Below are positions 1 through 56,642 of a DNA stretch of 56,642 nucleotides, one piece after another. Origin of the DNA: a virus (lineage: Duplodnaviria; Heunggongvirae; Uroviricota; Caudoviricetes); the IMG/VR virus record IMGVR_UViG_2917461297_000001, positions 1-56,642 of that record; one strand, written 5' to 3'. The translations under genes were made by a program, and so were the position numbers. The stretch's first letter is position 1, and the number at the start of each line of letters is the position of its first letter. The notes below the pieces were generated by a model that ran no database searches, was not told where the DNA came from, and saw only the letters and a list, made by a program, of their open reading frames with translations.

Positions 1-333
1 ATGAAAAAATTATTATTAACGCTTACTGTTTTATTTATTGGAATTGTATTAAGTGCTTGCACTGATTCAGAAATTAAGAAATTAAATGGTAAATGGGAGG
101 GATATGATGGGGAAACTCAAGCAATTATCACTGTGAAAAATGGTGAAGGGAAAATATTAGAAAATGACGGTTCTTCAAGCAATATAGATTCTAAAGCACA
201 ACCACATAAGTTTAAAATAACAAAAGAGGGAGAACAATTGCTTGCTATCGATGAAGAAGGAGATAAAGTTGACATTCAACTTGTTGGAGATAAATTAATA
301 ATAGGAGATATTCCTTTCACAAAAGTTGAATAA
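1..333 (+). CDS. Small lipoprotein, probable moron
   Basis: MKK + hydrophobic core + lipobox LSAC at the N-terminus; opposite strand to the late operon. Confidence 0.8.
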   Translation: MKKLLLTLTVLFIGIVLSACTDSEIKKLNGKWEGYDGETQAIITVKNGEGKILENDGSSSNIDSKAQPHKFKITKEGEQLLAIDEEGDKVDIQLVGDKLIIGDIPFTKVE

Positions 334-450
334 ATTACAATTTACTTTAAGATGATTTACTAATTATTTTCCACCAATCGGCTAACTTCCCATGATGGTC
401 TTGTTTGCATATTCATTCCACACAAACTTTTAATAATTCAAATTAAGTAG

Positions 451-479
451 TTGATTTATGACGTTTTATAGCTTATATT
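451..479 (+). promoter_or_regulatory. SigA-type promoter
   Basis: TTGATT (451-456), 17 bp, TATATT (474-479), upstream of the 544-723 ORF. Confidence 0.6.
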
Positions 480-487
480 ATTTATAT

Positions 488-520
488 AGAACATGTGTTC
501 GTTATAAGAACGAAAGTTCG
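488..520. promoter_or_regulatory. Two tandem LexA (SOS) boxes
   Basis: AGAACATGTGTTCG (488-501) and AGAACGAAAGTTCG (507-520) match the Firmicute GAAC-N4-GTTC box. Confidence 0.8.
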
Positions 521-543
521 TATGTAGTGGGAGGAATGTTTCA

Positions 544-723
544 ATGCCAAATGTAGCAGTAAAATTAGAAATCAATAACAAAATGACTGAGCAAGAAAAG
601 TTAATGTTCCAACAAGACAATATCGCTGATGTGATTACGATGTTGAGAAGCAAGTCGGGAAATACAATTATTCTTAAAAATGAGGATAGTTTTAAGGTTG
701 AGTATGATGTGATGAAGGGTTAG
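544..723 (+). CDS. 59-aa hypothetical protein, predicted SOS-inducible (not in ORF track)
   Basis: RBS GGGAGG at 529-534, ATG 544, TAG 721-723; MPNVAVKLEINNKMTEQEKLMFQQDNIADVITMLRSKSGNTIILKNEDSFKVEYDVMKG. Confidence 0.7.
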   Translation: MPNVAVKLEINNKMTEQEKLMFQQDNIADVITMLRSKSGNTIILKNEDSFKVEYDVMKG

Positions 724-752
724 TCTCTAAGAGGTTGTAAAAACAAAAAGAT

Positions 753-784
753 AAGGAGTTAGGCATAAGCGCTTAACTCCTTTT
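753..784. terminator. Bidirectional intrinsic terminator between convergent genes
   Basis: AAGGAGTTAGGC-ATAAGC-GCTTAACTCCTT inverted repeat with flanking A/T runs. Confidence 0.75.
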
Positions 785-790
785 ATGATT

Positions 791-2251
791 CTATCCATAA
801 GATTTAATATTTAAAGTACCCCATAATGTTTTGTCAACTTTAACTTTACCAGTTTTACCAATCTTACCAATTGGCATATAAAATTTACCAGCTGACGGAT
901 TAGTAGGGTACTCAAAGCGAATCCACCAATAACCGTCTTTCTTAATTAATCTATCAAACGGCACCCATTGGTTCGGGTAAATCCATGAATTTACATCTAC
1001 TTTAGCTGCATTTAATCCAACTGAACGTCTAACAACAATAGGCTGACTGTTACTAGCAAATGTAGTAAATCGACCTTTCCATGCCCATTCAGTTTTAGGT
1101 TTATTCCTATTATTAGCGGCAGGCGCTGGTTTCTTATTAGTCACTTTAGCGACAACTTTTTTCACTGCCACTTTTGCTTTATCTTTTGTTGGTTGTTTAA
1201 CAGACTCTAGTTTCCCACCATGAATATCCTCAGCAATACTACGAGTGTACGACTCAAGATTGTTAATAATGTTATTCATGTCTTTAACACTTGTGATGAA
1301 ACCAAGCTCTGCTAAACGATAGTTTACACCTTTATTTTTTGCAACGTTGACGTTTAATAAATTATCTCTAGGGTCAATATTTCTAATAGTGCCAACAAAA
1401 TGATAGATAGTGTTTTGAATAGCCTTATCTAGAGTGTCAGGTACTAATCCTAAACCAATAATAACATGACCACCACTAGCTTGAGCACCAGCGGCATCTA
1501 AATGGAATTCAGTTACATTATCGAAGCCTTGTCTAGCTACCCAATACATACCATAGTCTGAATAGTTACCTACCATTTCGCCATATCGAGTGTCTTGGAA
1601 TAAGTCTTGGTTCATTGTTTCTCCGCCATAAAGATGTACATCATGTCCAACTTTTCGTAAATGTTTTGCTACATTAGGCACAATATTTTTACGAATAAAG
1701 TCACGTTCATTATATCCATTAGCAGCAGCACCACTATCATTAGACCAATAACCTAAACCATGCCCAGCAACTAATAAGATTTTCTTTTTGGACAAGTTAC
1801 CACTTCCTTCGCTTTTATACTTAGGTCTTACAAATTTCATATCGTATTCATAACTATGTTTTCTTCGTGTTGTTACTTCGGTCTTATTCATTCCTCCACC
1901 AAACCAGTTTTGCTCTAGCAAGACGATGTAATCCAAAGTAGCTTCAATCACGATTCCTACATGTCCATATCCACCACCGAAACGACTACTGAATATTGCT
2001 AAATCACCTTTTTCAGCCAAGAACTCAGGCGTATTTGGATATATGTATGCTTCTTGAGTTAAGTCATTCCATCTCGGGTCAGGAATATCTTTTGCACCTT
2101 CACCTTTAAGACCATGACCAAAGATATAATTCCAGTAATAGTTAGCAACATCGAAACATTGCCAACCAGCAAAATTGTCAAAGTCTAAACCTTTGCCTTC
2201 TAAGCTAAGTGCATAATTTATTGCTTCTTGTTTTGTTTTAGAAGGAGCCAT
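791..2251 (-). CDS. Endolysin: CHAP + N-acetylmuramoyl-L-alanine amidase (Amidase_3) + SH3b cell-wall binding domain
   Basis: CHAP QCFD...YGHV..V..QNW; amidase LVAGHG...NERDF...EFHLDAAG...SGGHVI...YRLAELGFIT; SH3b-like C-terminus (DGYWWIRF); same layout as staphylococcal phage endolysins. Confidence 0.93.
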   Translation of the reverse strand: MAPSKTKQEAINYALSLEGKGLDFDNFAGWQCFDVANYYWNYIFGHGLKGEGAKDIPDPRWNDLTQEAYIYPNTPEFLAEKGDLAIFSSRFGGGYGHVGIVIEATLDYIVLLEQNWFGGGMNKTEVTTRRKHSYEYDMKFVRPKYKSEGSGNLSKKKILLVAGHGLGYWSNDSGAAANGYNERDFIRKNIVPNVAKHLRKVGHDVHLYGGETMNQDLFQDTRYGEMVGNYSDYGMYWVARQGFDNVTEFHLDAAGAQASGGHVIIGLGLVPDTLDKAIQNTIYHFVGTIRNIDPRDNLLNVNVAKNKGVNYRLAELGFITSVKDMNNIINNLESYTRSIAEDIHGGKLESVKQPTKDKAKVAVKKVVAKVTNKKPAPAANNRNKPKTEWAWKGRFTTFASNSQPIVVRRSVGLNAAKVDVNSWIYPNQWVPFDRLIKKDGYWWIRFEYPTNPSAGKFYMPIGKIGKTGKVKVDKTLWGTLNIKSYG

Positions 2252-2275
2252 TAAATCACCTCATTTTGTGTAAAT

Positions 2276-2304
2276 AAAAAAAGCTGACCGTAATTAGCCA
2301 GCTT
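2276..2304 (-). terminator. Intrinsic terminator upstream of the endolysin
   Basis: Minus strand AAGCTGGCTAATTACGGTCAGCTT followed by a T run. Confidence 0.7.
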
Positions 2305-2320
2305 GCGTTAATGTATTCTT

Positions 2321-2725
2321 TTAGATTTCAGATATTGTTAATGTTGGTGTGCCAGTGTATACTTCACTCATTGTTACGTAAACCACACCCTCAGGGTTGC
2401 TTACAGTTTTTATAATTGCGGCAACACCACCATTTACTCCCGATACACCTAAGTCAGTGTTTCCTAAACGTGTTTGAGACACTCGCATAATTCCATTTTT
2501 AACGTTTGAAACACTTATATGATAATTTTTGTTCGGTGTTACACCTTGAATAGTCCAGTTAGCAGTTGTGCCGCTCATATAATCGGGAGTTTTATTGTTT
2601 GGGAGCGGAAGAGGGGTGAAGTTGACTTGTTTCTTCCATAATTCGACCCCTCCGTAGTATAACTTATCAAATTCTACGCCTTGAAAGAACAATTTATCAG
2701 TATTATTGAGGTCTAAAATTGCCAT
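2321..2725 (-). CDS. Fibre-associated protein resembling the small gene after the collagen fibre in S. aureus siphophages (80alpha gp69-like)
   Basis: TANWTIQGVTPNK...NGIMRVSQT.LG..DLGVSGVNGGVA...NPEGVVYVT.SEVYTGTPTLTI recognised from staphylococcal phage proteins; adjacent to the fibre gene. Confidence 0.7.
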   Translation of the reverse strand: MAILDLNNTDKLFFQGVEFDKLYYGGVELWKKQVNFTPLPLPNNKTPDYMSGTTANWTIQGVTPNKNYHISVSNVKNGIMRVSQTRLGNTDLGVSGVNGGVAAIIKTVSNPEGVVYVTMSEVYTGTPTLTISEI

Positions 2726-2729
2726 AAAA

Positions 2730-4775
2730 TCACCCTTTTATCAGATAAATAGTATTATCATCTTTTGTTGATAAGCGGTCATAACCGGCTTGAGAACCTG
2801 TCCATACGGTGAAACTTCTACCATCTCTACCGTCAGTACCATTCTTTACATCAATGGACTTATTATCACTAAATGTGATTCTGTTGCCCGTTGCAGTAGG
2901 CGTAATACTCTTGATAGAAATTGAGGTACCATCTTTACCATTAGCACCTCTATCTCCTGTATCACCTTTTGCACCATGAGGAATGTCTGCAGTCTTACCA
3001 TCAGAAAAAGTAACACGAGTCACTTTGGTAGTAGTGCCACCGCCTAACCAACCCCAACCACCCGTAGTAATTGAAGTTTCCTCAATATTTGAGATTTCAA
3101 CATTCTTACCGTCTCTACCGGCAGCGCCTTGAAGTCCACGTTCACCAGTAGCACCTGTAGCACCAGCGTCTCCTTTAGCACCCTTAGGAATAGTAACTCT
3201 TGTGTTGTCACTAAATGTGATTACAACATTGCCGTCTGAATTTGTAACTGTATTGGTAATTGTAATTGATTTACCATCTTTACCGTCTAAACCATTTGTA
3301 ACTTGTTGTAAGCGTTCTTCCAATCCAGTAATATGTTGTACTTCATGGTTATGCGATAGTGGGGCATACACACCGTTATGGTTATGATTCTTTAACGCAA
3401 ACTTTTCATCTGCCTCAGCTTTATAGTTTTCTAAACTTTCAGTAGATGCTGATTCAACTTTTTGACTCAATTGTTCTGATAACCCAGTAATATCGCTGAT
3501 ACTGTGAGTATGCTGTTTGTTAGCTTTTGATTGTAATCCTTCCTCAAGCTCAGTAGTAGCTGCTTTAGATGAAATTTGTTTAACAAGAGAGGCACTTAAT
3601 GCACTATCTTCTTGCAATTTTTGAGCAATCTCGTTTAACGTGTTTAAATTCTCTGGTGCACTATCAATAAGCTCTTCAATCTTTCTATCAACATACTGTT
3701 GGTTTTGCTGAGTTACTTGAGGAGCGACACCTTCAATTTTACGATTGATTTCAGCTAACTCTTGTTGTCTTAAGCGAGTTATTTGTTGTTCAGTCGATTG
3801 TTCAATTAAACTTAACTTTTCTTTTAAGCCAGCTACATTATCCATTGGAACATCACTCAAGGCTTCAACTCGTGCTTTAACTTCTGTTAATTCATCATCA
3901 ATCTTCCAGAATCCAGTGTCTTCATCAATAGTTACGACACTGCCGTCTCGTCCATTTTCACCTTTTAGTCCTCTTTCACCACGCTCGCCATTAATCCCTT
4001 TTGGAATAGAAATGACAGTGTTGTCAGAAAACGTAATTTTGACATTAGATGGGTCACTATCATTGTCTATATTGTTGATAGTTAATGAGATGCCATCTTC
4101 ACCTTTGTTACCCTTAGGAATTGTGATAGTTTCGCCAGTGCTAAATGTAATTTTCTTATCGCCATTGCCTAAAGTCTCAGTATTAGATATTGTTACGCTA
4201 GTACCGTCAGCTCCACGTTCACCCGTTAAACCACGAATACCGGCTTCACCACGTTCTCCTCTTAGCTTGTGACCATTCTCGGCTAAATATTTTTGCACTT
4301 GGTTTGATAATAAAGCGTCAATTTGCTCTTGTACTTGTGGAAGAACTTTAGAAAGGATATTACTTTCAATAGCTTCAACAGTTTCAAGGCTGATAATATC
4401 TTCTTGAGCAATATCAGCAGACGGGTTGATTCTGACACTCAAACTATTAGCAGAAGGATAAACTTTACCATCATATAAAATCTCTAAGAAATATGTTCCG
4501 ACAGGTAATACTTGATTGATAGTTAATGCAATAGCACCATTCTTTACTTCAAAACTTTGTTTAAACACAACTGTGTTCTTACTTGTTGATAAGTAAACAG
4601 TGGCTCGCTGACTCGAACTTTCAGCTGCATACTCTTTTAATGACTTGTGAGACTTTACTCCCGCATTGTTGATAAGTTTAATTAAGATAGGGGAAGTATC
4701 ACCTTGTTTTAATTGAATAGATGACACTTCTTTGAAGTCCACATAAATTAATTCATTTAATAAATTTTTAGCCAA
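2730..4775 (-). CDS. Collagen-repeat tail side fibre (80alpha FibU/gp68-like) with baseplate-binding N-terminus
   Basis: Multiple G-X-Y runs, DSAPENLNTL.EIA motif, H-x-H fibre repeats, C-terminal WTGSQAGYD...KDDNTIYLIKG; TTG start with AAGGAG RBS. Confidence 0.8.
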   Translation of the reverse strand: MAKNLLNELIYVDFKEVSSIQLKQGDTSPILIKLINNAGVKSHKSLKEYAAESSSQRATVYLSTSKNTVVFKQSFEVKNGAIALTINQVLPVGTYFLEILYDGKVYPSANSLSVRINPSADIAQEDIISLETVEAIESNILSKVLPQVQEQIDALLSNQVQKYLAENGHKLRGERGEAGIRGLTGERGADGTSVTISNTETLGNGDKKITFSTGETITIPKGNKGEDGISLTINNIDNDSDPSNVKITFSDNTVISIPKGINGERGERGLKGENGRDGSVVTIDEDTGFWKIDDELTEVKARVEALSDVPMDNVAGLKEKLSLIEQSTEQQITRLRQQELAEINRKIEGVAPQVTQQNQQYVDRKIEELIDSAPENLNTLNEIAQKLQEDSALSASLVKQISSKAATTELEEGLQSKANKQHTHSISDITGLSEQLSQKVESASTESLENYKAEADEKFALKNHNHNGVYAPLSHNHEVQHITGLEERLQQVTNGLDGKDGKSITITNTVTNSDGNVVITFSDNTRVTIPKGAKGDAGATGATGERGLQGAAGRDGKNVEISNIEETSITTGGWGWLGGGTTTKVTRVTFSDGKTADIPHGAKGDTGDRGANGKDGTSISIKSITPTATGNRITFSDNKSIDVKNGTDGRDGRSFTVWTGSQAGYDRLSTKDDNTIYLIKG

Positions 4776-4824
4776 TTTTGTAATTCTCCTTTAATTGAAT
4801 ATTCTGTATGAGGCAACATAATAA

Positions 4825-5145
4825 TTATTTGTTTCCTTCTCGAATATCAATATCATCGCCTAATGGTCTGTTCTTAATTTGTGATAATGTACCACCAGTT
4901 GCTTTAGCATATTTCTTTTCTGCTTTGTACTTGTTCAATTTATCTTGCGCACGCTTAGCTTCAGAAGTAACGTTGTTATTCTTGTACCAAATCATAAAAG
5001 AAGAATAACCACCAATAATTAAGTTAATCGCTTGTTCAACATCACCTTCAACGAATGGGAGAGGATTATAGCCACGTGCTAATAAAACTTGGTTAATTGC
5101 TGCGTACACGAATAATGCCGTTCTAATAATCATTTTAATATCCAT
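4825..5145 (-). CDS. Holin, SPP1 family
   Basis: IIRTALF..A.INQVL...GYNPLPF...WYKNNNVT..AK.AQ..L pattern, two hydrophobic segments, basic tail. Confidence 0.85.
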   Translation of the reverse strand: MDIKMIIRTALFVYAAINQVLLARGYNPLPFVEGDVEQAINLIIGGYSSFMIWYKNNNVTSEAKRAQDKLNKYKAEKKYAKATGGTLSQIKNRPLGDDIDIREGNK

Positions 5146-5180
5146 AAGTATTTATCACTCCATAATATTTAATAGTTAAA

Positions 5181-5209
5181 TAAAAAGAGGTAGTCATAAA
5201 GACCACCTC
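5181..5209 (-). terminator. Intrinsic terminator between tail genes and holin
   Basis: Minus strand GAGGTGGTC-TTTAT-GACTACCTC-TTTTTATTT. Confidence 0.75.
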
Positions 5210-5219
5210 AGTCAATTGA

Positions 5220-5276
5220 TTATTTGCAAATACCAAACCAGAAACATGCCCAGAATGAAGCTGCTAATTTAAACAT
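5220..5276 (-). CDS. 18-aa hydrophobic micropeptide MFKLAASFWACFWFGICK (not in ORF track)
   Basis: RBS AAAGGTGGTGA immediately upstream, ATG 5276, TAA 5222-5220, followed by a terminator. Confidence 0.65.
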   Translation of the reverse strand: MFKLAASFWACFWFGICK

Positions 5277-5297
5277 AAAATCACCACCTTTAATTAT

Positions 5298-5702
5298 TTA
5301 CATTAAACCAAAAGTCAATCGAACCCATGTCCAAACAAGTGTGCCTAATAATGAGAAACCCACACCGTAAATAGCCCATTTAAGTTTATTTCTTTCGTGC
5401 TTTTCGGATTCTTTATCTGCTTGTAGTAATTCAATTGAACTTTGTAATTTTTGTTGGGTAAGAGTGTTTGTAAAGATTGTTTCTTTAATAGTATCTACAC
5501 CATCAGCTATTTTGTCTGACTTTGTTGTTTGAGCATCGTTGTTTTTATCAATTTTGGTTTCAATCTCTTTGAACTTCTCATCAATCTTTCTCTCTATTTT
5601 TTCATCTTGCTCAGACATTTCCCTTTTCAAGTCTTTTAAATCAGCTTTTATATTTTTAACGTCGCTCTCAACGCTAGACACTCTGACCTCTAAACTTTGC
5701 AC
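5298..5702 (-). CDS. Coiled-coil protein with C-terminal transmembrane helix (XhlA/DUF2951-like lysis-associated protein)
   Basis: Heptad-rich N-terminus, WAIYGVGFSLLGTLVWTWV hydrophobic tail, AGGAGG RBS, position before holin. Confidence 0.65.
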   Translation of the reverse strand: MQSLEVRVSSVESDVKNIKADLKDLKREMSEQDEKIERKIDEKFKEIETKIDKNNDAQTTKSDKIADGVDTIKETIFTNTLTQQKLQSSIELLQADKESEKHERNKLKWAIYGVGFSLLGTLVWTWVRLTFGLM

Positions 5703-5751
5703 ACTATTATTCCTCCTAAATATAAATATAGTGGAATGAGCACCTTTATAT

Positions 5752-8487
5752 TTATTTTAATTTTCTTTCTAACTCTTCAATTTTTGCTTGTTGTTTTTGT
5801 ACGGCGTCCCATAACAATGAAGTCATTGTATATACATCGATAGCATCTCCTTCTTGAAGAGCTTCATCTACGTCCTCAAGGATTACACCATACTTAGTTT
5901 TTTTATATCCTTCTTCTAAATCAGATTTAAGATTATATTGTTTCACTTTAGTTTTCTTCAACAGTTCTAATGTGTCTAATTTTAAATCTTCAATGTTAGT
6001 TTTATATTTACGTGAAGATACAGAATTTAATTTGCTCGCACGAACTGGTTTGTAAGTGATTGACTTACCTCGGTTGTACCCTCGTTTATCCGTTACACGT
6101 AATTCACCATCAACGCCTACGTAGAATGAGTTACCACCAGTCTTAATACCAGATGAAATTAACACGTTTGAGTTTGCTAAGTTACCTGAACCCTCACCGT
6201 TAAAGTACACTGATTTCTTACCGTTTCGTGATGTAATCTTATCTGCTTGTACACGTCCGATGTTTAAAGTTACTGCTGCTGAAGCTGAACCTGATGCATC
6301 TAAACCATAAATAGTAGGGTTCTTAGACTTCATAAATCTGAAGCCTGCACCTAGCTTCTTGGATAAATCACCAAATACTAATCTACCTGAGTTATCTGAA
6401 CTTACACCGAAAGCAAATTCATTCGTTCCACTACGTAAGTTTTCATGTGGTCTTAATCTAATATCTGACTGGCGAGAACGTCCGTAAACTGTTGCTGCGG
6501 CATCAAGATGAATTTGTCCACCTGTAGCTTGTAACCCAATTGCACCAAAAGCCGAATACATTGTAAGCCCACGTGCTTTTGAATATGCATGTGAGAAGAA
6601 TTCAATAGTACCAGAAGAAACAATTCTTCCTTGGTGGTCATAGTTCTTACCTGAGCCATCACGGAAGGTGGAAATACCATCAGAAGAATAATACAATGAG
6701 CGCCATGTGTTGTATTGTCTCGTACCGTCTTTTTGCAAGTCATTCACAAAGTCATAACCGTAAGTTTCATTATCGATTAAGTCACCTTGTGGGTCGGAAA
6801 TACGTACCATACCATCTTCAATGTTAATCTCTTGAATCCTGTTACGTTTAATGCCATCACGCCATATACGCTCATAATAACCACGTGATTTAATAGCTCC
6901 ACCATTAATTTGGATAAAAGCATTAGGGTCAAGTTTATTTTCTGTGTTCTTAAACGAAGTCATACCATTGAAGTCGATGTTGCTTGCTTTAATTTTGATT
7001 CTTTCAGCTGATTGGTTGATTAATGATTTAACTTCTTCGGCACCGACTTTTCTACCGACAACGCTTTCTAATCCTTCTGCGGTCTGTGTGATTTGTGCGA
7101 ATTTTTCTGTGTTAGCTTGTCTATCACGCTCGTAGATGTTCTTTTTGACAACATTAGTACTCATTTCAGTTTCTAAGCCAGTGATTCTATCATTATGAGA
7201 ACCAAGTGTCCCATCAATGCGTCGAATTTCACCATCAACTCTCTTGAACTCATTCATAATATCCATATATGATGGTGTCCAAGTAGTAGGACGGTTACCT
7301 TCTTCTACTTTTAAGCTCATCGGTTGGATAACAATAGCGTTAGAATGTTTGAAATAAACATAATCTTTTCTTTCAGTAAGATGAGTAGTTGGAATACTTA
7401 ACTTATATTTTTTAAATTCGTTTGATGCTTCAATTTCTAAATCTTGAGACCATTCTAGGTTACCGATTTTAAAATTGAATGTTCCTTGTGTATTTGCTTT
7501 AGCATAAAATGATACTGAAGCAAAGTTGTTAGGTTCCACTTGTTTTTCTAATTTAATACCATAATAAGAGGAAGTTGTATAGCTACCAGTTGGAGTTACG
7601 GTAAGTTCTTTCTCGTCAGATTGATTAAACGTAAATGCGCTATCTGATGTAGTAGGGGTAAAGGTAGATTTAAAACTTGTTCCACCTAGTAAGTTTCTTC
7701 CACCTACTGTTAAAGCTCTTAGCTCGTCTCTTAAGTCGTCTGTAAGTTTCTTTACGACCACTTTATCTTCTTTAGTTCTGTAAATATCTTGAATAACCGA
7801 AGTGTCCCAACCAGCGATTGGTTCCCAATCCATTGCGTCGATTCCGTCATATCTGAATACTTTATTTTCATCAATTACATATAAGGTGTCACCATTGTTA
7901 GGATTAGGATATTGTTCACTTCGTTCCTGAATTGTCTTCACATAAGGAATCCAGTTCATCATTCGACTATCACCAGCTGTATTAGCGTAATCGCCAGCAG
8001 CATTTGCATAATCTCCACGGTCTTCAGCATATTCACCTTGACGTTGAGTGACTCGTCCAATTTCTTCAGTCTCAATGAACAACTCTTGTAACATTGTAAG
8101 TTCACTAACGTCACCAATTTGTTCTAAGTCCTCATATACTTCATAACGGAATACAAGCGATGTAACACGTTCTCTGTCTTTATATGAAGCAAATCGTGCT
8201 TTATATTTACCTGTATATTGCATATCGGCATGACGCAATTCATAAACAACAAATTGTTCACCGTCATAATGCGCTAATCCAGTATTGCGTGTGCCTGTTT
8301 CTTCATGTTCAATAGAGACAGTGAAACGCTCACCTTCTTCAAGTTCCATTTTTCTTCCGCCATCATACAACTCAATGTATAAATACGCTGAGTCATATTG
8401 CACAAATTTAATTTGAGGATTAGGATTTTGTTGCTTTACGTCTAACTTTAAAACGTATGTATTATTAAATTTTGGCACTAATAGCAC
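5752..8487 (-). CDS. Tailspike/receptor-binding protein: BppU-like N-terminus, CBM-like GGRNLL module, C-terminal S74 intramolecular chaperone
   Basis: C-terminus SSRKYKTNIEDL...YGVILEDV...DVYTMTSLLWDAVQKQQAKIEELE; RBS AAGGAG suggests GTG at 8478 as the real start. Confidence 0.85.
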   Translation of the reverse strand: MLLVPKFNNTYVLKLDVKQQNPNPQIKFVQYDSAYLYIELYDGGRKMELEEGERFTVSIEHEETGTRNTGLAHYDGEQFVVYELRHADMQYTGKYKARFASYKDRERVTSLVFRYEVYEDLEQIGDVSELTMLQELFIETEEIGRVTQRQGEYAEDRGDYANAAGDYANTAGDSRMMNWIPYVKTIQERSEQYPNPNNGDTLYVIDENKVFRYDGIDAMDWEPIAGWDTSVIQDIYRTKEDKVVVKKLTDDLRDELRALTVGGRNLLGGTSFKSTFTPTTSDSAFTFNQSDEKELTVTPTGSYTTSSYYGIKLEKQVEPNNFASVSFYAKANTQGTFNFKIGNLEWSQDLEIEASNEFKKYKLSIPTTHLTERKDYVYFKHSNAIVIQPMSLKVEEGNRPTTWTPSYMDIMNEFKRVDGEIRRIDGTLGSHNDRITGLETEMSTNVVKKNIYERDRQANTEKFAQITQTAEGLESVVGRKVGAEEVKSLINQSAERIKIKASNIDFNGMTSFKNTENKLDPNAFIQINGGAIKSRGYYERIWRDGIKRNRIQEINIEDGMVRISDPQGDLIDNETYGYDFVNDLQKDGTRQYNTWRSLYYSSDGISTFRDGSGKNYDHQGRIVSSGTIEFFSHAYSKARGLTMYSAFGAIGLQATGGQIHLDAAATVYGRSRQSDIRLRPHENLRSGTNEFAFGVSSDNSGRLVFGDLSKKLGAGFRFMKSKNPTIYGLDASGSASAAVTLNIGRVQADKITSRNGKKSVYFNGEGSGNLANSNVLISSGIKTGGNSFYVGVDGELRVTDKRGYNRGKSITYKPVRASKLNSVSSRKYKTNIEDLKLDTLELLKKTKVKQYNLKSDLEEGYKKTKYGVILEDVDEALQEGDAIDVYTMTSLLWDAVQKQQAKIEELERKLK

Positions 8488-8518
8488 TCCTTATTTATAG
8501 AGTAAAAGCCACAAGGAA

Positions 8519-8698
8519 TTATCCCTGTGACTCTTTCATTAATTCGTTTAATCTTGTTTTTAATAAGTCATTTTCTACTTCGAGCTCCATAGTATAATCA
8601 AGTTGGCTGGTCATACTACGCATAGCTTTGTCATATTTGGCTCTAAGATAGCCTAATTGACTTTTCAATTCTTCAGCACTTAACTCTTTATTGTCCAT
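8519..8698 (-). CDS. 59-aa coiled-coil hypothetical tail-associated protein (not in ORF track)
   Basis: ATG overlaps the upstream stop (TAATG at 8700-8696), GGAGG RBS; MDNKELSAEELKSQLGYLRAKYDKAMRSMTSQLDYTMELEVENDLLKTRLNELMKESQG. Confidence 0.75.
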   Translation of the reverse strand: MDNKELSAEELKSQLGYLRAKYDKAMRSMTSQLDYTMELEVENDLLKTRLNELMKESQG

Positions 8699-9054
8699 TA
8701 TAATCCTCCTTGAGCTGCTTTTAATCTTGCTAACTGTTCTTCAAGCTCTCTAATTCGTCTTTGTTCTGGAGTTTCTAACTCTTTATGCACAAAATCATAT
8801 CCAGCTCTAGGAACAAGTTCATATTTATTGTTGATAATTTTCACTCTTAAATCGTCTAATTGTTCGTATATATTTTCATCTATAATAAAAGTGATAGATG
8901 GGACGTCTAAAGAATTATCTGTCCCAACTGAACATCTTGAAAAGTTTCCTTCTTCATCAATGCTATTTAAAGCAATGGCTAGTATGTACAATTCAGTAAT
9001 GTATTTACCATTTTCATCTTGTACGCTATCATACGTTTTTATAGGTCTTAACAT
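8698..9054 (-). CDS. Hypothetical tail-module protein
   Basis: 118-aa ORF with AAGGTGA RBS, coupled to neighbours, C-terminal coiled coil. Confidence 0.7.
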   Translation of the reverse strand: MLRPIKTYDSVQDENGKYITELYILAIALNSIDEEGNFSRCSVGTDNSLDVPSITFIIDENIYEQLDDLRVKIINNKYELVPRAGYDFVHKELETPEQRRIRELEEQLARLKAAQGGL

Positions 9055-9073
9055 AATCTCACCTTACTCAATA

Positions 9074-12000
9074 TTATTTAGAATCTGTCATAGTCATGCG
9101 TGTAATTCGAAAGCCACCATATTGTGCATTATAGGTTCCTTGAGACAAACCAGCTTGTAACTCAAAGTAACCGGTTGAGTTATCAGGCTTTTTGCCGAGT
9201 TTCTTTTCTAAATCAATTGTGATTCGTGGGAACACATATCTTTTAGAAGATATCTTTTCTTCATGCAATGTATCGCCACCAGTCTCAGTTCTCCATCTTA
9301 AATGAAGCATTATATCATCATCTGAAGTATAACAAGAGAGGTGGACAACCAAATATCTCTTATTGTATTCATACGTATAGCGGTTTACTCGAGCCCATGA
9401 TTTCCCACTACTTTCGATGAGCTGCTTATATTTCCTACCTAGACTGTATGTACCCCAATCTAAGCCATACAATCCGTCTGCTCCAGTGCTGACATGTGGT
9501 TTATGATTATATCGTGTGTCTGAAATACTATAAATCGCATTGGAAGAGTAGAATTGTGGCTCATACGCTTGCACATTATTAACGTTTGTGTCATAACTGT
9601 TCTGAATTTTTGTCACACCATCTTTAATAACTGTAATTCCGTCTGGTGAAATACTAACGCTATCTTCTTTAGAATTTTTAGAAATCTTAATTGTATCTCC
9701 AGAAATCTCAACATTACCTTCAGTATTCTTAATAACAGTTAAGTCAGTATTGATATTTAAATTTTTTGAAATTAAATCAATACTGCTAGGTGATAAAGCA
9801 ATCTTTGAAGCAAGCCCAGATGGGTCGAATAAATCAGATGGTGATAATGTCCATTTCATTGCTTCATTACCTTTCTCTAACATTGGTAATCCATAGTAGA
9901 AGAACAAGTCAGAATCAGGAGAATTGTTTACACCTTCGTATCTTAATAATGCACGCATAAACTTTGTTTTACCATTAGGTGAAGTTGCCGGAATAACACC
10001 TGTAGTCTGTACTCTAAACCACTTGTCAGGAACGATTTCACTTGGCTGAACAGCTATTCTTGTAAAATTTGGATTACTACTTTGACTAATATTTTCGTAT
10101 GTCGCTAACTCAATATATGGTGTGCCATTCATCAATTCCTTTGCTCTTGACGGTACATATAAGTAAGCCGAGAATGTTAATTCATCACCAACTGAGTATT
10201 CTAAGTTGTCGCCAACTGGTAACATAGGGGTAGCGAGTGCGTCCCATTTATTATTATTTGTGTATGTCAGCTTAGTGACTCGATGTGATTTGCCAGCTTC
10301 ATAAGGTAGTGGTTGATTTCCTTTGACTAACGTTGCTCTTGACACAGACATGCTGGCTGTATTATTTGTACTATGTTGTTGCCCCACATAGAATAACATT
10401 GATGTACTAGCTGCTGTGGCTCTAATATTTAATGTGATTCTCTTTTGCCCCGAAATATTTACTGTATAGCTTTGTGATTCAGGAAAGTGGGGGATTACAG
10501 AAATAACTGAAATATTTGCATCATTCTCAGTTTCGAACTGCAATGTATATGTAGAACCAACTTCTAACGGCTCTGTCAATTTCATTTCGACACGTTTATA
10601 ATTGTTCGAACCAACAACAGTGTTATTAAAACCATTGTTTAATAATAAGTTGTTGTTAGAGTTAATACTCATTTCATCTAACTCAGGAAAACTAAAGTTT
10701 GGGTTTGTGCTAGTGTCTGACCAATAAGCATTAGGAACAGCGAAATCAGTGTTACTTAACATATTTCTAAGTTCAGATTTTTCTTTAAGCTCTTTAACTT
10801 CAATATTAATACTATCTGCTGCTTGCTCAATCTTAGAATTAACTTTTTGAATATTAGTTTCTGTCCCTAAGTATTTTGTATAAATTACATCGATTGTAGT
10901 AACGCTACTATAGTTACCATAAGTGTTAATAGCTGGTATACTATTATTCTTTAACTCAAATTTAGGGTGGATACCAGTAGTACCTTTCTCATCTAGAATG
11001 GTTAATTCGAATCCTCTGCCGACACCTTTACTTGTGAAAATTGCTGTCGCTGATGTAGCAGTAGAATTATTTCTAGTCCTAGCAGTTACCTCATAAGAAT
11101 ATTTATCTTCGAAAGTACTACCTAAGTGTTCAATTAACGTTTCTGCATTGTTGCGTGTAATTTGATAAGATTGCTCATAAGATGCTACTTTTTCTAATTG
11201 TGTGTTAAGCTCTGTTCGTGAGACAGAAGAAGTGATTCTTTCTTTGTTTTGCTCAATAAACGATGTATTGTTTTGAATTTTAGTTTCAACTTCGCTTAAA
11301 GCACTCTCGAAGTCTTCAGGAGAAGGTGTCCAATCTAATTCTTTATTACCTTTATATAAAGATATTTTTCCTACTGTCTGACTATTTGAGTTAGAAAGAA
11401 TAACAATGTAAATGTTCTGATAGTTTTTAGTATTAAACTTAATTGTCTTATTGTTACTATAAGCAACAATTGTGTTTGAACCTTTATTGTAAAACACGCC
11501 AACAGTAACATTATCGCTATTCTCATGCACCTTAAAAACATAGTCTGTGTTTGGTTCAAGAGACAAGTTGTAATCATCGTATAAGCGGATACCAAGGCGT
11601 TGTCCATTAATCATCGAAATAGTGTATTTACCAGTGACACTTACTCCGTTAGACTTATAATAAATTTGACTATTAGTTTGGTAACTTGGTAATAGATTGC
11701 GATTACCAATCTGAATTCCGTCAATCTTACCTTCAATTTGAGGTAAGTATGTAGTTCGCCATTCTGAACCAGACACTCGTGAAGCAATTCTTTCACTTTC
11801 AACTGAGAACTCACTTGATTTCCATTGGTCAAATCTATCTTGGACTTTCTTAGCTTCAGACTCAGCAGCTTTAAATATCATTGCATCGATAGCTTCATTG
11901 ATAATCTTCTCATAATCATTTAAAGAATTATTATATGAGGTAAATAGTCTTTCAACACTTGCTGACTCTACCTCAGTAATTTTGTTGTCTGCGATTGCAT

Positions 12001-15000
12001 TAGAAACAGCTTCTGATAACTGGTTTAAATTATCAGTTAATGTCTGTAATGAGTTCGTTACTCTATTTTTATACTCAAGAGGTAAGTTCTTAGAATTTTT
12101 AACTGTTTCGCCTTGTTTAGTAATTCGAGTTCTTTCTATTGGAATAATGCGCATTAAAGACTTTAGCGACGCTTTTTCTTCAGCTGAAATTATTTTATCT
12201 TCAAATGATGAAACAACTTCTCTTTGTAAACGCTCAGAGGAAGATTTTAAATCTCTTAAATCACCGTTTACTGATTCTTTGAAGCTATTTAATTCACTAA
12301 TAGCTCTATTTGCAGTTGTATCATCTGTATACTTAGACGCTTTCACCCAGTCGTTTGGGTTATAAAGTTGTCCTTGTAATTTTTTACCGATAGATACTAA
12401 AATATCTCCAGCTTGACCTTGAGTCCATAAGTCTCCAGAGTCATAAGGTGGGGTAGGTTCACTTATAAATACACGTCTTTTACCATCAGCAACATCTAAA
12501 GCGTTCTTTGAGTTGTTTAACGCTTCAGTAATAACTTGGTCTTCAATAGCTTTCCAAGAATAGTTACCGCCTTCTTTAACGAATCTGTATGCAACACCAG
12601 ACTTAGTATTTAAGAAGAAGTCTCCAACATGAGCTTCTTTTAATGTGTTTGTGTTCCAATCCTTTGCGGGTACGTTTGTTAGAGTAGGAGCATATGGGTA
12701 ATAGAACGTTTCTATCGCACCATCAACTTGTTTTTGTAAACTATCAATTTCTTCATTGACTTGTTGAACCACTGCATTAAATTTTTCTAACTGTGTAGCT
12801 GCTACGTCACTTGCAATATTAACTGACATCTTGTTTAATGCGTCTGTAATTGCTGCTGAGTATTCACTTAACTTAGTTGAATATGTTCTTAACAACTCAT
12901 CAACTTGATTTTTTTCTTCTTGTGTGACTTTGGAGTCCTCAATAACAGAAGTTAATAATCTACGTAAATTAGTATGGGTAGCAACATAAGGGGAGCGTTT
13001 AGCTGAAACTAAATCACGTATATTCTGATTGATATATTTGCTAGCTAACAATATTTTGTATTGCTCCTCAACATCAGTAAACTCTCTGTCTAACATGTCT
13101 AAATGTACTTGAATTCTAATTTTTTCTTGCGCAGTGATAATACCGTCTTTAAAGGAATCTCCTAACAACGATTCAAACTCTGTAATGTTTTGTTTTATAT
13201 CCCTCAGGTCATTATCAATCTCTTCTTTAAGACTATCAAATTTACCTTGTAGTCTACCTTCTGCATCTTTTGAATATTTATCTGAGATAGCTAAAATTGC
13301 TTTAGAATATTCATCTTCAAAAGTAGCGATAGAAGTTTTGTAGTTCTCATATTTTTCTTTATAATTCGATTTCTCTTGCTCATCTGAGCGACCATCTTCA
13401 ATCATTGACTGTACATAGTTTACAAACTCTTCATGATTCTGTTGTAAAGTCGAATAAGAAGCGTCTAAAGTCGATTTCAACTCAGTCGGTAATTTTTCAT
13501 TATTAGATACTGTATTGTGTCGATTTGTAATATCTTCGAGTTCACTAACAACAATTAATAACATCGTTTTGATATTTTCGATTTCAATACTATCAAAAAT
13601 ATTATCTGAGAAAGCACCCTTAATGTATTCGTCAGCATCATTGATTGACTTGCTTAAATCCTTTAGCTCATCTTTAATATCTAATGAAATCTTATCTGCA
13701 TAATCATGTGACTCATTAATTACTTGATTAAGTTGATTGTTCAGGTTACGTTCCATGATTTCTTGAAGAATAACAAGAATATCTTTTACTTCTTCACGAT
13801 ATTGAATTAATGAATCATTTACTGATTTTGATTCTTGGGGAGTAATCTTAGAGTCACTAATTGATTCATTAATGTTTGTCACTAAAGATTCATAAATACC
13901 GTTATATACCGCAATTGCTTCGTCTAATTTAATAATATCTTCACTTAGAATGTAAGGGTGATTATACGCTTGTTCAACTTGTTGCTTAAACTCACTGTTC
14001 TCTTTCTCAAGTGTTGTTAAAGTATCTTTAATTAAACGTTTTTCCACATCTGTAATAATACCGTCAGCAAAAGTTTCTTTAATAATATCGCTAGTTTCAT
14101 TGACAATACCTTCAACGTCAATAGCTTCACTAATAGCAACATTCAATTTTCTGTCGAACTCATCACGAATTAAATCATTTTTAACTTTACTTTCTTCAGC
14201 AATCTCTTTCTTGAGTTTATCGAAATAATCTTCACCTTCTGAAGATGTCAAATGGAATGATGATTTATCAATAGTTAATCCATCTTTATCGAATCTAAAG
14301 CTGCCAGACTCATTTTCCATTGTTAATGACTCCCCGACAATCATTTTACCAATGAGCATCTCTGCGTTTACGCCATCAGGTGTAATACCAGTTTTAAAAG
14401 TTTCACCGTTATCTTTAGTCATAGCGATTACGCCACCAACCATAATGACGAATTCACTAGGATTTTCGTTAGAAATAACTTTGACGCCGTGTGAACCAAT
14501 GTCAACTGTTTCGTTGCCCGCAAGTACACGTTTCTTATTAGCGTCCCACTCAGCTTCAATTAATTGAGACATTCTAGTTAATTTTCCTTTTTGTTCACGA
14601 ATTTGTTCTTTATGGAAATTAACTTGTGCCGCACTAGATGCTGTTGAAGCGATTAATTCTGATACAACTTCCGCACTATTTTTATAATCAATTACATCAC
14701 TTACAGTAAGAGTTACATTATTCTCATCAAAGTTGATTTGAATATCAGTGATATATGCCTTAAGTTTCTCGTCAAATGCTTTATTAGAGAAAGTGATAAT
14801 GTCACCAGCTACTAATTTATCCCAACTGTGTTTATCTTCTAAAGACTGAATAAAGTTTACAACACTAATGTTCAATGTTCTATTTAATATTTTTTGCTTC
14901 TTCATTTGTTTGATAGCGTCATCGTATAACTCTTTAGCTTCTGTATGATTTTCTTCTGTCCATATAGCGCCATACACAAATTGTTCTCGCTCTTTATACA

Positions 15001-16486
15001 ATTCTGGTGAAAGAAAACGCTTAGGATTCATTGACTCAATCAATGATTTCTTTTCGTCTTCATAGTTTTTCATACGTCGCTCAATAGTAGCAACTACTCT
15101 TGACTGGTCGTCAACTAACTTTTTGTACTTCTCATAGTTGTATTTTCTTTCTAATTTTTCTCCTTCTAAATCCTCATAATCGTTTTTAGAAGAACGTGTT
15201 AATACAACTCTGTATTCTGGTCTAGTACTTAATGTTTCAATCGTATATTTTAATTTATCTTTATACTTTAAAGCGTCTTGAAAATCACCGGCGTCAATCT
15301 TGAGGTATAACCAATCGTTAGTTGGAACATCATAGACTTGACCTTGGAATCTGATACGTGATAGGTGACCTAAGTTTTGAATCATCAACACATAATATGA
15401 TGATTTCTCAACGATAATATCAAAACTACTAGACTTGATACCTAAATCAATGTATTCAGATTTAGGAGTCAACAACTCTTTGCGTTCTCTCAATCGTTCA
15501 AATGTAGCTGCTAATTGATTTAATTTAAATTTTTCATTAGAATGGTCAGCTAAAATATCAGTGTATCGTTTACTGAATGCTTCAGCTTCTTCTTTTTTAG
15601 AATCATAATATTCTTTATAATCCAATAGGGCGTGAGCTAACTCATCTGACATATAATCACTATGCTTAATAACATTTCGTTCTACATCTCTTTTGAAAGG
15701 GTGGAGGAAATAAGAGAAGTCTTCGATATAATCAGTTCCGGCAGGATTAACACTTTGAATTGTCAAACCGTTATTGCCAAACGGATATAGTCTTGTTATG
15801 ATGTCTTTTGAAACAAATGAATCTTCAAATGATTTTAAATAACTATTTTCTCTTATTCTTAGACCACGATTCACACCTACGTTTTCTTTATGATAGAACG
15901 ATATTTCACGGTTGTTGTTGTCAAATACAGCCACCGAATCAAATAATCCATTAAGTTGCTCAATCAATCCCATAACGGTTGTAGTTTGAGCTGTTAATTC
16001 TCTCTTTACATCATTTAATTTACTGTCAATTGATTTAACAGACCATAAAGGGGCATATGTTTTTAACACTTCATTCATCGAATTTTCTAAAGTAGAACCT
16101 AATAATTCAACCTCGTTTGCCGATTTTTTAGATAATTCGTTGCAAAGTGAGTCGGCTGTTACTTCAATTGAATCAGATTCGGTAGAAACTTTCTTGATGT
16201 CATCAATTACAAATGTATCTTTAAAACCATTATATTGATATTCAATTAGATATTTGTTCTTGATTAAATCAAAAATAGGATTCTTTTTCTCTTCATGTTC
16301 TAATTCATCGAACACTACCGGTGCGATTTGAAAACTGATTTGGTTAATATTCGTGTGTTTAAACGTTCCTTGTAATTTGGTGAAGCCTGTAATACGTTCT
16401 ATTCGTGTATAGTCTGGTTTTAACAACCATAATTTTGGCTTTGGTCTATCTTCAAAATCAAAAGTAAAATGTTTATTTAAAGCCAT
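9074..16486 (-). CDS. Tal-like tail protein (prophage endopeptidase-type hub) with long helical repeats and CBM-like modules
   Basis: N-terminal IITRLYPFGNNGL motif of prophage tail endopeptidase-type proteins; repeated D.IIT..EK helices; GNRNLL/RNMLSN CBM openers; GGAGGG RBS supports ATG 16486 (MALNK) rather than 16513. Confidence 0.85.
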   Translation of the reverse strand: MALNKHFTFDFEDRPKPKLWLLKPDYTRIERITGFTKLQGTFKHTNINQISFQIAPVVFDELEHEEKKNPIFDLIKNKYLIEYQYNGFKDTFVIDDIKKVSTESDSIEVTADSLCNELSKKSANEVELLGSTLENSMNEVLKTYAPLWSVKSIDSKLNDVKRELTAQTTTVMGLIEQLNGLFDSVAVFDNNNREISFYHKENVGVNRGLRIRENSYLKSFEDSFVSKDIITRLYPFGNNGLTIQSVNPAGTDYIEDFSYFLHPFKRDVERNVIKHSDYMSDELAHALLDYKEYYDSKKEEAEAFSKRYTDILADHSNEKFKLNQLAATFERLRERKELLTPKSEYIDLGIKSSSFDIIVEKSSYYVLMIQNLGHLSRIRFQGQVYDVPTNDWLYLKIDAGDFQDALKYKDKLKYTIETLSTRPEYRVVLTRSSKNDYEDLEGEKLERKYNYEKYKKLVDDQSRVVATIERRMKNYEDEKKSLIESMNPKRFLSPELYKEREQFVYGAIWTEENHTEAKELYDDAIKQMKKQKILNRTLNISVVNFIQSLEDKHSWDKLVAGDIITFSNKAFDEKLKAYITDIQINFDENNVTLTVSDVIDYKNSAEVVSELIASTASSAAQVNFHKEQIREQKGKLTRMSQLIEAEWDANKKRVLAGNETVDIGSHGVKVISNENPSEFVIMVGGVIAMTKDNGETFKTGITPDGVNAEMLIGKMIVGESLTMENESGSFRFDKDGLTIDKSSFHLTSSEGEDYFDKLKKEIAEESKVKNDLIRDEFDRKLNVAISEAIDVEGIVNETSDIIKETFADGIITDVEKRLIKDTLTTLEKENSEFKQQVEQAYNHPYILSEDIIKLDEAIAVYNGIYESLVTNINESISDSKITPQESKSVNDSLIQYREEVKDILVILQEIMERNLNNQLNQVINESHDYADKISLDIKDELKDLSKSINDADEYIKGAFSDNIFDSIEIENIKTMLLIVVSELEDITNRHNTVSNNEKLPTELKSTLDASYSTLQQNHEEFVNYVQSMIEDGRSDEQEKSNYKEKYENYKTSIATFEDEYSKAILAISDKYSKDAEGRLQGKFDSLKEEIDNDLRDIKQNITEFESLLGDSFKDGIITAQEKIRIQVHLDMLDREFTDVEEQYKILLASKYINQNIRDLVSAKRSPYVATHTNLRRLLTSVIEDSKVTQEEKNQVDELLRTYSTKLSEYSAAITDALNKMSVNIASDVAATQLEKFNAVVQQVNEEIDSLQKQVDGAIETFYYPYAPTLTNVPAKDWNTNTLKEAHVGDFFLNTKSGVAYRFVKEGGNYSWKAIEDQVITEALNNSKNALDVADGKRRVFISEPTPPYDSGDLWTQGQAGDILVSIGKKLQGQLYNPNDWVKASKYTDDTTANRAISELNSFKESVNGDLRDLKSSSERLQREVVSSFEDKIISAEEKASLKSLMRIIPIERTRITKQGETVKNSKNLPLEYKNRVTNSLQTLTDNLNQLSEAVSNAIADNKITEVESASVERLFTSYNNSLNDYEKIINEAIDAMIFKAAESEAKKVQDRFDQWKSSEFSVESERIASRVSGSEWRTTYLPQIEGKIDGIQIGNRNLLPSYQTNSQIYYKSNGVSVTGKYTISMINGQRLGIRLYDDYNLSLEPNTDYVFKVHENSDNVTVGVFYNKGSNTIVAYSNNKTIKFNTKNYQNIYIVILSNSNSQTVGKISLYKGNKELDWTPSPEDFESALSEVETKIQNNTSFIEQNKERITSSVSRTELNTQLEKVASYEQSYQITRNNAETLIEHLGSTFEDKYSYEVTARTRNNSTATSATAIFTSKGVGRGFELTILDEKGTTGIHPKFELKNNSIPAINTYGNYSSVTTIDVIYTKYLGTETNIQKVNSKIEQAADSINIEVKELKEKSELRNMLSNTDFAVPNAYWSDTSTNPNFSFPELDEMSINSNNNLLLNNGFNNTVVGSNNYKRVEMKLTEPLEVGSTYTLQFETENDANISVISVIPHFPESQSYTVNISGQKRITLNIRATAASTSMLFYVGQQHSTNNTASMSVSRATLVKGNQPLPYEAGKSHRVTKLTYTNNNKWDALATPMLPVGDNLEYSVGDELTFSAYLYVPSRAKELMNGTPYIELATYENISQSSNPNFTRIAVQPSEIVPDKWFRVQTTGVIPATSPNGKTKFMRALLRYEGVNNSPDSDLFFYYGLPMLEKGNEAMKWTLSPSDLFDPSGLASKIALSPSSIDLISKNLNINTDLTVIKNTEGNVEISGDTIKISKNSKEDSVSISPDGITVIKDGVTKIQNSYDTNVNNVQAYEPQFYSSNAIYSISDTRYNHKPHVSTGADGLYGLDWGTYSLGRKYKQLIESSGKSWARVNRYTYEYNKRYLVVHLSCYTSDDDIMLHLRWRTETGGDTLHEEKISSKRYVFPRITIDLEKKLGKKPDNSTGYFELQAGLSQGTYNAQYGGFRITRMTMTDSK

Positions 16487-16511
16487 TTGTTTCCCTCCAA
16501 TTATTTTGTGC

Positions 16512-16546
16512 AAAAATAAAAAGCCACGACTATAAATGCCATGGCT
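16512..16546 (-). terminator. Terminator closing the nucleotidyltransferase cassette
   Basis: Minus strand AGCCATGGC-ATTTATA-GTCGTGGCT-TTTTATTTTT. Confidence 0.75.
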
Positions 16547-16555
16547 AATTAAAAG

Positions 16556-17158
16556 TTATTTGATTGTGCTTTTTATGTTTTCGACCATTAAGTTAAATTC
16601 TGATAACGCTTCTTTGTCGACTTTTAATTCACGTTTTATGTAGTCGAAATCTAAAGAACTGAAATAATTAGTTGTCAATATAGCGCAATATCTAAGATTG
16701 TCAGCGTATTTGAAATCAAGCATTCTATCAATAATTATATCTTCAGGGCTTATTACATAAAAATATGTCCCGTTCTCCACATCTAATTTTCTTAGTTTCT
16801 CATAAGACTCAACGCTTTCTAAAACATTGCCGACAATGTCGCAAGCAATACCTAACTCTTTATATTCATAAATTCTAGACTCTCTTACGAAACCTAATTC
16901 AAGCAAAATATTATTTAATTCATAACTAGCTGATGTAATAAAATCAATATCATTAGTTGTGTACTTACTAGAAGTATACAACTCCATAGAAAGACCACCC
17001 ACCACAATTGGTTTATTAATTTTCTTAGGGTGGTCATCTAATTTGTCCATTAATGTAGTGATTATCGCAGCTGTCTTATACATTCTAATTGCTAAGGTTT
17101 CATCGGGATTAATGTTACTTAGTTGTTGTTTTGCGTCTTGAATTAAACTCTTTCTCAA
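16556..17158 (-). CDS. Pol-beta-superfamily nucleotidyltransferase (DUF6036/AbiEii/MenT-like), putative toxin or defence effector
   Basis: PIVVGGLSM...YTTNDIDFI (GG + DxD catalytic motif) and ISPEDIIIDR motif; TTG start overlapping the upstream small gene. Confidence 0.8.
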   Translation of the reverse strand: MRKSLIQDAKQQLSNINPDETLAIRMYKTAAIITTLMDKLDDHPKKINKPIVVGGLSMELYTSSKYTTNDIDFITSASYELNNILLELGFVRESRIYEYKELGIACDIVGNVLESVESYEKLRKLDVENGTYFYVISPEDIIIDRMLDFKYADNLRYCAILTTNYFSSLDFDYIKRELKVDKEALSEFNLMVENIKSTIK

Positions 17159-17321
17159 GTTGCTTCAACACCTTTGCTTTGTCCGGATTGCGTCGAGGTC
17201 TGTCGAACTTTCTATCACCATAATTAAATTGTGAGTCATATGAGTTTCTCACAACACTAAGTGCTAGCTCTTTATTCTCTTGTGCTTTGTTTAAGCACTC
17301 ACTTAAAGTCATAGTTTGCAT
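17115..17321 (-). CDS. 68-aa basic protein, putative antitoxin/partner of the nucleotidyltransferase
   Basis: GAGGTG RBS 6 nt before ATG 17321; overlaps the downstream gene by 44 nt. Confidence 0.65.
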   Translation of the reverse strand: MQTMTLSECLNKAQENKELALSVVRNSYDSQFNYGDRKFDRPRRNPDKAKVLKQLEKEFNSRRKTTTK

Positions 17322-17353
17322 GACGCTCACCTCTTTATGATTATTACAGCTTA

Positions 17354-17382
17354 ATTATAGTCAAAATAAGATGATATTACAA
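17354..17382 (-). promoter_or_regulatory. SigA-type promoter of the two-gene moron
   Basis: Minus strand TTGTAA (17382-17377), 17 bp, TATAAT (17359-17354). Confidence 0.7.
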
Positions 17383-19461
17383 CAACACAAACTGGTATTT
17401 AATCTTTAAGCGATAGTTTCCACTGAACTCAATATCGTTATACCCACGTCTAAGCCTAACAAACACATCATCATGTGAGTTATACTTATAGTACGGAGCA
17501 GGGCGAGATGAATAAATTTGTTCAGCTGAGCCAATCATTTTAATCTTTTCACCTTTGATGTTGTCAGTGATAATTGTTTTCTCACCAGTATCAATGTTTT
17601 TAATCATAATGTCTGAACCGTCTACTGATTCAAATTCAAAAGTAGGGTAGACAGGCTTATCACCATAATTAAAAATAGTAACTTTATCTGTTCCAATTTC
17701 GTGTGAGCCGTCAATCAATGTATGATTAATTTCAATATAATTGATAAACTCTTTCATTACTGGGACAATATCCGTCATGATTTGCTTAAATTGTTTGTAA
17801 TGTGGCTGCATATCGTCCCACTGATAGAGTTTCATATTGTCACCTTTGCGTAATTTAGCGATTTCTGAGCCGATTTTTTCTAATAAAATGGTAATTTTAT
17901 TTTTATGTTCTGTAACCTCTAAACCACTGATATTGCTTATTTTAGCAAATGTTTCATCAATATCTTTAGTTAGATTGTCTAAATCACTTTTATGTCCGTC
18001 TAACATTTTCAAATAGTTTTCGTAATTAAAGTAAACTAATTTCTCAATAGGAGTGCCAGAATCAAGTTTTTTCTTGTTTAATGGATTTAATTCCCAAAGG
18101 TCAATATAATCAATGTATCCTTCTGTATCTTTGAAATTCAGTTCAAAGTATGAGTGAAAATCAAAGTAAGGATAAAGATTGTCAATCTCTTCAACCGACA
18201 AATCATTAAATCGTTCGTATTCCTCATCACTTACCATATACACACGAATATAAGTTAATCTTGCATTTTTGTTTTTCTTAGCTTGCTTGATTGTGATTGA
18301 GTTATCTGTTGCTTTACCAATGAATTTAAAAGCGTTAAAGTCGTTATCCTCATTAGTTGAAGTCGTATCACCAATTTGAATTGTTGTGTTTTGACTTGGG
18401 TCATAAGCTATTGCAACATATTTTTTGCCTTCAACAATATTAATAGGGGAGGTTAATACTCCGCCATTCTTGATAACTTGAACTTCTTCTTGTGTGTCTA
18501 ACGTGAAATTACCGGTAGAACCAACTTTAGTCCAACCTTCACCAATACCATCTCTTGAACTGTCAATATCAAACGTTCCGTGGTGTCCTAACAGATTACG
18601 TCTGAATACAAACTCGTGAACGCCTAAGCCATTAATTTCATAGTCTTTTTCATGAATACGAATCTTACCATTATTACCATGTACACGCATGTAGTAGTTA
18701 CGTCCATTAATGCCGTTAAATCTTTTTCTTAAATGCACATTGTTGAGCGTTATCCTCTTGGTTTCATTATCAAAAGTAATGTTAGACTTATCTCCCGACA
18801 CGACTTTCCAACCGTCTGGAATTCTGTCTTTATTCTTGTCAGAAAAAAATTCTTCAACATTTGCATAATTTGTTCTTGCTACATACTGTTTTAAAGATTT
18901 ACCTAAAGAATCAGCTAAGCGACGCACTCTTGAGAATTCGCCGTTATATTCATTAACTAGCTTCTCAGTAGCGCTTGTGGAGAAGTCATATTCTTCTTCT
19001 AATATTTCTGAATATCTTCTTGAGCTATTGGTAGTGAATTCTAAATCCACATAGCCGTCATTGATAACATTATGTGATAACTCAGAAGTACCAGTAACCA
19101 TTGCATAAACAACAATGTGCATATTTGATTCTTCTTCAGTATCGAACTTTAACTCTTTGAATGTGCTTGTATCAATCCAACGTCTTAAAGCCATTAAATT
19201 CTGTTGTGTTAATTTGTGCTCATCAAATAGTAGTCTTATTTTAAATTTTAAAGGCTCTTCGTTGTATCCTAGTAAATATGCCTTATCACTATATCTTGTT
19301 TTTTCAACAATCAAGTTACGGTCGGGAAGGAAAGTTTCCTTCGCCAAACCGCTGTCTGATTGAACATTAATAACATTAAAGTCCCTTGTATGTTGACCAT
19401 TAAAGATGAAGTGAGGAGCATTGCTTAACTCTGTATATTCCATAGAATATAAGTTCCTCAA
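17377..19461 (-). CDS. Distal tail protein (Dit) with large internal insertion, probably carbohydrate-binding modules (evolved Dit)
   Basis: Dit-like N-terminus (HFIFNGQHTRDFNV) and C-terminus (NYGDKPVYP...F..LRRGYNDIEF) flanking about 400 aa with an RNLLG CBM-like segment; follows the tape measure. Confidence 0.8.
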   Translation of the reverse strand: MRNLYSMEYTELSNAPHFIFNGQHTRDFNVINVQSDSGLAKETFLPDRNLIVEKTRYSDKAYLLGYNEEPLKFKIRLLFDEHKLTQQNLMALRRWIDTSTFKELKFDTEEESNMHIVVYAMVTGTSELSHNVINDGYVDLEFTTNSSRRYSEILEEEYDFSTSATEKLVNEYNGEFSRVRRLADSLGKSLKQYVARTNYANVEEFFSDKNKDRIPDGWKVVSGDKSNITFDNETKRITLNNVHLRKRFNGINGRNYYMRVHGNNGKIRIHEKDYEINGLGVHEFVFRRNLLGHHGTFDIDSSRDGIGEGWTKVGSTGNFTLDTQEEVQVIKNGGVLTSPINIVEGKKYVAIAYDPSQNTTIQIGDTTSTNEDNDFNAFKFIGKATDNSITIKQAKKNKNARLTYIRVYMVSDEEYERFNDLSVEEIDNLYPYFDFHSYFELNFKDTEGYIDYIDLWELNPLNKKKLDSGTPIEKLVYFNYENYLKMLDGHKSDLDNLTKDIDETFAKISNISGLEVTEHKNKITILLEKIGSEIAKLRKGDNMKLYQWDDMQPHYKQFKQIMTDIVPVMKEFINYIEINHTLIDGSHEIGTDKVTIFNYGDKPVYPTFEFESVDGSDIMIKNIDTGEKTIITDNIKGEKIKMIGSAEQIYSSRPAPYYKYNSHDDVFVRLRRGYNDIEFSGNYRLKIKYQFVLL

Positions 19462-19478
19462 TTAGATTTCATCTCCTT

Positions 19479-22400
19479 TTAAATCGTTCCTTTTTTTCTT
19501 AATGCGTTTTCTAATGTGCCTACTAAATCATCAACTTCTTTTTTGCTTCCATTGAAGTTCTCGATATTAACTAATGACTTGGCTTGAGTATTATTGTTTG
19601 TAGTAACATTAGTTGATTTCCCAATGTCTTTAGGTTTAACAATATCTTTAATCTGTAGTCCATTGAGGATTGCTGAAGGCGCTACTGCGTTAATTTGCTT
19701 GATAGCTGCGGCAGTAGCTTCACTTAAAGGCTTAGGTTTAAGGTTTGAATTAGGTACTGGATTGCCGCCTTTATCTTGTTTTTGTAGTAATTGTGCAACT
19801 TCCAACAAGTTTTTAAACGTCTCATCAATACCATCGATAATATTTTGTCCCACTGAATTACCAATATCTTTCATATTGTCAGAAACAAATTTAGTTAAAT
19901 CTTCAACCATTGATTTATACTTATCAATCTGACCAGCCATAAGCTCTTCTTGTATACTATTGAATCTTCTTGTGTCTTCTAATAAGTCAGTAAACGCTTT
20001 ATTTAAATCTTCTTTCTGCTGTGTTAATTGGTCGTTTTTGTCTTGAAGTTCATCTTGCAACGCTTGTTTGCGGTCTTCTCGATTCTTGTTTCTCAAATAG
20101 GCTTCATATTCTTCTTCACCTTGTCTGAGTTGTTCACGTAAGTCTTTAAGTTTCTTCTGGTTAGCTAAACTATCATCACCAAGACGTTGTGCAATCTCAT
20201 CTCTAATTTTGTTGAGATTTTCTGTTTTCTCCTTAACATCTTTTTGGAATGTTTCTTGTTGTGCTTCTTCATCAATTAATTTTAATTTCTTATTAATTAA
20301 TTTTTCGTATTCTTTATACTCGTCATCATACGCTTTGGTAGCAACTTCTAATTGTTTTTGATAAACAGATTTCATTGAGTTGATAATACTGTTTGCTAAC
20401 TCAAATCTTAGGTTGTGTAATGACTTATTGTTCTCTTGAAGAGCATTAGTAATTTCTTCAATTGAATCTTTAATCTTTTCAGACTGAGCTGGTAACTTCT
20501 TGTACAACTTTAATTGTTCCTCGAGTTCCTTTTTGTTCTTCTCTAATGCTTGTTGCTCTTTGGCATAGCCGTTAAGCATTTTTTCTTGACCGTCTCTAAA
20601 TAAATCAATTTGGAACTCTGAGTTTACAAATGCATTTTTATATTCAGCTTTTCTTAGTTCAGCTTGAAATTCTTTTAACCTACGAGCATTGATAGTTAAT
20701 TGGCGCTCGATTGCTACGTCAGCTGCTTCTTTTAAGAACTCATGAGCCGAGAGGGTAGCGTCATCATAAGCTGTCTTCATATCTTTGATTTGATTAGTTA
20801 AACGTTTCTTAAGTTCTGCATTTTTCTTAACTTTCTTAGCTTGTGTTTCCAGTTGAGTTATGTAGAATTTTGTTTTCTCAGCAAGTTTAGTTGCTTCTTT
20901 GTGTTGTTGAGTGGTTAAATCAACTAAAGTTTTGGCTTGGTCTACGTTAGCTGGGTCAAGATGACCTTTCTTCTTACCAATTGAGTCAATACTTCTTTGT
21001 ATCTTTTCCGTATCTTTAGTGTAATCCTCAATAATTTGGTCAATTAATGAAGCAATAATTTCACCACGGGCACGCATGATACCTGAAGCAATATCTCTTA
21101 CGTTTTGCTGAGCTTCTCGTTTAACTTTCTCCAATTCGTCTCTGTAAGCTGTCTGTTTACCTAATATACCGCCTTTATTCTGTTTAATAACTTTGTCGAT
21201 ATATTTAATCTTATCTTGTTCCCAACCTTTTTCTAATTCTTTAGAAGTTTGAAGTTGCTCATTCTTTTTACGCCATTCTTTACTGTTGCGACCTTGTTCA
21301 AACTCAATTTTGTTAAGCTCATATTCATATTTAGCTGATTTAGCTGCTTGTAGTTCTCTAGAATGGTCGAAAGAGGCAATATTAGATTTATGAATATTAA
21401 ACAAGTTCTCTTTTTTGGCTTGCATATTTCTTACTAATTCAAGTTGTGTATCCATGAGTTTTTTACGTAACTCATCAACTTTTTGCTTCATTTTTTCAGA
21501 CTCGTTATGTTCGTTAATGCCGGCTTCAATTTCAGCTAACATTTGTTCTTGCGCTTGGTTATAACTATCGACCATAGCTTGTGATAACTCGCCAGCAGGT
21601 ATATCTAGATTACCAGTGCTTCTAAAATCAAATTTTCCGTTGTCTCCAGCAATTCTTAGATACGGCTCCGGATTAATTGCTCTGTTCCAACCAGTAAATG
21701 AGGTGCCAGCTGCAGTAAAACCTTTGCCTTCGTTGACTTGGAAGTGCAAGTGGGGACCTGTAGAATTACCAGTATTTCCCATTCTACCAATCATTTGACC
21801 AGCTACAACTTGTTGACCTTTTTTAACACGTAAATCACTTAACATATGCATATACGTAAAAGTTTTGTTTAATTTAGGATTATAAATAACTACTTGGTTA
21901 CCTCCACCATAGTTACTCCAACCAGATGATAACACTATACCACCACGTGAGGCTTTAATAGGTGAGCCGACACTAGATGCATAATCGACACCGTAGTGAG
22001 GTGTATTAGTTCCATAATAATGTCCGAATGGTGCCGTTTTTTTCCAACCAGCGACTATGCTTTGTCCTGCATTAGAAACTTTAACAGCACTTCCACCATT
22101 AGTGCCTTTAAACTGATTATAGTACCTATTAGCCGCCGAATTACGTTGTCCTTGAGCAACAACGCCAGCACGTTCAAATTTACGTTGGAATGCATCGGCA
22201 GCGCCAATGACCGAACCTGATGCTTTTAACGCATTTAGTGCTCCACGTTCTGTTGTTTGTAATTCTTGCCATAAGAAATCTAATTGTGTATTCAAGTCAG
22301 CCCAAGATTTACCACGTCTTTTTGCAAAGTTTCTGAGGTTATCAGCACGACCAAACGACCATTGTACTAAACCGATACCTGTACCATTAGGTTCTTTAGC

Positions 22401-25400
22401 ATTAGGTAGGAATCTTGACTCACGCTCAATGTTACCCATAATACCGGCAACCGCATGTTCAGATAATCCTTTACCACGTAAATAATTCCAAACTTTCTCT
22501 TGAGTGGTTGAGCCAACAGCGCCAATTGAAGCTGTTTTACCACCATCTAAACCGTTAGCTGTAAATTTCAAATATGGTACATTGTAATCACTATTCACCA
22601 GTCCATACTCAATAACTTGACCAGCTTTAATTTGCTCTTGCATGGATTTGATTTGTTCATTAAGTTTCTTAGTTTTCTCGTCAATTAACTTATTTTCTGC
22701 TTTCAATGAGTCACGATATTTTTGAGACCAAACAGCATATTTTTGTGTATTTAGCTTCTGTTTCTCTAATTGGAAGTTCACCTTATCTAAAGCCATTTGC
22801 AATTCATCAGCGACATATGTAGTAACAGTGAAAGTCTTGTATAGTTTCTCAACACTTACACCGGCAGAAGCTGCTTCTTTTTCGAGCTTATCTGCTTCTT
22901 TAGACGCTTTGTCCATTGCTTTTCCGGCTTTACCTAAGCCTTTGGAGGCTTTGTTTCCACCTTTACCAGTTTTATCAAGACCATTACCTAAATCTTTTGC
23001 TACCGAGCCTAATTTACCAGCTGAGTCAGCTGCTTGTTTAAAAACTTTGTCTCCTCCAACTATACTATCAATAGCGCCATCAATAGTCTGTCCAATTTGC
23101 CATGAATAAGTTAAGTTAGCAACTGTTGAGTCAGTAGCGGCTTTAGCAGCATTCCAACTCTTTTCAATATAATCAGCGTATTCTGCGGAGTTAGTATCTT
23201 TAGGGGCTTCAGGAATATCAGCGAATGCTTCGTCAGCAATCCTACGCAATTCATTAATATGTGCTGCCCATTTCTTACCTAGAGCTTGTAAAATAGCTTT
23301 TTCTAAAGCGTCTTTTTTCTTTCCTAAAGTTCCGTAGTTCGATAAATCGACGCCGTAATGTTGAGCAATTTGATTAACTAATTTTTCTTGTTGTTTTGCA
23401 GAGCCGTGGTTGTATACATCAGTAATTCCAGCTTTTAATTCAGTTAAAGTATTATAATTACTTGCATCAATTCCGTAAGTTTGCATTAAATGGTCAGCTA
23501 GTTCTGTACCTTTTCCAGCTACAGACTTATAATACGCTTCACTATTGTCCAACTTCTTTTGTAAGTTAGCATTGAAATTTTCAGTTTCTTCATCTTGCTT
23601 TGATTTAATAAACTCAGTTAATGCTTCATGGTTGTTAAATACACCTAAAACTTCTTCACCATATTTTTCAACCAAGCTAGTTAAATTATTCCACGACAAA
23701 TCGCCTTCAGATAATTCTTTAAGTGAATTATTTAAAAGCTCATGAGTGTCTCCGGTTTCTCTTAGTGAATTAGCAAGCTGTTTATTAGCCTCTGCTTGCT
23801 TCTCACTAGCCTCTGCATTATCTTCTTTCGCAACTGTGTTCTTGTCCACCGAATTTGTATTAGCATCAATTTTCTTTGCAGTGTCAATAGAAACTTGACC
23901 AGATTTGCTTATTGATGCGGCATAACCCGTCTCAGTTTCAATATTAGTTTCTAAACTTTGTTTTAACTTATTTTGCTCTTCTTTTGAAAAATTGGCAGCT
24001 CTAGCAGCGTCTAAGATTGCTTGTGCTACCTTGGTATAAGCAGCTTGCAATACTGGCAATCTATCTGCTCGTTCTGTCTCATTTTTGGCATTTTTAAAAC
24101 TATTTAATGCAGCTTCATATTCTTGCATTTTGCTCGCAAAACCGGCATCTTGTGTTAATAAACCGTTTAATGTAGAAAATGTGTTCTTTGCATCTTCACC
24201 CGATTTAGCAAACTCTCGTACAGATGTGCTTAAAGAAATTAGGATTGCTTTTCCAGAATCACCAATAGAATAATTAGCTGTCTTAATTTGTTCGATTTGA
24301 GAGGTAAATAGTCTAGCTTGTGCGTCAATTGCTGCATTGTCAGTAGCAGTAGCTTGAGCTTTTTTACTTTTATACGTATCAAGAGCACTGATAATTCTAT
24401 CAAGAGAAGAAATACTTTCTTGGTCTCCATTTTTTCTTGCTTCAGCTAAAAGTTTTTGGGCTTCTGCCTGTCTTTTTTCTGCTTCTTCTAGAGATTTAAC
24501 TTTATCGATTCTAGTTTGTAATTGATAAATCTCGTTATTATTACCGTTTGGTGTCCCGACTGAACCAGCACGTTCTCTTAATTTTGTTTCTGGATTCTTT
24601 CCTAGCCCCCAAAAACCGCCATTATTTATATTCTTAGCTTCTTTAACTGAATCATCATACTGTTTACGTAAATCAGCTTCATTTTTAATACGAGCGTTTT
24701 CTTTCTCAATCTCAAGTTGCTGTTTCATGAGCTCGACACGCTCTTTTAATGTATTACTATTAGCTGATAGAGTAGCACCATATTGACCTTCAGAAGATAC
24801 TAAATCCGGAAAAATATTCTTAATTTGAGATACAGTTTCTTTATATTGAGCTGCTTCAGTATCATCAAACGATTTACCCGAACGCATTTTGTTCTCAAGT
24901 TCTGTATATCTATCAATTAATTTATCAATTTCACCAGTACCGCCCATACTTTCGATAGTCTGTTTGAGCGTATCTTGTTGCATTTTATAATTCTCAGCGG
25001 CATTTGAAGCACTATCAAATTTGGAGATAACCTTTTCCAGTACAAACGATATACCAGCAATTGCTGCACCGACTAAAGTGGCTGAAGCTAATCCACGCAT
25101 AGCTGCTTTAAATCCATTCACCGCAACAGTTGCTACTTTACTAACTGTTGCAGTAGCTGTCGTCTTAATATTGTTAGTATTTAATGCACTTGAAGTTAGT
25201 AGGGCTTGTGTGGTTAATGTTTTTTGTGAATCCGCAAAAGCTAGGGTAGATGTACTAGCTGCTTTTGCTTTAGAAGCTGCCATGTCATATTTCTCAAGTG
25301 ATTCGTCCATCACTAATTGAGACACTGCTCCAACTTGATTATCTTTAATTCTACCTTTATTGCCTTCAAGCACCATTCTCTCAATAACTGTGCCATCATT

Positions 25401-28025
25401 TTTCTTCATTTTTTGAGTAACTGACTCTAAGTCGTTAGCTTCTGCAATGAAGTTAGCAATACTAAGTCTGGCGTCTTCAAAACCACCTCTAACATTCTTA
25501 GAGAATAGTGACATCGTTCCTGCTAGTGTACCAATTAATACTGAGGTTGAACCTAATTCTTGCACATGTCTTGTTAAACCAGTCATTAAATTAGTGAATA
25601 ATCTTAGTCCGTCTAACATTCCAGATTTAACAAAAGCATCGCCGATAGCAACTGCAAATTGTTCAATTGAAACTTTAGCTCTATTGACCTTAGCTTCAAC
25701 AGACTCTAAATATTTCTGGTTCTCGGCAATAGCGGAACCCGCAGAGTTTTCTGATGTGTTTTTAATCTGTTTGTATAGTGAGTCTGCTTTCGACAAGTCG
25801 TCTAATAATACTTGCATACGTTGGTAATGGTACGTTCCACCAAGTCCACGTATTACAGCAGCTTGTTGGTCTTTATCAACATTTTTAATTTTTTCTGATA
25901 CTTCTTCTAATAAGGTAATTGCACTTTTCAGCTGTCCGTTGGAATCTTTCATATTGATTCCCAAATCAGTAATAGTGTTTTTACCTGTGCCTACATAAAG
26001 TTTAGGTAATACAGCTTTTAAGAAGTTACCAATTTCGTCACCAGATTGCTTAGTCTTTGCAGTTAAAGCACCAACAATGGCGTTAGTCTCGTCAAAAGTT
26101 AGCCCCATTGATTTAGCAGTAGAACCAGCTTTTGCTTGACCTTGTGCTAATTTTTCAACAGTAGTCGCATATTCATTCGAGATTTGGTTGAGCGAGTCGA
26201 CTTGTCTCATAGCGTCAGTAGCTGATGTTTCCCACTGAGCCGACATCGACGTTAAATATTCTGATGCTTGTTTTGCATCAATTTCACCAACATTGGAAGC
26301 TATTAAGGCTGCATTACCAAATACTGTGGTATCAGCTTCGTCATAACCTTGTCTAGCGAACTCCGCATATACATCTAAAACGTTACTAATAGTTTGACCA
26401 TATTGTAAAGCTGCATCATTAGCTCGTAAGAATACAGATTCTAAATCAGCATTATCATTCATTACTTTTGATAAAGTAACCATTTTAGAGTCAATATCTG
26501 AGATGATTGATAAGAAGTTTTGACCACTTCTAATCGCACCAAAAAACAGAGTAGTAGCACCCATCCAAACAGGGAATTTAATCATTGCTTGTCTAAACGA
26601 CTCAACAAAACCTAGCTGTGACCTTGTAGCACGTTCAGCTTCTGCCGTAATAGTTCTGACTTGTCCTTGAATTTGAGACATTTGAAAAGCTGCTTCTTTT
26701 CCAAATGTACCACTACCATTTGAGTTAAGGTTTTGTAGTTGACCTTTTAACTGTGAAGTAGCACGTTTATCAATCGTACTTGTTAAACGACGTTCTGCTC
26801 TATCAATTTGTGCTAACAATGAAACTTGTTGATTTAATAATTTATTTTGTTGAGAATAACCAAGTAATAAGCCATCTGCGCTTTGTTTTACTTTGTTGAA
26901 CTCGGTTGATAATTTTGTAACGTCGCCACTATTTATTCTTTCTTTTAGCCCAGTATAATTATTAGTAGCGTCCTTTGCTTGACCTTTGCTAATTTTACCT
27001 TGAGCCTCTAATTTATTAATTCTTTCAAGTTCTTTTGAAATTGCTGATTGAATCTTTTCTTGCTCTTTCAATTGCTCGTTTTGTAATGTATACTTCTTAA
27101 GCAATATGTCTGCTTCAGATTTAGCTTTAGTGAATTGTTCTGGGCTAATCACTTTATTTTCTTTAGCCAAATGGCTTAGCTGGCTATATGCATTTTTAAT
27201 CTTTTCGGCTTGAGAAGTAGATAACTTTTGTTTTTCAACCATTCTGTCTAAAGCACTTACTTCTTGCTCCATAGATTTAACCATAGAATCATGAGTTAAT
27301 TTTCGTGCTTTTTCTTGAGAGTTTAAGTTAGCTATTTTTTCTAAACTTAACGAACCGTCGTCGTTTGCTTTGTAGTTGTAGCTTTCTCTGCCTAATGTTT
27401 TTCCTAATTCGCTTACTCTTTGTAAATTGACTTGGTATGATTGTAATGCACCGTTAGCGTCTTTGATAGACTTAATTTCAGTACGTAAAGAATTATCTCT
27501 TACGTTAGAAAGCTCGCTACTTAATTTGCTTACATCTGAGTAAGTTTTTTGCAGTTGTAGCATCGAATTATTTATTTTTTCAATTTCTTGAGCTTGCCCT
27601 TTAGAAGTCGTGGAGGATACTGCGCCAAAACCTTTTTGTGCATTTGTTGATATTGACTTACCAGCTTTTTGAGCGGCATTAGTATCCACATTTGCATCAA
27701 TATTAACTTTAATTTTATTCTTTGATAAGCTATCAGATAGCGTTGAAATAGCTTTTTTAATATTTTGCTTACTTTGAGTTAAGTTTACATCTAAGTCAAC
27801 TTTAACTTTCCTCAATTGACTTGATTTGTTTAAACTGTCTATAACACTATTGGCACTTTTTCTTAAATCATTTGAAGCACCTTTAGTTTGTCTGGCTTCA
27901 AATTCAACAGAAACCTTGTTTATATTCTTTTCGATTTCTTTAATCGTTTCGTTTATTTGCTTACGAGAGGAGCTTGAATCAACGTCTAAGGTTGACAAAA
28001 TTCCAATATTAAATCCATTTGCCAA
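19479..28025 (-). CDS. Tape measure protein with phage-tail lysozyme and M23 peptidase domains
   Basis: TP901-type core (IDSKMVTLSKV...VDSLNQISNEYA); AVAGIMGNIERES...GIGLVQWS lysozyme; HYGVD...YMHM...STGPHLHFQV M23; AGGAG RBS favours TTG 28025 over 28052. Confidence 0.93.
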   Translation of the reverse strand: MANGFNIGILSTLDVDSSSSRKQINETIKEIEKNINKVSVEFEARQTKGASNDLRKSANSVIDSLNKSSQLRKVKVDLDVNLTQSKQNIKKAISTLSDSLSKNKIKVNIDANVDTNAAQKAGKSISTNAQKGFGAVSSTTSKGQAQEIEKINNSMLQLQKTYSDVSKLSSELSNVRDNSLRTEIKSIKDANGALQSYQVNLQRVSELGKTLGRESYNYKANDDGSLSLEKIANLNSQEKARKLTHDSMVKSMEQEVSALDRMVEKQKLSTSQAEKIKNAYSQLSHLAKENKVISPEQFTKAKSEADILLKKYTLQNEQLKEQEKIQSAISKELERINKLEAQGKISKGQAKDATNNYTGLKERINSGDVTKLSTEFNKVKQSADGLLLGYSQQNKLLNQQVSLLAQIDRAERRLTSTIDKRATSQLKGQLQNLNSNGSGTFGKEAAFQMSQIQGQVRTITAEAERATRSQLGFVESFRQAMIKFPVWMGATTLFFGAIRSGQNFLSIISDIDSKMVTLSKVMNDNADLESVFLRANDAALQYGQTISNVLDVYAEFARQGYDEADTTVFGNAALIASNVGEIDAKQASEYLTSMSAQWETSATDAMRQVDSLNQISNEYATTVEKLAQGQAKAGSTAKSMGLTFDETNAIVGALTAKTKQSGDEIGNFLKAVLPKLYVGTGKNTITDLGINMKDSNGQLKSAITLLEEVSEKIKNVDKDQQAAVIRGLGGTYHYQRMQVLLDDLSKADSLYKQIKNTSENSAGSAIAENQKYLESVEAKVNRAKVSIEQFAVAIGDAFVKSGMLDGLRLFTNLMTGLTRHVQELGSTSVLIGTLAGTMSLFSKNVRGGFEDARLSIANFIAEANDLESVTQKMKKNDGTVIERMVLEGNKGRIKDNQVGAVSQLVMDESLEKYDMAASKAKAASTSTLAFADSQKTLTTQALLTSSALNTNNIKTTATATVSKVATVAVNGFKAAMRGLASATLVGAAIAGISFVLEKVISKFDSASNAAENYKMQQDTLKQTIESMGGTGEIDKLIDRYTELENKMRSGKSFDDTEAAQYKETVSQIKNIFPDLVSSEGQYGATLSANSNTLKERVELMKQQLEIEKENARIKNEADLRKQYDDSVKEAKNINNGGFWGLGKNPETKLRERAGSVGTPNGNNNEIYQLQTRIDKVKSLEEAEKRQAEAQKLLAEARKNGDQESISSLDRIISALDTYKSKKAQATATDNAAIDAQARLFTSQIEQIKTANYSIGDSGKAILISLSTSVREFAKSGEDAKNTFSTLNGLLTQDAGFASKMQEYEAALNSFKNAKNETERADRLPVLQAAYTKVAQAILDAARAANFSKEEQNKLKQSLETNIETETGYAASISKSGQVSIDTAKKIDANTNSVDKNTVAKEDNAEASEKQAEANKQLANSLRETGDTHELLNNSLKELSEGDLSWNNLTSLVEKYGEEVLGVFNNHEALTEFIKSKQDEETENFNANLQKKLDNSEAYYKSVAGKGTELADHLMQTYGIDASNYNTLTELKAGITDVYNHGSAKQQEKLVNQIAQHYGVDLSNYGTLGKKKDALEKAILQALGKKWAAHINELRRIADEAFADIPEAPKDTNSAEYADYIEKSWNAAKAATDSTVANLTYSWQIGQTIDGAIDSIVGGDKVFKQAADSAGKLGSVAKDLGNGLDKTGKGGNKASKGLGKAGKAMDKASKEADKLEKEAASAGVSVEKLYKTFTVTTYVADELQMALDKVNFQLEKQKLNTQKYAVWSQKYRDSLKAENKLIDEKTKKLNEQIKSMQEQIKAGQVIEYGLVNSDYNVPYLKFTANGLDGGKTASIGAVGSTTQEKVWNYLRGKGLSEHAVAGIMGNIERESRFLPNAKEPNGTGIGLVQWSFGRADNLRNFAKRRGKSWADLNTQLDFLWQELQTTERGALNALKASGSVIGAADAFQRKFERAGVVAQGQRNSAANRYYNQFKGTNGGSAVKVSNAGQSIVAGWKKTAPFGHYYGTNTPHYGVDYASSVGSPIKASRGGIVLSSGWSNYGGGNQVVIYNPKLNKTFTYMHMLSDLRVKKGQQVVAGQMIGRMGNTGNSTGPHLHFQVNEGKGFTAAGTSFTGWNRAINPEPYLRIAGDNGKFDFRSTGNLDIPAGELSQAMVDSYNQAQEQMLAEIEAGINEHNESEKMKQKVDELRKKLMDTQLELVRNMQAKKENLFNIHKSNIASFDHSRELQAAKSAKYEYELNKIEFEQGRNSKEWRKKNEQLQTSKELEKGWEQDKIKYIDKVIKQNKGGILGKQTAYRDELEKVKREAQQNVRDIASGIMRARGEIIASLIDQIIEDYTKDTEKIQRSIDSIGKKKGHLDPANVDQAKTLVDLTTQQHKEATKLAEKTKFYITQLETQAKKVKKNAELKKRLTNQIKDMKTAYDDATLSAHEFLKEAADVAIERQLTINARRLKEFQAELRKAEYKNAFVNSEFQIDLFRDGQEKMLNGYAKEQQALEKNKKELEEQLKLYKKLPAQSEKIKDSIEEITNALQENNKSLHNLRFELANSIINSMKSVYQKQLEVATKAYDDEYKEYEKLINKKLKLIDEEAQQETFQKDVKEKTENLNKIRDEIAQRLGDDSLANQKKLKDLREQLRQGEEEYEAYLRNKNREDRKQALQDELQDKNDQLTQQKEDLNKAFTDLLEDTRRFNSIQEELMAGQIDKYKSMVEDLTKFVSDNMKDIGNSVGQNIIDGIDETFKNLLEVAQLLQKQDKGGNPVPNSNLKPKPLSEATAAAIKQINAVAPSAILNGLQIKDIVKPKDIGKSTNVTTNNNTQAKSLVNIENFNGSKKEVDDLVGTLENALRKKGTI

Positions 28026-28059
28026 AATTTTCACTCCTTGTGTTTTCTTCACCGTACTT

Positions 28060-28116
28060 TTCTATTATTCAAGTCTCTCGACAATTTAGTATTCTCGAGA
28101 GAATTCAGTAATAGAA
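28060..28116. repeat. Imperfect inverted repeat between the recombinase stop and the tape measure start
   Basis: TTCTATTA...TCTCTCGA-(13 nt)-TCGAGAGA...TAATAGAA. Confidence 0.6.
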
Positions 28117-29142
28117 TCATTTGTTAAAAATATTGTTGCGTTCGTCATCAAAGTCCCTTAAGTCATAAATTTGAGTTGTATTTACTGATTCATGATGTGC
28201 TACATGTTTTGATACAGTTTTAATATCAACGCCTTTAACTTCTAAAAGGTAGGTGATACAACTTGCCTTAAAAATGTGCGGATTAATACGTCGTCCTAAT
28301 ATTGGAGACAAAACACTTTCACAAAAATAATCAGCCCAACTAACGCTCATTTGTCGAGCGTTATCACCACGTTTTAAAGCGAAGATATATTCATGCTCAA
28401 AACCACGCTTTTCAAGCCAAAGGTTAATATATTTCAATGCTTCGTCGTTTATCATGTACTGAAGCATCTTCCCATCTTCTCCTCGACCTTTTCCTCTTAT
28501 GTTGTGTGATAATATATAGCTGCCTTCTTTATTAAAAGGGTAATTAACAATCTCAGATTTAAGTTGAATAATTTCAGCACGTCTTGCTCCCGCATTGAAA
28601 GCCACAGCTAGCCAAGCCATACCTAAATAGTTTTCATCACTTTCAAGAGCTTCCATCATTTTCAAATATTCTTCATACGTAATTTTTACTTTTTGATATG
28701 TTTGATTCTTTACAACTGGTGGCAAACCTTTCATAAAATTTCTAAAGGTTTGAAACAGGGGCTCTCCATGTTCATTCACATATTCGTCATCATCTGTTAA
28801 ATACATTTCAATCCATGAGCAAAAAGAAGATATAGCGGATTTTTTAAGATTAATTCCAGAGGAGGACATCTTACGATTCTCACGTAAGTAATTCATAAAT
28901 CTTAATCCATCTCGTTTTTTAATCTTATATAATGGTTTGTCATTCAAACTCTCGTAAACAAAATATGCAAATTGCTTTAAAGCTGAACGATACTGTTTTT
29001 TAGTTTGTTTTGAAGCATCAATCGAATTTAAAAATTCATCAATTAATTCTCGGGTCAGGGGATTTACTTTTTGCCACATTTCATCAGTGACTTCGGGTAA
29101 CTTTTGAGCACGTTGACGCAACATGTTTTTATTTATTGTCAC
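28117..29142 (-). CDS. Tyrosine recombinase/integrase family protein (SPbeta tail-module type)
   Basis: SAM-like N-domain (TKKQYRSALKQF); GARRAE, RGKG, PHIFKAS, HHES..TTQIY catalytic-region motifs. Confidence 0.88.
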   Translation of the reverse strand: MTINKNMLRQRAQKLPEVTDEMWQKVNPLTRELIDEFLNSIDASKQTKKQYRSALKQFAYFVYESLNDKPLYKIKKRDGLRFMNYLRENRKMSSSGINLKKSAISSFCSWIEMYLTDDDEYVNEHGEPLFQTFRNFMKGLPPVVKNQTYQKVKITYEEYLKMMEALESDENYLGMAWLAVAFNAGARRAEIIQLKSEIVNYPFNKEGSYILSHNIRGKGRGEDGKMLQYMINDEALKYINLWLEKRGFEHEYIFALKRGDNARQMSVSWADYFCESVLSPILGRRINPHIFKASCITYLLEVKGVDIKTVSKHVAHHESVNTTQIYDLRDFDDERNNIFNK

Positions 29143-29157
29143 GGCATTTCCTCATTT

Positions 29158-29634
29158 CTATTTAACGCTTACATTGAAGCCTCTTTTTCTTAAACCTTTA
29201 TAAAGAGCTTCCAACATGTCATTTCTGCTTACAGATGAAATCAAATTAGAGTATGCATATTCGGTATAAGGACGAGCCGGCATTCCTAGACTTGGGTCAC
29301 CAGCGAAACCGTCCACACCTTCAATTAAATCATTGATAAAATCGTCTAAGGTGTCTCCATTTCCTTTAGTTAAGTTTGCTATCAGGAAGGACATCTTCTT
29401 ATCGGATATATAAGGCATAGTAATCACATAATTATCAGGGTCTTTTAAACCACCAGAACTACCACGACGTTGATACCTTTTAGGCTCATACACGTCATAC
29501 ACACGTCGTTCCATTTCCATTATTAATTCATCTCTAATAACCTCGAATACCTCGTTGTTAATCGTGTCTCTTAGAGCAACAGCGAACATTGCTTCTAACT
29601 GAGATAAATCTGAAACTGTTTTATTTCTTGCCAT
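29158..29634 (-). CDS. Putative tail completion protein (HK97 gp10-like)
   Basis: VYDVYEPKRYQRRG..GGL and MPARPYTE motifs; position in tail module. Confidence 0.6.
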   Translation of the reverse strand: MARNKTVSDLSQLEAMFAVALRDTINNEVFEVIRDELIMEMERRVYDVYEPKRYQRRGSSGGLKDPDNYVITMPYISDKKMSFLIANLTKGNGDTLDDFINDLIEGVDGFAGDPSLGMPARPYTEYAYSNLISSVSRNDMLEALYKGLRKRGFNVSVK

Positions 29635-30187
29635 CGAAGTTTCCTTCTCTTAAATTTTCTTTAAACTTTTCACGAGCATTTTCTAATTTATCTTCATATG
29701 TATTCAAGAATTCCACGGTACTTGTCATTAGTGCCGTACTATTTGCAAACATGTTATTAACTTTTTTCACTTCATCAAAAATAAAGACATCGTTAATGAT
29801 TTCTTCTAACAACCCAGTTTCCAACAAAGCGTTATAATAATTAATCAATTCACTTAAATTTTTAGCTTTTTCCATTTGGACACCGAAGTGAGTGAATTTT
29901 TTAATCATTAAGAAATACCAGAATAAGATAATGTGAGTTTCACCACTTGTGATTGACTCCATAATCTTTTTATCCTCTTTGTTTTCTGATTGCGCATATG
30001 TTTGAAATTCTTCAATAATCTCTGTAATTTTAGTTCGAGAGAAATATGGATAGAATTGCATCGTCTCGCCATTACTTAATGTGTAATCAGAAACCTCATC
30101 ATACTTAGATGCTTGATTAACTATATCGGTAATATTTATTAAATTTTCTCGAGTAAATTCAGTGTTTTTCTTAGATTTGTTTGTCAC
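29621..30187 (-). CDS. Putative tail assembly chaperone
   Basis: Helical 188-aa ORF directly downstream of the major tail gene; positional assignment. Confidence 0.5.
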   Translation of the reverse strand: MTNKSKKNTEFTRENLINITDIVNQASKYDEVSDYTLSNGETMQFYPYFSRTKITEIIEEFQTYAQSENKEDKKIMESITSGETHIILFWYFLMIKKFTHFGVQMEKAKNLSELINYYNALLETGLLEEIINDVFIFDEVKKVNNMFANSTALMTSTVEFLNTYEDKLENAREKFKENLREGNFDGKK

Positions 30188-30226
30188 AATAAAATTCTCC
30201 TTTTATCCCATTTTTAAATCAAAAAT

Positions 30227-30250
30227 AAAAAGGGAGCGTTATGCCCCCTT
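30227..30250 (-). terminator. Terminator after the major tail/Ig cistron
   Basis: Minus strand AAGGGGC-ATAAC-GCTCCCTTTTTATTTTT. Confidence 0.75.
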
Positions 30251-30255
30251 AAAAA

Positions 30256-30615
30256 TTAAACCACTTCGTCCTCTTCTTCATCTGAAGATACGTCAGCGTT
30301 TTCTTCTACACTAATAGTAATCTTAGCACTAGAGCCATCTAAAGTAGCTGTAACAGTCGTGATACCAGCCGCTTTAGCTTCTACTTCTCCAGTAGGGGAG
30401 ACAGTAGCATATTGCTCATGACTAGAAGAGTATTTAACATCTCCAACACGTTCTTCAGGTGTCACTGTAACTGGAAGCTGGAATTTATTGCCAACTTTCA
30501 ATGTCTTAGTTTTATTTTTGATTGTAACCGAAGCCTTAACTTGTGGCTCCTCTTCATCTTCCTCGGAGTCACCGTTATCTTCCTCTAACTCAGACTTCGG
30601 CTTACTTACTTTTTT
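30256..30615 (-). CDS. Ig-like (Big_2) domain, probably made as a -1 frameshift extension of the major tail protein
   Basis: Frame is open from the slippery site A-AAA-AAG (30615-30609) through an acidic linker to LKVG..FQLPVTVTPE...YSSS..YATVSPTGEV.AK.AG.TTVTAT; no RBS before the tracked start 30501. Confidence 0.8.
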   Translation of the reverse strand, partial: KKVSKPKSELEEDNGDSEEDEEEPQVKASVTIKNKTKTLKVGNKFQLPVTVTPEERVGDVKYSSSHEQYATVSPTGEVEAKAAGITTVTATLDGSSAKITISVEENADVSSDEEEDEVV

Positions 30616-31340
30616 TCAGCAGCGTCCTTATGAGGAGACATGAACCAGTTACCAATCTCTTTTGTTTTAGGGTCTGCTGAAGCAACCAATTTAATTTCTG
30701 GTGCTAATGCTTCACCAGCTTCAAGTCCTAATTCAAACTCGGCTGAAGGTGTTACGTTATGGAACACAACGAATAAATCTTCAACGATTGATTCTGTTTC
30801 AGCTTCATAAATAATTGTGTTAAGCTGAGCTTTGTACTTCTCAGCAAATCGGTCAGCACGGATTGAGATAGATTTACCTTCACGCTCTTCTTTATAAACT
30901 GCTTGACCTTCTTTGCCTTTTTGGTTAGCAATATCGGCGACTGTAGCCACACCTTTAGCGAATGTAACTGAATGGTTATCACCTTTAGAGTCAACAAACA
31001 CACCTTCGCCGTCGAAGGAAGTATCTTTAAGAGTGATTTTACCTTCCTCACCAATCTCAACCGTATCTACTACTTCAATTTCAAGTGTTTGGTCGTCCAT
31101 AACTTTAACACCTTGTGTAGCAGCTAACCATTGTGGATTAAATACAGCGTCTTTTACTTCAATTTCTAATTCTTTGTTCGATTTGATAGTATAAAGGGTA
31201 CGGTTCCCAATACCACCTTTGATTTGGTCTTCGTCTACTGATTGTGAAATACTTGTTGATTGAGCCGTACCAGTAGCGATTTTAAAGTTGTCACTCTTAC
31301 GAGTTAAAAGTACGTCTGCAACGTCTTGGATATAAAGCAT
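30606..31340 (-). CDS. Major tail protein
   Basis: 244 aa, strong AGGAGG RBS, IKGGIGN..LYTIKSNKELEIEVKDAVF pattern, tail-module position. Confidence 0.8.
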   Translation of the reverse strand: MLYIQDVADVLLTRKSDNFKIATGTAQSTSISQSVDEDQIKGGIGNRTLYTIKSNKELEIEVKDAVFNPQWLAATQGVKVMDDQTLEIEVVDTVEIGEEGKITLKDTSFDGEGVFVDSKGDNHSVTFAKGVATVADIANQKGKEGQAVYKEEREGKSISIRADRFAEKYKAQLNTIIYEAETESIVEDLFVVFHNVTPSAEFELGLEAGEALAPEIKLVASADPKTKEIGNWFMSPHKDAAEKK

Positions 31341-31382
31341 ATAATTTATTCCTCCTGAATAATGTTTAATAATTTATTTCGA

Positions 31383-32189
31383 TTACTTACTGTTTCTTAT
31401 GCCAGATAATTGTTTCTTAAACTCATTGAACTGTTTGTCTGTATTCTTTTCTTCATATTGTAAATCAATATTTTTAGTCCAGTTTTCAATATCAACATCA
31501 GTCGCAACTGTTGCAAACAATCTGGTAGTTTCATAATTTATTAAGTAAGCAATTCTTTGAAAAGCATGTTGTAGCTGAAATGCGTTCCATTTAGAAATGA
31601 CACTAAAATCAATTCCGGAATATGTAACGCAAGTTGTAATCATTGTGGATAGATTAGGGGAGTCATCAGTATTACCTGTAAAATAAAGCTCTTTTTTGTC
31701 TTGACCACGTTGAATCTTAGGATTTAAAAAGGCTATCTTTTCAGTTTGGTTGTTTAGCGTCATTAATATTTTTCGTATTTCATCGAACTCTTCATCAGTT
31801 AAGCCAAATAAAAAGTCTCTAACCTCAGTTAAATTCTTTTCTTCGTCAGTCTCGTTTTGCTCATCAAACTTATAAAACAAAGTGAATCTTAAAATGATGA
31901 TATAATGTTGCAAATATTCATTAAAGTATTCTTTTAAAAGATAGAACAGGGGAAGTTCATACAATTCTTTTAACATCTCGTGGACTTTTTCATCTGTTAC
32001 TTCTTTGTTAGCAAGTTGATATGCTTTGCCTAACTCAGCCAATAGTTTCTTTTTGCCATAAGACAGGATAGAAATGGAACTCACACGTTTCATATATTCT
32101 TCAATTGAAAAAGGTTTGAACTCTCCATAAGGAGTATTAACAGGCAATCCTAATATTACTTTGTCCGCTATCACATTAGCATCTAACAT
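31383..32189 (-). CDS. Conserved-type hypothetical tail-module protein
   Basis: Long ORF; AGGTGA RBS supports ATG 32189 (MLDANV). Confidence 0.6.
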   Translation of the reverse strand: MLDANVIADKVILGLPVNTPYGEFKPFSIEEYMKRVSSISILSYGKKKLLAELGKAYQLANKEVTDEKVHEMLKELYELPLFYLLKEYFNEYLQHYIIILRFTLFYKFDEQNETDEEKNLTEVRDFLFGLTDEEFDEIRKILMTLNNQTEKIAFLNPKIQRGQDKKELYFTGNTDDSPNLSTMITTCVTYSGIDFSVISKWNAFQLQHAFQRIAYLINYETTRLFATVATDVDIENWTKNIDLQYEEKNTDKQFNEFKKQLSGIRNSK

Positions 32190-32193
32190 TGAA

Positions 32194-32715
32194 TCACCTA
32201 GCCTTATCCGTAACCAAATATTTTTGCTCAAAAGCTAAATATTCTTTTGGTGCTTCTCTAGGAAAAGAGTTGGCAAGTCTAGTTTTACCAATACCTGCTA
32301 TGTTTTTATTTACAAACAAAGTATCTAATCTATCACAAATTTCCTCAATTCTATGTGCAAACGAATAATCATTATGCGACAAGATTTGAAAAACGATTTC
32401 TCTATCTACTAATGTGTGGTTACCAAATTTAGCTTTAGATTTACCATAATACACAAACAACACTGTCTTTTTGTACTCTTCAATGTCGTCAGTTTTTTGT
32501 GTAGTTCTAATGTGGTCGTACACTATTTCATCGTACTCTTCCTCATCTAATTCTAAAATGTTAGGCAATGAGTCACTTGTAAAGTCAACATAGTTTCCAT
32601 TAGAATCAAGTGGATTATAATGCAACAGTCTCAGCATGTGCTCATCATTTTTAACAACATCGATAAATTTTTGTTTAATGTCTCCTCTGTTGGAAACTTT
32701 GTATTTAATGTTCAT
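32194..32715 (-). CDS. Putative tail terminator
   Basis: LLRLLHY.P.D, RIEEICDRLDTLF motifs; ATG 32715 overlaps the upstream stop; positional assignment. Confidence 0.55.
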   Translation of the reverse strand: MNIKYKVSNRGDIKQKFIDVVKNDEHMLRLLHYNPLDSNGNYVDFTSDSLPNILELDEEEYDEIVYDHIRTTQKTDDIEEYKKTVLFVYYGKSKAKFGNHTLVDREIVFQILSHNDYSFAHRIEEICDRLDTLFVNKNIAGIGKTRLANSFPREAPKEYLAFEQKYLVTDKAR

Positions 32716-33373
32716 ACTCGTTTTCAACTGCTTTCTGTGCCGACAAAGCGATATATCCTTCATCACCAACAACTTTATCTAACTGTATGTCTGTAATCTT
32801 ATACGTGTCATTAAACAATTCAAACTCATAATTAAGAGCCACATGATTTAAGTATCGAGGTTCATAACGCATATAAATAATTACTCTTCCTTCGGTCAAA
32901 GGTAAGATAGCATTGTCTGAAATGGAATAACCTTTAACATCAACGACAATGGGAATATTTTCGTATTCATATTCATATCTATAAGTGAATGCGCCATTGT
33001 GTCCTTTTACCTTAATCTTCTTTTTCTCAGTAGGTAGCTTAAAATCTTCGTTACACAATTTGCCATACAGATTTGGATAAATATCATTATCATTTGACTT
33101 CATAATTAGATAAGTATAATTTCGATGCTCAATGTAATTACCAATCTTCGCATACTCAGAATCTGGTGGAAGCAAGAAAGTTCTGTCAAAAAAATCTTTT
33201 TGATAAACACTTACTACTGACTTAGCCGATTCACCATTTACCTTTACACCAGTAAGGGTAGGGGAGGAATAAAAACTTCTGGCTGCACTTTGTCTACTTG
33301 CTTCGATAACATGCTGACTTAACGTAATTCCATAAGACGTGTTTACCTTTTTGTATCTTTCAAAGTAATCCAT
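32705..33373 (-). CDS. Putative head closure (stopper) protein
   Basis: Beta-rich, ends FELFNDTYKITDIQ...GYIAL; follows the adaptor. Confidence 0.55.
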   Translation of the reverse strand: MDYFERYKKVNTSYGITLSQHVIEASRQSAARSFYSSPTLTGVKVNGESAKSVVSVYQKDFFDRTFLLPPDSEYAKIGNYIEHRNYTYLIMKSNDNDIYPNLYGKLCNEDFKLPTEKKKIKVKGHNGAFTYRYEYEYENIPIVVDVKGYSISDNAILPLTEGRVIIYMRYEPRYLNHVALNYEFELFNDTYKITDIQLDKVVGDEGYIALSAQKAVENEYEH

Positions 33374-33792
33374 TATGAATCTTTCTTTCTAAATTTATTT
33401 CTAAAACTGTAAGCATTTTTCATAGCCTCAACATCAGACTGGTATTCTGCTTTTGTTGATTTTAACTCTTTAAGTAGAGTAGCTTGCGAGTATTGCTTAT
33501 AATCTTTAGAGTTTAGTAGAATTCTCATGTTATCTTCAGAAACAATAAACTTATCAAGATGATTGATAACCATTAGATTTGCTAGAATTTCTTGTTCTAA
33601 AACTGTTAAATCAGACATAAAAACATTATCTACATATTCTGCTTTTTCATCATCTAACTGAGTGAAGTAAGCAAGAGCTTGAATTAATTTCCTTTTTAAA
33701 TCTTCTTCAAGTGTTTCTTTATCTAGCTGAGCATAAGAGAAATCGGTGATTTTGGATAAAAATTTGTCATAAATTAAATTGAACTCAGTCAA
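33373..33792 (-). CDS. Putative head-tail adaptor
   Basis: FNLIYDKFLSKITD, LT..EQEILA.LM, KDYKQYSQA.LLKEL motifs; position after the capsid genes. Confidence 0.6.
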   Translation of the reverse strand: MTEFNLIYDKFLSKITDFSYAQLDKETLEEDLKRKLIQALAYFTQLDDEKAEYVDNVFMSDLTVLEQEILANLMVINHLDKFIVSEDNMRILLNSKDYKQYSQATLLKELKSTKAEYQSDVEAMKNAYSFRNKFRKKDS

Positions 33793-33805
33793 GAGTTATA
33801 ACCTC

Positions 33806-34393
33806 CTAACCGTTTAATACTGATAATGTTTGGTCGACATTTAAAGATTCTTCAATAGCACGAATTACATGTACATTTGATAATTCTCCAGCTTCATACT
33901 TTAACTTCATCGTTTGATAAATATTCTCTTTGATAGAAGGTGAGAACTTTGCTAGCTCTTCTTTTAATACGTTAGTGTCTAGTTCAAACAAGTCGTCTAA
34001 TTGTTCTGGAAGTAACACTTTATCCATATATTTTTTAATCCCTAAAAATTCAACAGCTTCTTCATCGTCAACAAACAACCAACCTTTTTCAAAAATACCA
34101 CGATTAGAGTTCTTCATGATTTGCAAGTCTTCAACTGTCATATAATCTGAATCTAAATATTCATCTAACTCTAAGAAACCATTACCTTTACGAGCTTCAT
34201 AAATAAATGATGCTTGTGACATATTGATAACTAATACTTCTTGAGCTAAGTCTAACTTTGGTTTAGTTGTACGCTTACGTGCAGTTGCTGTGGTCTTTTT
34301 AGCTGTTGATTTTGCAGCAGCTTTCTTTACTGGCTTTTCTTCAACCTTAGCTTCTTCTACAACTTCTTCTTCTTTTTTACTTCTAATTGCCAT
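33806..34393 (-). CDS. Hypothetical head-module protein (YonA-like position)
   Basis: 195 aa with K/A/T-rich low-complexity N-terminus, directly after the major capsid gene. Confidence 0.6.
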   Translation of the reverse strand: MAIRSKKEEEVVEEAKVEEKPVKKAAAKSTAKKTTATARKRTTKPKLDLAQEVLVINMSQASFIYEARKGNGFLELDEYLDSDYMTVEDLQIMKNSNRGIFEKGWLFVDDEEAVEFLGIKKYMDKVLLPEQLDDLFELDTNVLKEELAKFSPSIKENIYQTMKLKYEAGELSNVHVIRAIEESLNVDQTLSVLNG

Positions 34394-34423
34394 TCAATTT
34401 GCTCTCCTTTTGATAATAATAAT

Positions 34424-34454
34424 AGAAAAGCCCCCTCAAGATAGTAGGGAGCTT
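34424..34454 (-). terminator. Terminator after the major capsid gene
   Basis: Minus strand AAGCTCCC-TACTATCTTGA-GGGGGCTT-TTCT. Confidence 0.7.
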
Positions 34455-34474
34455 AATTTATGTTTTTGTTATTA

Positions 34475-35479
34475 TTAACCAGTGATTTCTACTGCGCCAT
34501 ATTTAGCACCAGTGATTACTGCCACACCAACGCTAGAAATAACGTCAAGAGACATCTGCATGTCTGTACGGTAAGTCTCAGAACCGCCTTCTTCACGCAC
34601 ATGATAGTAACCATCGAACACAACTTTAATTAATTTTTCGTTAGCTGAAGGTAGTACGAAAATTACATCATTCTTAATGCCAAACTCGTCAGTACCAGCT
34701 TTGTGGAATTGTGGAAGTGCAATAGCTTGGTAGCCGTCAACATAACCAAAATATCCTGCAACGTTCTTTTCACCTTTTTGAGAGTCTGATACATCTTCTG
34801 GTTTTAATTTACGTAAAGCTGCTTTTGTACCAACAATAATTGCTTCACCGTTTGCAGCGTCTACATGGTCAGCAATTTCTAATACTTTATCTTTCAAAGT
34901 ACCATCACTACCAGAAACATTAGCCTTATAAGTAGAACCTAATTTACTTACAGAACCATATAATGCTTGTGCAATTCGTTGAGCAGTGTCGTTAACGAAT
35001 GATTCGGCTAAGCGTGCAGTTAATTTAGCCCAGTCAACTCGACCAGCTAAGAAACGTGTTAATTCTTCATATACACCAGCACCGATATATTGCATGTCTA
35101 CTACTAATTCGTCGTTATCTAAACGTTTACGTAACACGTTTCCGTTACCAGCAGAAATAGTAGCGATTGGGAATAATGCGATGTCTTCTACAATAAATTT
35201 GTTCTCATCACCAAAACTCAAGTTTTTGTACTCAGCAAATTGACCAAAGACTTCAGCAGTACGGTCGTTTACCACTGGAGCGATTGTGTCTTCAATAAAT
35301 TCAAATAATTCAACTTTGTGCTTGCGGAATGTGCGTGCATCTAATTTGTCAGTTCCAAACTCTTCAACCATTTTCTGACGAATAGCGTCTGATAAGTCAG
35401 CATTAGAAAAATTTGTAGTTGATTGCCCTTTAGAGGCAGCAATCGCCATTTTCTTTAATTCAGTATTTAATAATGTCAT
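34475..35479 (-). CDS. Major capsid protein
   Basis: 334 aa; FELIEDTI-like start, FAEYKNLSFGDENKF, GAGVYEELTRFLAGRVDWA pattern of SPbeta-like capsids; GGAGG RBS. Confidence 0.85.
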   Translation of the reverse strand: MTLLNTELKKMAIAASKGQSTTNFSNADLSDAIRQKMVEEFGTDKLDARTFRKHKVELFEFIEDTIAPVVNDRTAEVFGQFAEYKNLSFGDENKFIVEDIALFPIATISAGNGNVLRKRLDNDELVVDMQYIGAGVYEELTRFLAGRVDWAKLTARLAESFVNDTAQRIAQALYGSVSKLGSTYKANVSGSDGTLKDKVLEIADHVDAANGEAIIVGTKAALRKLKPEDVSDSQKGEKNVAGYFGYVDGYQAIALPQFHKAGTDEFGIKNDVIFVLPSANEKLIKVVFDGYYHVREEGGSETYRTDMQMSLDVISSVGVAVITGAKYGAVEITG

Positions 35480-35510
35480 TTATTTTTAATCCTCCGATAT
35501 GTTCAATAAT

Positions 35511-35948
35511 TTATTTTACTCTACGAATACGATAAGCTGGGCGACGGTCTGCGCCAATCACAGTCACTAATTCTAATTTGAAATCGCCTTCACCTTTAAC
35601 AAACTTACCATCTTGGATAGTTAATGTGTCTTTAGCTTGTAGTGAATCAGCGTGCAATTTCTGCTCAACTGTTACTGTGGCACCAACTTCTAAACGGTGT
35701 ACACGCATTACTTTTCCTTTTTTAATTACGAAATCTAAAGAATCAGATGAAGCCTTCTTAGTTGGGTCTACTTCTGGCTCTGTTACTAAAAAGTAGTTAT
35801 CTGCAGTAGCTGTTACTGCATTGTATAAGCGGTCTTCACCTTCAACTAAATCTCCAAGACCAACTAAAGCTCCATTCTCGTAATCTTTGTCAGCAAGGAC
35901 TGATTCTACATAGTGACCTAATACACGGTCTAAGTTAATTTTTGCCAT
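35511..35948 (-). CDS. Putative capsid decoration protein
   Basis: 145 aa between scaffold and capsid; YENGALVGLGDL, GKVMRVHRLEVG motifs. Confidence 0.65.
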   Translation of the reverse strand: MAKINLDRVLGHYVESVLADKDYENGALVGLGDLVEGEDRLYNAVTATADNYFLVTEPEVDPTKKASSDSLDFVIKKGKVMRVHRLEVGATVTVEQKLHADSLQAKDTLTIQDGKFVKGEGDFKLELVTVIGADRRPAYRIRRVK

Positions 35949-35976
35949 TTATATTATTCCTCCGATAATTTATTTA

Positions 35977-37362
35977 TTATTTTAGCTCTTCTAAAATAGC
36001 ATCGAATTTGCTTAATTTATTTTCTTTAGAAGAAATTCCAACCTTATTAAATGTAGCTGAATTAGCAGAATATGCTAAAGCTGATTGGTCGTTCGTTAAT
36101 GACTTTTTACCAATAGTTGCAAAAATTTCTGTTTCTAACTCTGCAATACTTAATTTATCTGATTTAGCTTTTAATTCCTCTAACTCACCACTTGTTAATT
36201 TGCTAGAGTAATTATTAAACAACGAAGTAACTTTTTCTTGATGGACTTGTTGTTCTAAAGCTGAATACTTTTCTTTTACTTCATCAAGCTCTTTAAGAAG
36301 ATTAGCGACATCTTCAACTGAATATTCTTTACCTAAAACTTTAATCAAATCAGCAACTTTCGGTAATTCCTCTTGTGCTTTCTGAATTTCTTTATGTACC
36401 CCAGCAGCTTTTTCAACGTCTTGCTCGTCAACTGTTAATTGTTCTTTTACAGGCTTAGAGTCTGACTCAGCTTTTAATTCATCATCTTCCTCTTCATTAG
36501 GTGATACGTCTTCTTGACCTTTCTTTTTGCCTAAATCTTCTTCAGTATCTTTTTGTAAGTCGTCTTGACCCTCTTCTTCTAAATCATCTCCAAGTTCTTC
36601 AGTGCCTTCACCTAATGACACTTCTTGGTCTTCTGACTCGTCAAATTTAGTCTTGTCTTTTTTTGACAATGTGTTTCCTCCTTCGCTTAATGAGAATTTA
36701 ATAGCTTCAAACTGGTTCATCTTCTCATTAATAAATTCTTTTGTGTTTGCTGAGAATTTTAATTCCACTGTACTGTTCTTCATAGCTGGTTCAACATCGT
36801 CTCCCAACAAGCAAGCACCATAGAACTTAAATTCTTCAAATATTAAGTGAGTTCCATCAAAGTATGCTTTGTAATCTTCTGAAATTTCCATAGATTGAGA
36901 AGTAACACCATTTTTCCCGTAAAGAATTTCAATAGCATCTTCCCACTTGTTCCAAAGAATACCTTCTACCGTTAAATAAACACGCTCAATCATATCATCG
37001 CCAACTCGACTCTCGAATTTAGCGTTGTTGTCCTCAGGAATAACACCAAAAGGAACGGTAGTATTGATGAATTTTATATCACCATCATCAGTGATTAATA
37101 CATCAGTTTCATGTCCTAAAAAGTCTTTGTTACCTTCACCAAGTAATGAGATGCTCCCCATAATTGGTGTGTTAGCTAGGGTAGGGATAGCTTTCTCAAC
37201 AACTTCTTTATTAAAAACAGAACCGTTAAGATTCTCACCTAAATGCATCAGCCAAATCTTCACCTTAGTAAATCGTAAATCGTTATCTGCCGACTCAAAT
37301 GTTTTTAAAACTTGAGTAGACATTGGTAAACTATTACTAAACTTATTCACTTTATTCACCAC
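35977..37362 (-). CDS. Prohead protease/scaffold fusion (YonD-like)
   Basis: N-terminal protease-like region (MHLGENLNGS, TLANTPIMG, SQSMEI, GACLLG..VEPAM) followed by an acidic coiled-coil scaffold. Confidence 0.8.
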   Translation of the reverse strand: MVNKVNKFSNSLPMSTQVLKTFESADNDLRFTKVKIWLMHLGENLNGSVFNKEVVEKAIPTLANTPIMGSISLLGEGNKDFLGHETDVLITDDGDIKFINTTVPFGVIPEDNNAKFESRVGDDMIERVYLTVEGILWNKWEDAIEILYGKNGVTSQSMEISEDYKAYFDGTHLIFEEFKFYGACLLGDDVEPAMKNSTVELKFSANTKEFINEKMNQFEAIKFSLSEGGNTLSKKDKTKFDESEDQEVSLGEGTEELGDDLEEEGQDDLQKDTEEDLGKKKGQEDVSPNEEEDDELKAESDSKPVKEQLTVDEQDVEKAAGVHKEIQKAQEELPKVADLIKVLGKEYSVEDVANLLKELDEVKEKYSALEQQVHQEKVTSLFNNYSSKLTSGELEELKAKSDKLSIAELETEIFATIGKKSLTNDQSALAYSANSATFNKVGISSKENKLSKFDAILEELK

Positions 37363-38896
37363 CTTTTAAAGAACTTTCTTCATCTCTTCCTTGTGATGAA
37401 TCAATGTTTGTTTGTCCACTTTGGCTAATCTCGTCGCTATCTTTTTGGGGACGTCCGCCTTTAGATTCAGTTTCATTCTTACTCTCTAAAGCATTGTTGA
37501 TTCCTCCAGTGTGAGAACTAGCCAGTGGAACCATTTTAATGTCTAAATCAAGAATCTCATTCTCTAGTTCAAGCGTGGTCATTAACGTATGGTAATCTTG
37601 TCCATGCATAGCTGCTATTTCGCCTCTAACCGCAAATCCTAGGGTTCCAGATTTGATTAATTGTTCTAAATATTTATCCTCACTCATAGCAGTTACGTTC
37701 AATAAAGTAACACGCCATTGAGTTTTAGCTACAATATTTCCAAATCTAATTTTTCTATTTAACCAACGCTCAACCTGTCTGTAAAAGTTGATAACTAATT
37801 GCTCATCTTTCTTAACAGAATATTGTAACCCGCCAGTTGAGTTTTTATCATTGTTAAAGATGTGAGCTGAAACACCAGATGAATTATAAACATCACGTGT
37901 TGCTTCTTGAACTTTATCGTTCTTATCATCTTTATCCAGTTTGATAGGATTAATCTCCATTGGCGAAACGATAGCACCAATTTCTTCTGGTAGATTCTCA
38001 TTCACCAACATACTGAAATAATCTAAAGCATCAGAAGAGATTGAGAAGTTATCAGCTTGATAATCATTATTCTTGTTATCAAACATAGGAACTTTCTGAT
38101 GTAACAACATGTAGTTATTAATCTTAGCTCCAGCTTTTTTCAACTTCTTATAGTCATTTAACTCTAACAATGGTTCAAACATTGCTGAGAAGGGTGGGAA
38201 TATCTCCACGTCGTCTTCATTAAATTTAAAACATACCGATTTTGTAAAATCTGGTTCAAACCATCTATTACCATTGTTAATCTTCATGATTTTGTAAGCT
38301 CTTTGGAACTCTTCAGGAAATGTAGTTAGTAATTCTTTTCGGTCATTAAAATAAGTTAAGTTGAAAGTGAATGTATACATGCCATCGGCGATTCCATTGA
38401 TTTTACAATAGTTAGGGTCTAATTTAAGTAAAAAGTAATTGTCGTTATCTTCTATCTCGTATCCAAAATAAATATCTTCGATGACGCAAGTTTTAAAAAC
38501 CTTAGATAACTCATGTTTAAGATTCATTTTGTTAAGTTGTATGGATAATTTAGATAAGTCTTTTTTTACCTTATTTTCTCCCATAGCTTTAGTATCATTA
38601 TGAATCGGATTTAAAACATAATAAAAACGAGCCATGTTGATGTAATAGTTTAGTAAACTACGATATTCACCAGATGTTTTATATAGCATATTAGATAATT
38701 TAATTAGGTTGCTATAAAACTTTTCAGGCTTTCTAATCCACTTTAAAACGTCTACATTAGAAACTTCATCAAGTGAGGTTCTAGAAGTGTTATACAAAGC
38801 TGAAAGGCTGTGGTGATTTGTTAAAGGTAGTTTTCTTGCAGTAGAATAATTTCTTATGTATTCTTGAAATTTAGTAATATCTTTTTTATCTTCCAA
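37352..38896 (-). CDS. Portal protein
   Basis: 514 aa between TerL and protease; ends ..PL.SSHT...GGRPQKD typical of portals. Confidence 0.85.
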   Translation of the reverse strand: MEDKKDITKFQEYIRNYSTARKLPLTNHHSLSALYNTSRTSLDEVSNVDVLKWIRKPEKFYSNLIKLSNMLYKTSGEYRSLLNYYINMARFYYVLNPIHNDTKAMGENKVKKDLSKLSIQLNKMNLKHELSKVFKTCVIEDIYFGYEIEDNDNYFLLKLDPNYCKINGIADGMYTFTFNLTYFNDRKELLTTFPEEFQRAYKIMKINNGNRWFEPDFTKSVCFKFNEDDVEIFPPFSAMFEPLLELNDYKKLKKAGAKINNYMLLHQKVPMFDNKNNDYQADNFSISSDALDYFSMLVNENLPEEIGAIVSPMEINPIKLDKDDKNDKVQEATRDVYNSSGVSAHIFNNDKNSTGGLQYSVKKDEQLVINFYRQVERWLNRKIRFGNIVAKTQWRVTLLNVTAMSEDKYLEQLIKSGTLGFAVRGEIAAMHGQDYHTLMTTLELENEILDLDIKMVPLASSHTGGINNALESKNETESKGGRPQKDSDEISQSGQTNIDSSQGRDEESSLKGGE

Positions 38897-38915
38897 CGAA
38901 CTTACTCACACCTTT

Positions 38916-40727
38916 CTATACTATTGCTTTTGGTTTCCTCATCGAACCAAAGTTTCTAAAGTTTGTTGTTTTTGCAGTACGTTGTAGTTCACGTTCTAGT
39001 ACGGTAGCAAATTGGTTCCCATAAGATACAGAAGAGTATCTATCCTTACGTGCCGTTCCGTATGTAACAAGTTTGAAGGCTCCACCTTCCATATTAACTT
39101 GTTCTAAATTCATAGCTTCATTAATGAACATTTCTGTTTGTCTAAATGGATATTTCAATAATGCTTGAATATTATTCTTTAAATGAGAGAATTTTATTTT
39201 ATTATTGTTTCTCATTAGCTCCTCTGCTAATTCTTCTCTTATTAATAGTCTAAACTTACCACGCATAAAGTTATCCGCTAATAAGTTCGCCATCTCCATG
39301 TTTTTCTCATTAGTGGCATTAATTGTGTAGATTACCCGTGGTGCTTCAGGAAACTTTGATGTTGCTGCCAATTTATCGTCGTTATAAACATTTAGCGGCT
39401 CATATTCAATACCACGTTCAGTGTCTAATAATGGCACTCTCAAATTATCTAAAATACCATAACCAACGTTTCTAGAGTCAAGCACAATGTAATCACAATC
39501 AAAATCATCATAAAGTTGCCTAATTCTTATTGCTTGAGTTAGGAAGTCTTCTCCTTCCATATCTTGCATATAGACCAGTTGCCGTTCGTATTGTTTATTC
39601 TTAGGTACCAGCCTGATTAAGCTAAATACAGAAGCGTCATTTGAATTACCACCCATACGAGCAACGTCGACAGATAGTATTCTTTTTTCTTTTGGTTCTT
39701 TTTTAGGGTTTACTATGTTTGTGTGCTCAGTAACCTCTCTTGGATAGAAAGCCTCAGTAATTTTTCTGTTAATATCAATCTTGTTAAAATTAAAGAAGGC
39801 TGATTCTGATTCTCCCCACCAACGAGCTTCCATCTCCATAGCAAATTTCATCTTGGTAAAACCATCTGCTTGTGCTTCTGCTTTCATACTTTCATGTGAA
39901 TATAATTTTTCTTGCACGCCTGTATAATAGGGGACATGACAAACAAATGACCTTAATGCATCTTCACTCTTTTTCTTTAGCATATGTTTTGTGTAATTAA
40001 GTGTTGTTGTGTAACCCCAATGAGATTTATACCATGCTGATGATAAGTACATCTGCATGTTTTCTTCTCGTTTATAGTCTTTGTACTCCGGCTTAGTTAA
40101 GAACAATGGTTCACGTTGAGACGTCAACATCTTCTTAAATACCGAGTTAATAATATCAGGGTCAACTTTTACAAACTCATCGACCAAAAGTAAATTAGCA
40201 CGATAGCCACGAGCATTGTCATTTGAAGCTGCAACTCTAATCCAACTACCATTTTGGAATACGATAATTGGCTTTTGGTTACCAGTCTTTAATTCAGCTA
40301 TTTCTCTTTGTAGTAGTGGAGCATTAGGTAAAATCTCATTCTCAATCTTCTCAAGAATCAAGATACCTTGTGACTTAGTAGGGGCTGTAACAACTATCTT
40401 TGTACCCGGAAAAAGTACACATCTAGTTACGCAATACACCGCAGATAAAAAGGACTTCCCGATGCCCCTCGAGGCAATAAATACAAAGTAATGATGTTGT
40501 ATCATCGCCCACAAAAGTACGCATTGAAACGGTTTCAGATTAATGTTCAAAAATTCCAACACAAATCTATGCGGGTTCTCTCTGTAATAAGCTATCCATA
40601 TCGCTATATTCTTCATAGCTGATACAGACTTAGATTCTGTTTTTCTATGATTACGTCTTAACTTGAATAAATTTACTTTAGAGTGATATTGACTTCTATG
40701 AGTACCATTACTTACACTAAAACCCAT
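38916..40727 (-). CDS. terL: Terminase large subunit
   Basis: Walker A ASRGIGKS, Walker B LLLVDEF, RNase H-like nuclease SVDVARMG...ND and KDRYS. Confidence 0.93.
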   Translation of the reverse strand: MGFSVSNGTHRSQYHSKVNLFKLRRNHRKTESKSVSAMKNIAIWIAYYRENPHRFVLEFLNINLKPFQCVLLWAMIQHHYFVFIASRGIGKSFLSAVYCVTRCVLFPGTKIVVTAPTKSQGILILEKIENEILPNAPLLQREIAELKTGNQKPIIVFQNGSWIRVAASNDNARGYRANLLLVDEFVKVDPDIINSVFKKMLTSQREPLFLTKPEYKDYKREENMQMYLSSAWYKSHWGYTTTLNYTKHMLKKKSEDALRSFVCHVPYYTGVQEKLYSHESMKAEAQADGFTKMKFAMEMEARWWGESESAFFNFNKIDINRKITEAFYPREVTEHTNIVNPKKEPKEKRILSVDVARMGGNSNDASVFSLIRLVPKNKQYERQLVYMQDMEGEDFLTQAIRIRQLYDDFDCDYIVLDSRNVGYGILDNLRVPLLDTERGIEYEPLNVYNDDKLAATSKFPEAPRVIYTINATNEKNMEMANLLADNFMRGKFRLLIREELAEELMRNNNKIKFSHLKNNIQALLKYPFRQTEMFINEAMNLEQVNMEGGAFKLVTYGTARKDRYSSVSYGNQFATVLERELQRTAKTTNFRNFGSMRKPKAIV

Positions 40728-41611
40728 TATTTTTTATTACTCCCTAATAACTCGTCCTCAGAGATACCGTATTTCTCCACATGTTCTTGGTATTCTTCTT
40801 CATAAGGGTTTTCAGCTTCTAGTGAAGTCAACATAGGAGATAAGAAATTATTTCTCATATATTTTTCAATATTATCAATATCCTTAAACTCTGGTAGTAC
40901 TTCTGGTACTGGCTTCTCGTTCTCCCAACGTTTTACCATGACCCCAAATGTTTCATTCTCATTGGTTTTGCTCGCTTTTTCTTGAGAAGGAGCGATACCA
41001 GCAGTCCTCATTAAGTCCATAATCATTTTAGTTTCATCTTTTGTGCTAACTGACTTTATACGTTTCTTCCTAATATCGAGTTCTAATTGACAAATCTGAG
41101 TGATAATATTTTGGAATGTTGGCGTATCGACATCGTAAGCGTTACAGTAGTCTTCATATCTGCTTATTAAAAACAAATATTCATCTTCGACATATTCTTC
41201 TCCCCAATACAATTGACAATCTCTTAACTCTTCGGGGGTTAGTTTTTCAATCGTATCCTCTGTAAGTTTTGCTTCATATGCGTTAAAGAATCTATCTGAT
41301 TCAATAAACAACTCCTTATTTCGTGTAGGATTTTTTCTTACTAAGTATTTGTATCTTTGTCGTCCTACTTTATTAAATTCTTCTTCTTTGTACGGTCGAT
41401 TAACACCCATAAGTACGTTTATAAAGTTTTTATATCCCTCAACAGGCTCATTTACTAGCTCTTCTATACAACGCTTACACACTGGATAATATCCATCTGG
41501 GAAAGCGGCGTTTTTACCATTTATTGATATAAAATTAGTATCTCTAACTAGGTTTCTGTTGCAGTGAACACATGTTTTAATCTTTTCAACTTTGGCATCT
41601 CTTATTGCCAC
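40727..41611 (-). CDS. Putative terminase small subunit with N-terminal C4 zinc finger
   Basis: CVHC...CKRC; WGE.Y...EY.FL..RY; overlaps the TerL start. Confidence 0.65.
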   Translation of the reverse strand: MAIRDAKVEKIKTCVHCNRNLVRDTNFISINGKNAAFPDGYYPVCKRCIEELVNEPVEGYKNFINVLMGVNRPYKEEEFNKVGRQRYKYLVRKNPTRNKELFIESDRFFNAYEAKLTEDTIEKLTPEELRDCQLYWGEEYVEDEYLFLISRYEDYCNAYDVDTPTFQNIITQICQLELDIRKKRIKSVSTKDETKMIMDLMRTAGIAPSQEKASKTNENETFGVMVKRWENEKPVPEVLPEFKDIDNIEKYMRNNFLSPMLTSLEAENPYEEEYQEHVEKYGISEDELLGSNKK

Positions 41612-41629
41612 ATAAACACCACCTAATTA

Positions 41630-41714
41630 TTTTTTGTTCGGTGGGCGATGGTAGGAGAGAGGTAAGGGGAGACCATCGTCCAACCAACAAAAAACCGACC
41701 TTGTATAAGTCGGT
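41630..41714 (-). promoter_or_regulatory. Terminator plus long hairpin with C/U-rich loop in the leader of TerS
   Basis: Minus strand ACCGAC-TTATACAAG-GTCGGT-TTTTTG, then TTTTTTGTT..GGACGATGGT-[CTCCCCTTACCTCTCTCCT]-ACCATCGCCC..AACAAAAAA. Confidence 0.65.
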
Positions 41715-41744
41715 AAAATGAAAGGGGAATTATCATGGAAAGAA

Positions 41745-42900
41745 AAAGAAACGAGAGCGTTTTTAAACACTCAAAACTGTACCTAAAGAATTAAAATCCC
41801 CTAGACACAGTTTTCAATATTTAAAGATGATACTATGAAACCAGTAACTTCAAGTATCATAATGAATGTAAGTTTTTAAACAACTGGAGAGTTCGCTAAA
41901 TGCGTCCATTAGCAAACTAAGCTATCTCGATACGTCTACCTTAATAGCCAAACGAATTAACTCAGCTCTATAATTCTCATCACAGAACCTACAAACATAT
42001 AGTTTATTTCCTTGTGTTATCCATTGTTTTGTATTTAGAACGATTATAAGGAAGTGACTATTTTCACAAGTCAAAACTCTTTACAATCGACATAGACAGC
42101 TAGTCTTGCTGTGTCTTGACTAAGTGTACTAAACATAAAATTTTATGGATATGTGCCATGATAACCTCGCCATTTAATATTCAGACGAGATGAGCATTAG
42201 CTAGATGACTTATCACAACCCTTTGTTCTAGCACTGATTATCGGTTCAACGCTTAAAACCTTTGCGAACCCTAAACCATAAGTAAAGGATAATCAGGTGT
42301 TTAGTTGAATTATGGGAACACACCAAGTTATACGGTAAGCATCAACTCCCTGTATGTTATAACTCAGACAACACCTAAACTTGAGTTATACACCAAGCGT
42401 CCGATAGAATTTTTCCTCCATACTATCCTTAGGAATCACTTTTTACTCTCTGATGCTTCTTCTGAGTAAAAGCTGACCAACTTATTTTCGCTCTCAAGGA
42501 ACTACCTAATTTTGAGCTATCCCTGTTTGGAAAAAGTAGGCATGGTTCTCCTATTTTTATTTATAAATGATTTTAGACACAGATGTAAAAGGGTATTTTT
42601 ACACGGAATTAGTGACAGATTTTAAATCAGATGAGTAAGCAAAACCCTGCACGATTTCTCCTAAAATTAGACACTAACTGGAAGATGTCTCCAGTGAGAC
42701 CAACAGTCAGATATATAGCTTCTGCCGAGCAACATGTGGTGTCTCTCACATGTCCAACCTAATGTTAAATTACTATCTCAAGCCTGTAACCAGACAGCAC
42801 TCCCATAGGTATTAATGTTCGATTGAACGGGAGGGTTTTTCGTACGTCAGGCGTTATGTAATACCCCCACATCAGAGCGTATCTGCCTAAAAAGGAGTGG
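41745..42900 (-). ncRNA. Candidate large structured ncRNA (GOLLD/ROOL-like or new class); ends approximate
   Basis: No ORF of 60 aa or more between 41612 and 42926; more than 12 stem-loops including nested ones; ends at a hairpin plus pyrimidine run (41772-41738); strand inferred from flanking operon and terminator polarity. Confidence 0.7.
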
Positions 42901-42926
42901 AGGCGTTGTCGTTAATTATGTATAAG

Positions 42927-44135
42927 TTAGTTAAAGTTAATTAGCTTAACCGAATGATTAATACCACCAAGTTTCGATTTCTCAAATGTAACCATCTTTT
43001 GCCCAGCACGACCACCAAATCGTCCTGAGGCACTGTAAGAGTCATGCCCAATTCCGCTTGGATTAACAATAACAGTCGTGATACCAAAATTTTTCTCAAA
43101 AGAATGGTGTACATGACCGATAAAAATCCATTGAGGAACATATGATAACATTTGTGCTAATTTATCTGAGCCATTAGCAATCTTGTCTAAATCACCATGT
43201 GCAAACACTACACTCTCTCCTAGAACATTAGCTTCCACTAATCCGTCTCTGTCCTCATGAAATGTGATATTCTTATAGTTTGCTAATCTAGCTTGAAGGT
43301 GCCAAATTATTAACTTTTCAAAGTTCTCTTCATGACTTCTAACTGCGTCTTTCTGTGGGATTAACCTTCCGTGATTCCCAACAACTGAATAAACTGAAAC
43401 ATCTGTTACAACTTTAGCAACCTCAGATACAAACTCAGTAAGTAACTCACATAAAATCATTAATTGTTGTACAGCATCTTCTGAAGCGGCTACACGGCTT
43501 GATATGTGAATATTTCCACCGATACCGTCTCCTAAATGCGCTAAATGTACTTTGTTATGTCCATGTGTCTTAATCTCATTCAGCACTTCTGAAAGATAGT
43601 AACGGACTCGCTCTTTCGCAATTTTAACGTTATATTTACCAAAACGACCGTCATACTCTGCGCCAATATGCCAATCTGACATGAGAACAATTAGCTCTTT
43701 CTCTTGTCTCTCAGCGGTCGGAAAAGTAGGGGGTGTTGGTATTGCTGGTAAAGCTGAAATATTGCTAAAAATCTCGTCCTTAATGTGTTCAAACCTTCCT
43801 GAGAAATCTAATAACTTTCTATATTCTCGTCGTTGGTCTTGCAACATTTTTGTGATAGCACGATTCTTTTCATTCATCTTGAGTTGTTCTTTAGTTAATT
43901 CCTCAAGAAATTCATCAGGTAGGGAAGCTGTGTGTTGTTTCTTGAACATTGATTCCCAAACATTCTTGAAGATTTGATATTCTTTTCTGTACTTTGATTC
44001 GTCATAATCAGTACCATTTTCGTGGTTCAGGAAATCAGCAATCTGTTGATTACTGAGCCCCAAACTCTCTTTATTTTCGTACAAACGGTACTGATATTCG
44101 GCAAATGATTCTCCGTCCTTACGAAACATGTTCAT
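42927..44135 (-). CDS. Calcineurin-like metallophosphoesterase with N-terminal HTH/coiled coil (YonJ-like)
   Basis: SDWHIG, HLGDGI, VGNHGR, FAHGD, IGHVHH metal-binding motifs. Confidence 0.88.
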   Translation of the reverse strand: MNMFRKDGESFAEYQYRLYENKESLGLSNQQIADFLNHENGTDYDESKYRKEYQIFKNVWESMFKKQHTASLPDEFLEELTKEQLKMNEKNRAITKMLQDQRREYRKLLDFSGRFEHIKDEIFSNISALPAIPTPPTFPTAERQEKELIVLMSDWHIGAEYDGRFGKYNVKIAKERVRYYLSEVLNEIKTHGHNKVHLAHLGDGIGGNIHISSRVAASEDAVQQLMILCELLTEFVSEVAKVVTDVSVYSVVGNHGRLIPQKDAVRSHEENFEKLIIWHLQARLANYKNITFHEDRDGLVEANVLGESVVFAHGDLDKIANGSDKLAQMLSYVPQWIFIGHVHHSFEKNFGITTVIVNPSGIGHDSYSASGRFGGRAGQKMVTFEKSKLGGINHSVKLINFN

Positions 44136-44137
44136 GA

Positions 44138-44323
44138 TTATTCATTCCCGTGAACTTCAGTGTCTTCTTTAATCGAGAATGAAACATATTTATCTTCAAA
44201 TCGAGCGATAATTTCTGATAACTTGAAAGTCGATTCTGTATCTTTAGTAACTTCTGTGATAGTGTCGTTTTCTAAATCAATAACTGCGTTCTTGAATGAA
44301 ACTGTATTTGTAAGTTTAGCCAT
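44138..44323 (-). CDS. YonK-like small protein
   Basis: MAK..NTVSFKNAVID....ITEVTKD.E..F.L..I...F..K.VS.SIKE pattern, between the HU-like gene and the phosphoesterase as in SPbeta. Confidence 0.75.
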   Translation of the reverse strand: MAKLTNTVSFKNAVIDLENDTITEVTKDTESTFKLSEIIARFEDKYVSFSIKEDTEVHGNE

Positions 44324-44343
44324 AATTATATATTCTCCTTTTA

Positions 44344-44679
44344 TTATTCAACTGGTTTTAAAGTTTCTTCTTTTAAGCGACGTTTAAGTGGTGCTGAAAA
44401 CTGTAAATGTACTCGTTTATGTGCTCCAGTTACCCAATCCTTACCGAATAAACTAGAATGTCCTGAACGTTGTGGTACATCAATAACTTTAAATTGTCCA
44501 AATGAAAAACCGAAAGAATCATATTCTTTTGAGTCCGCAGCTAAAATAGCTTCCTCAATCGTATTTTCAAAAGCCGTAATAATTTTACTTGTTTGGTCTA
44601 AACTTAGTTTTACTCCTAAATCTAAACATTGTTCTTGTAATTCCTTAATAATTAATTTCTTTGATAAGCGTACTCCCAT
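44344..44679 (-). CDS. HU/IHF-like DNA-binding protein (YonN-like position), divergent
   Basis: SFGQFKV..VPQRSG......WVTGAHKRV..QFSAPLKR aligns to the HU beta-arm. Confidence 0.75.
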   Translation of the reverse strand: MGVRLSKKLIIKELQEQCLDLGVKLSLDQTSKIITAFENTIEEAILAADSKEYDSFGFSFGQFKVIDVPQRSGHSSLFGKDWVTGAHKRVHLQFSAPLKRRLKEETLKPVE

Positions 44680-44731
44680 TATAAATCTCTCCTATAACTT
44701 TTATTATTTTTTGACTGGCTTAAAAAACTAT

Positions 44732-44860
44732 AAAAACAGAGGTTACTCTGCCAATCAAGGGGTAACCTCCTTGATTATGTATAATAATTTATTTTTATTA
44801 AGGTTAATATCAGTGAATCTCAACGATTGTGATACCCCTTCACTATATATTGTCTACAAA
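44732..44860 (-). promoter_or_regulatory. Putative late-operon promoter/leader with overlapping hairpins and terminator
   Basis: Minus strand ATATATAGTGAAGGGG (about 44851-44835), then AATCAAGG/CCTTGATT and GAGGTTAC/GTAACCTC stems overlapping, followed by TGTTTTT. Confidence 0.5.
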
Positions 44861-44899
44861 AGTAGGTAAAATTGCAATTTTTCACCAAAACTTTTTAAA

Positions 44900-46378
44900 T
44901 CATGACTTTTCACATGACTTGCAAACTGACCTTAAGCCTAGGTAACCACTACTATTTTTCATAAAATATCGATTGTCGACGGCTAATTTAACTTCACCAC
45001 ACGAATTGCAAGTTTTATATTTTCCTTTGCGTCGATGAATCCAAATCCAATCTTCTAATTGCTTTTCATGTGTCTCAACTAATATTTTTGGTAATTGCTT
45101 ATTGATAATTCTTGACAATTGGTATTTTTCATATTCTAACTTGTAATCTTCTCTTAATGCTTCTTGTATTTCTTCTAATTTGGTAACACCTGAATTCAAC
45201 ATCAAGTCGACAATATGAGCTTCTTCTTTACTCCACGATGTTTTCTCTGCCAAATCTTCAAAAGTTCTAAGTAACGCCCACATGTTTGTATTAACTTTTG
45301 GCTTATACTTTTCGTATAGTTCTGAGTAATTATATAGGAGCACAGAGTAAACTTCTGCGTCTCTGAGGCTCAAACAATTCCAAGCATCATCTGGAATTAC
45401 TTCATCAATTGAGATACTAGGTTGAAAGTGGATTACTTTTCTTAAAACCTTTAGTGCATCTCGCATTTCACCTTTCAAATTTGAAATAACTTTTGCTCTG
45501 TTTGGAGAAAAAGGCTTATCTTCAAGTTGCTGAATTTCAGCTATGTATTGCTTCATTGTAGAATAAGCAAGCTCTTTATAATTAACAGGTTCTTTATCAT
45601 AAAACGGAATTTCGTTTGGTTTACTAGGTGAAAAACGTTCCCAAAACGCTTCCATACTCTCATCAAACTTGCCTTTCTCCATTTGTCTGTCAACCCTTGT
45701 GTAATTAACTACGTAATCTGGTTTAACAACCTGTGATTCATCGTCTTCAGTATTTAACACTAAATATTGTGGAGGTAAACTTTTTAAACGCTTAACTTTC
45801 ATATACGGTGTATCTTTCTTTTTGTGTTTAGCATCAAATAATTTATTTTTATTCTTTTCAGTTTTCTTTTTACTTTCTAGTTGCGCAATTTCTTTCTTTA
45901 ACTTAATATGCTCCTCTTCTTGCTCTTTATTATCAAACTTGCTAAATAAGATGTAGTCAGCAATCTTGTCAAGGGTTTTCGTGAATCCATTCTCCTCTGA
46001 CAGCGGGGTAGTTGTTTTCTTGATTTGTTGAGAGATAAATTTATGGTCACTAACAATCTCAACCATCATGCTTTCATCAATTCCTCTAGCGATTGCTTCT
46101 GTGCGTTCCTCACCATATCTCAAAGCGTAATTACAACAATTCATAAATTGTCTCCATACTTGTCTTCTCTTATTATCACGCTCAATTTTCCATGGAATTA
46201 AAACAACTGGTTCTGATTTCTTCTTCTCGAAGCTAAGCCAACAGTCCCAACCTAAACGTTTAATCTTAATATCCTTAGTAGACATCATATATTCATTTTT
46301 TTCTAATTTCTTTAAATCCTCGCATTTATATCCTAGCTCTTCAGCTAAACTTTCAATATTTTCTAAACTAATAATCAT
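44900..46378 (-). CDS. Putative late transcription regulator: sigma-region-4-like HTH plus C-terminal C4 zinc finger
   Basis: WSKEEAHIVDLMLNSGVTKLEEIQEAL...YQLSRIINKQLPKI resembles sigma region 4; CNSC...CKSC; AAGGAG RBS; consensus SigA promoter upstream. Confidence 0.6.
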   Translation of the reverse strand: MIISLENIESLAEELGYKCEDLKKLEKNEYMMSTKDIKIKRLGWDCWLSFEKKKSEPVVLIPWKIERDNKRRQVWRQFMNCCNYALRYGEERTEAIARGIDESMMVEIVSDHKFISQQIKKTTTPLSEENGFTKTLDKIADYILFSKFDNKEQEEEHIKLKKEIAQLESKKKTEKNKNKLFDAKHKKKDTPYMKVKRLKSLPPQYLVLNTEDDESQVVKPDYVVNYTRVDRQMEKGKFDESMEAFWERFSPSKPNEIPFYDKEPVNYKELAYSTMKQYIAEIQQLEDKPFSPNRAKVISNLKGEMRDALKVLRKVIHFQPSISIDEVIPDDAWNCLSLRDAEVYSVLLYNYSELYEKYKPKVNTNMWALLRTFEDLAEKTSWSKEEAHIVDLMLNSGVTKLEEIQEALREDYKLEYEKYQLSRIINKQLPKILVETHEKQLEDWIWIHRRKGKYKTCNSCGEVKLAVDNRYFMKNSSGYLGLRSVCKSCEKS

Positions 46379-46421
46379 CTTTCATTTTCTCCTTGTTATG
46401 TAATTTCTTTTTCTTGACTTG

Positions 46422-46472
46422 ATTATAAAATAATTTATTTCTATTGTCAACACATTTCTTTGGTGTTATAAT
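46422..46472. promoter_or_regulatory. Back-to-back SigA promoters sharing their -35 region
   Basis: Leftward TTGACA (46450-46445)-17-TATAAT (46427-46422); rightward TTGTCA (46444-46449)-17-TATAAT (46467-46472). Confidence 0.85.
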
Positions 46473-46514
46473 TTATTTCTGTAAGGCAAATAAAAATGAA
46501 ATGAGGAAGATTAC

Positions 46515-48788
46515 ATGAAAAAAACTTTTAGAGAGTTTGAAGAAGAATTAACAGTAACTAAGGAGCTGTTTTACAATGAGGGGAGCATGTATGGTGCATA
46601 TGGTTTTAAATTCGCTGATGAGATTAATCCAGAAGTAAAATTGCATTCTACATATAAGAATTTTACAATCGTTGGAAATACACCGGCGTTAATTGAAGGT
46701 AATTCATATAAGGTGAGATTTATTGAAGGCTTTGATGAAAGAAGAAATGTTGACGTTTACAATTTTGTCGAAGTAAAGTCTGATGGTTTGAAAGACAGAA
46801 AGTCTCAAGAAGAATTCTTATATCAAATCTTAACTGAAAAGCAAGCGAGAGATATTTTATCATCTTTTCCAAACGAGAACATTATTGAGGATATTATTAA
46901 TAAGAAAATCAACTTAACTACGGTTCATGGCATTCAAGAAGCAACCGCAGCAAAGATAATCGCAAAACTATTGAACTACAATGAATATAGCAAAGCGATT
47001 GTAGCGCTTTCTCCTTTAGGTGCCGGCATTAAAAGTGTCATCAAATTATCGGAACACTTTGGTAGTCCAGAGAAAGTCGTGCAGATTGTTAAAAACGACG
47101 TCTATAAATTAACTGAGGTATCTGGTTTTGGGTTCAAAACTGTAGACCAATATGCTTTAAAACAAGGTGTATCTCCTAAAGATAAACGACGTATTGTGGC
47201 AGGTGCATTGTACGTTATTGAGCAAATCGTTGGTTACGGAGACACAAAAATTCCAATCGATAAGTTTGAAAAAGATTTATGTGACATTTTGGGTATTGAT
47301 GAGGTCGATGATAAAGTATTTGAAGAGATTATTAACCACAATGCTATTTACTATAACGAAGGATTTATTACTTTACATACATACAGAAATGAAGAAAAGC
47401 AAATTGTTGGTCACTTAAGAAGATTACGAGACGGTTTTATCCCTAATAATATTGATGAAACGATTGTAGAAAAGTTAGAAGAGGAACAAGGTTTTAAGTT
47501 CAACAAAGAACAACGAGAAGGAATTGAGAAAGCTATAACAAATGGGATTTTTGTCCTAGACGGTAAAGCGGGTTCGGGGAAAACAAGTTTACTAAGAGCC
47601 GCTGTTGAAAGTATCGAAAATAACCACGCTGCATGTAGCTTATCAGGTAAAGCGGCTAATGTACTTTCTATGAACGGATTAAATGCTAGTACAATTCACA
47701 GATTGCTAAAATTCGAACCTACAACTGGTGGCTTTTTTCATAATGAACTCAACCCGTTACCATCAGCTGTCTACATTTTAGATGAGGCATCTATGGTTAA
47801 TAACAAACTATTTTTAGATTTAATCAGTGCAATTCCATCAGGTTCGCCACTCATTATTGTCGGTGATAGTGGACAATTACCAGCAATTGGACACGGTGCA
47901 GTATTTGATTATTTATTAAGTTCTACTGAGTTTGCTCACGTAACATTGAAAGAAGTTCATAGACAAGCGCAAGATTCAGGTACTTTGAGTGCTGCCAACA
48001 TGGTTCGTGAAGGAAAACAAATTATTAAATATAACGAAAGTGGTAGAAAAATCTCGGGAGCTAGTAATGATTTCTATGAGAATTATTATCGAGATAAGTC
48101 TTTAATCTTGAATGACGTACTTCAAACAGCACAACGCTATGCTGATAATCCGGAAATGAGAAATGAAGATTTTCAAGTAATTGTCGGATTGAAAGAAAAG
48201 GGTGACTATTCAGTCCTAAATATGAATAAGCATTTACAAGAAATTTTTAACCCAGCTTCTAGTGGAAAAGAAGAGATTAAAGGTTTAAAGCATACGTTTA
48301 GAAAAGGTGACAGAGTTATTCAACAAGGTAACAACTATGGTGTAACAATTATGAGTCAATCTAATTTTGTAATGTATAGTAACAAGTTTATTGATAGAGA
48401 AGAAGCTGAACACGCTTCTGCTGCTGTGTTTAACGGCACATTTGGCACGATTTTAGAATGTGTAGAAGGCGTGGGTATGTTGATTAAGTTTGAAGGAATT
48501 GACGAGCCAGTGTTCTACGCTAAGAATGAAAATGATAATGAAATCGGTGTATTAGATTTAGGTTACGCTATTAGTGTGCATCGTTCTCAAGGGTCAGGTT
48601 TTAAAACACTGCTAGTCATTGTAACGTTTAACGAATTTGCATTATTGAGTAGACAATTTTTGTATACTGCTTTAACTCGAACAATTGATAAATGTTTATT
48701 GTTTGCTGAATCAGGAGCAATTGTACAAGCAATTAAGACAGACAAAGGTAAAAGCAGAAAATGTTTTATGGGTGAATTTTTGAAATAA
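46515..48788 (+). CDS. recD2: RecD2-like SF1B helicase
   Basis: N-terminal OB-like region, HhH motifs (VHGIQ, VSGFGFKTVD), Walker A GKAGSGKT, ILDEASM, GDSGQLPAIG, HRQA, LGYAISVHRSQGSGF, LYTALTR. Confidence 0.92.
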   Translation: MKKTFREFEEELTVTKELFYNEGSMYGAYGFKFADEINPEVKLHSTYKNFTIVGNTPALIEGNSYKVRFIEGFDERRNVDVYNFVEVKSDGLKDRKSQEEFLYQILTEKQARDILSSFPNENIIEDIINKKINLTTVHGIQEATAAKIIAKLLNYNEYSKAIVALSPLGAGIKSVIKLSEHFGSPEKVVQIVKNDVYKLTEVSGFGFKTVDQYALKQGVSPKDKRRIVAGALYVIEQIVGYGDTKIPIDKFEKDLCDILGIDEVDDKVFEEIINHNAIYYNEGFITLHTYRNEEKQIVGHLRRLRDGFIPNNIDETIVEKLEEEQGFKFNKEQREGIEKAITNGIFVLDGKAGSGKTSLLRAAVESIENNHAACSLSGKAANVLSMNGLNASTIHRLLKFEPTTGGFFHNELNPLPSAVYILDEASMVNNKLFLDLISAIPSGSPLIIVGDSGQLPAIGHGAVFDYLLSSTEFAHVTLKEVHRQAQDSGTLSAANMVREGKQIIKYNESGRKISGASNDFYENYYRDKSLILNDVLQTAQRYADNPEMRNEDFQVIVGLKEKGDYSVLNMNKHLQEIFNPASSGKEEIKGLKHTFRKGDRVIQQGNNYGVTIMSQSNFVMYSNKFIDREEAEHASAAVFNGTFGTILECVEGVGMLIKFEGIDEPVFYAKNENDNEIGVLDLGYAISVHRSQGSGFKTLLVIVTFNEFALLSRQFLYTALTRTIDKCLLFAESGAIVQAIKTDKGKSRKCFMGEFLK

Positions 48789-48822
48789 GGAAATAAATTA
48801 AAATATAATAAGAGGGAGAAAA

Positions 48823-49728
48823 ATGGAGAAAAGAGTAAAGAAAAACAATAATTGGAGATTTTTATTAAGCAACGAGGAAATTGAGAGAATGAGAAAGGGG
48901 GTGTTCAGGGAAAGTAATTCCCATTTCAAGATAGTGATTCCTAAAGAGTTTATGACATATTTGGAAGGTTTGGACACTACAAATGCTATTAAAGCCAAAT
49001 CCCTTTTGTTGTATGCAGGTATTATACTTGTGTACAAAGAAGCGAACTACACTTATAGAAGACACCACATAAATTTGGAAATTATTTGTCAATTCTTAGG
49101 ATTAAAGTACAATGAGAAATTAAGAAAACTGTTCACAAAATCTAGTTATTTGGTTGAGAACCAATTTATCGGCACTCAATATGATTTCCCTGTTGAATAT
49201 AGTGTGTCGTACGTTGAGGATAAAGAGAAACGGAATTATTTTGGTAAATACACTATGTTTAAATCATTAAGTAAGGACGAAAAAGAAAAAATGATAGATG
49301 CAAATCGATTAACTTTACCAGTTAGGTCTATTGAACCAATTAGACACACTAAAGGCGTTTCTCGAAAGAAAGGTCAAGAAATGGAATTAGTGAAACCACC
49401 AATTGATGTTCAAGGTGATAAATACATAACAATCACATACAAATCATTATTTGATACCGTAAAAGGTAATTTGTCGGTGCAAAGTTTGTATCTCGCTTGT
49501 GTTGTAAAGGATATGCTTGCTAACAAAATTACTACTAGCTATTCACGATTTAAAGTGAATAAGAACTCTCTTGCTAAAAAGGTTGGAGCAAGTTTAGGAA
49601 CTTTTAAAAAGCAACACAGAGAGCTAAAGAATTATACTAATCAAAATTACAGACTTGAGCAATTTACAACCAAAAGAAACGGCGAGTTTGTCAGCGAAGT
49701 ATTTTTATTTTTTGACTCTGAATTTTAA
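48823..49728 (+). CDS. Basic hypothetical protein, putative replication initiator (winged-helix-like)
   Basis: Very K/R-rich; two HTH-like segments (INLEIICQFLGL; NKNSLAKKVGASLGTFKKQ); follows helicase and precedes an origin-like tract. Confidence 0.5.
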   Translation: MEKRVKKNNNWRFLLSNEEIERMRKGVFRESNSHFKIVIPKEFMTYLEGLDTTNAIKAKSLLLYAGIILVYKEANYTYRRHHINLEIICQFLGLKYNEKLRKLFTKSSYLVENQFIGTQYDFPVEYSVSYVEDKEKRNYFGKYTMFKSLSKDEKEKMIDANRLTLPVRSIEPIRHTKGVSRKKGQEMELVKPPIDVQGDKYITITYKSLFDTVKGNLSVQSLYLACVVKDMLANKITTSYSRFKVNKNSLAKKVGASLGTFKKQHRELKNYTNQNYRLEQFTTKRNGEFVSEVFLFFDSEF

Positions 49729-49729
49729 T

Positions 49730-50100
49730 CATGTGGGTGCGAATTTTTTTACCCCTCATAAGAGAATATAGGACAAGCTAAAACTGATGAGCGTAAGCAA
49801 AAATATATTCTTAATAACTTAAAAGGGTCAAAAAAGTGGTGCCCCAAGCGGTATTTTTAAAAATTTCACAATCAGCTCAAACCCTTGGGAGAGTAAGGGT
49901 GAGAGCTCTTCGAGACAAAAAATACGTCAAATTTGGCGCCGATTTTCAAATTTTAGAGCTGTGTGGGATTGATTGAAAAAACCTTTCAGTAAAGCCTAAC
50001 GTCACTAACGTTCCGCAGGGCTTTCCTTTGCTTCCCATTTTGCTAAAGCAAAAGGAAAGCGTCTATGAATCTAACGTTTAGATTTATAATTCGCATAACC
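49730..50100. other. Origin-like structured non-coding region
   Basis: ACCCTT-GGGAGAGT-AAGGGT palindrome, GGCGCC, adjacent hairpins AAAGCC..GGCTTT and CCTTTGCTT..AAGCAAAAGG downstream of the initiator-like gene. Confidence 0.4.
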
Positions 50101-50164
50101 ACAGGGACTAATAAATTATCAGAAAGCCCGATTTAATGGGCATCAGAGGCATCGCTTACGAGGA

Positions 50165-50476
50165 GCGTTATTTTACGGGCTAGAATACGAAGTAAGTATT
50201 TTTGGATATAAACTACCTAAAAGTGTTTGAAACGCTCTCAGCGGGCTAATAGCCTATCAGAAATGGACGATAGTAATTTGGATTGCCACATGGGTGATTT
50301 TTGAATGAGCAAAATGATTGATTTTAATCTCAAATCTCAAATTCATCATTTTTCAAAACTAATGCGTTATAAGCCACGTAGACAAACGATAGCACTTTTT
50401 GGATAGTTAGTACCAAAAATCAATTAACGCTTGCTGAGCGATTAAATAGCAAACTCAGAATGGACGATAGAATTTG
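50165..50476 (+). repeat. Degenerate direct repeat, two copies of about 115 bp offset by about 197 bp
   Basis: Colinear blocks GCGTTA (50165/50364), TTTTTGGATA (50199/50396), AACGCT, AATAGC, TCAGAA, TGGACGATAG (50264/50461), AATTTG. Confidence 0.7.
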
Positions 50477-50509
50477 AGGAAGATTTTTTTGTTCATAAGA
50501 AATAAATTA

Positions 50510-50538
50510 TTGAACTTGATAAAGAAATGGTGTAAAAT
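50510..50538 (+). promoter_or_regulatory. SigA-type promoter
   Basis: TTGAAC (50510-15), 17 bp, TAAAAT (50533-38). Confidence 0.55.
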
Positions 50539-50696
50539 AAATCTTGTCATATTATTCAAGTTGTATACACAGCAAAACTTAAATAAGCAAAGCCATTGGG
50601 AAATAACTTGTATTGATTATAATGTATAAATAGCTAACAGTTTATTTCAAAGGGTAAGCGATACTTTAAAAAAATAAATTAAAAGGTGAAGAAGAA

Positions 50697-51008
50697 ATGA
50701 AAAATAATGAGATAACTTTAGAAATTGAATTACCTTATGATTTTAGGATTATTAGACGTGGTGATTCAGATAACTTAGAATTAGAATCCTTAGAGTATGA
50801 TTTTGACATCAAGGAAAGAAAAAAGAAAACTACTAAGAGTTGGAAATTTAGAGGGTTCTATGCATCTATTCAAGCTGCTACAAGAGGATATATCAAAGAA
50901 TGTCCTAAGAGAAGAATGAAAGGTAAAGTTAGTTTGAATGATGTAGTTTCAATGCTTAAAGAAGTTGAAAGAATTGCAGATAAAGTGTCTTGGAGCAATA
51001 TGCGATGA
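50697..51008 (+). CDS. Hypothetical protein
   Basis: 103-aa ORF with AAAGGTG RBS. Confidence 0.7.
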   Translation: MKNNEITLEIELPYDFRIIRRGDSDNLELESLEYDFDIKERKKKTTKSWKFRGFYASIQAATRGYIKECPKRRMKGKVSLNDVVSMLKEVERIADKVSWSNMR

Positions 51009-51346
51009 TTAATGAGTTTAAAGATGTAATGGCAACTTTGAATTCATTGATAGGTCTAACAGTAACTAAGAATAATACTGAAAGAATGCTAAGCGTTGAG
51101 CTAAAGAATGTGATTAATCGTGAAGGAAACTTAGAGTTAGAATTTCAATACTATCTGTGTGAGCAGCAAGACGATTCTGTAAGATTCCTTAGAGTAATTA
51201 AGACGTTGTTAAGTCATCAATACATAAACAATTATCTTGAAGAAATGAATAAAGGGTATCCAATCCGTAAAGATTTCTTGAAAGATGACCTAGTTGATTT
51301 GCTAAAGAAAATAATGAATAAGAGATTACGTAACTTAAAAGCGTAA
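50990..51346 (+). CDS. Hypothetical protein (start may be ATG 51005)
   Basis: ORF coupled to the upstream stop, followed by a terminator. Confidence 0.65.
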   Translation: MEQYAMINEFKDVMATLNSLIGLTVTKNNTERMLSVELKNVINREGNLELEFQYYLCEQQDDSVRFLRVIKTLLSHQYINNYLEEMNKGYPIRKDFLKDDLVDLLKKIMNKRLRNLKA

Positions 51347-51356
51347 TATTGATTAA

Positions 51357-51385
51357 AGAGACTGATTAATTTCAGTCTCTTTTTA
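51357..51385 (+). terminator. Intrinsic terminator
   Basis: AGAGACTGA-TTAATT-TCAGTCTCT-TTTT. Confidence 0.85.
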
Positions 51386-51399
51386 TTTGTTTTTAGACA

Positions 51400-53400
51400 T
51401 ATTCTGACATTTTTAGTTAGTTTTCTAAGAGAAAGTAGTGAAAATTGGAGTAAATTGATTGGGGTGAAACAATATTGAGATTGAATAAGAGATTAATTGG
51501 AAGCTAAAAAGTGAATGACTGTGGAAGAATATTAGGTTTCTTGTAAGAAATATCTTATAACAAATTTGATTTAGGATTTAACCAAATCAATATTAGCCAA
51601 TATTTTCAACAAATTAATTATAAATAAATTATAGCTTAGATTACAGGAAACTGACATGCTAAAAATAGGTTCTAAAAGTGAGAGGAATGAACGTGATAAA
51701 AGATTATAGAACAACTTAGTTGTCAATTAATGATTGAGGAGTTGACTGAAATTTAAAATAAAAAACTGGAAATAAAAAAAGTTGGTCGAGTGAGATATTT
51801 GGAGTTGATGTTTAATTTAATCAAGCGTATAGAAATATATCACACATAACTCATGTGGTTAAAAATGAAACTGATAGGATTTTTAGTTTTGATGAATGCT
51901 GAAAGGGTGTTATTTGAGGATAAAATGTCGTTGATTGATATATGATTCATTGAGTTGTAGGTGGGAGGTAAAAAAATTTGGTGCGTGGAGTAATGGAGTG
52001 TGAGATGAATGGTAAGAGTGCATATGTAATTGTGTAAGGTAGGTACAAGAAGGGAGAATAGGGAGTAATGTGGTGAGTTAGGTGGGAAAACTGAGTGGTA
52101 AAATTGTGACGAAAATGTGGCAGAAAAAATTGTGTAATTTGTGAGAAATGGAAAAGGTGAGAAAAATGGGGAAAAATTTGATATGTAATTTAGTCAATGG
52201 TGAGGTGATTTTTGGACAGTACACCGATGTAATTTTACATCAAACGGGTCGTAATCCTAAACCACCCCCCCGGACAAAAACCCGAGCAAAAACGGCGTTC
52301 AGATAATAAACGTTATATGACCAGCCCCAAATTTGCCCCCTAAAATTGAGGTTGCTGGGGCTTTCACGTGTTGAGAAAGAAAGTAGAAAATAGGACATGT
52401 GGAAGATGCTTTATAACTTCCAGTAGAAGCACATGGATAATTTTACACAAGGTGAATCATTGAATTAAATTATGATTTAAAATTTAATCAATTTTTTTAA
52501 AAAATTTTGGTACCCATAACAGTGGAAAATGTGTCTACACCCAACAAACAAATGTATCCATCATTCCACCTCACACACACATTATTTTCCTCACCCAGTT
52601 CCATACTCCCCAACAACTCCATACTCTTATTTCCCATACGTCCCAGCTCATCACACACAGCTCAATCCACCCAACAGCTACCCAGCACAAACAACTCATC
52701 ACTCGCTCAACAACACTACCCCAACATCACTCCATTTCCACACACTCATATCACAATTTCAATAAATACAAATCAAAACATAATAACTCAAATAATATAA
52801 TTATAAATAATATAATCCATAATAATAAACAATTATATCCACAACTCAATATATACTTAAACCATTCACCTAACTATACTTAATACACGTCTACACTAAT
52901 CACCCACATCAACTTAATATCCAGTCACTTATAATCTAACTACACACTCAATATCAATCATTATTTATTATACTATCATTTAATTATCGTTATATATCTA
53001 ATCTCACTCTATACTCATTCACACATCACACTCATTATCATATACAACTCAATATCAATTATTATTAACTATCATCTTATATTCATTAACACTTCATTCT
53101 TATCACACCTACATACATTAACATATCAATCAATTATTAATCATATCCATTCGTCACGCATTCTTATATTAATACTGCCAGATAAATAATAAACCTAATA
53201 TCAATCTAAACATATATCCTGCACTCATTAATTGATTATCAATTCAATTACATCAATTAAATAAATTAACATCTACATCTAATCAAATAACTATACAATA
53301 ACTACCCATCATAAATAGCGGGCTATCTTATACAATAATCCTGCAAGACTTAGCCAACCAACACAGTTACTTATTACACTAATAATCATTCATACACCTT
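51400..53400. other. Long non-coding tract with inverted G/C strand skew around a GC-rich core; candidate virion genome end/pac region
   Basis: Top strand nearly C-free at about 51900-52210 and nearly G-free at about 52540-53340; GC-rich core at about 52255-52375. Confidence 0.5.
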
Positions 53401-53591
53401 ACCACATTTCACGCAATTTGTCAAATCGTCATACAACTTTATATTCAACGTTTAACGCATTCTTAAGCGTCCAGATATTACGTATCCTATTTGTCTTATC
53501 ATGCAATAGGGCACTTATATGGGCTTATATGAGTGTATGCGCATATACATATTTATACAATGTATATGCATAATAATTCATCATATTCTTA

Positions 53592-53620
53592 GTGACTCAG
53601 TCGCTTGATTGTGGTACAAT
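53592..53620 (+). promoter_or_regulatory. SigA-type promoter with extended -10
   Basis: GTGACT-17-TACAAT with TG immediately upstream of the -10. Confidence 0.5.
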
Positions 53621-53735
53621 TAAAAGGTAAATAAGTGAACAAACATTACTATTTATGCAATATTACAATTATACATCACTGTTACATATTAGATGTAAAT
53701 ACACACCGATAGTGTAAAAGTTTACGTTAAAGTTC

Positions 53736-53764
53736 TTGATATATTAAGTTTACGTGTGTATAAT
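53736..53764 (+). promoter_or_regulatory. Strong SigA early promoter
   Basis: TTGATA (53736-41), 17 bp, TATAAT (53759-64). Confidence 0.8.
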
Positions 53765-53813
53765 ATAGATATAAGGTTAAGAAATAAATTATAAATAAAA
53801 GAGAGGTTTCATA

Positions 53814-54014
53814 ATGACAACATTTAAAATAATCGAAGTCGAAGAGACAAACCAAAACGCAGACCCTACTAAAGCGAATAACGGGGGAGGTTACTCACAC
53901 CCTCGCATTACATTTGAATACAAAGGAATTCAAGGCGTGTATGGCGCTCTATTATGTAGCTTTACTTTAGGCGTCCTAGTAAGTCAAAAAGACTTATTAA
54001 AAAAATTGTTTTAG
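53814..54014 (+). CDS. Small hypothetical protein, possibly truncated
   Basis: AGAGG RBS; NNGGGY motif; C-terminal third runs through a hairpin and looks out of character. Confidence 0.5.
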   Translation: MTTFKIIEVEETNQNADPTKANNGGGYSHPRITFEYKGIQGVYGALLCSFTLGVLVSQKDLLKKLF

Positions 54015-54063
54015 TAACTTGGCGATTAGGAATAAATTATTTAACTAAAGGTAGGTAATTAAA

Positions 54064-54615
54064 ATGGAAAACAAACAAAATGAAAACAAAATTCAGTTTA
54101 ATCTTTTTATCAGCGATTTAACTGAATACAATGCTGGTAATCTTGTTGGTAAATGGTTCGATGCACTTACTGAATTCGATGCAATGAGCACATATATCAA
54201 CACTATTGCTGGTAAAGGTAATGAATGGTTTATTTCAGATTCTGAAAGTGACTTGCTTGAAGTAAGTGAGTTTCATTCAATTGATGACATTGGGGAAATG
54301 GTAAAAGTCATCAAAAAAGCGACATTCGACAGTTTTGTCGCAACTAAAATAAAAGGAGAGTACGAAAACGCCGACATCATCAAATGTGTTGAAAACAACC
54401 GTGTTTTAATTTTAGACTGTGATGTGTCAGCCTTTGAAGCGCTCGGCTATTACGAAGTGGAAACGTCTTATTTTGAAGAAATAAGACTAGATAATGAATT
54501 CATCTCATCTTATTTCGATTTTGAATCGTTAGGGCGTGACTTGCTTTGGAGTGGCGAATATACGCATATCGGGCGTGATGATGAACATAATCACATTTTC
54601 ATTATAAACTTTTAA
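54064..54615 (+). CDS. ardA: ArdA antirestriction protein (type I RM DNA mimic)
   Basis: FISDLTEYNAGNLVGKWF and SYFDFESLGRDL match the ArdA signatures (YNxGxLVGxWF; YxDYxxxGRDL); highly acidic. Confidence 0.9.
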   Translation: MENKQNENKIQFNLFISDLTEYNAGNLVGKWFDALTEFDAMSTYINTIAGKGNEWFISDSESDLLEVSEFHSIDDIGEMVKVIKKATFDSFVATKIKGEYENADIIKCVENNRVLILDCDVSAFEALGYYEVETSYFEEIRLDNEFISSYFDFESLGRDLLWSGEYTHIGRDDEHNHIFIINF

Positions 54616-54629
54616 AGGAGACGACCACA

Positions 54630-54932
54630 ATGCTAAAAACACTTATAACAGCAAGCACCTTATTACTTTCGCCAAACTCACAAGCGTCACAAACAGACTT
54701 TGACAGTCTCGACGCAAGCACGGAAAGACAGATTGAACAAACACAAAAAACATCAACATCATACGCAATCGCTGAGGACGCTCAAAGGTTAAGAGTGTTC
54801 AAGCATGCGGAAGATTCAAAAATGTTGAACAAAAATCAGCAATATACAATTTACAGTAACAACCTTGTCAAAGGCGCTGTGTACAAAATCACTTACAAAG
54901 GTGATTACGTTAAATCAATTGAAGTAAACTAA
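54630..54932 (+). CDS. Hypothetical protein, possibly exported
   Basis: AAGGAG RBS; short hydrophobic N-terminus. Confidence 0.65.
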   Translation: MLKTLITASTLLLSPNSQASQTDFDSLDASTERQIEQTQKTSTSYAIAEDAQRLRVFKHAEDSKMLNKNQQYTIYSNNLVKGAVYKITYKGDYVKSIEVN

Positions 54933-54975
54933 AAAAGTTAAAAAATAAAATAATATAAAAATGGGGGAACATAAG

Positions 54976-55320
54976 ATGTTATATGAGTATGAAATGAAAA
55001 CATTTAAAAACGCTGAGGAGCTAAAAACAAAATACCCAAAAATTTATAATGAATTACTAGCTGAAAAAGGGGGTGGAGAATGGGAAAACGAAGAATTATT
55101 CTTATTCCCGACCGCAACAGATTTTGCACAATATGAGGTTTTCGAAGGCTGGTATGGTCTCGGTTATTTTGCAAATGAAATCAGTGGGGGCAATGCGCCC
55201 GATTTGTTCGAATATATTGATTATGAAGAGTTAACGCCCGACTTAATAAATTCATGGGACGACAGCATTTTCCACAAAACAAAAGATAATCAAATTGTTA
55301 GAACTGGTTTCGGCTGGTAA
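54976..55320 (+). CDS. Acidic protein resembling the C-terminal half of ArdA
   Basis: TDFAQYEVFEGW...APDLFEYIDYEEL..DL; GGGGGA RBS favours ATG 54976. Confidence 0.65.
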   Translation: MLYEYEMKTFKNAEELKTKYPKIYNELLAEKGGGEWENEELFLFPTATDFAQYEVFEGWYGLGYFANEISGGNAPDLFEYIDYEELTPDLINSWDDSIFHKTKDNQIVRTGFGW

Positions 55321-55377
55321 ATCGACATATAACGCAATAACAAAAAAATCACTGTGAAAACGAGGAGAAAAATAAAA

Positions 55378-55716
55378 ATGAAATTTAACGTAAGAGTTAT
55401 AATGAAGCAATTCACAAAATTTAATGAAAAATTACAAGACTGGAGCGGGGACGTAATTACTACCGGCGGTTTTAACCTCGGTGAATCAAAAAGCAATAAT
55501 TTTTATGATGTTCTTGAGGTCCTGCAAGATTACTATGATGTTGAAGAAAACGACATTGATATTGATACGTCATCCGATGGACAAATAACATATTTAACAT
55601 TTTCTATCGTTGAAGATGCGAACGGGCTACCCGTACCCGAAACAGACGGTGAGTATTTAACAGACTATTTTGTTGTTGTTGAAAAAACTGAGATTGTGCC
55701 ATTTGTTAAAAATTAA
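55378..55716 (+). CDS. Acidic hypothetical protein
   Basis: GAGGAG RBS favours ATG 55378; D/E-rich. Confidence 0.7.
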   Translation: MKFNVRVIMKQFTKFNEKLQDWSGDVITTGGFNLGESKSNNFYDVLEVLQDYYDVEENDIDIDTSSDGQITYLTFSIVEDANGLPVPETDGEYLTDYFVVVEKTEIVPFVKN

Positions 55717-55743
55717 AAAATTATAAAATTAGGAGTGTTTGAA

Positions 55744-56058
55744 ATGAAATTAGTACAAAATTTTAAAATTGGTGTTAATGTCGAAATAATCGACATTAAC
55801 AATTATCTTGAATTTGCAGAGCACTATAACGTACCTCGATTAAGCGAAGAATATTTGAAAAATACAGTTTTTACTATTGTTAATGAAGAGGTTTTATATA
55901 AAGAATTTGACGCAAGCGACGAACCATTTGACGTTAAACAATTTGAGTTAATGGACGAAAAAGGTTACAAATTAGCGTTAATGTTAGACGATTGGGCGCT
56001 TGTTAAAGCTGAGGAGGAAATGAAAAATGGAATTAAAGACAATTACAAAACACGCTAA
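55744..56058 (+). CDS. Acidic hypothetical protein
   Basis: AGGAG RBS favours ATG 55744; D/E-rich. Confidence 0.7.
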   Translation: MKLVQNFKIGVNVEIIDINNYLEFAEHYNVPRLSEEYLKNTVFTIVNEEVLYKEFDASDEPFDVKQFELMDEKGYKLALMLDDWALVKAEEEMKNGIKDNYKTR

Positions 56059-56642
56059 AAAGATAACAAAAAACACAAAAAATCGAATTTTAAAGTATAT
56101 GCACCTTAACGATAATCTTATTGATTTTACAGACGGTCATAGACTTGTGAGAATAAACCATCAACATGAATATAACAATATGCTAATCAATCCTAAAAAC
56201 GAAAATGATAAGAGTAGAAGCGAATACCCTTATAATTTTCCTAATTTTGAAAACGTAATTCCGAAAGATGACGACGTAAAAAATGTTATTATTTTTATTG
56301 ATGGTGAAATCAATATCATTTTAAACGTACTTAAATTATTTAAAAATTTAAAAGTTAAATTAGTACAATTAGAATTGAATGAAAATGATAATTATTTATT
56401 GACTGCTTACTCAGGGAATGATGAAGAAGCGCAACGTTTAGAATTGTCATATACTTTCTATAACAAAAAAATAGATAATAATGATGTGAAAAAGATTGTT
56501 CTAAATACAGAATACTTGTTAAACGCTTTTGAGTTTCTAAAAGATTTTGACAAAGCTAATAATGAAGATTTTTATTGTTTAAATCTTTATGGTAGAATTC
56601 AACCAATAAAAATTACTGACAAAAGCAACACTTTTGATTATG
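56027..56642 (+). CDS. Beta sliding clamp (DnaN)-like protein lacking domain I; runs off the window end (not in ORF track)
   Basis: GAGGAGG RBS, ATG 56027, open to the window end; TDGHRL at residues 35-40, FPNFENVIP, LNTEYLLNAF, L.LYG..QPIKI match DnaN domains II-III. Confidence 0.75.
   Translation, partial: MELKTITKHAKKITKNTKNRILKYMHLNDNLIDFTDGHRLVRINHQHEYNNMLINPKNENDKSRSEYPYNFPNFENVIPKDDDVKNVIIFIDGEINIILNVLKLFKNLKVKLVQLELNENDNYLLTAYSGNDEEAQRLELSYTFYNKKIDNNDVKKIVLNTEYLLNAFEFLKDFDKANNEDFYCLNLYGRIQPIKITDKSNTFDY

Follow-up and report, generated by a model that had tools for sequence, protein, structure and literature searches.

The long ORF-free tract in front of the packaging genes of an SPbeta-like staphylococcal prophage is, as far as sequence comparison can tell, a mosaic of modules that are found separately elsewhere, all of which lie on the minus strand like the operon itself. 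The largest coherent RNA in the tract, K2, is about 275 nt long. The explanation preferred here, with a probability of about 60%, is that the tract would be read through as an array of exchangeable non-coding RNA modules, in which K2 would act in trans and other modules might serve as decoys, followed by a separate cis-acting leader. By its sequence, the tract corresponds, in a temperate phage, to the modular lncRNA1 loci of Twort-like phages.

Genomic setting of the tract

The stretch of DNA that was analysed, called the window below, is 56,642 nt long and comes from a Staphylococcus genome of a single 2.8-Mb contig, which carries a large SPbeta-like prophage. On its minus strand, a sigma-factor-like gene, an HU-like gene, a small gene and a metallophosphoesterase gene are followed by the tract, a phrog_3314 gene, TerL, the portal gene and structural genes (Table 1). 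The metallophosphoesterase, whose Pfam Metallophos match is weak, is 36% identical to the phrog_284 exonuclease that precedes K2 in the metagenome contig L046. An initial annotation, made from the sequence letters, had described the tract as lying inside the late operon; this placement has to be revised, as the tract ends the HU-YonK-exonuclease unit and stands before the terminator that forms the boundary of the packaging/structural operon.

The other descriptive statements of that annotation proved accurate. Between 41612 and 42926 (1315 nt), the longest ORF on both strands has 54 aa, and the tract, said to be GC-richer than other spacers, has the GC content of coding DNA (0.32-0.41, against 0.24-0.29 in the spacers at ~44700 and ~46400). 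Nine of the 11 listed arm pairs are perfectly complementary and two are imperfect, and the three single hairpins fold too. Several of the listed stems, in K2 (42358-66/42382-90, 42439-48/42464-72 and 42532-40/42550-57) and in K1 (42732-38/42747-53 and 42678-94), are conserved helices with compensatory changes. On the minus strand the tract ends in an intrinsic terminator at 41714-41694, preceded by another, terminator-like hairpin at 41772-41755. The claim that the tract encodes structured non-coding RNA also stands: such RNA is encoded on the operon strand and is kin to RNAs that are abundant in Kayvirus infections.

The folding energy of the minus strand, calculated in 150-nt windows, reaches z scores of -2.6 to -6.0 over 41600-41975 and is about -1 or weaker elsewhere, including the K1/K2 region, which at about -1 is no thermodynamic exception; the mean z is -1.30 for the spacer versus -0.31 for the flanks. 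Because the folding energy is unusual in the 3' third only, the case for structure rests on comparison. Neither tRNA nor tmRNA genes are present in the window, no toxin gene adjoins the tract, no sigma-70-like promoter was found on its minus strand, and 41400-43100 holds no tandem or iterated repeats save a 20-nt chance match in a gene end. A search of the literature on SPbeta-like staphylococcal phages, rli62 and PBECR4 found nothing on the present locus.

Table 1. Features of the tract, of its neighbouring genes and of the corresponding spacers in related phages. Positions are those of the window; q coordinates run along the minus strand, q being the difference between 42927 and the window coordinate. 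Identities refer to the closest relative, the prophage L049/L050.
Feature	Position or length	Strand	Description	Identity
Sigma-factor-like gene, upstream of HU-like gene	44900-46378	minus	492 aa, phrog_5767	
Upstream gene, metallophosphoesterase, YonJ position	42927-44135	minus	402 aa; phrog_284 'exonuclease' family, E=1e-67	
Module a	42860-42916	minus	57-nt hairpin; outer stem CCUCCAC/GUGGGGG, inner CAGA...UCUG	81%
Short conserved stretch	42763-42859	minus	two small hairpins (42800-04/42829-33), stems verified	83%
K1 (module b)	~42659-42759	minus	~95 nt: 5' hairpin, two internal hairpins, pseudoknot	75%
Variable linker K1-K2	42558-42664	minus	small hairpin 42584-90/42597-603	45%
K2	42278-42557	minus	~275 nt, nine helices, two pseudoknots; no Rfam family	78%
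Exchangeable segment K2-module c	42011-42277	minus	GGTTC/GAACC hairpin and 42234-42/42288-96 stem	
Module c	41952-42013	minus	conserved 25-nt box and terminator-type hairpin; U-run interrupted	
Two stable hairpins	41788-41951	minus	41892-41916 and 41827-34/41853-60; stems verified, z -2.6 to -6.0	
Segment compared with L049/L050	q785-1139			~42%
Conserved 3' leader	41612-41787	minus		93% (L049)
Downstream gene, TerS position	40727-41611	minus	294 aa; phrog_3314, E=8e-60	
TerL	38916-40727	minus	Pfam TerL matches; start overlapped by the 294-aa phrog_3314 gene	
Spacer in NC_029119 and PhiSepi-HH3	1.7 kb		same slot	
Spacer in Mammaliicoccus phage phi6255	2.6 kb		two tRNAs and an rli28 match	

A mosaic of exchangeable modules

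The tract as a whole has no homologue in 50,697 phage records and 113 Staphylococcaceae genomes searched with BLAST, a result that contradicts the initial view of one giant RNA. Its parts have homologues with different distributions. Module a (q11-67) and the K1 core (q197-247) occur in many staphylococcal genomes and in phi80-type siphoviruses; K1 (q173-262) and K2 (q373-645) are present in Twort-like myoviruses; module c (q914-968) is found in many staphylococcal genomes; and q975-1300 is shared with SPbeta-like staphylococcal and mammaliicoccal phages. Smaller pieces behave in the same way. Within the short conserved stretch, the islands q76-101 and q129-174 are shared with the Mammaliicoccus phage phi6255, both phi6255 and genome G061 contain q638-696, and the two stable hairpins are 72% identical in an SPbeta-like prophage of genome G064.

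Other SPbeta-like phages carry a large ORF-free spacer in the same slot, with differing contents and without K1 and K2 (Table 1). The absence of both from other SPbeta-like staphylococcal phages makes them dispensable for this phage type. The closest relative, an IMG/VR prophage represented by L049/L050, has flanking genes that are 93-95% identical to those of the window, whereas the interior of its spacer is 42-83% identical and has had segments replaced: across the exchangeable segment the identity to L049 drops from 66% to 42%, and the alignment of the K1-K2 linker contains a 51-column gap. In two related DNA assemblies, X2 and X3, exactly 42011-42276 is replaced by 88-89 other bases while K1 and K2 are kept; the two joints coincide with the last base of K2 and the beginning of module c. 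This replacement, together with the module-by-module divergence, identifies the slot as a recombination hotspot for module swapping. On the evidence of these comparisons, the modules have been exchanged horizontally among staphylococcal phages.

Copies of module a, 80-100% identical, are known from 11 loci in staphylococcal genomes and phi80-type phages and show compensatory stem changes. Elsewhere, module a stands directly upstream of Abi_2 genes, for instance in L010, preceded by a sequence that was judged promoter-like by eye and followed by a U-run. Module c copies are 80-84% identical and occur in at least 12 staphylococcal loci, some of them at contig ends; in L030, the copy lies directly 3' of an Abi_2 gene. 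Both modules have lost in the window the clean U-runs of their copies elsewhere, which fits read-through within a longer transcript. A single Abi_2 cassette bracketed by modules a and c, with the gene replaced, was considered but is not supported, as no locus has both around one Abi_2 gene.

K2, an RNA with two pseudoknots

Comparison of its copies shows K2 to be an RNA of about 275 nt with two predicted pseudoknots, invariant loops and discrete boundaries, present in at least five genomic contexts. An alignment of 11 copies has sharp edges, and compensatory changes can be seen in it. The RNAalifold multi-helix fold of this alignment was used to build the covariance model R1, which matches K2 of the window over its full length (model positions 1-278) with 233.7 bits; scans with R1 and with patterns revealed three further members (L046, L049 and L045). 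In the resulting alignment A3, with 14 copies of only four or five sequence types, of which the most divergent, L045, aligns confidently in its 5' half only, 28 of 74 pairs are changed on both sides and 97.2% of the cells are paired; the corresponding number is 6.4±2.0 pairs in shuffles and 2-8 in slid controls. A second, independent run with MAFFT and RNAalifold on nine non-redundant copies gave the same helices, with 23/68 pairs compensatory. The copies are 72-78% identical, their loops are invariant, and many G-U pairs identify the RNA strand as the operon strand.

In the first pseudoknot, the long hairpin pairs through its invariant loop with the linker that follows it (columns 101-107/161-167). 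The second, of the H type, consists of columns 125-129/139-143 interleaved with 132-137/154-159. Both covary, and as both lie outside the model with which the alignment was made, model fitting does not explain their covariation. Two helices proposed by RNAalifold, the outer stem (columns 74-80/124-130), which is broken in the two divergent copies, and helix 8 (columns 165-168/208-212), were dropped in favour of these competing pseudoknots.

Neither a protein-coding sequence nor a self-splicing intron accounts for K2. Open reading on the antisense strand falls in a different frame from copy to copy, and indels shift it, so that no conserved frame exists. Group I introns are marked by their P3-P8/P7 pseudoknot layout and by a 5' exon ending in U and an intron ending in G. 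K2 has no Rfam match to group I or II introns, its insertion in phage SAP23 ends in ...AUAC(U) and, even when 2 nt of ambiguity at the junction are allowed for, shows no terminal G, and its pseudoknots depart from the group I layout in enclosing neither P4-P6 nor P8.

The contexts of K2 are diverse, and in every one its orientation is that of its neighbours. It lies upstream of a NinI-like phosphatase gene in 15 Twortvirinae records. Set against phage K, SAP23 carries it as a precise ~263-nt insertion within lnc001, between K1 and a DUF3800-I motif. Contig L046, which represents a second phage type, has K2 between the phrog_284 exonuclease gene and TerL; in L045, a contig of a Clostridia MAG, a divergent copy (74 bits) sits between two tRNAs of a six-tRNA array; and the related prophage L049/L050 carries K2 in the same slot as the window. 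No K2 was detected in 112 other Staphylococcaceae genomes, plasmids contain the K1 core only, and pattern scans of IMG/VR, of one genome per species and of metagenomes returned only L045, L046 and L049 plus two chance matches. A BLAST search with the L045 copy found no member in non-staphylococcal phages. No candidate gene for a protein partner adjoins K2 in any known context.

K1 and the leaders of defence genes

K1 owes its pseudoknot to pairing between the loop of its first hairpin and its 3' tail, and this pairing covaries in at least three variants (AGACAC/GUGUCU, AGAUAC/GUAUCU and GAGUGA(N)/(N)UCACUC). In an RNAalifold fold of 14 copies, 8/17 pairs are changed on both sides. K1 is distributed over lnc001 of phage K, other Twortvirinae, phi80-type phages and staphylococcal genomes. 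A second locus in the same genome as the window, L005 (near 1.705-1.706 Mb), has module a followed by K1 and, 45 nt further on, by the gene of a 188-aa PBECR4 nuclease (Pfam E=1e-13). An assignment of K1 to rli62 (RF01486) was rejected: the model gives 16.2 bits at 42683-42781 and 31-35 for the copies elsewhere, far under its gathering score of 83.

As modules a and K1 are elsewhere the 5' leaders of Abi_2 and PBECR4 genes, which are of the abortive-infection or toxin type, their orphan copies in the tract may be decoys or antidote mimics during lytic growth. A precedent for such a role is the pseudo-ToxI of phage phiTE, reportedly an RNA antitoxin mimic in the account of Blower et al. from 2012, in which a phage likewise carries an orphan copy of an RNA that accompanies a host toxin gene. 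ToxI is a tandem array of 36-nt repeats, whereas the tract has no tandem repeats; a type III toxin-antitoxin RNA of the ToxI kind was rejected on this ground and for want of an adjoining toxin gene. As K2 has no candidate protein partner beside it, the decoy idea is based on modules a and K1.

The conserved 3' leader

The last part of the tract, at 41612-41787, is conserved in each of the five SPbeta-like phages, staphylococcal and mammaliicoccal, that were compared. Along the minus strand, it presents the hairpin 41773-80/41807-14, the terminator-like hairpin 41772-41755, a pyrimidine tract, the intrinsic terminator, a hairpin of ~21 bp at 41694-41631 and then a ribosome-binding site. The 5' arm of the ~21-bp hairpin is the U-tract of the terminator, its loop is pyrimidine-rich and CCUCUCUCCU-rich, and five of its pairs are changed on both sides (n=5 sequences). 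This part is interpreted as acting in cis, being both the boundary of the packaging operon and its 5' UTR, and is set apart from the cargo-like modules that precede it.

Relation to lncRNA1 and to other phage RNAs

The lncRNA1/lnc001 transcript of Kayvirus has been defined by RNA-seq (phage K 13595-14229; vB_SauM-515A1 13,730-14,300) (PMC7698491, PMC9241854). It makes up 2.2% of all counts in phage 515A1 (PMC7698491), and lnc001 has been reported as a transcript of phage K (PMC9241854). Like the tract, the Kayvirus locus is non-coding, co-oriented with its neighbours, ended by a terminator and composed of small structured modules, one of which is K1: window 42703-42747 and phage K 14006-14050 are 82% identical over 45 nt and have the pseudoknot in common. 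The matching locus of 15 other Twortvirinae genomes also includes K2, placed after K1 as in the window, and the Twort-like phages with K2 have the order K1, K2, DUF3800-I motif, terminator.

The differences lie in host phage and surroundings. Kayvirus lncRNA1 belongs to virulent myoviruses, whereas the window copy belongs to a temperate SPbeta-like siphovirus prophage; the former has a tRNA-Met upstream and DUF3800-I at its 3' end, whereas the tract has neither, is ended by a terminator of different sequence and contains the extra modules a and c. DUF3800-I RNA (RF02969) follows K2 or K1 in Twort-like loci and has no match in the window. The two phages studied by RNA-seq, K and 515A1, are without K2, and a scan of the lncRNA2 region of phage K with R1 gave no match. 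No RNA run carrying the DNA of the window was among the runs listed. RNA-library contigs from two studies contain K1 and part of K2 of a relative at the depth of neighbouring genes, do not point to a discrete or abundant RNA and may be DNA carry-over; such contigs skip 42615-42669, in the K1-K2 linker.

GOLLD and ROOL resemble K2 in being phage-borne, often beside tRNAs (as K2 is in L045 and SAP23), and in their complex pseudoknotted folds with invariant loops. They differ from it in size, since K2 has ~275 nt, ROOL ~580 and GOLLD ~800, and share no sequence or structure match with it.

Competing explanations

A single giant ornate RNA of ~1.1 kb, either a member of GOLLD or ROOL or a new and larger class, would account for a tract that is long, ORF-free, co-oriented, coding-like in GC content, rich in stems and ended by a terminator, and from which a single primary transcript is probably made. 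It is nevertheless highly improbable. No Rfam family, GOLLD (RF01998) and ROOL (RF03087) included, matches at gathering score anywhere in the window; within 41400-43200, GOLLD, ROOL, OLE, raiA and introns are unmatched even at E<=10, where the permissive scan returned noise only. Scans of the window and 20 related loci, by gathering score and by E-value, leave K2 without a family and K1 with sub-threshold rli62 matches only. Beyond the differing distributions of the modules, the closest relative is unrelated over ~350 nt and gapped in the linker, X2 and X3 exchange 266 nt for 88, and long-range pairs between modules are not conserved, as illustrated by the 42234-42/42288-96 stem, which is missing in L049. 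Homologous spacers of relatives differ or lack parts, which refutes one conserved giant RNA. Some of the same observations bear on the idea that the whole tract is a cis-acting leader that regulates the packaging/structural operon through attenuation, processive antitermination or RNase III processing. The two terminators just upstream of the first packaging gene, the conserved 21-bp hairpin in the 5' UTR with its anti-Shine-Dalgarno-like loop, and the conservation of the last 175 nt in all SPbeta-like staphylococcal phages compared speak for it, but they fit 41612-41787 only. K1 and K2 are missing in related phages with the same downstream genes and occur before unrelated genes and in a tRNA array, as would not be expected of a terS cis-regulator; for the tract as a whole, this explanation is unlikely.

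A low probability is likewise given to the tract being debris of cargo ('moron') cassettes, in which the leaders a and K1 and the terminator c would be functionless remains of lost defence genes at a recombination hotspot. That a and K1 lead Abi_2 and PBECR4 genes elsewhere while c trails an Abi_2 gene, that the U-runs of a and c are degenerate in the window and the stem of module a is weaker in L049, and that the slot is highly variable among relatives all agree with decay. K2, however, keeps 97% of its pairs by compensatory changes across copies of 72-78% identity, the K1 pseudoknot is kept by covariation, and in virulent Twort-like phages the same orphan modules persist at a locus that is strongly expressed (PMC7698491, PMC9241854). 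Structure kept in this manner and orphan modules so retained are not expected of neutral debris. An element acting as DNA, such as a pac site for packaging, an origin or an array for protein binding beside the terminase genes, is very unlikely: although two phage lineages have the region immediately upstream of their terminase genes, the G-U pairs that covariation preserves are confined to one strand, as fits RNA, K2 is far from packaging genes in Twortvirinae and also lies in a tRNA array, and tandem or iterated repeats are absent.

Proposed explanation

The read-through array of RNA modules is thus the reading retained here. Transcription would probably start at the promoter of the upstream HU-YonK-exonuclease unit and read through module a, K1, K2, the exchangeable segment, module c and the two stable hairpins. 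The transcript would end at the terminators 41772-41755 and 41714-41694, just beyond which the packaging/structural genes begin. K2 is found in diverse genomic contexts and is for this reason regarded as a putative self-contained, trans-acting RNA, either the component of an RNP or an RNA with an activity that depends on its tertiary structure, and not as a regulator of neighbouring genes. The best guess from the analysis is an array like Kayvirus lncRNA1, with modules that possibly act as decoys for host toxins. A bolder and less probable version can be offered tentatively: K2 would represent a new class of complex-folded phage RNA that acts in trans as an anti-defence decoy, a ribozyme or an RNP RNA and travels as a mobile cassette among temperate and virulent staphylococcal phages and phage tRNA arrays, and the tract would as a whole amount to an 'RNA anti-defence island' made up of orphan leaders of toxin genes.

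Significance

GOLLD, ROOL and the Kayvirus lncRNA1 and lncRNA2 are abundant, conserved and structured phage RNAs without an explained function. K2 adds to this picture a building block with covariation support that is ready for an Rfam-type family. New in the present analysis are the occurrence in an SPbeta-like prophage, the divergent copies of K2 on which the covariation case is built, the two pseudoknots of K2, and the connection of modules a and K1 with Abi_2 and PBECR4 cassettes of the same genome. These modules pass between virulent myoviruses and a temperate SPbeta-like prophage; for deletions and expression tests, an inducible lysogen offers easier genetics than a lytic phage does. With modules a and K1 serving as Abi_2 and PBECR4 leaders elsewhere, a testable idea is that such arrays may work by RNA mimicry of defence-gene leaders.

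Head of the transcription unit and packaging genes

The transcription unit is headed by a 492-aa gene whose match to a phage sigma-factor family (see the table) agrees with a separate remark in the initial annotation, according to which this gene replaces the YonO polymerase of SPbeta. At the 3' end of the ORF-free tract, a conserved hairpin, the 5' arm of which is the U-tract of the preceding terminator, carries in its loop the sequence CCUCUCUCCU, which resembles an anti-Shine-Dalgarno sequence. This hairpin might serve as a site for RNase III, or it might occlude the ribosome-binding site that precedes the first packaging gene.

In the metagenome contig L046 (MAVE01000011.1), which carries the two-pseudoknot RNA K2 near TerL, the TerL gene itself (1891-3966) comes in two parts: an N-terminal ORF of 156 aa and a C-terminal one of 452 aa stand ~246 nt apart, and these nucleotides may represent an intron or another kind of intervening sequence. 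The same contig has a gene for an HNH endonuclease, placed between the TerS and exonuclease genes.

Features in the window and at the second locus of the same genome (L005)
Feature	Position	Strand	Remark
492-aa gene	window 44900-46378		phrog_5767, E=6e-74
Conserved hairpin	window 41631-41694		~21 bp
L005, outside the window	G000:C1:1704862-1707912	minus	
Module a copy	L005 1501-1551	minus	100% identity over 51 nt
K1 copy	L005 1195-1299	minus	between module a and PBECR4 ORF
PBECR4 (PF18813) nuclease-like ORF	L005 584-1150	minus	188 aa

Other ORF-free regions and Rfam matches

The equivalent ORF-free slot of the SPbeta-like Mammaliicoccus phage phi6255 (L054, 2867-3456) holds two tRNAs and, on the opposite strand, a clear match to the Listeria sRNA rli28 (75 bits vs a gathering score of 45). 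Another Staphylococcus genome (L014; G099:C14, ~1374-2461) has ~1.1 kb devoid of ORFs of at least 60 aa upstream of a copy of module c, the terminator-type hairpin; this stretch could be a further non-coding array or a decayed gene.

At loci of the type of lnc001, the abundant non-coding transcript of phage K, the DUF3800-I RNA motif matches the 3' end of lnc001 (L042, 13632-13768) with 43.4 bits, only slightly short of its gathering score (44.2). Among the loci L042, L039 and L001, TEG147-like matches upstream of tRNA-Met reach 41-44 bits vs a gathering score of 56.

Modules a and K1 ahead of other genes

Module a, a hairpin to which no Rfam family corresponds, is found directly upstream (~60 nt) of Abi_2 (AbiD/F-like) genes of several staphylococcal species (L010, L008, L011, L012), where it is preceded by promoter-like sequence and followed by a U-run. 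These copies are candidates for an attenuator or a regulatory leader. At L005, module a is followed by the pseudoknotted motif K1 and then by the PBECR4 gene, whose ORF begins 45 nt 3' of K1, an arrangement that looks like a cassette composed of an RNA leader and a toxin-type gene.

Follow-up and report, generated by a model that had tools for sequence, protein, structure and literature searches.

How does an SPbeta-like phage switch on its late genes when the RNA polymerase that serves this purpose in SPbeta is missing? In SPbeta, according to PMC5467207, the late operon is transcribed from a single start site upstream of yonK by YonO, a single-chain RNA polymerase of unusual processivity. 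The SPbeta-like phages, described in PMC8407400 as large temperate phages of Firmicutes, some with resistance genes, also include members without YonO, and the literature searched yielded no description of late-gene activation in these. We address the question in a Staphylococcus prophage, of which a stretch of 56,642 nucleotides (the window) was analysed around a gene for a 492-residue protein (44900..46378, minus strand).

The explanation we favour, tentatively and at somewhat less than an even chance, is that this protein is the phage's late-gene switch, an initiation factor made early that works with the host RNA polymerase. Its position at the head of a 45-kb late arm, a host sigma-A promoter, the combination of a predicted helix-turn-helix (HTH) domain with a zinc ribbon, and a prophage that has no polymerase of its own support this explanation.

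The occupant of the YonO slot

The gene starts with an ATG at position 46378, with AAGGAG 9 nt upstream, and is the first of a co-directional late arm of about 45 kb on the minus strand that carries HU, YonK, YonJ-like, YonG-like, terminase, portal, tail and lysin genes. The next genes on this strand encode an HU-like DNA-binding protein, the counterpart of YonN (44344..44679; PF00216, E 7.7e-7; phrog_379), a YonK-family protein (44138..44323; PF09642, E 4.3e-21) and a YonJ-like metallophosphoesterase/exonuclease (42927..44135; phrog_284, E 1e-67; 40% identity to the YonJ of the SPbeta group). The packaging module then opens, also on the minus strand, with a YonG-like protein (40727..41611; phrog_3314, annotated as 'YonG-like' in phage Sundance) and the large terminase subunit (38916..40727; phrog_2 and phrog_26582). 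On the other side, a RecD2-like helicase is encoded as a divergent early gene (46515..48788, plus strand; AAA_30, E 6.5e-33; HHH_RecD2; phrog_4412).

The initial annotation had placed the gene where SPbeta carries yonO, and the equivalence of the two slots is real, since the order in SPbetaL1 is YonO (838 residues), YonN (PF00216, E 5e-33), YonK, YonJ and terminase. Relatives of the gene hold this slot in phages of Staphylococcus, Mammaliicoccus, Geobacillus, Brevibacillus and Enterococcus, and the module RecD2, 492-residue family, HU, (PhoH), YonK, YonJ, YonG and TerL is conserved across six phage groups. The family occurs in 20 phage records and YonO in 40, with an overlap of zero. As an argument for a late-switch role, gene position is circumstantial.

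The occupant itself is no polymerase of the YonO type. As had been noted from the sequence, the motifs D.DGD and D.D.D are absent from its 492 residues, in contrast to YonO with its DNDGD at residue 535; the best BLASTP match between the two proteins has an E-value of 0.78, and the YonO profile phrog_8308 is not among the PHROG matches of the 492-residue protein. Nor does the lineage have YonO elsewhere. Neither a YonO protein query (E≤10) nor phrog_8308, which was positive in the B. subtilis control, found a match in the complete 2.8-Mb genome, no phage RNA polymerase is present among the 88 prophage ORFs outside the window, and PF00623 matches only the host rpoC; PF00940, the model for T7-type polymerases, gave no match, but neither did its control. 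The claim that this lineage does without YonO thus stands.

Two possible links to the SPbeta system were considered and rejected. Homology of the family to the C-terminal extension of YonO failed in hhalign (P 0.087-0.14), where only a 12-residue stretch, K-x-C-x-x-C-x-x-x-K-L, aligns. The idea that the YonP of SPbeta supplies YonO with a zinc ribbon fails, because YonP contains no cysteine.

In PHROGs the protein belongs to phrog_5767 (E 5.9e-74; residues 71-492 on profile positions 14-392 of 393). Its relatives comprise 46 close cluster representatives and, at greater distance, 1495 clusters at 50% identity. The Staphylococcus phage SPbeta-like (NC_029119) and the Mammaliicoccus phages phi36, phi116, phi127 and phi6255 encode members with 47-50% identity over 97-100% of the length and with the same neighbours. 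Among 113 genomes of the bacterial family, a whole-genome search found the gene in two, its own and one other (G064); a peptide-pattern search of species genomes confirmed no relatives. By sequence profile, no PDB entry matches the protein at E≤10.

Domain composition and the label 'sigma factor'

The protein ends in a four-cysteine zinc ribbon at residues ~452-491 (44906..45025, minus strand). Its cysteines C457, C460, C486 and C489, which correspond to the terminal CxxC...CxxC of the initial annotation, are invariant in 36 of 36 and in 114 of 114 aligned relatives, and the two pairs lie on short strands, of which the model contains three to four with pLDDT >90 (454-456, 463-465, 472-474 and 482-486). 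The Lar-like phrog_5558 matches this part at E 7.6e-4, and BFVD structures point to a resemblance to the zinc ribbons of HNH and PhnA proteins.

Ahead of the ribbon, structure superposition supports a predicted four-helix HTH of the sigma-4/LuxR type at residues ~360-441 (45056..45301, minus strand), at Z-scores of 5 to 7 that are tied with those of unrelated structures. Against region 4 of SigB, SigL, SigH, WhiG and SigA, Z lies between 5.2 and 6.6 for about 70 aligned residues, again in a tie with unrelated structures. VIA-align gives Z 6.6 for SigB (8x6g_H; 70 aligned, rmsd 3.1), SigL (6dv9_F; 72 aligned) and sigma-H (3mzy; 71 aligned), all tied with unrelated helical structures; the LuxR-type DesR (4ldz_B; Z 6.4, 49 aligned, rmsd 1.2) fits as well as sigma-4. 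Every fold match of the protein stays below Z 8 and is tied in this way. The GerE model (PF00196) matched one of 114 relatives (E 0.0037) and one of 30 Atlas neighbours. The pairing of an HTH with a zinc ribbon is generic among DNA-binding proteins. Further upstream, a long helical hairpin at residues ~267-313 (45440..45580, minus strand; AlphaFold2 helices 267-286 and 292-313) starts the conserved core of the family and has generic coiled-coil matches only, and the N-terminal ~250 residues show no recognised fold.

A sigma-region-4-like segment had been read from the sequence. At the level of the fold this reading is modestly borne out by the superpositions, but Pfam finds neither sigma region 2 nor region 4 in the protein at E≤1, and PF04545 and related region 4 models do not recognise it by sequence. 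The structure search that had been proposed gave a similarly divided result: the sigma-4-type superposition was obtained, whereas Foldseek against the PDB, run with the whole protein and with its C-terminal half, returned nothing at E≤0.001. Sigma chains account for about 8 of 46 and 9 of 49 of the top Foldseek matches, but at E-values of 0.3-2.

These results bear on the reading given by its labels in PHROGs (phrog_5767) and RefSeq, both 'sigma factor', according to which the protein would take the place of sigma-A in the holoenzyme as a complete alternative sigma. Besides the labels and the sigma-4-like fold of the HTH, this idea can draw on one collinear hhalign alignment of the family with a sigma-H-like profile (residues 240-409 against 32-176, 142 columns, P 0.0095) and on small phage models named 'ECF sigma' and 'Sigma70' in BFVD (E 0.1-0.6). 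The profile comparisons of the family with sigma factors, however, range over P 0.0095-0.079 (0.019-0.079, in the right register, for region 4) and remain nine orders of magnitude weaker than the control of sigma-H against SigB (5e-11). Region 2 (PF04542) and region 4 are found in none of the 114 relatives at E≤0.01. A six-frame genome search for region 2 returned four host sigma genes, another four weak, sub-threshold matches in host loci (E 0.14-0.45), and nothing within the prophage. No sigma-2 fold appeared among the superpositions listed, in which the N-terminal half was hardly searched as a separate domain, and the literature search found no experimental source for the label. We consider a complete sigma factor very unlikely. 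With no Pfam region 2 or 4, weak profile-profile P-values and no sigma-2-like fold, the database label 'sigma factor' for phrog_5767 is not earned; the 'atypical sigma' of the initial annotation agrees with the existing label and is as weakly founded, given the marginal profile P-values and the failure to detect region 2. Since a sigma-2-like domain is not detectable, we prefer an activator, or else a protein that occupies the sigma-4 position, to a complete sigma factor.

Among the sigma-like late activators known from Gram-positive siphophages is the RinA/ArpU/Ltr type, and activators of the RinA type are several times smaller than 492 residues. Pfam gave no RinA or ArpU match, NCBIfam a single irrelevant one (E 0.11), and no RinA-type fold was among the structural matches listed.

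Could the protein bind DNA for a purpose outside transcription, at a replication origin, in recombination or in the initiation of packaging? The HU-like, RecD2-like and YonJ-like neighbours are DNA-metabolism proteins, the HTH also matches that of a small terminase (4xvn_A, Z 6.4) and ArgR (Z 7.0), the zinc ribbon is like those of HNH nucleases, and one metagenomic relative, the only one named among ten clusters looked up, is called 'restriction endonuclease' by its source. Set against this are the Pfam, PHROGs and NCBIfam searches, which detected no nuclease or ATPase domain, and the conserved position at the head of the virion arm together with the mutual exclusion with YonO, which point to transcription. 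We regard such a role as decidedly improbable.

Promoters, the 13-mer and a candidate target site

The gene for the 492-residue protein is preceded by a perfect sigma-A-type promoter, TTGACA-17-TATAAT (46450..46422, minus strand), whose boxes are kept in five related phages. It had been noticed at the outset, and is indeed the sole perfect match in the window, where 0.04 would be expected and 4 of 100 shuffled sequences contain one; the whole 2.8-Mb genome has six. Enterococcus phage VRE9_3 likewise has a perfect TTGACA-17-TATAAT upstream of its family member. A divergent, overlapping promoter, TTGTCA-17-TATAAT with a TG extension (46444..46472, plus strand), serves the helicase gene.

Within the spacer of the minus-strand promoter lies a prophage-specific 13-mer, AGAAATAAATTAT (46430..46442, minus strand), which is conserved in five phages; a second copy (46468..46480, minus strand) overlaps the helicase promoter at its -10 box. 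The 122.5-kb prophage contains seven exact copies and the remaining 2.68 Mb of the genome none. With up to one mismatch there are 23 copies in the prophage, all co-oriented with the local genes, and the element is also found at five early promoters of the other arm. The yonP-yonO promoter of SPbeta similarly carries a repeated 15-mer, and in SPbeta MrpR binds the yonP promoter region (according to PMC10516654). An MrpR homologue is encoded in the prophage. From the perfect sigma-A consensus, the 13-mer in the spacer and this homologue we infer that the 492-residue protein is probably expressed early.

The 13-mer also invites a different assignment, in which the protein itself would be a lysis-lysogeny regulator (co-repressor, anti-repressor or early/middle activator) that binds it at the promoters of early genes, and would not be the late switch. 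Two copies at its own promoter, the co-oriented exact and near-exact copies throughout the prophage, and conservation across phages like that of the protein are all compatible with an early regulator. Yet the analogous SPbeta element is bound by MrpR, as reported in PMC10516654, whose homologue is present here, and such a role would leave unexplained both the exclusion with YonO and the gene's place at the start of the late arm. An early regulator of this kind seems highly improbable.

The region between the gene and its HU-like neighbour offers a candidate target site. This 220-bp intergenic region (44680..44899, minus strand) is conserved in a five-phage alignment and includes two blocks, AATCGTTGAGATT (44816-44828) and CCTTGATTGG (44751-44760), that are invariant in the five phages and single-copy in the prophage. 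The alignment shows no conserved sigma-A-type boxes here, a repeated late-promoter motif was not found, and Geobacillus E3, Sundance and VRE9_3 revealed no shared block. A single-copy conserved site would fit the single late start upstream of yonK that PMC5467207 gives for SPbeta. A terminator-like hairpin (44735-44752) also precedes the HU-like gene. A second, 1.3-kb non-coding gap with conserved blocks (41612..42926, minus strand) separates the YonJ-like gene from the first packaging gene and ends, right before the packaging genes, in a conserved hairpin with a U-run (41694-41714); a long covarying stem lies just upstream of the first packaging gene. Rfam returned nothing credible in the window or the 1.3-kb gap, and the window contains no tRNA.

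Such hairpins would be obstacles that a processive antiterminator like Q of phage lambda could overcome. Q-lambda is described in PMC9388147 as a four-helix HTH body with a zinc ribbon, one molecule of which sits on a 13-bp site while the ribbon contacts RNA polymerase. By analogy, the 492-residue protein would bind the 13-mer in its own promoter spacer as a QBE-like site, load onto the host RNA polymerase and read through the hairpins before the HU and packaging genes; as part of this reading, the whole late arm would be a single transcript from the promoter at 46450..46422, with the delay built in. The similar domain composition, the conserved 13-mer in the spacer, the two hairpins and the fact that the late arm's sole consensus promoter stands at its head are in keeping with it, as is the processivity of YonO, the SPbeta holder of the slot (PMC5467207). 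On the other hand, Q structures are missing from the fold matches listed and the PDB yielded no sequence match at E≤10, the ribbon lies at the C-terminus whereas that of Q is inserted in the HTH domain, the protein is over twice as large as Q, and the 13-mer recurs at the early promoters of the other arm and has as its SPbeta analogue an operator of the MrpR repressor (PMC10516654). Of the likeness to Q proposed in the initial annotation, the domain composition holds, and no match to Q was found in the PDB sequence search or among the folds listed; we judge antitermination unlikely. A broader version, in which polymerase-based (YonO) and host-polymerase-based late switches are interchangeable cassettes and a protein without sigma-2 binds the 13-bp site in its own promoter and rides the host RNA polymerase through 45 kb and several terminators, appears distinctly unlikely.

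For the favoured late initiation factor, the following course can be proposed. In the lysogen, an MrpR/YopR-like repressor would keep the promoter of the gene off through the 13-mer in the spacer. After induction, the 492-residue protein would be produced early, would use its HTH and its zinc ribbon to bind the conserved single-copy site in 44680-44899, and from there would direct initiation of the late transcript by the host RNA polymerase.

Comparison with known systems

Once shown, the function of the protein would correct or justify the putative 'sigma factor' label that databases propagate for a large family (the 1495 clusters above), identify the late switch used by an entire group of phages, and tell how polymerase-based and host-polymerase-based switches are swapped in one genomic slot. 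From the members so named in phrog_5767 and RefSeq the protein does not differ in kind, the name being annotation only.

With sigma-70 factors and the RinA/ArpU/Ltr activators, the protein shares the predicted sigma-4/LuxR-type four-helix HTH, and with the latter also a gene that heads the packaging and virion genes behind a host-type promoter. It differs from them in lacking a detectable region 2 and any Pfam or NCBIfam match to sigma, RinA or ArpU, and in adding the invariant zinc ribbon and the N-terminal part of ~250 residues. With lambda Q (as described in PMC9388147) it shares a predicted four-helix HTH domain plus zinc ribbon, a gene beside a promoter whose spacer holds, or has close to it, an asymmetric site of 13 bp, and hairpin and U-run signals downstream, but the 492-residue protein is much larger and has its zinc ribbon at the terminus, the searches found no match to Q in sequence or fold, and antitermination by it is hypothetical. 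YonO, finally, sits in the same place, where it is the late arm's first large gene and is followed by the HU-like YonN, YonK and YonJ; its promoter, too, has a phage-specific repeated element, and it likewise ends in CxxC...CxxC. The two are not homologous: YonO is a polymerase, whereas the 492-residue protein, half its size and devoid of the DxDGD catalytic motif, is a predicted DNA-binding protein.

A gene in the place of the YonO polymerase

Our results support the view that the 492-aa protein encoded at 44900..46378 (minus strand) is probably a DNA-binding late-gene switch that uses the host RNA polymerase. The window forms the left arm of an SPbeta-like prophage of about 120 kb in a complete 2.8-Mb Staphylococcus-type genome, and the closest relatives of the protein come from Staphylococcus pseudintermedius, S. 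hyicus and S. agnetis, as named by the sources. Its gene opens a co-directional arm of about 45 kb and is followed by genes for the HU-like protein, YonK and a YonJ-like exonuclease, a 1.3-kb non-coding gap, and genes for YonG-like, terminase large subunit, portal and tail proteins, with the endolysin (791..2251) at the end. On the opposite strand, an early arm begins with a RecD2-like helicase gene. The order in SPbetaL1 is YonP, YonO (838 aa), YonN (HU, PF00216 E 5e-33), YonK, YonJ and then terminase; comparing the two confirms the proposal of the initial annotation that the gene sits where SPbeta has its polymerase. The module RecD2/492-aa family/HU/(PhoH)/YonK/YonJ/YonG/TerL recurs in Staphylococcus phage SPbeta-like, Mammaliicoccus phages phi36 and phi6255, Geobacillus virus E3 and Brevibacillus phage Sundance, and in part in Enterococcus phage VRE9_3. 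By tblastn, the family occurs in 20 phage records and YonO in 40, with not a single record shared.

A YonO protein query yielded no match at E<=10 in the complete genome, nor did phrog_8308 (YonO), which was positive in the B. subtilis control. The idea of a different late switch is therefore not overturned by a yonO copy elsewhere. PF00623, the beta-prime catalytic domain, retrieved host rpoC only, plus one weak, stop-containing match inside a tail gene; a T7-type polymerase model, run without a positive control, gave no match; and no polymerase was found among 88 ORFs of at least 100 aa across the remaining prophage and its right flank (window coordinates ~56,000-132,400). The protein itself lacks the D.DGD motif, as had been noted from its sequence, and YonO carries DNDGD at 535. 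BLASTP and hhalign comparisons of the two proteins stay at noise level.

The sigma label and the predicted fold

Pfam and NCBIfam searches with the protein returned nothing meaningful, and PHROGs assigned it to phrog_5767, labelled 'sigma factor' (E 5.9e-74), besides a weak Lar-like zinc-ribbon match. RefSeq repeats the label, and GenBank depositors used 'hypothetical', 'luxR family' and even 'major head-like'. Source names are almost absent in the family, and 29 of 30 ESM Atlas neighbours are unnamed. The sigma-like idea already stands in the databases, as a label only. Those parts of the literature that were covered, including PMC5467207, PMC10516654, PMC8270828, PMC8407400 and PMC9388147, mention neither this family nor how SPbeta-like phages that lack YonO turn on their late genes. 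The family is sizeable: with clustering at 50% identity, a profile built from 36 relatives matched the representatives of 1495 clusters at E<=0.001, 260 of which reached E<=1e-30. The common core spans residues ~253-492, many members having just 340-390 aa, and its four cysteines are invariant in 114/114 relatives. None of these 114 matches a Pfam sigma model, and one matches GerE (E 0.0037).

The label was examined by hhalign against profiles of host sigma-H-like (15 sequences) and SigB (30 sequences) proteins. The family core aligned with sigma-H-like at 116-156 versus 136-176 (P 0.019) and with SigB at 141-179 versus 220-250, in the register of region 4.2 (P 0.079). The full-length family gave 240-409 versus 32-176 over 142 columns (P 0.0095) and 382-432 versus 207-250 (P 0.024), respectively; the control, sigma-H-like against SigB, reached P 5e-11 and a probability of 97%. 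A six-frame genome search with Pfam sigma regions 2 and 4 recovered the host sigma genes but gave no match within the prophage. Given these weak alignments and the empty prophage search, sigma-70 family membership is not demonstrable, and the family carries at most a distant sigma-4-type HTH.

The full-length model has a pLDDT of 74, and the C-terminal half, modelled with 114 sequences, one of 87.6. The latter predicts a long helical hairpin (residues 267-313), five helices (341-450) and a small zinc ribbon (452-491). Foldseek against the PDB found nothing at E<=0.001. Sigma chains, recognised by entry titles and chain lengths, recur in about 8/46 and 9/49 of the top rows listed, at E 0.3-2. 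In VIA-align, residues ~360-441 superposed on the sigma-4 domains of S. aureus SigB (8x6g_H; Z 6.6, 70 aligned, rmsd 3.1), M. tuberculosis SigL (6dv9_F; Z 6.6, 72, 2.8), F. nucleatum sigma-H (3mzy; Z 6.6, 71, 2.9), WhiG (7lq4_A; Z 5.3, 68, 3.3) and B. subtilis SigA (9a58_A; Z 5.2, 70, 3.3). The LuxR-type HTH of DesR fits about equally (Z 6.4, rmsd 1.2, 49 aligned), as do ArgR and a small-terminase HTH, and all these rows are tied with unrelated helical ones. The segment is thus predicted to be a sigma-4/LuxR-type four-helix HTH and nothing narrower. The sigma-region-4 likeness initially described is thus modestly supported, at the level of fold (Z 5.2-6.6, tied rows); in sequence, there is no Pfam sigma match and hhalign P is 0.0095-0.079.

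In BFVD, true family members rank first (E 8e-12 to 1e-6). Below them come HNH nuclease zinc ribbons and, at E 0.1-0.6, small proteins of phages that bear the names ECF sigma, Sigma70 or sigma-70 region 4. With small-terminase and HNH proteins among these likenesses, a role on DNA outside transcription was also weighed, and we regard it as unlikely. Among the rows listed in the structure comparisons, no part of the protein matched sigma-2, and a complete sigma appears improbable.

Promoter and prophage-specific repeat

The perfect TTGACA-17-TATAAT promoter ascribed to the gene is indeed there, the sole such site in the window (0.04 expected) and one of six in the whole genome. It lies back to back with, and overlaps, the promoter of the RecD2-like helicase gene. 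The two promoters together occupy 46422-46472, and their -35 boxes overlap on opposite strands, so one bound protein could control both genes. The family gene of VRE9_3 also has a perfect TTGACA-17-TATAAT (L022, about 5591-5619), which follows a terminator-like hairpin.

The 13-mer AGAAATAAATTAT has seven exact copies in the 122.5-kb prophage and none in the other 2.68 Mb; allowing one mismatch, there are 23 (0.55 expected), 23/23 co-oriented with local genes. Exact copies lie at 46430-46442, 46468-46480, 50498-50510 and 53780-53792 and, beyond the window, at window-equivalent 59458, 100830 and 109549, in or beside sigma-A-like promoters as judged by eye. Two of them lie on either side of the -35 box of the 492-aa gene, one in the spacer and the other over the helicase -10 box; five phages with proteins of just 47-60% identity retain both. 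One exact copy precedes a second recombinase-like gene (3569-4621 of L003, the prophage sequence beyond the window).

In SPbeta, the yonP-yonO promoter TAGACA-17-TATAAT holds a 15-mer inside its spacer, with about 13 occurrences in the phage at up to two mismatches. As described in PMC10516654, the master repressor MrpR has the SPBRE repeat as its operator, and one of its ChAP-seq peaks lies in the yonP promoter region. We infer that the 15-mer is SPBRE, and the 13-mer is likely its counterpart. The prophage encodes a tyrosine-recombinase-like MrpR/YopR homologue (L003:6165-7178, window-equivalent 62128-63141), 31% identical to the phi3T copy (E 4e-28) and matching a gene annotated 'yopR: prophage repressor' (E 5e-6). 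Because of this homologue and the parallel between 13-mer and SPBRE, the 492-aa gene probably stays off in the lysogen and is one of the earliest to come on after induction. That its product is instead an early regulator binding the 13-mer seems to us improbable.

Candidate target regions and known late switches

Across five phages, the 220 bp between the 492-aa and HU-like genes (44680-44899) show strong conservation. They hold the blocks AATCGTTGAGATT and CCTTGATTGG, invariant in these phages and single-copy in the prophage, the inverted repeat TTGATTGG...CCAATCAA, which is likewise kept, and a terminator-like hairpin; the five-phage comparison found no conserved sigma-A boxes. The yonO-yonN gap of SPbetaL1 contains a similar ACCCTTGAT...TGG string. 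We tentatively favour an initiation factor that would act at this single-copy intergenic site before the HU-like gene, using host RNA polymerase; within this reading, we consider an activator, or a factor that takes the place of sigma-4, more probable than an entire sigma.

The gap before the packaging genes (41612-42926, 1.3 kb) also contains conserved blocks in five phages, and no credible ORF, Rfam match or tRNA. Its last 130 nt comprise the invariant TTCCATGA, a hairpin with a U-run and a further stem of ~20 bp with a CU-rich loop, in which a comparison of five sequences shows four to five compensatory pairs; next comes the RBS that serves the first packaging gene. The 2.6-kb version in Mammaliicoccus relatives holds tRNA genes (Tyr, Pro, Asn; L018:12154-12318, L019:12038-12344), and the dozens of 30-50-aa ORFs in its deposited annotation look over-called.

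Among the rivals of the initiation factor, a Q-like antiterminator has to be taken seriously, although we consider it rather unlikely. It draws on a domain composition shared with Q-lambda (PMC9388147), on the 13-mer within the promoter spacer, on terminators downstream in the late arm, and on the processive polymerase that occupies the same slot in SPbeta. According to PMC5467207, YonO is unusually processive, and its transcription of the late operon begins at a single site that precedes both yonK and an unannotated RNA. A zinc-ribbon partner for YonO in the form of SPbeta YonP was considered and rejected, since YonP contains no cysteine. YonO, too, ends in a small CxxC-12-CxxC motif (L002:6490-6600, residues ~797-823), whose second CxxC, K-L-C-D-K-C-S-K-E-K-L, resembles the family's first, K-x-C-x-x-C-x-x-x-K-L, a likeness that is not significant.

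Follow-up and report, generated by a model that had tools for sequence, protein, structure and literature searches.

The window, that is, the whole 56,642-nucleotide stretch of DNA analysed here, is part of an SPbeta-type Staphylococcus prophage and corresponds to G000:C1:1053637-1110278 in a 2.8-Mb genome that consists of one contig. Annotated close homologues come from Staphylococcus pseudintermedius and S. delphini. The minus strand encodes a YomG-like giant protein and a terminase; on the plus strand, a gene for a RecD2-like helicase precedes many small genes. Near the end of the window, an ArdA-like anti-restriction gene (54064-54615, plus strand) is followed by four small open reading frames (ORFs) and then by the gene studied here, which encodes a short homologue of the bacterial beta clamp that we refer to as the mini-clamp. 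The gene order from ArdA to the clamp is the same in Staphylococcus phage SPbeta-like. Searches of 112 further Staphylococcaceae species genomes (E up to 1e-25) turned up no copy of the mini-clamp gene.

An earlier note on this DNA had described an ORF running off the window, as is the case: in the ORF list it starts with an ATG at 56027 on the plus strand and has no stop before the window ends at 56642. Extension into the genome supplied the 3' end, which consists of eight further residues, VIMPIRAV, and a stop codon at G000:C1:1110279-1110304, outside the window. The ORF ends at G000:C1:1110304, 26 nt beyond the window, and its full-length product has 213 aa (P0001). The motifs picked out by the earlier note, TDGHRL, FPNFENVIP, LNTEYLLNAF and QPIKI, were found exactly, at residues 35-40, 71-79, 159-168 and 192-196, and T35 aligned with T172 of Escherichia coli DnaN, where TDGHRL had been placed. 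Scans for promoters and terminators around the gene gave no excess over shuffled expectation. The features of the locus are as follows.

56011-56017, plus strand: ribosome-binding site GAGGAGG, 9 nt 5' of the start codon (read from the sequence).
56027-56642, plus strand: mini beta-clamp gene, residues 1-205 of 213 (ORF list, genome extension, PHROG 6615, DnaN homology).
56027-56230, plus strand: residues 1-68, remnant of DnaN domain II, comprising one helix, a four-stranded sheet and the last strand (AF2 model, alignment gaps against host and E. coli DnaN, structural alignment).
56033-56071, plus strand: residues 3-15, N-terminal helix bearing a stripe of conserved basic residues (K8, K11, K12, K15) and a K-H pair peculiar to the family (AF2 model, charge count, family alignment).
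56129-56146, plus strand: TDGHRL, residues 35-40, equivalent to E. coli DnaN T172-L177, pocket subsite I (alignment; published pocket list, PMC11139829).
56231-56642, plus strand: residues 69-205, continuing to 213, complete equivalent of DnaN domain III (profile alignment, PF02768 matches in the family).
56237-56263, plus strand: FPNFENVIP, residues 71-79, equivalent to E. coli F241-P249, the interdomain segment with pocket residues P242 and V247 (alignment).
56501-56530, plus strand: LNTEYLLNAF, residues 159-168, in which N160 and Y163 are equivalent to E. coli N320 and Y323, pocket subsite II (alignment).
56600-56614, plus strand: QPIKI, residues 192-196, in which P193 (95% conserved in the family) is equivalent to E. 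coli S346, adjoining pocket residue V344 (alignment).

Downstream of the mini-clamp gene lie genes for a tyrosine recombinase, a DndB-like protein, an MrpR-like repressor, an AAA_24 protein and a DnaB-like helicase. Further downstream, about 40 kb from the mini-clamp, a PolIII-alpha-type polymerase gene is present in two ORFs. We found no clamp loader in the prophage; the only PF13177 matches above cut-off were two chromosomal genes ~1.5 Mb away.

A DnaN homologue shared by phages of Bacillota

The part of the protein encoded in the window matched PHROG 6615 from end to end (E 8.1e-23), with residues 2-205 falling on profile positions 5-206 of 214. When the mini-clamp was searched as a single sequence against Pfam, nothing rose above threshold and all DnaN models, including PF02768, were sub-threshold; phmmer against PDB sequences likewise returned nothing relevant. 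Using a family profile built from 56 relatives, we obtained matches to DnaN crystal structures with E-values down to 2e-23, the value for B. subtilis DnaN, and an hhalign probability of 99.1% against the host's own DnaN. Profile positions 65-202 corresponded to B. subtilis DnaN 247-380, which is all of domain III (domain E 2.5e-16), and positions 14-58 to the start of domain II only. Taken singly, 26 of the 56 family members reached PF02768, the DnaN C-terminal domain. Sequence similarity to PCNA was far weaker, with the family profile giving a best E-value of 6e-5.

The predicted fold led to the same protein family. An AF2 model of the mini-clamp (pLDDT 93.7, pTM 0.91) gave top Foldseek matches that were all DnaN or beta clamps, and VIA-align placed model residues 1-212 on E. 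coli DnaN 133-366 with Z of 17-18.6 and an rmsd of 2.5-3.0 A. The profile and fold searches could have revealed no clamp fold at all; instead they bear out the earlier note's description of a beta-clamp-like protein, and on both lines of evidence the mini-clamp is a true DnaN (beta-clamp) homologue. Its homology is visible only through the family profile or the fold; single-sequence searches are blind to it. Since identity between the mini-clamp and host DnaN is only 17% (32/189 positions), it is not a recent capture.

Among 1.8 billion cluster representatives (50% identity clusters), searched exhaustively, we recovered 58 relatives at E up to 1e-3, with no full-length DnaN among them. Apart from four apparent fragments (91-115 aa), the relatives are 189-231 aa long and cover the query end to end. 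The phages that carry them infect Bacillota of the genera Staphylococcus, Bacillus, Geobacillus, Lactobacillus, Enterococcus, Listeria and Paenibacillus, and the named members include Bacillus phage Sam46 gp53, Silence gp47, Geobacillus virus E3 gp175 and Staphylococcus phage SPbeta-like gp17. The last of these is 37.6% identical to P0001 and is annotated 'DNA polymerase III subunit beta', and the BFVD model of Sam46 gp53 matched the mini-clamp model with a TM of 0.78. The gene described here is a divergent new allele from S. pseudintermedius prophages within a family that was already annotated (PHROG 6615).

In 2011, Kazlauskas and Venclovas (PMC3201878) noted five short phage PolIII-beta forms, which they described as spanning 'the second and third domains', and the paper on Sam46 describes that phage's copy as a processivity factor of the PolIII-beta type (PMC8190038). 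The short PolIII-beta homologues grouped in PHROG 6615 belong to the same family as the mini-clamp and share its length and its N- and C-terminal boundaries. In a 2016 follow-up, the role of stand-alone clamp homologues in polymerase-less phages was left as a question (PMC4889955). Our literature searches found no functional study of short phage clamps.

Family members occupy more than one genomic setting. Recombinase/SSB genes on one side and DnaD/loader/DnaB genes on the other flank the gene in Sam46 and Silence, and in Geobacillus E3 it sits among small early genes, beside ArdA and about 40 kb from the polymerase. A C-family polymerase was present in two of the four complete family phage genomes checked, those of Geobacillus E3 and Staphylococcus SPbeta-like, and an A- or B-family polymerase in none of the four. 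The genomes of Sam46 and Silence encode no A-, B- or C-family polymerase, and these phages must therefore use host PolC or DnaE. It follows that, in each of these four cases, the copying enzyme is of the C family, whether it is supplied by the phage or by the host. C-family polymerases are the class that docks in the beta pocket.

We also asked if the short gene could be what is left of a longer one. A six-frame search of the whole genome for domain I (PF00712) found only the chromosomal dnaN and nothing near the prophage gene, and the family profile found one short copy in the genome besides dnaN. Among four alleles from S. pseudintermedius prophages, dN/dS was 0.17-0.26, and the mini-clamp gene is under purifying selection and maintained. 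A decayed full-length dnaN, for which an upstream frameshifted domain I would have spoken, was rejected: there is no nearby domain I in any frame, dN/dS is ~0.2 and the length of the family is stable. Directly upstream, a 107-aa ORF overlaps the start of the mini-clamp gene by 32 nt. This ORF was rejected as the missing piece, with an hhalign probability of 0.1% against the family and no Pfam or PHROG match; the same slot holds other genes (116 or 208 aa) in closely related prophages, and MBL-fold and other genes in distant family members. Fused or tandem long forms were not found among longer proteins, a search of which returned ordinary three-domain DnaN alone.

One and a half clamp domains and a conserved pocket

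DnaN is a dimer of three-domain subunits, and PCNA and gp45 are trimers of two-domain subunits. In its domain content, the mini-clamp follows neither plan. Domain I is absent, as the earlier note had stated: the protein has no PF00712 match, and none is encoded nearby. The note had also called the protein two-domain, which is right for domain III, present in full, and overstated for domain II, which is ~40-45 residues short. In alignments with host and E. coli DnaN, the residues without a counterpart (roughly 201-243 of host DnaN) make up the second helix and the pair of strands that follows, and the family alignment showed this deletion to be common to the whole family. Within domain II, the mini-clamp has counterparts of DnaN 133-200 and of the last strand only. 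The structural alignment agreed, with 188-192 residues matched over a DnaN span of 234 residues. In the AF2 model, a single helix and a single sheet precede the interdomain segment and a complete two-helix domain follows it, with three long helices in total. The chain is thus ~1.5 clamp domains, made of three beta-alpha-beta-beta-beta motifs, and not two full domains. Compared with the short forms described in 2011 as having second and third domains, the mini-clamp has only half of domain II.

Set against DnaN itself (PF00712 + PF02767 + PF02768; B. subtilis 4TR6, E. coli 1MMI), the mini-clamp superposes on all of domain III and on the leading half of domain II, the pocket residues are kept, and a C-terminal P-x-R motif is common to both proteins. 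The differences are that DnaN has 366-380 aa and the mini-clamp 213 aa, without domain I, the second helix or two strands of domain II, and that the host clamp is strongly acidic (pI 4.66), whereas the mini-clamp is near-neutral and 17% identical, with ring-closing residues that are unconserved. PCNA and T4 gp45 resemble it in clamp fold and in chain length; they differ in having two complete domains (four helices) per chain arranged as head-to-tail trimers, compared with the ~1.5 domains of the mini-clamp.

These counts bear on whether the protein could form a ring. Each chain carries 3 of the 12 helix-sheet motifs of a clamp ring. A trimer in the manner of PCNA or gp45, which the earlier note had offered as one possibility, does not follow, because three head-to-tail copies would make 4.5 domains and not six; with ~1.5 domains and three helices per chain, that proposal is not supported. 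The domain III residues that contact domain I in DnaN (I272, L273 and E298-E304, E. coli numbering) are not conserved in the family. From the absent domain I partner and the unconserved ring-closing residues, we infer that the mini-clamp does not form a DnaN-type head-to-tail ring.

The partner-binding pocket of DnaN sits between domains II and III, and it is this region that the family has retained. Using the 18 clamp-binding-motif (CBM) pocket positions listed in a review (PMC11139829), we found a mean top-residue fraction of 0.74 in the pocket columns compared with 0.35 over all columns, and none of 20000 random column sets scored as high. P0001 and host DnaN are identical at 11/18 of these positions, and most of the remaining changes are conservative. 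There are 19 columns at least 70% conserved, and 12 of these 19 are listed pocket positions; three further columns of this class, D36 (E. coli D173), F71 (F241) and P193 (S346), lie in the same pocket-forming segments. The best-conserved positions in the family are the pocket set. The earlier note's view that the pocket between domains II and III has been kept is therefore borne out at the level of sequence, and the pocket probably still binds CBMs. The family also has conserved residues of its own: the K-H pair and additional lysines in the N-terminal helix and, in the first domain III helix, an L-K pair.

The N-terminal helix also sets the family apart in charge. The median pI of the family is 7.3 (range 5.0-9.3), and that of P0001 is 6.5 with a net charge of -1, compared with 4.66 and -21 for host DnaN. 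Residues 1-24 carry a net charge of +7 in P0001 and a median of +5 in the family, against 0 in the matching segment of host DnaN. The K8 position is basic in 95% of the family and the K12 position in 78%. At helix positions 9 and 14, host DnaN has V and I and E. coli DnaN has T and I, where the family has a conserved His and Thr. This suggests that the cut surface is adapted to solvent and is not a hydrophobic pairing surface. Kazlauskas and Venclovas observed that, among clamp homologues, a raised pI tends to go with the lack of a cognate loader, as in the non-ring clamps UL42 and UL44 (PMC3201878).

Possible roles of the mini-clamp

Our preferred reading, held with a confidence somewhat short of even, is that the mini-clamp is a non-ring phage accessory replication factor that docks or tethers a C-family polymerase on phage DNA without a clamp loader. 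We favour it because the DnaN fold and a conserved pocket are combined with the absence of domain I and of the ring residues and with a raised charge, and because there is no phage loader, the polymerase context is C-family, the neighbours in Sam46 and Silence are recombinase/SSB and DnaD/loader/DnaB genes and the gene is under purifying selection. The part that has been kept, the first half of domain II and all of domain III, is the very unit that builds the CBM pocket, and on this reading the pocket would dock a CBM-bearing C-family polymerase. In this prophage, the partner may be the phage's split PolIII-alpha-type enzyme or host PolC/DnaE; in the small polymerase-less relatives, it could only be a host enzyme. 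The basic helix, which corresponds to the DNA-facing side of a genuine clamp, may help to hold the polymerase on phage DNA without a clamp loader, by analogy with UL42 and UL44. We infer both the identity of the partner and the binding to DNA.

UL42, a monomer, and UL44, a dimer, serve as a working analogy: they are non-ring proteins of clamp fold that act without a loader, dock a polymerase and present a basic face to DNA (PMC3201878). They differ from the mini-clamp in having two full domains and a strongly basic face, where the mini-clamp is clearly basic in the N-terminal helix only, and beyond the clamp fold they bear no sequence relation to it. Several observations count against the replication-factor reading. 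P0001 has a pI of 6.5 and the pI is <6 in 12/56 family members, and a UL42-like basic face is thus not uniform in the family. The early small-gene position beside ArdA, ~40 kb from the polymerase both here and in E3, suits host takeover at least equally well. When the phage polymerase ORFs were read by eye for a QLxLF-type motif, a weak test, nothing convincing was seen.

Host takeover is the substance of the rival that survives best, which we nonetheless consider rather unlikely. The mini-clamp could, as the earlier note had also proposed, be a pocket-only decoy that soaks up host CBM proteins such as the clamp-loader delta subunit, MutL/MutS, YabA and translesion polymerases, with the effect that host replication and repair would be shut down or rewired; mismatch repair, for example, might be blunted during RecT/Erf-driven recombination. 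Pocket conservation fits a decoy and a polymerase-docking factor equally. The pattern in which the pocket is the most conserved part and the ring-forming parts are lost or unconserved would suit a decoy, as would a place in an early small-gene cluster beside ArdA, here and in Geobacillus E3, or after recombinase and SSB genes in Sam46 and Silence. As a lead only, overexpression of Waterfoul gp48, a phage clamp subunit of a different family, is toxic in Mycobacterium smegmatis (PMC11797047). Phages such as Sam46 and Silence, however, have no polymerase and rely on the host replisome, and they would themselves suffer if clamp partners or the loader were titrated broadly; moreover, the conserved basic helix would have no obvious use in a decoy. 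A version in which the protein poisons the host ring is opposed by the lack of conservation of the residues that DnaN uses against its partner's domain I.

A bolder, improbable scheme is one in which the mini-clamp would be a loader-independent 'pocket on a stick' with which phages of Bacillota capture host C-family polymerases or other clamp clients from the host clamp. Its boldest form would be a four-copy ring with D2 symmetry, which is taken up below.

A role outside DNA synthesis appears quite improbable. Here the mini-clamp would be a recruitment adaptor that couples replication to late transcription or delivers repair or recombination proteins to phage DNA. T4 gp45 is a clamp that doubles as a late transcription co-activator, and in this prophage the gene belongs to an operon of small regulatory or early genes, which would suit such a function. 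For phage Mu, the host clamp is reported to play this part (PMC12867686). Against an adaptor, no neighbouring partner is conserved: the upstream gene differs between closely related prophages and across the family.

The D2 tetramer is, in our estimate, more improbable still. In this arrangement, two chains would join their half-domains across a true two-fold axis, which would restore a complete central domain, and a pair of these dimers would close a ring of six domains and twelve helices, with docking pockets on both faces and loading by the host clamp loader. As a matter of geometry only, the sums come out right, with three of twelve motifs and three of twelve helices per chain, and the two halves of a DnaN clamp domain are related by a pseudo-two-fold axis. 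The kept pocket would also permit binding of the loader delta subunit. Against this ring, the family His and Thr at helix positions 9 and 14 suggest an exposed face and not hydrophobic pairing, the edge residues of domain III are unconserved, the pI of the family is well above that of ring clamps, and no tandem or fused form occurs among longer proteins.

That the gene is a dispensable relic of a captured host dnaN, functionless now, is scarcely credible: phage PolIII-beta homologues of probable horizontal origin were deemed likely dispensable for replication by Kazlauskas and Venclovas (PMC3201878), and P0001 alone falls below every Pfam DnaN threshold, but the dN/dS of 0.17-0.26, the 58 clusters with nearly all the same boundaries and the strong conservation of the pocket largely refute it.

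Replication and repair in bacteria centre on the beta clamp, whose pocket is a target of antibiotics. A protein naturally minimised to the pocket would be a probe of the clamp clients that phages need or neutralise, and may offer a compact scaffold for screening pocket binders. If true, the capture scheme or the D2 ring would represent a novel means of assembling, or of subverting, a sliding clamp. The answer to tether versus titration would bear on why polymerase-less phages carry clamp homologues, the question raised in 2016 (PMC4889955).

Helicase and giant structural genes

The plus-strand block of the window opens with a gene for a RecD2-like SF1 helicase, which directly opposes the minus-strand structural genes. 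Two giant ORFs are present in the structural block, and one encodes a YomG N-terminal domain, a typical feature of SPbeta-type phages.

Helicase and giant ORFs in the window
46515-48788, plus strand: RecD2-like SF1 helicase (domains AAA_30, HHH_RecD2 and SH3_13)
9074-16513, minus strand: giant ORF of 2479 aa, with the YomG N-terminal domain
19479-28052, minus strand: giant ORF of 2857 aa, in the structural block

Prophage genes downstream of the window

The PolIII-alpha-type polymerase gene of the prophage is present as two ORFs of 496 and 831 aa, separated by approximately 300 nt (G000:C1:1150137-1154421, equivalent to L029:3138-7422). The gap (L029:4598-4902) gave a full-length match to the Rfam group I intron model that was sub-threshold (E 0.0014; 23.5 bits, where the gathering score is 50). 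In Staphylococcus phage SPbeta-like, the polymerase is likewise in two pieces, and its open frames measure 483 and 828 aa.

The early cluster is followed downstream (L002:5169-8778, equivalent to G000:C1:1113168-1116777) by a trio: a tyrosine recombinase, a DndB-like protein and a protein whose N-terminal core-binding domain is that of MrpR, the master repressor of SPbeta. Staphylococcus phage SPbeta-like has an equal gene order, with a XerC-like gene followed by two hypotheticals.

Mini-clamp start and the ArdA-to-clamp interval

The 3' end of a 107-aa ORF (55735-56058) shares 32 nt with the start of the mini-clamp, the 213-aa DnaN homologue, in a different frame (56027-56058). The mini-clamp ribosome site also lies within this upstream ORF, and the arrangement suggests that the two genes are translationally coupled. 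The 107-aa protein had no match in Pfam or PHROG.

We compared the region that separates the mini-clamp from the ArdA-like gene (window 54616-56026) with those of related S. pseudintermedius prophages (L030:1272-3000, L032:2299-3000 and L033:1044-3000). The small-gene sets varied from 2 to 6 ORFs, and the ORF immediately 5' of the mini-clamp encoded 107, 116 or 208 aa depending on the prophage, while the ArdA and clamp genes were constant on either side. The ArdA-to-clamp interval looks like a cassette-swapping early region.
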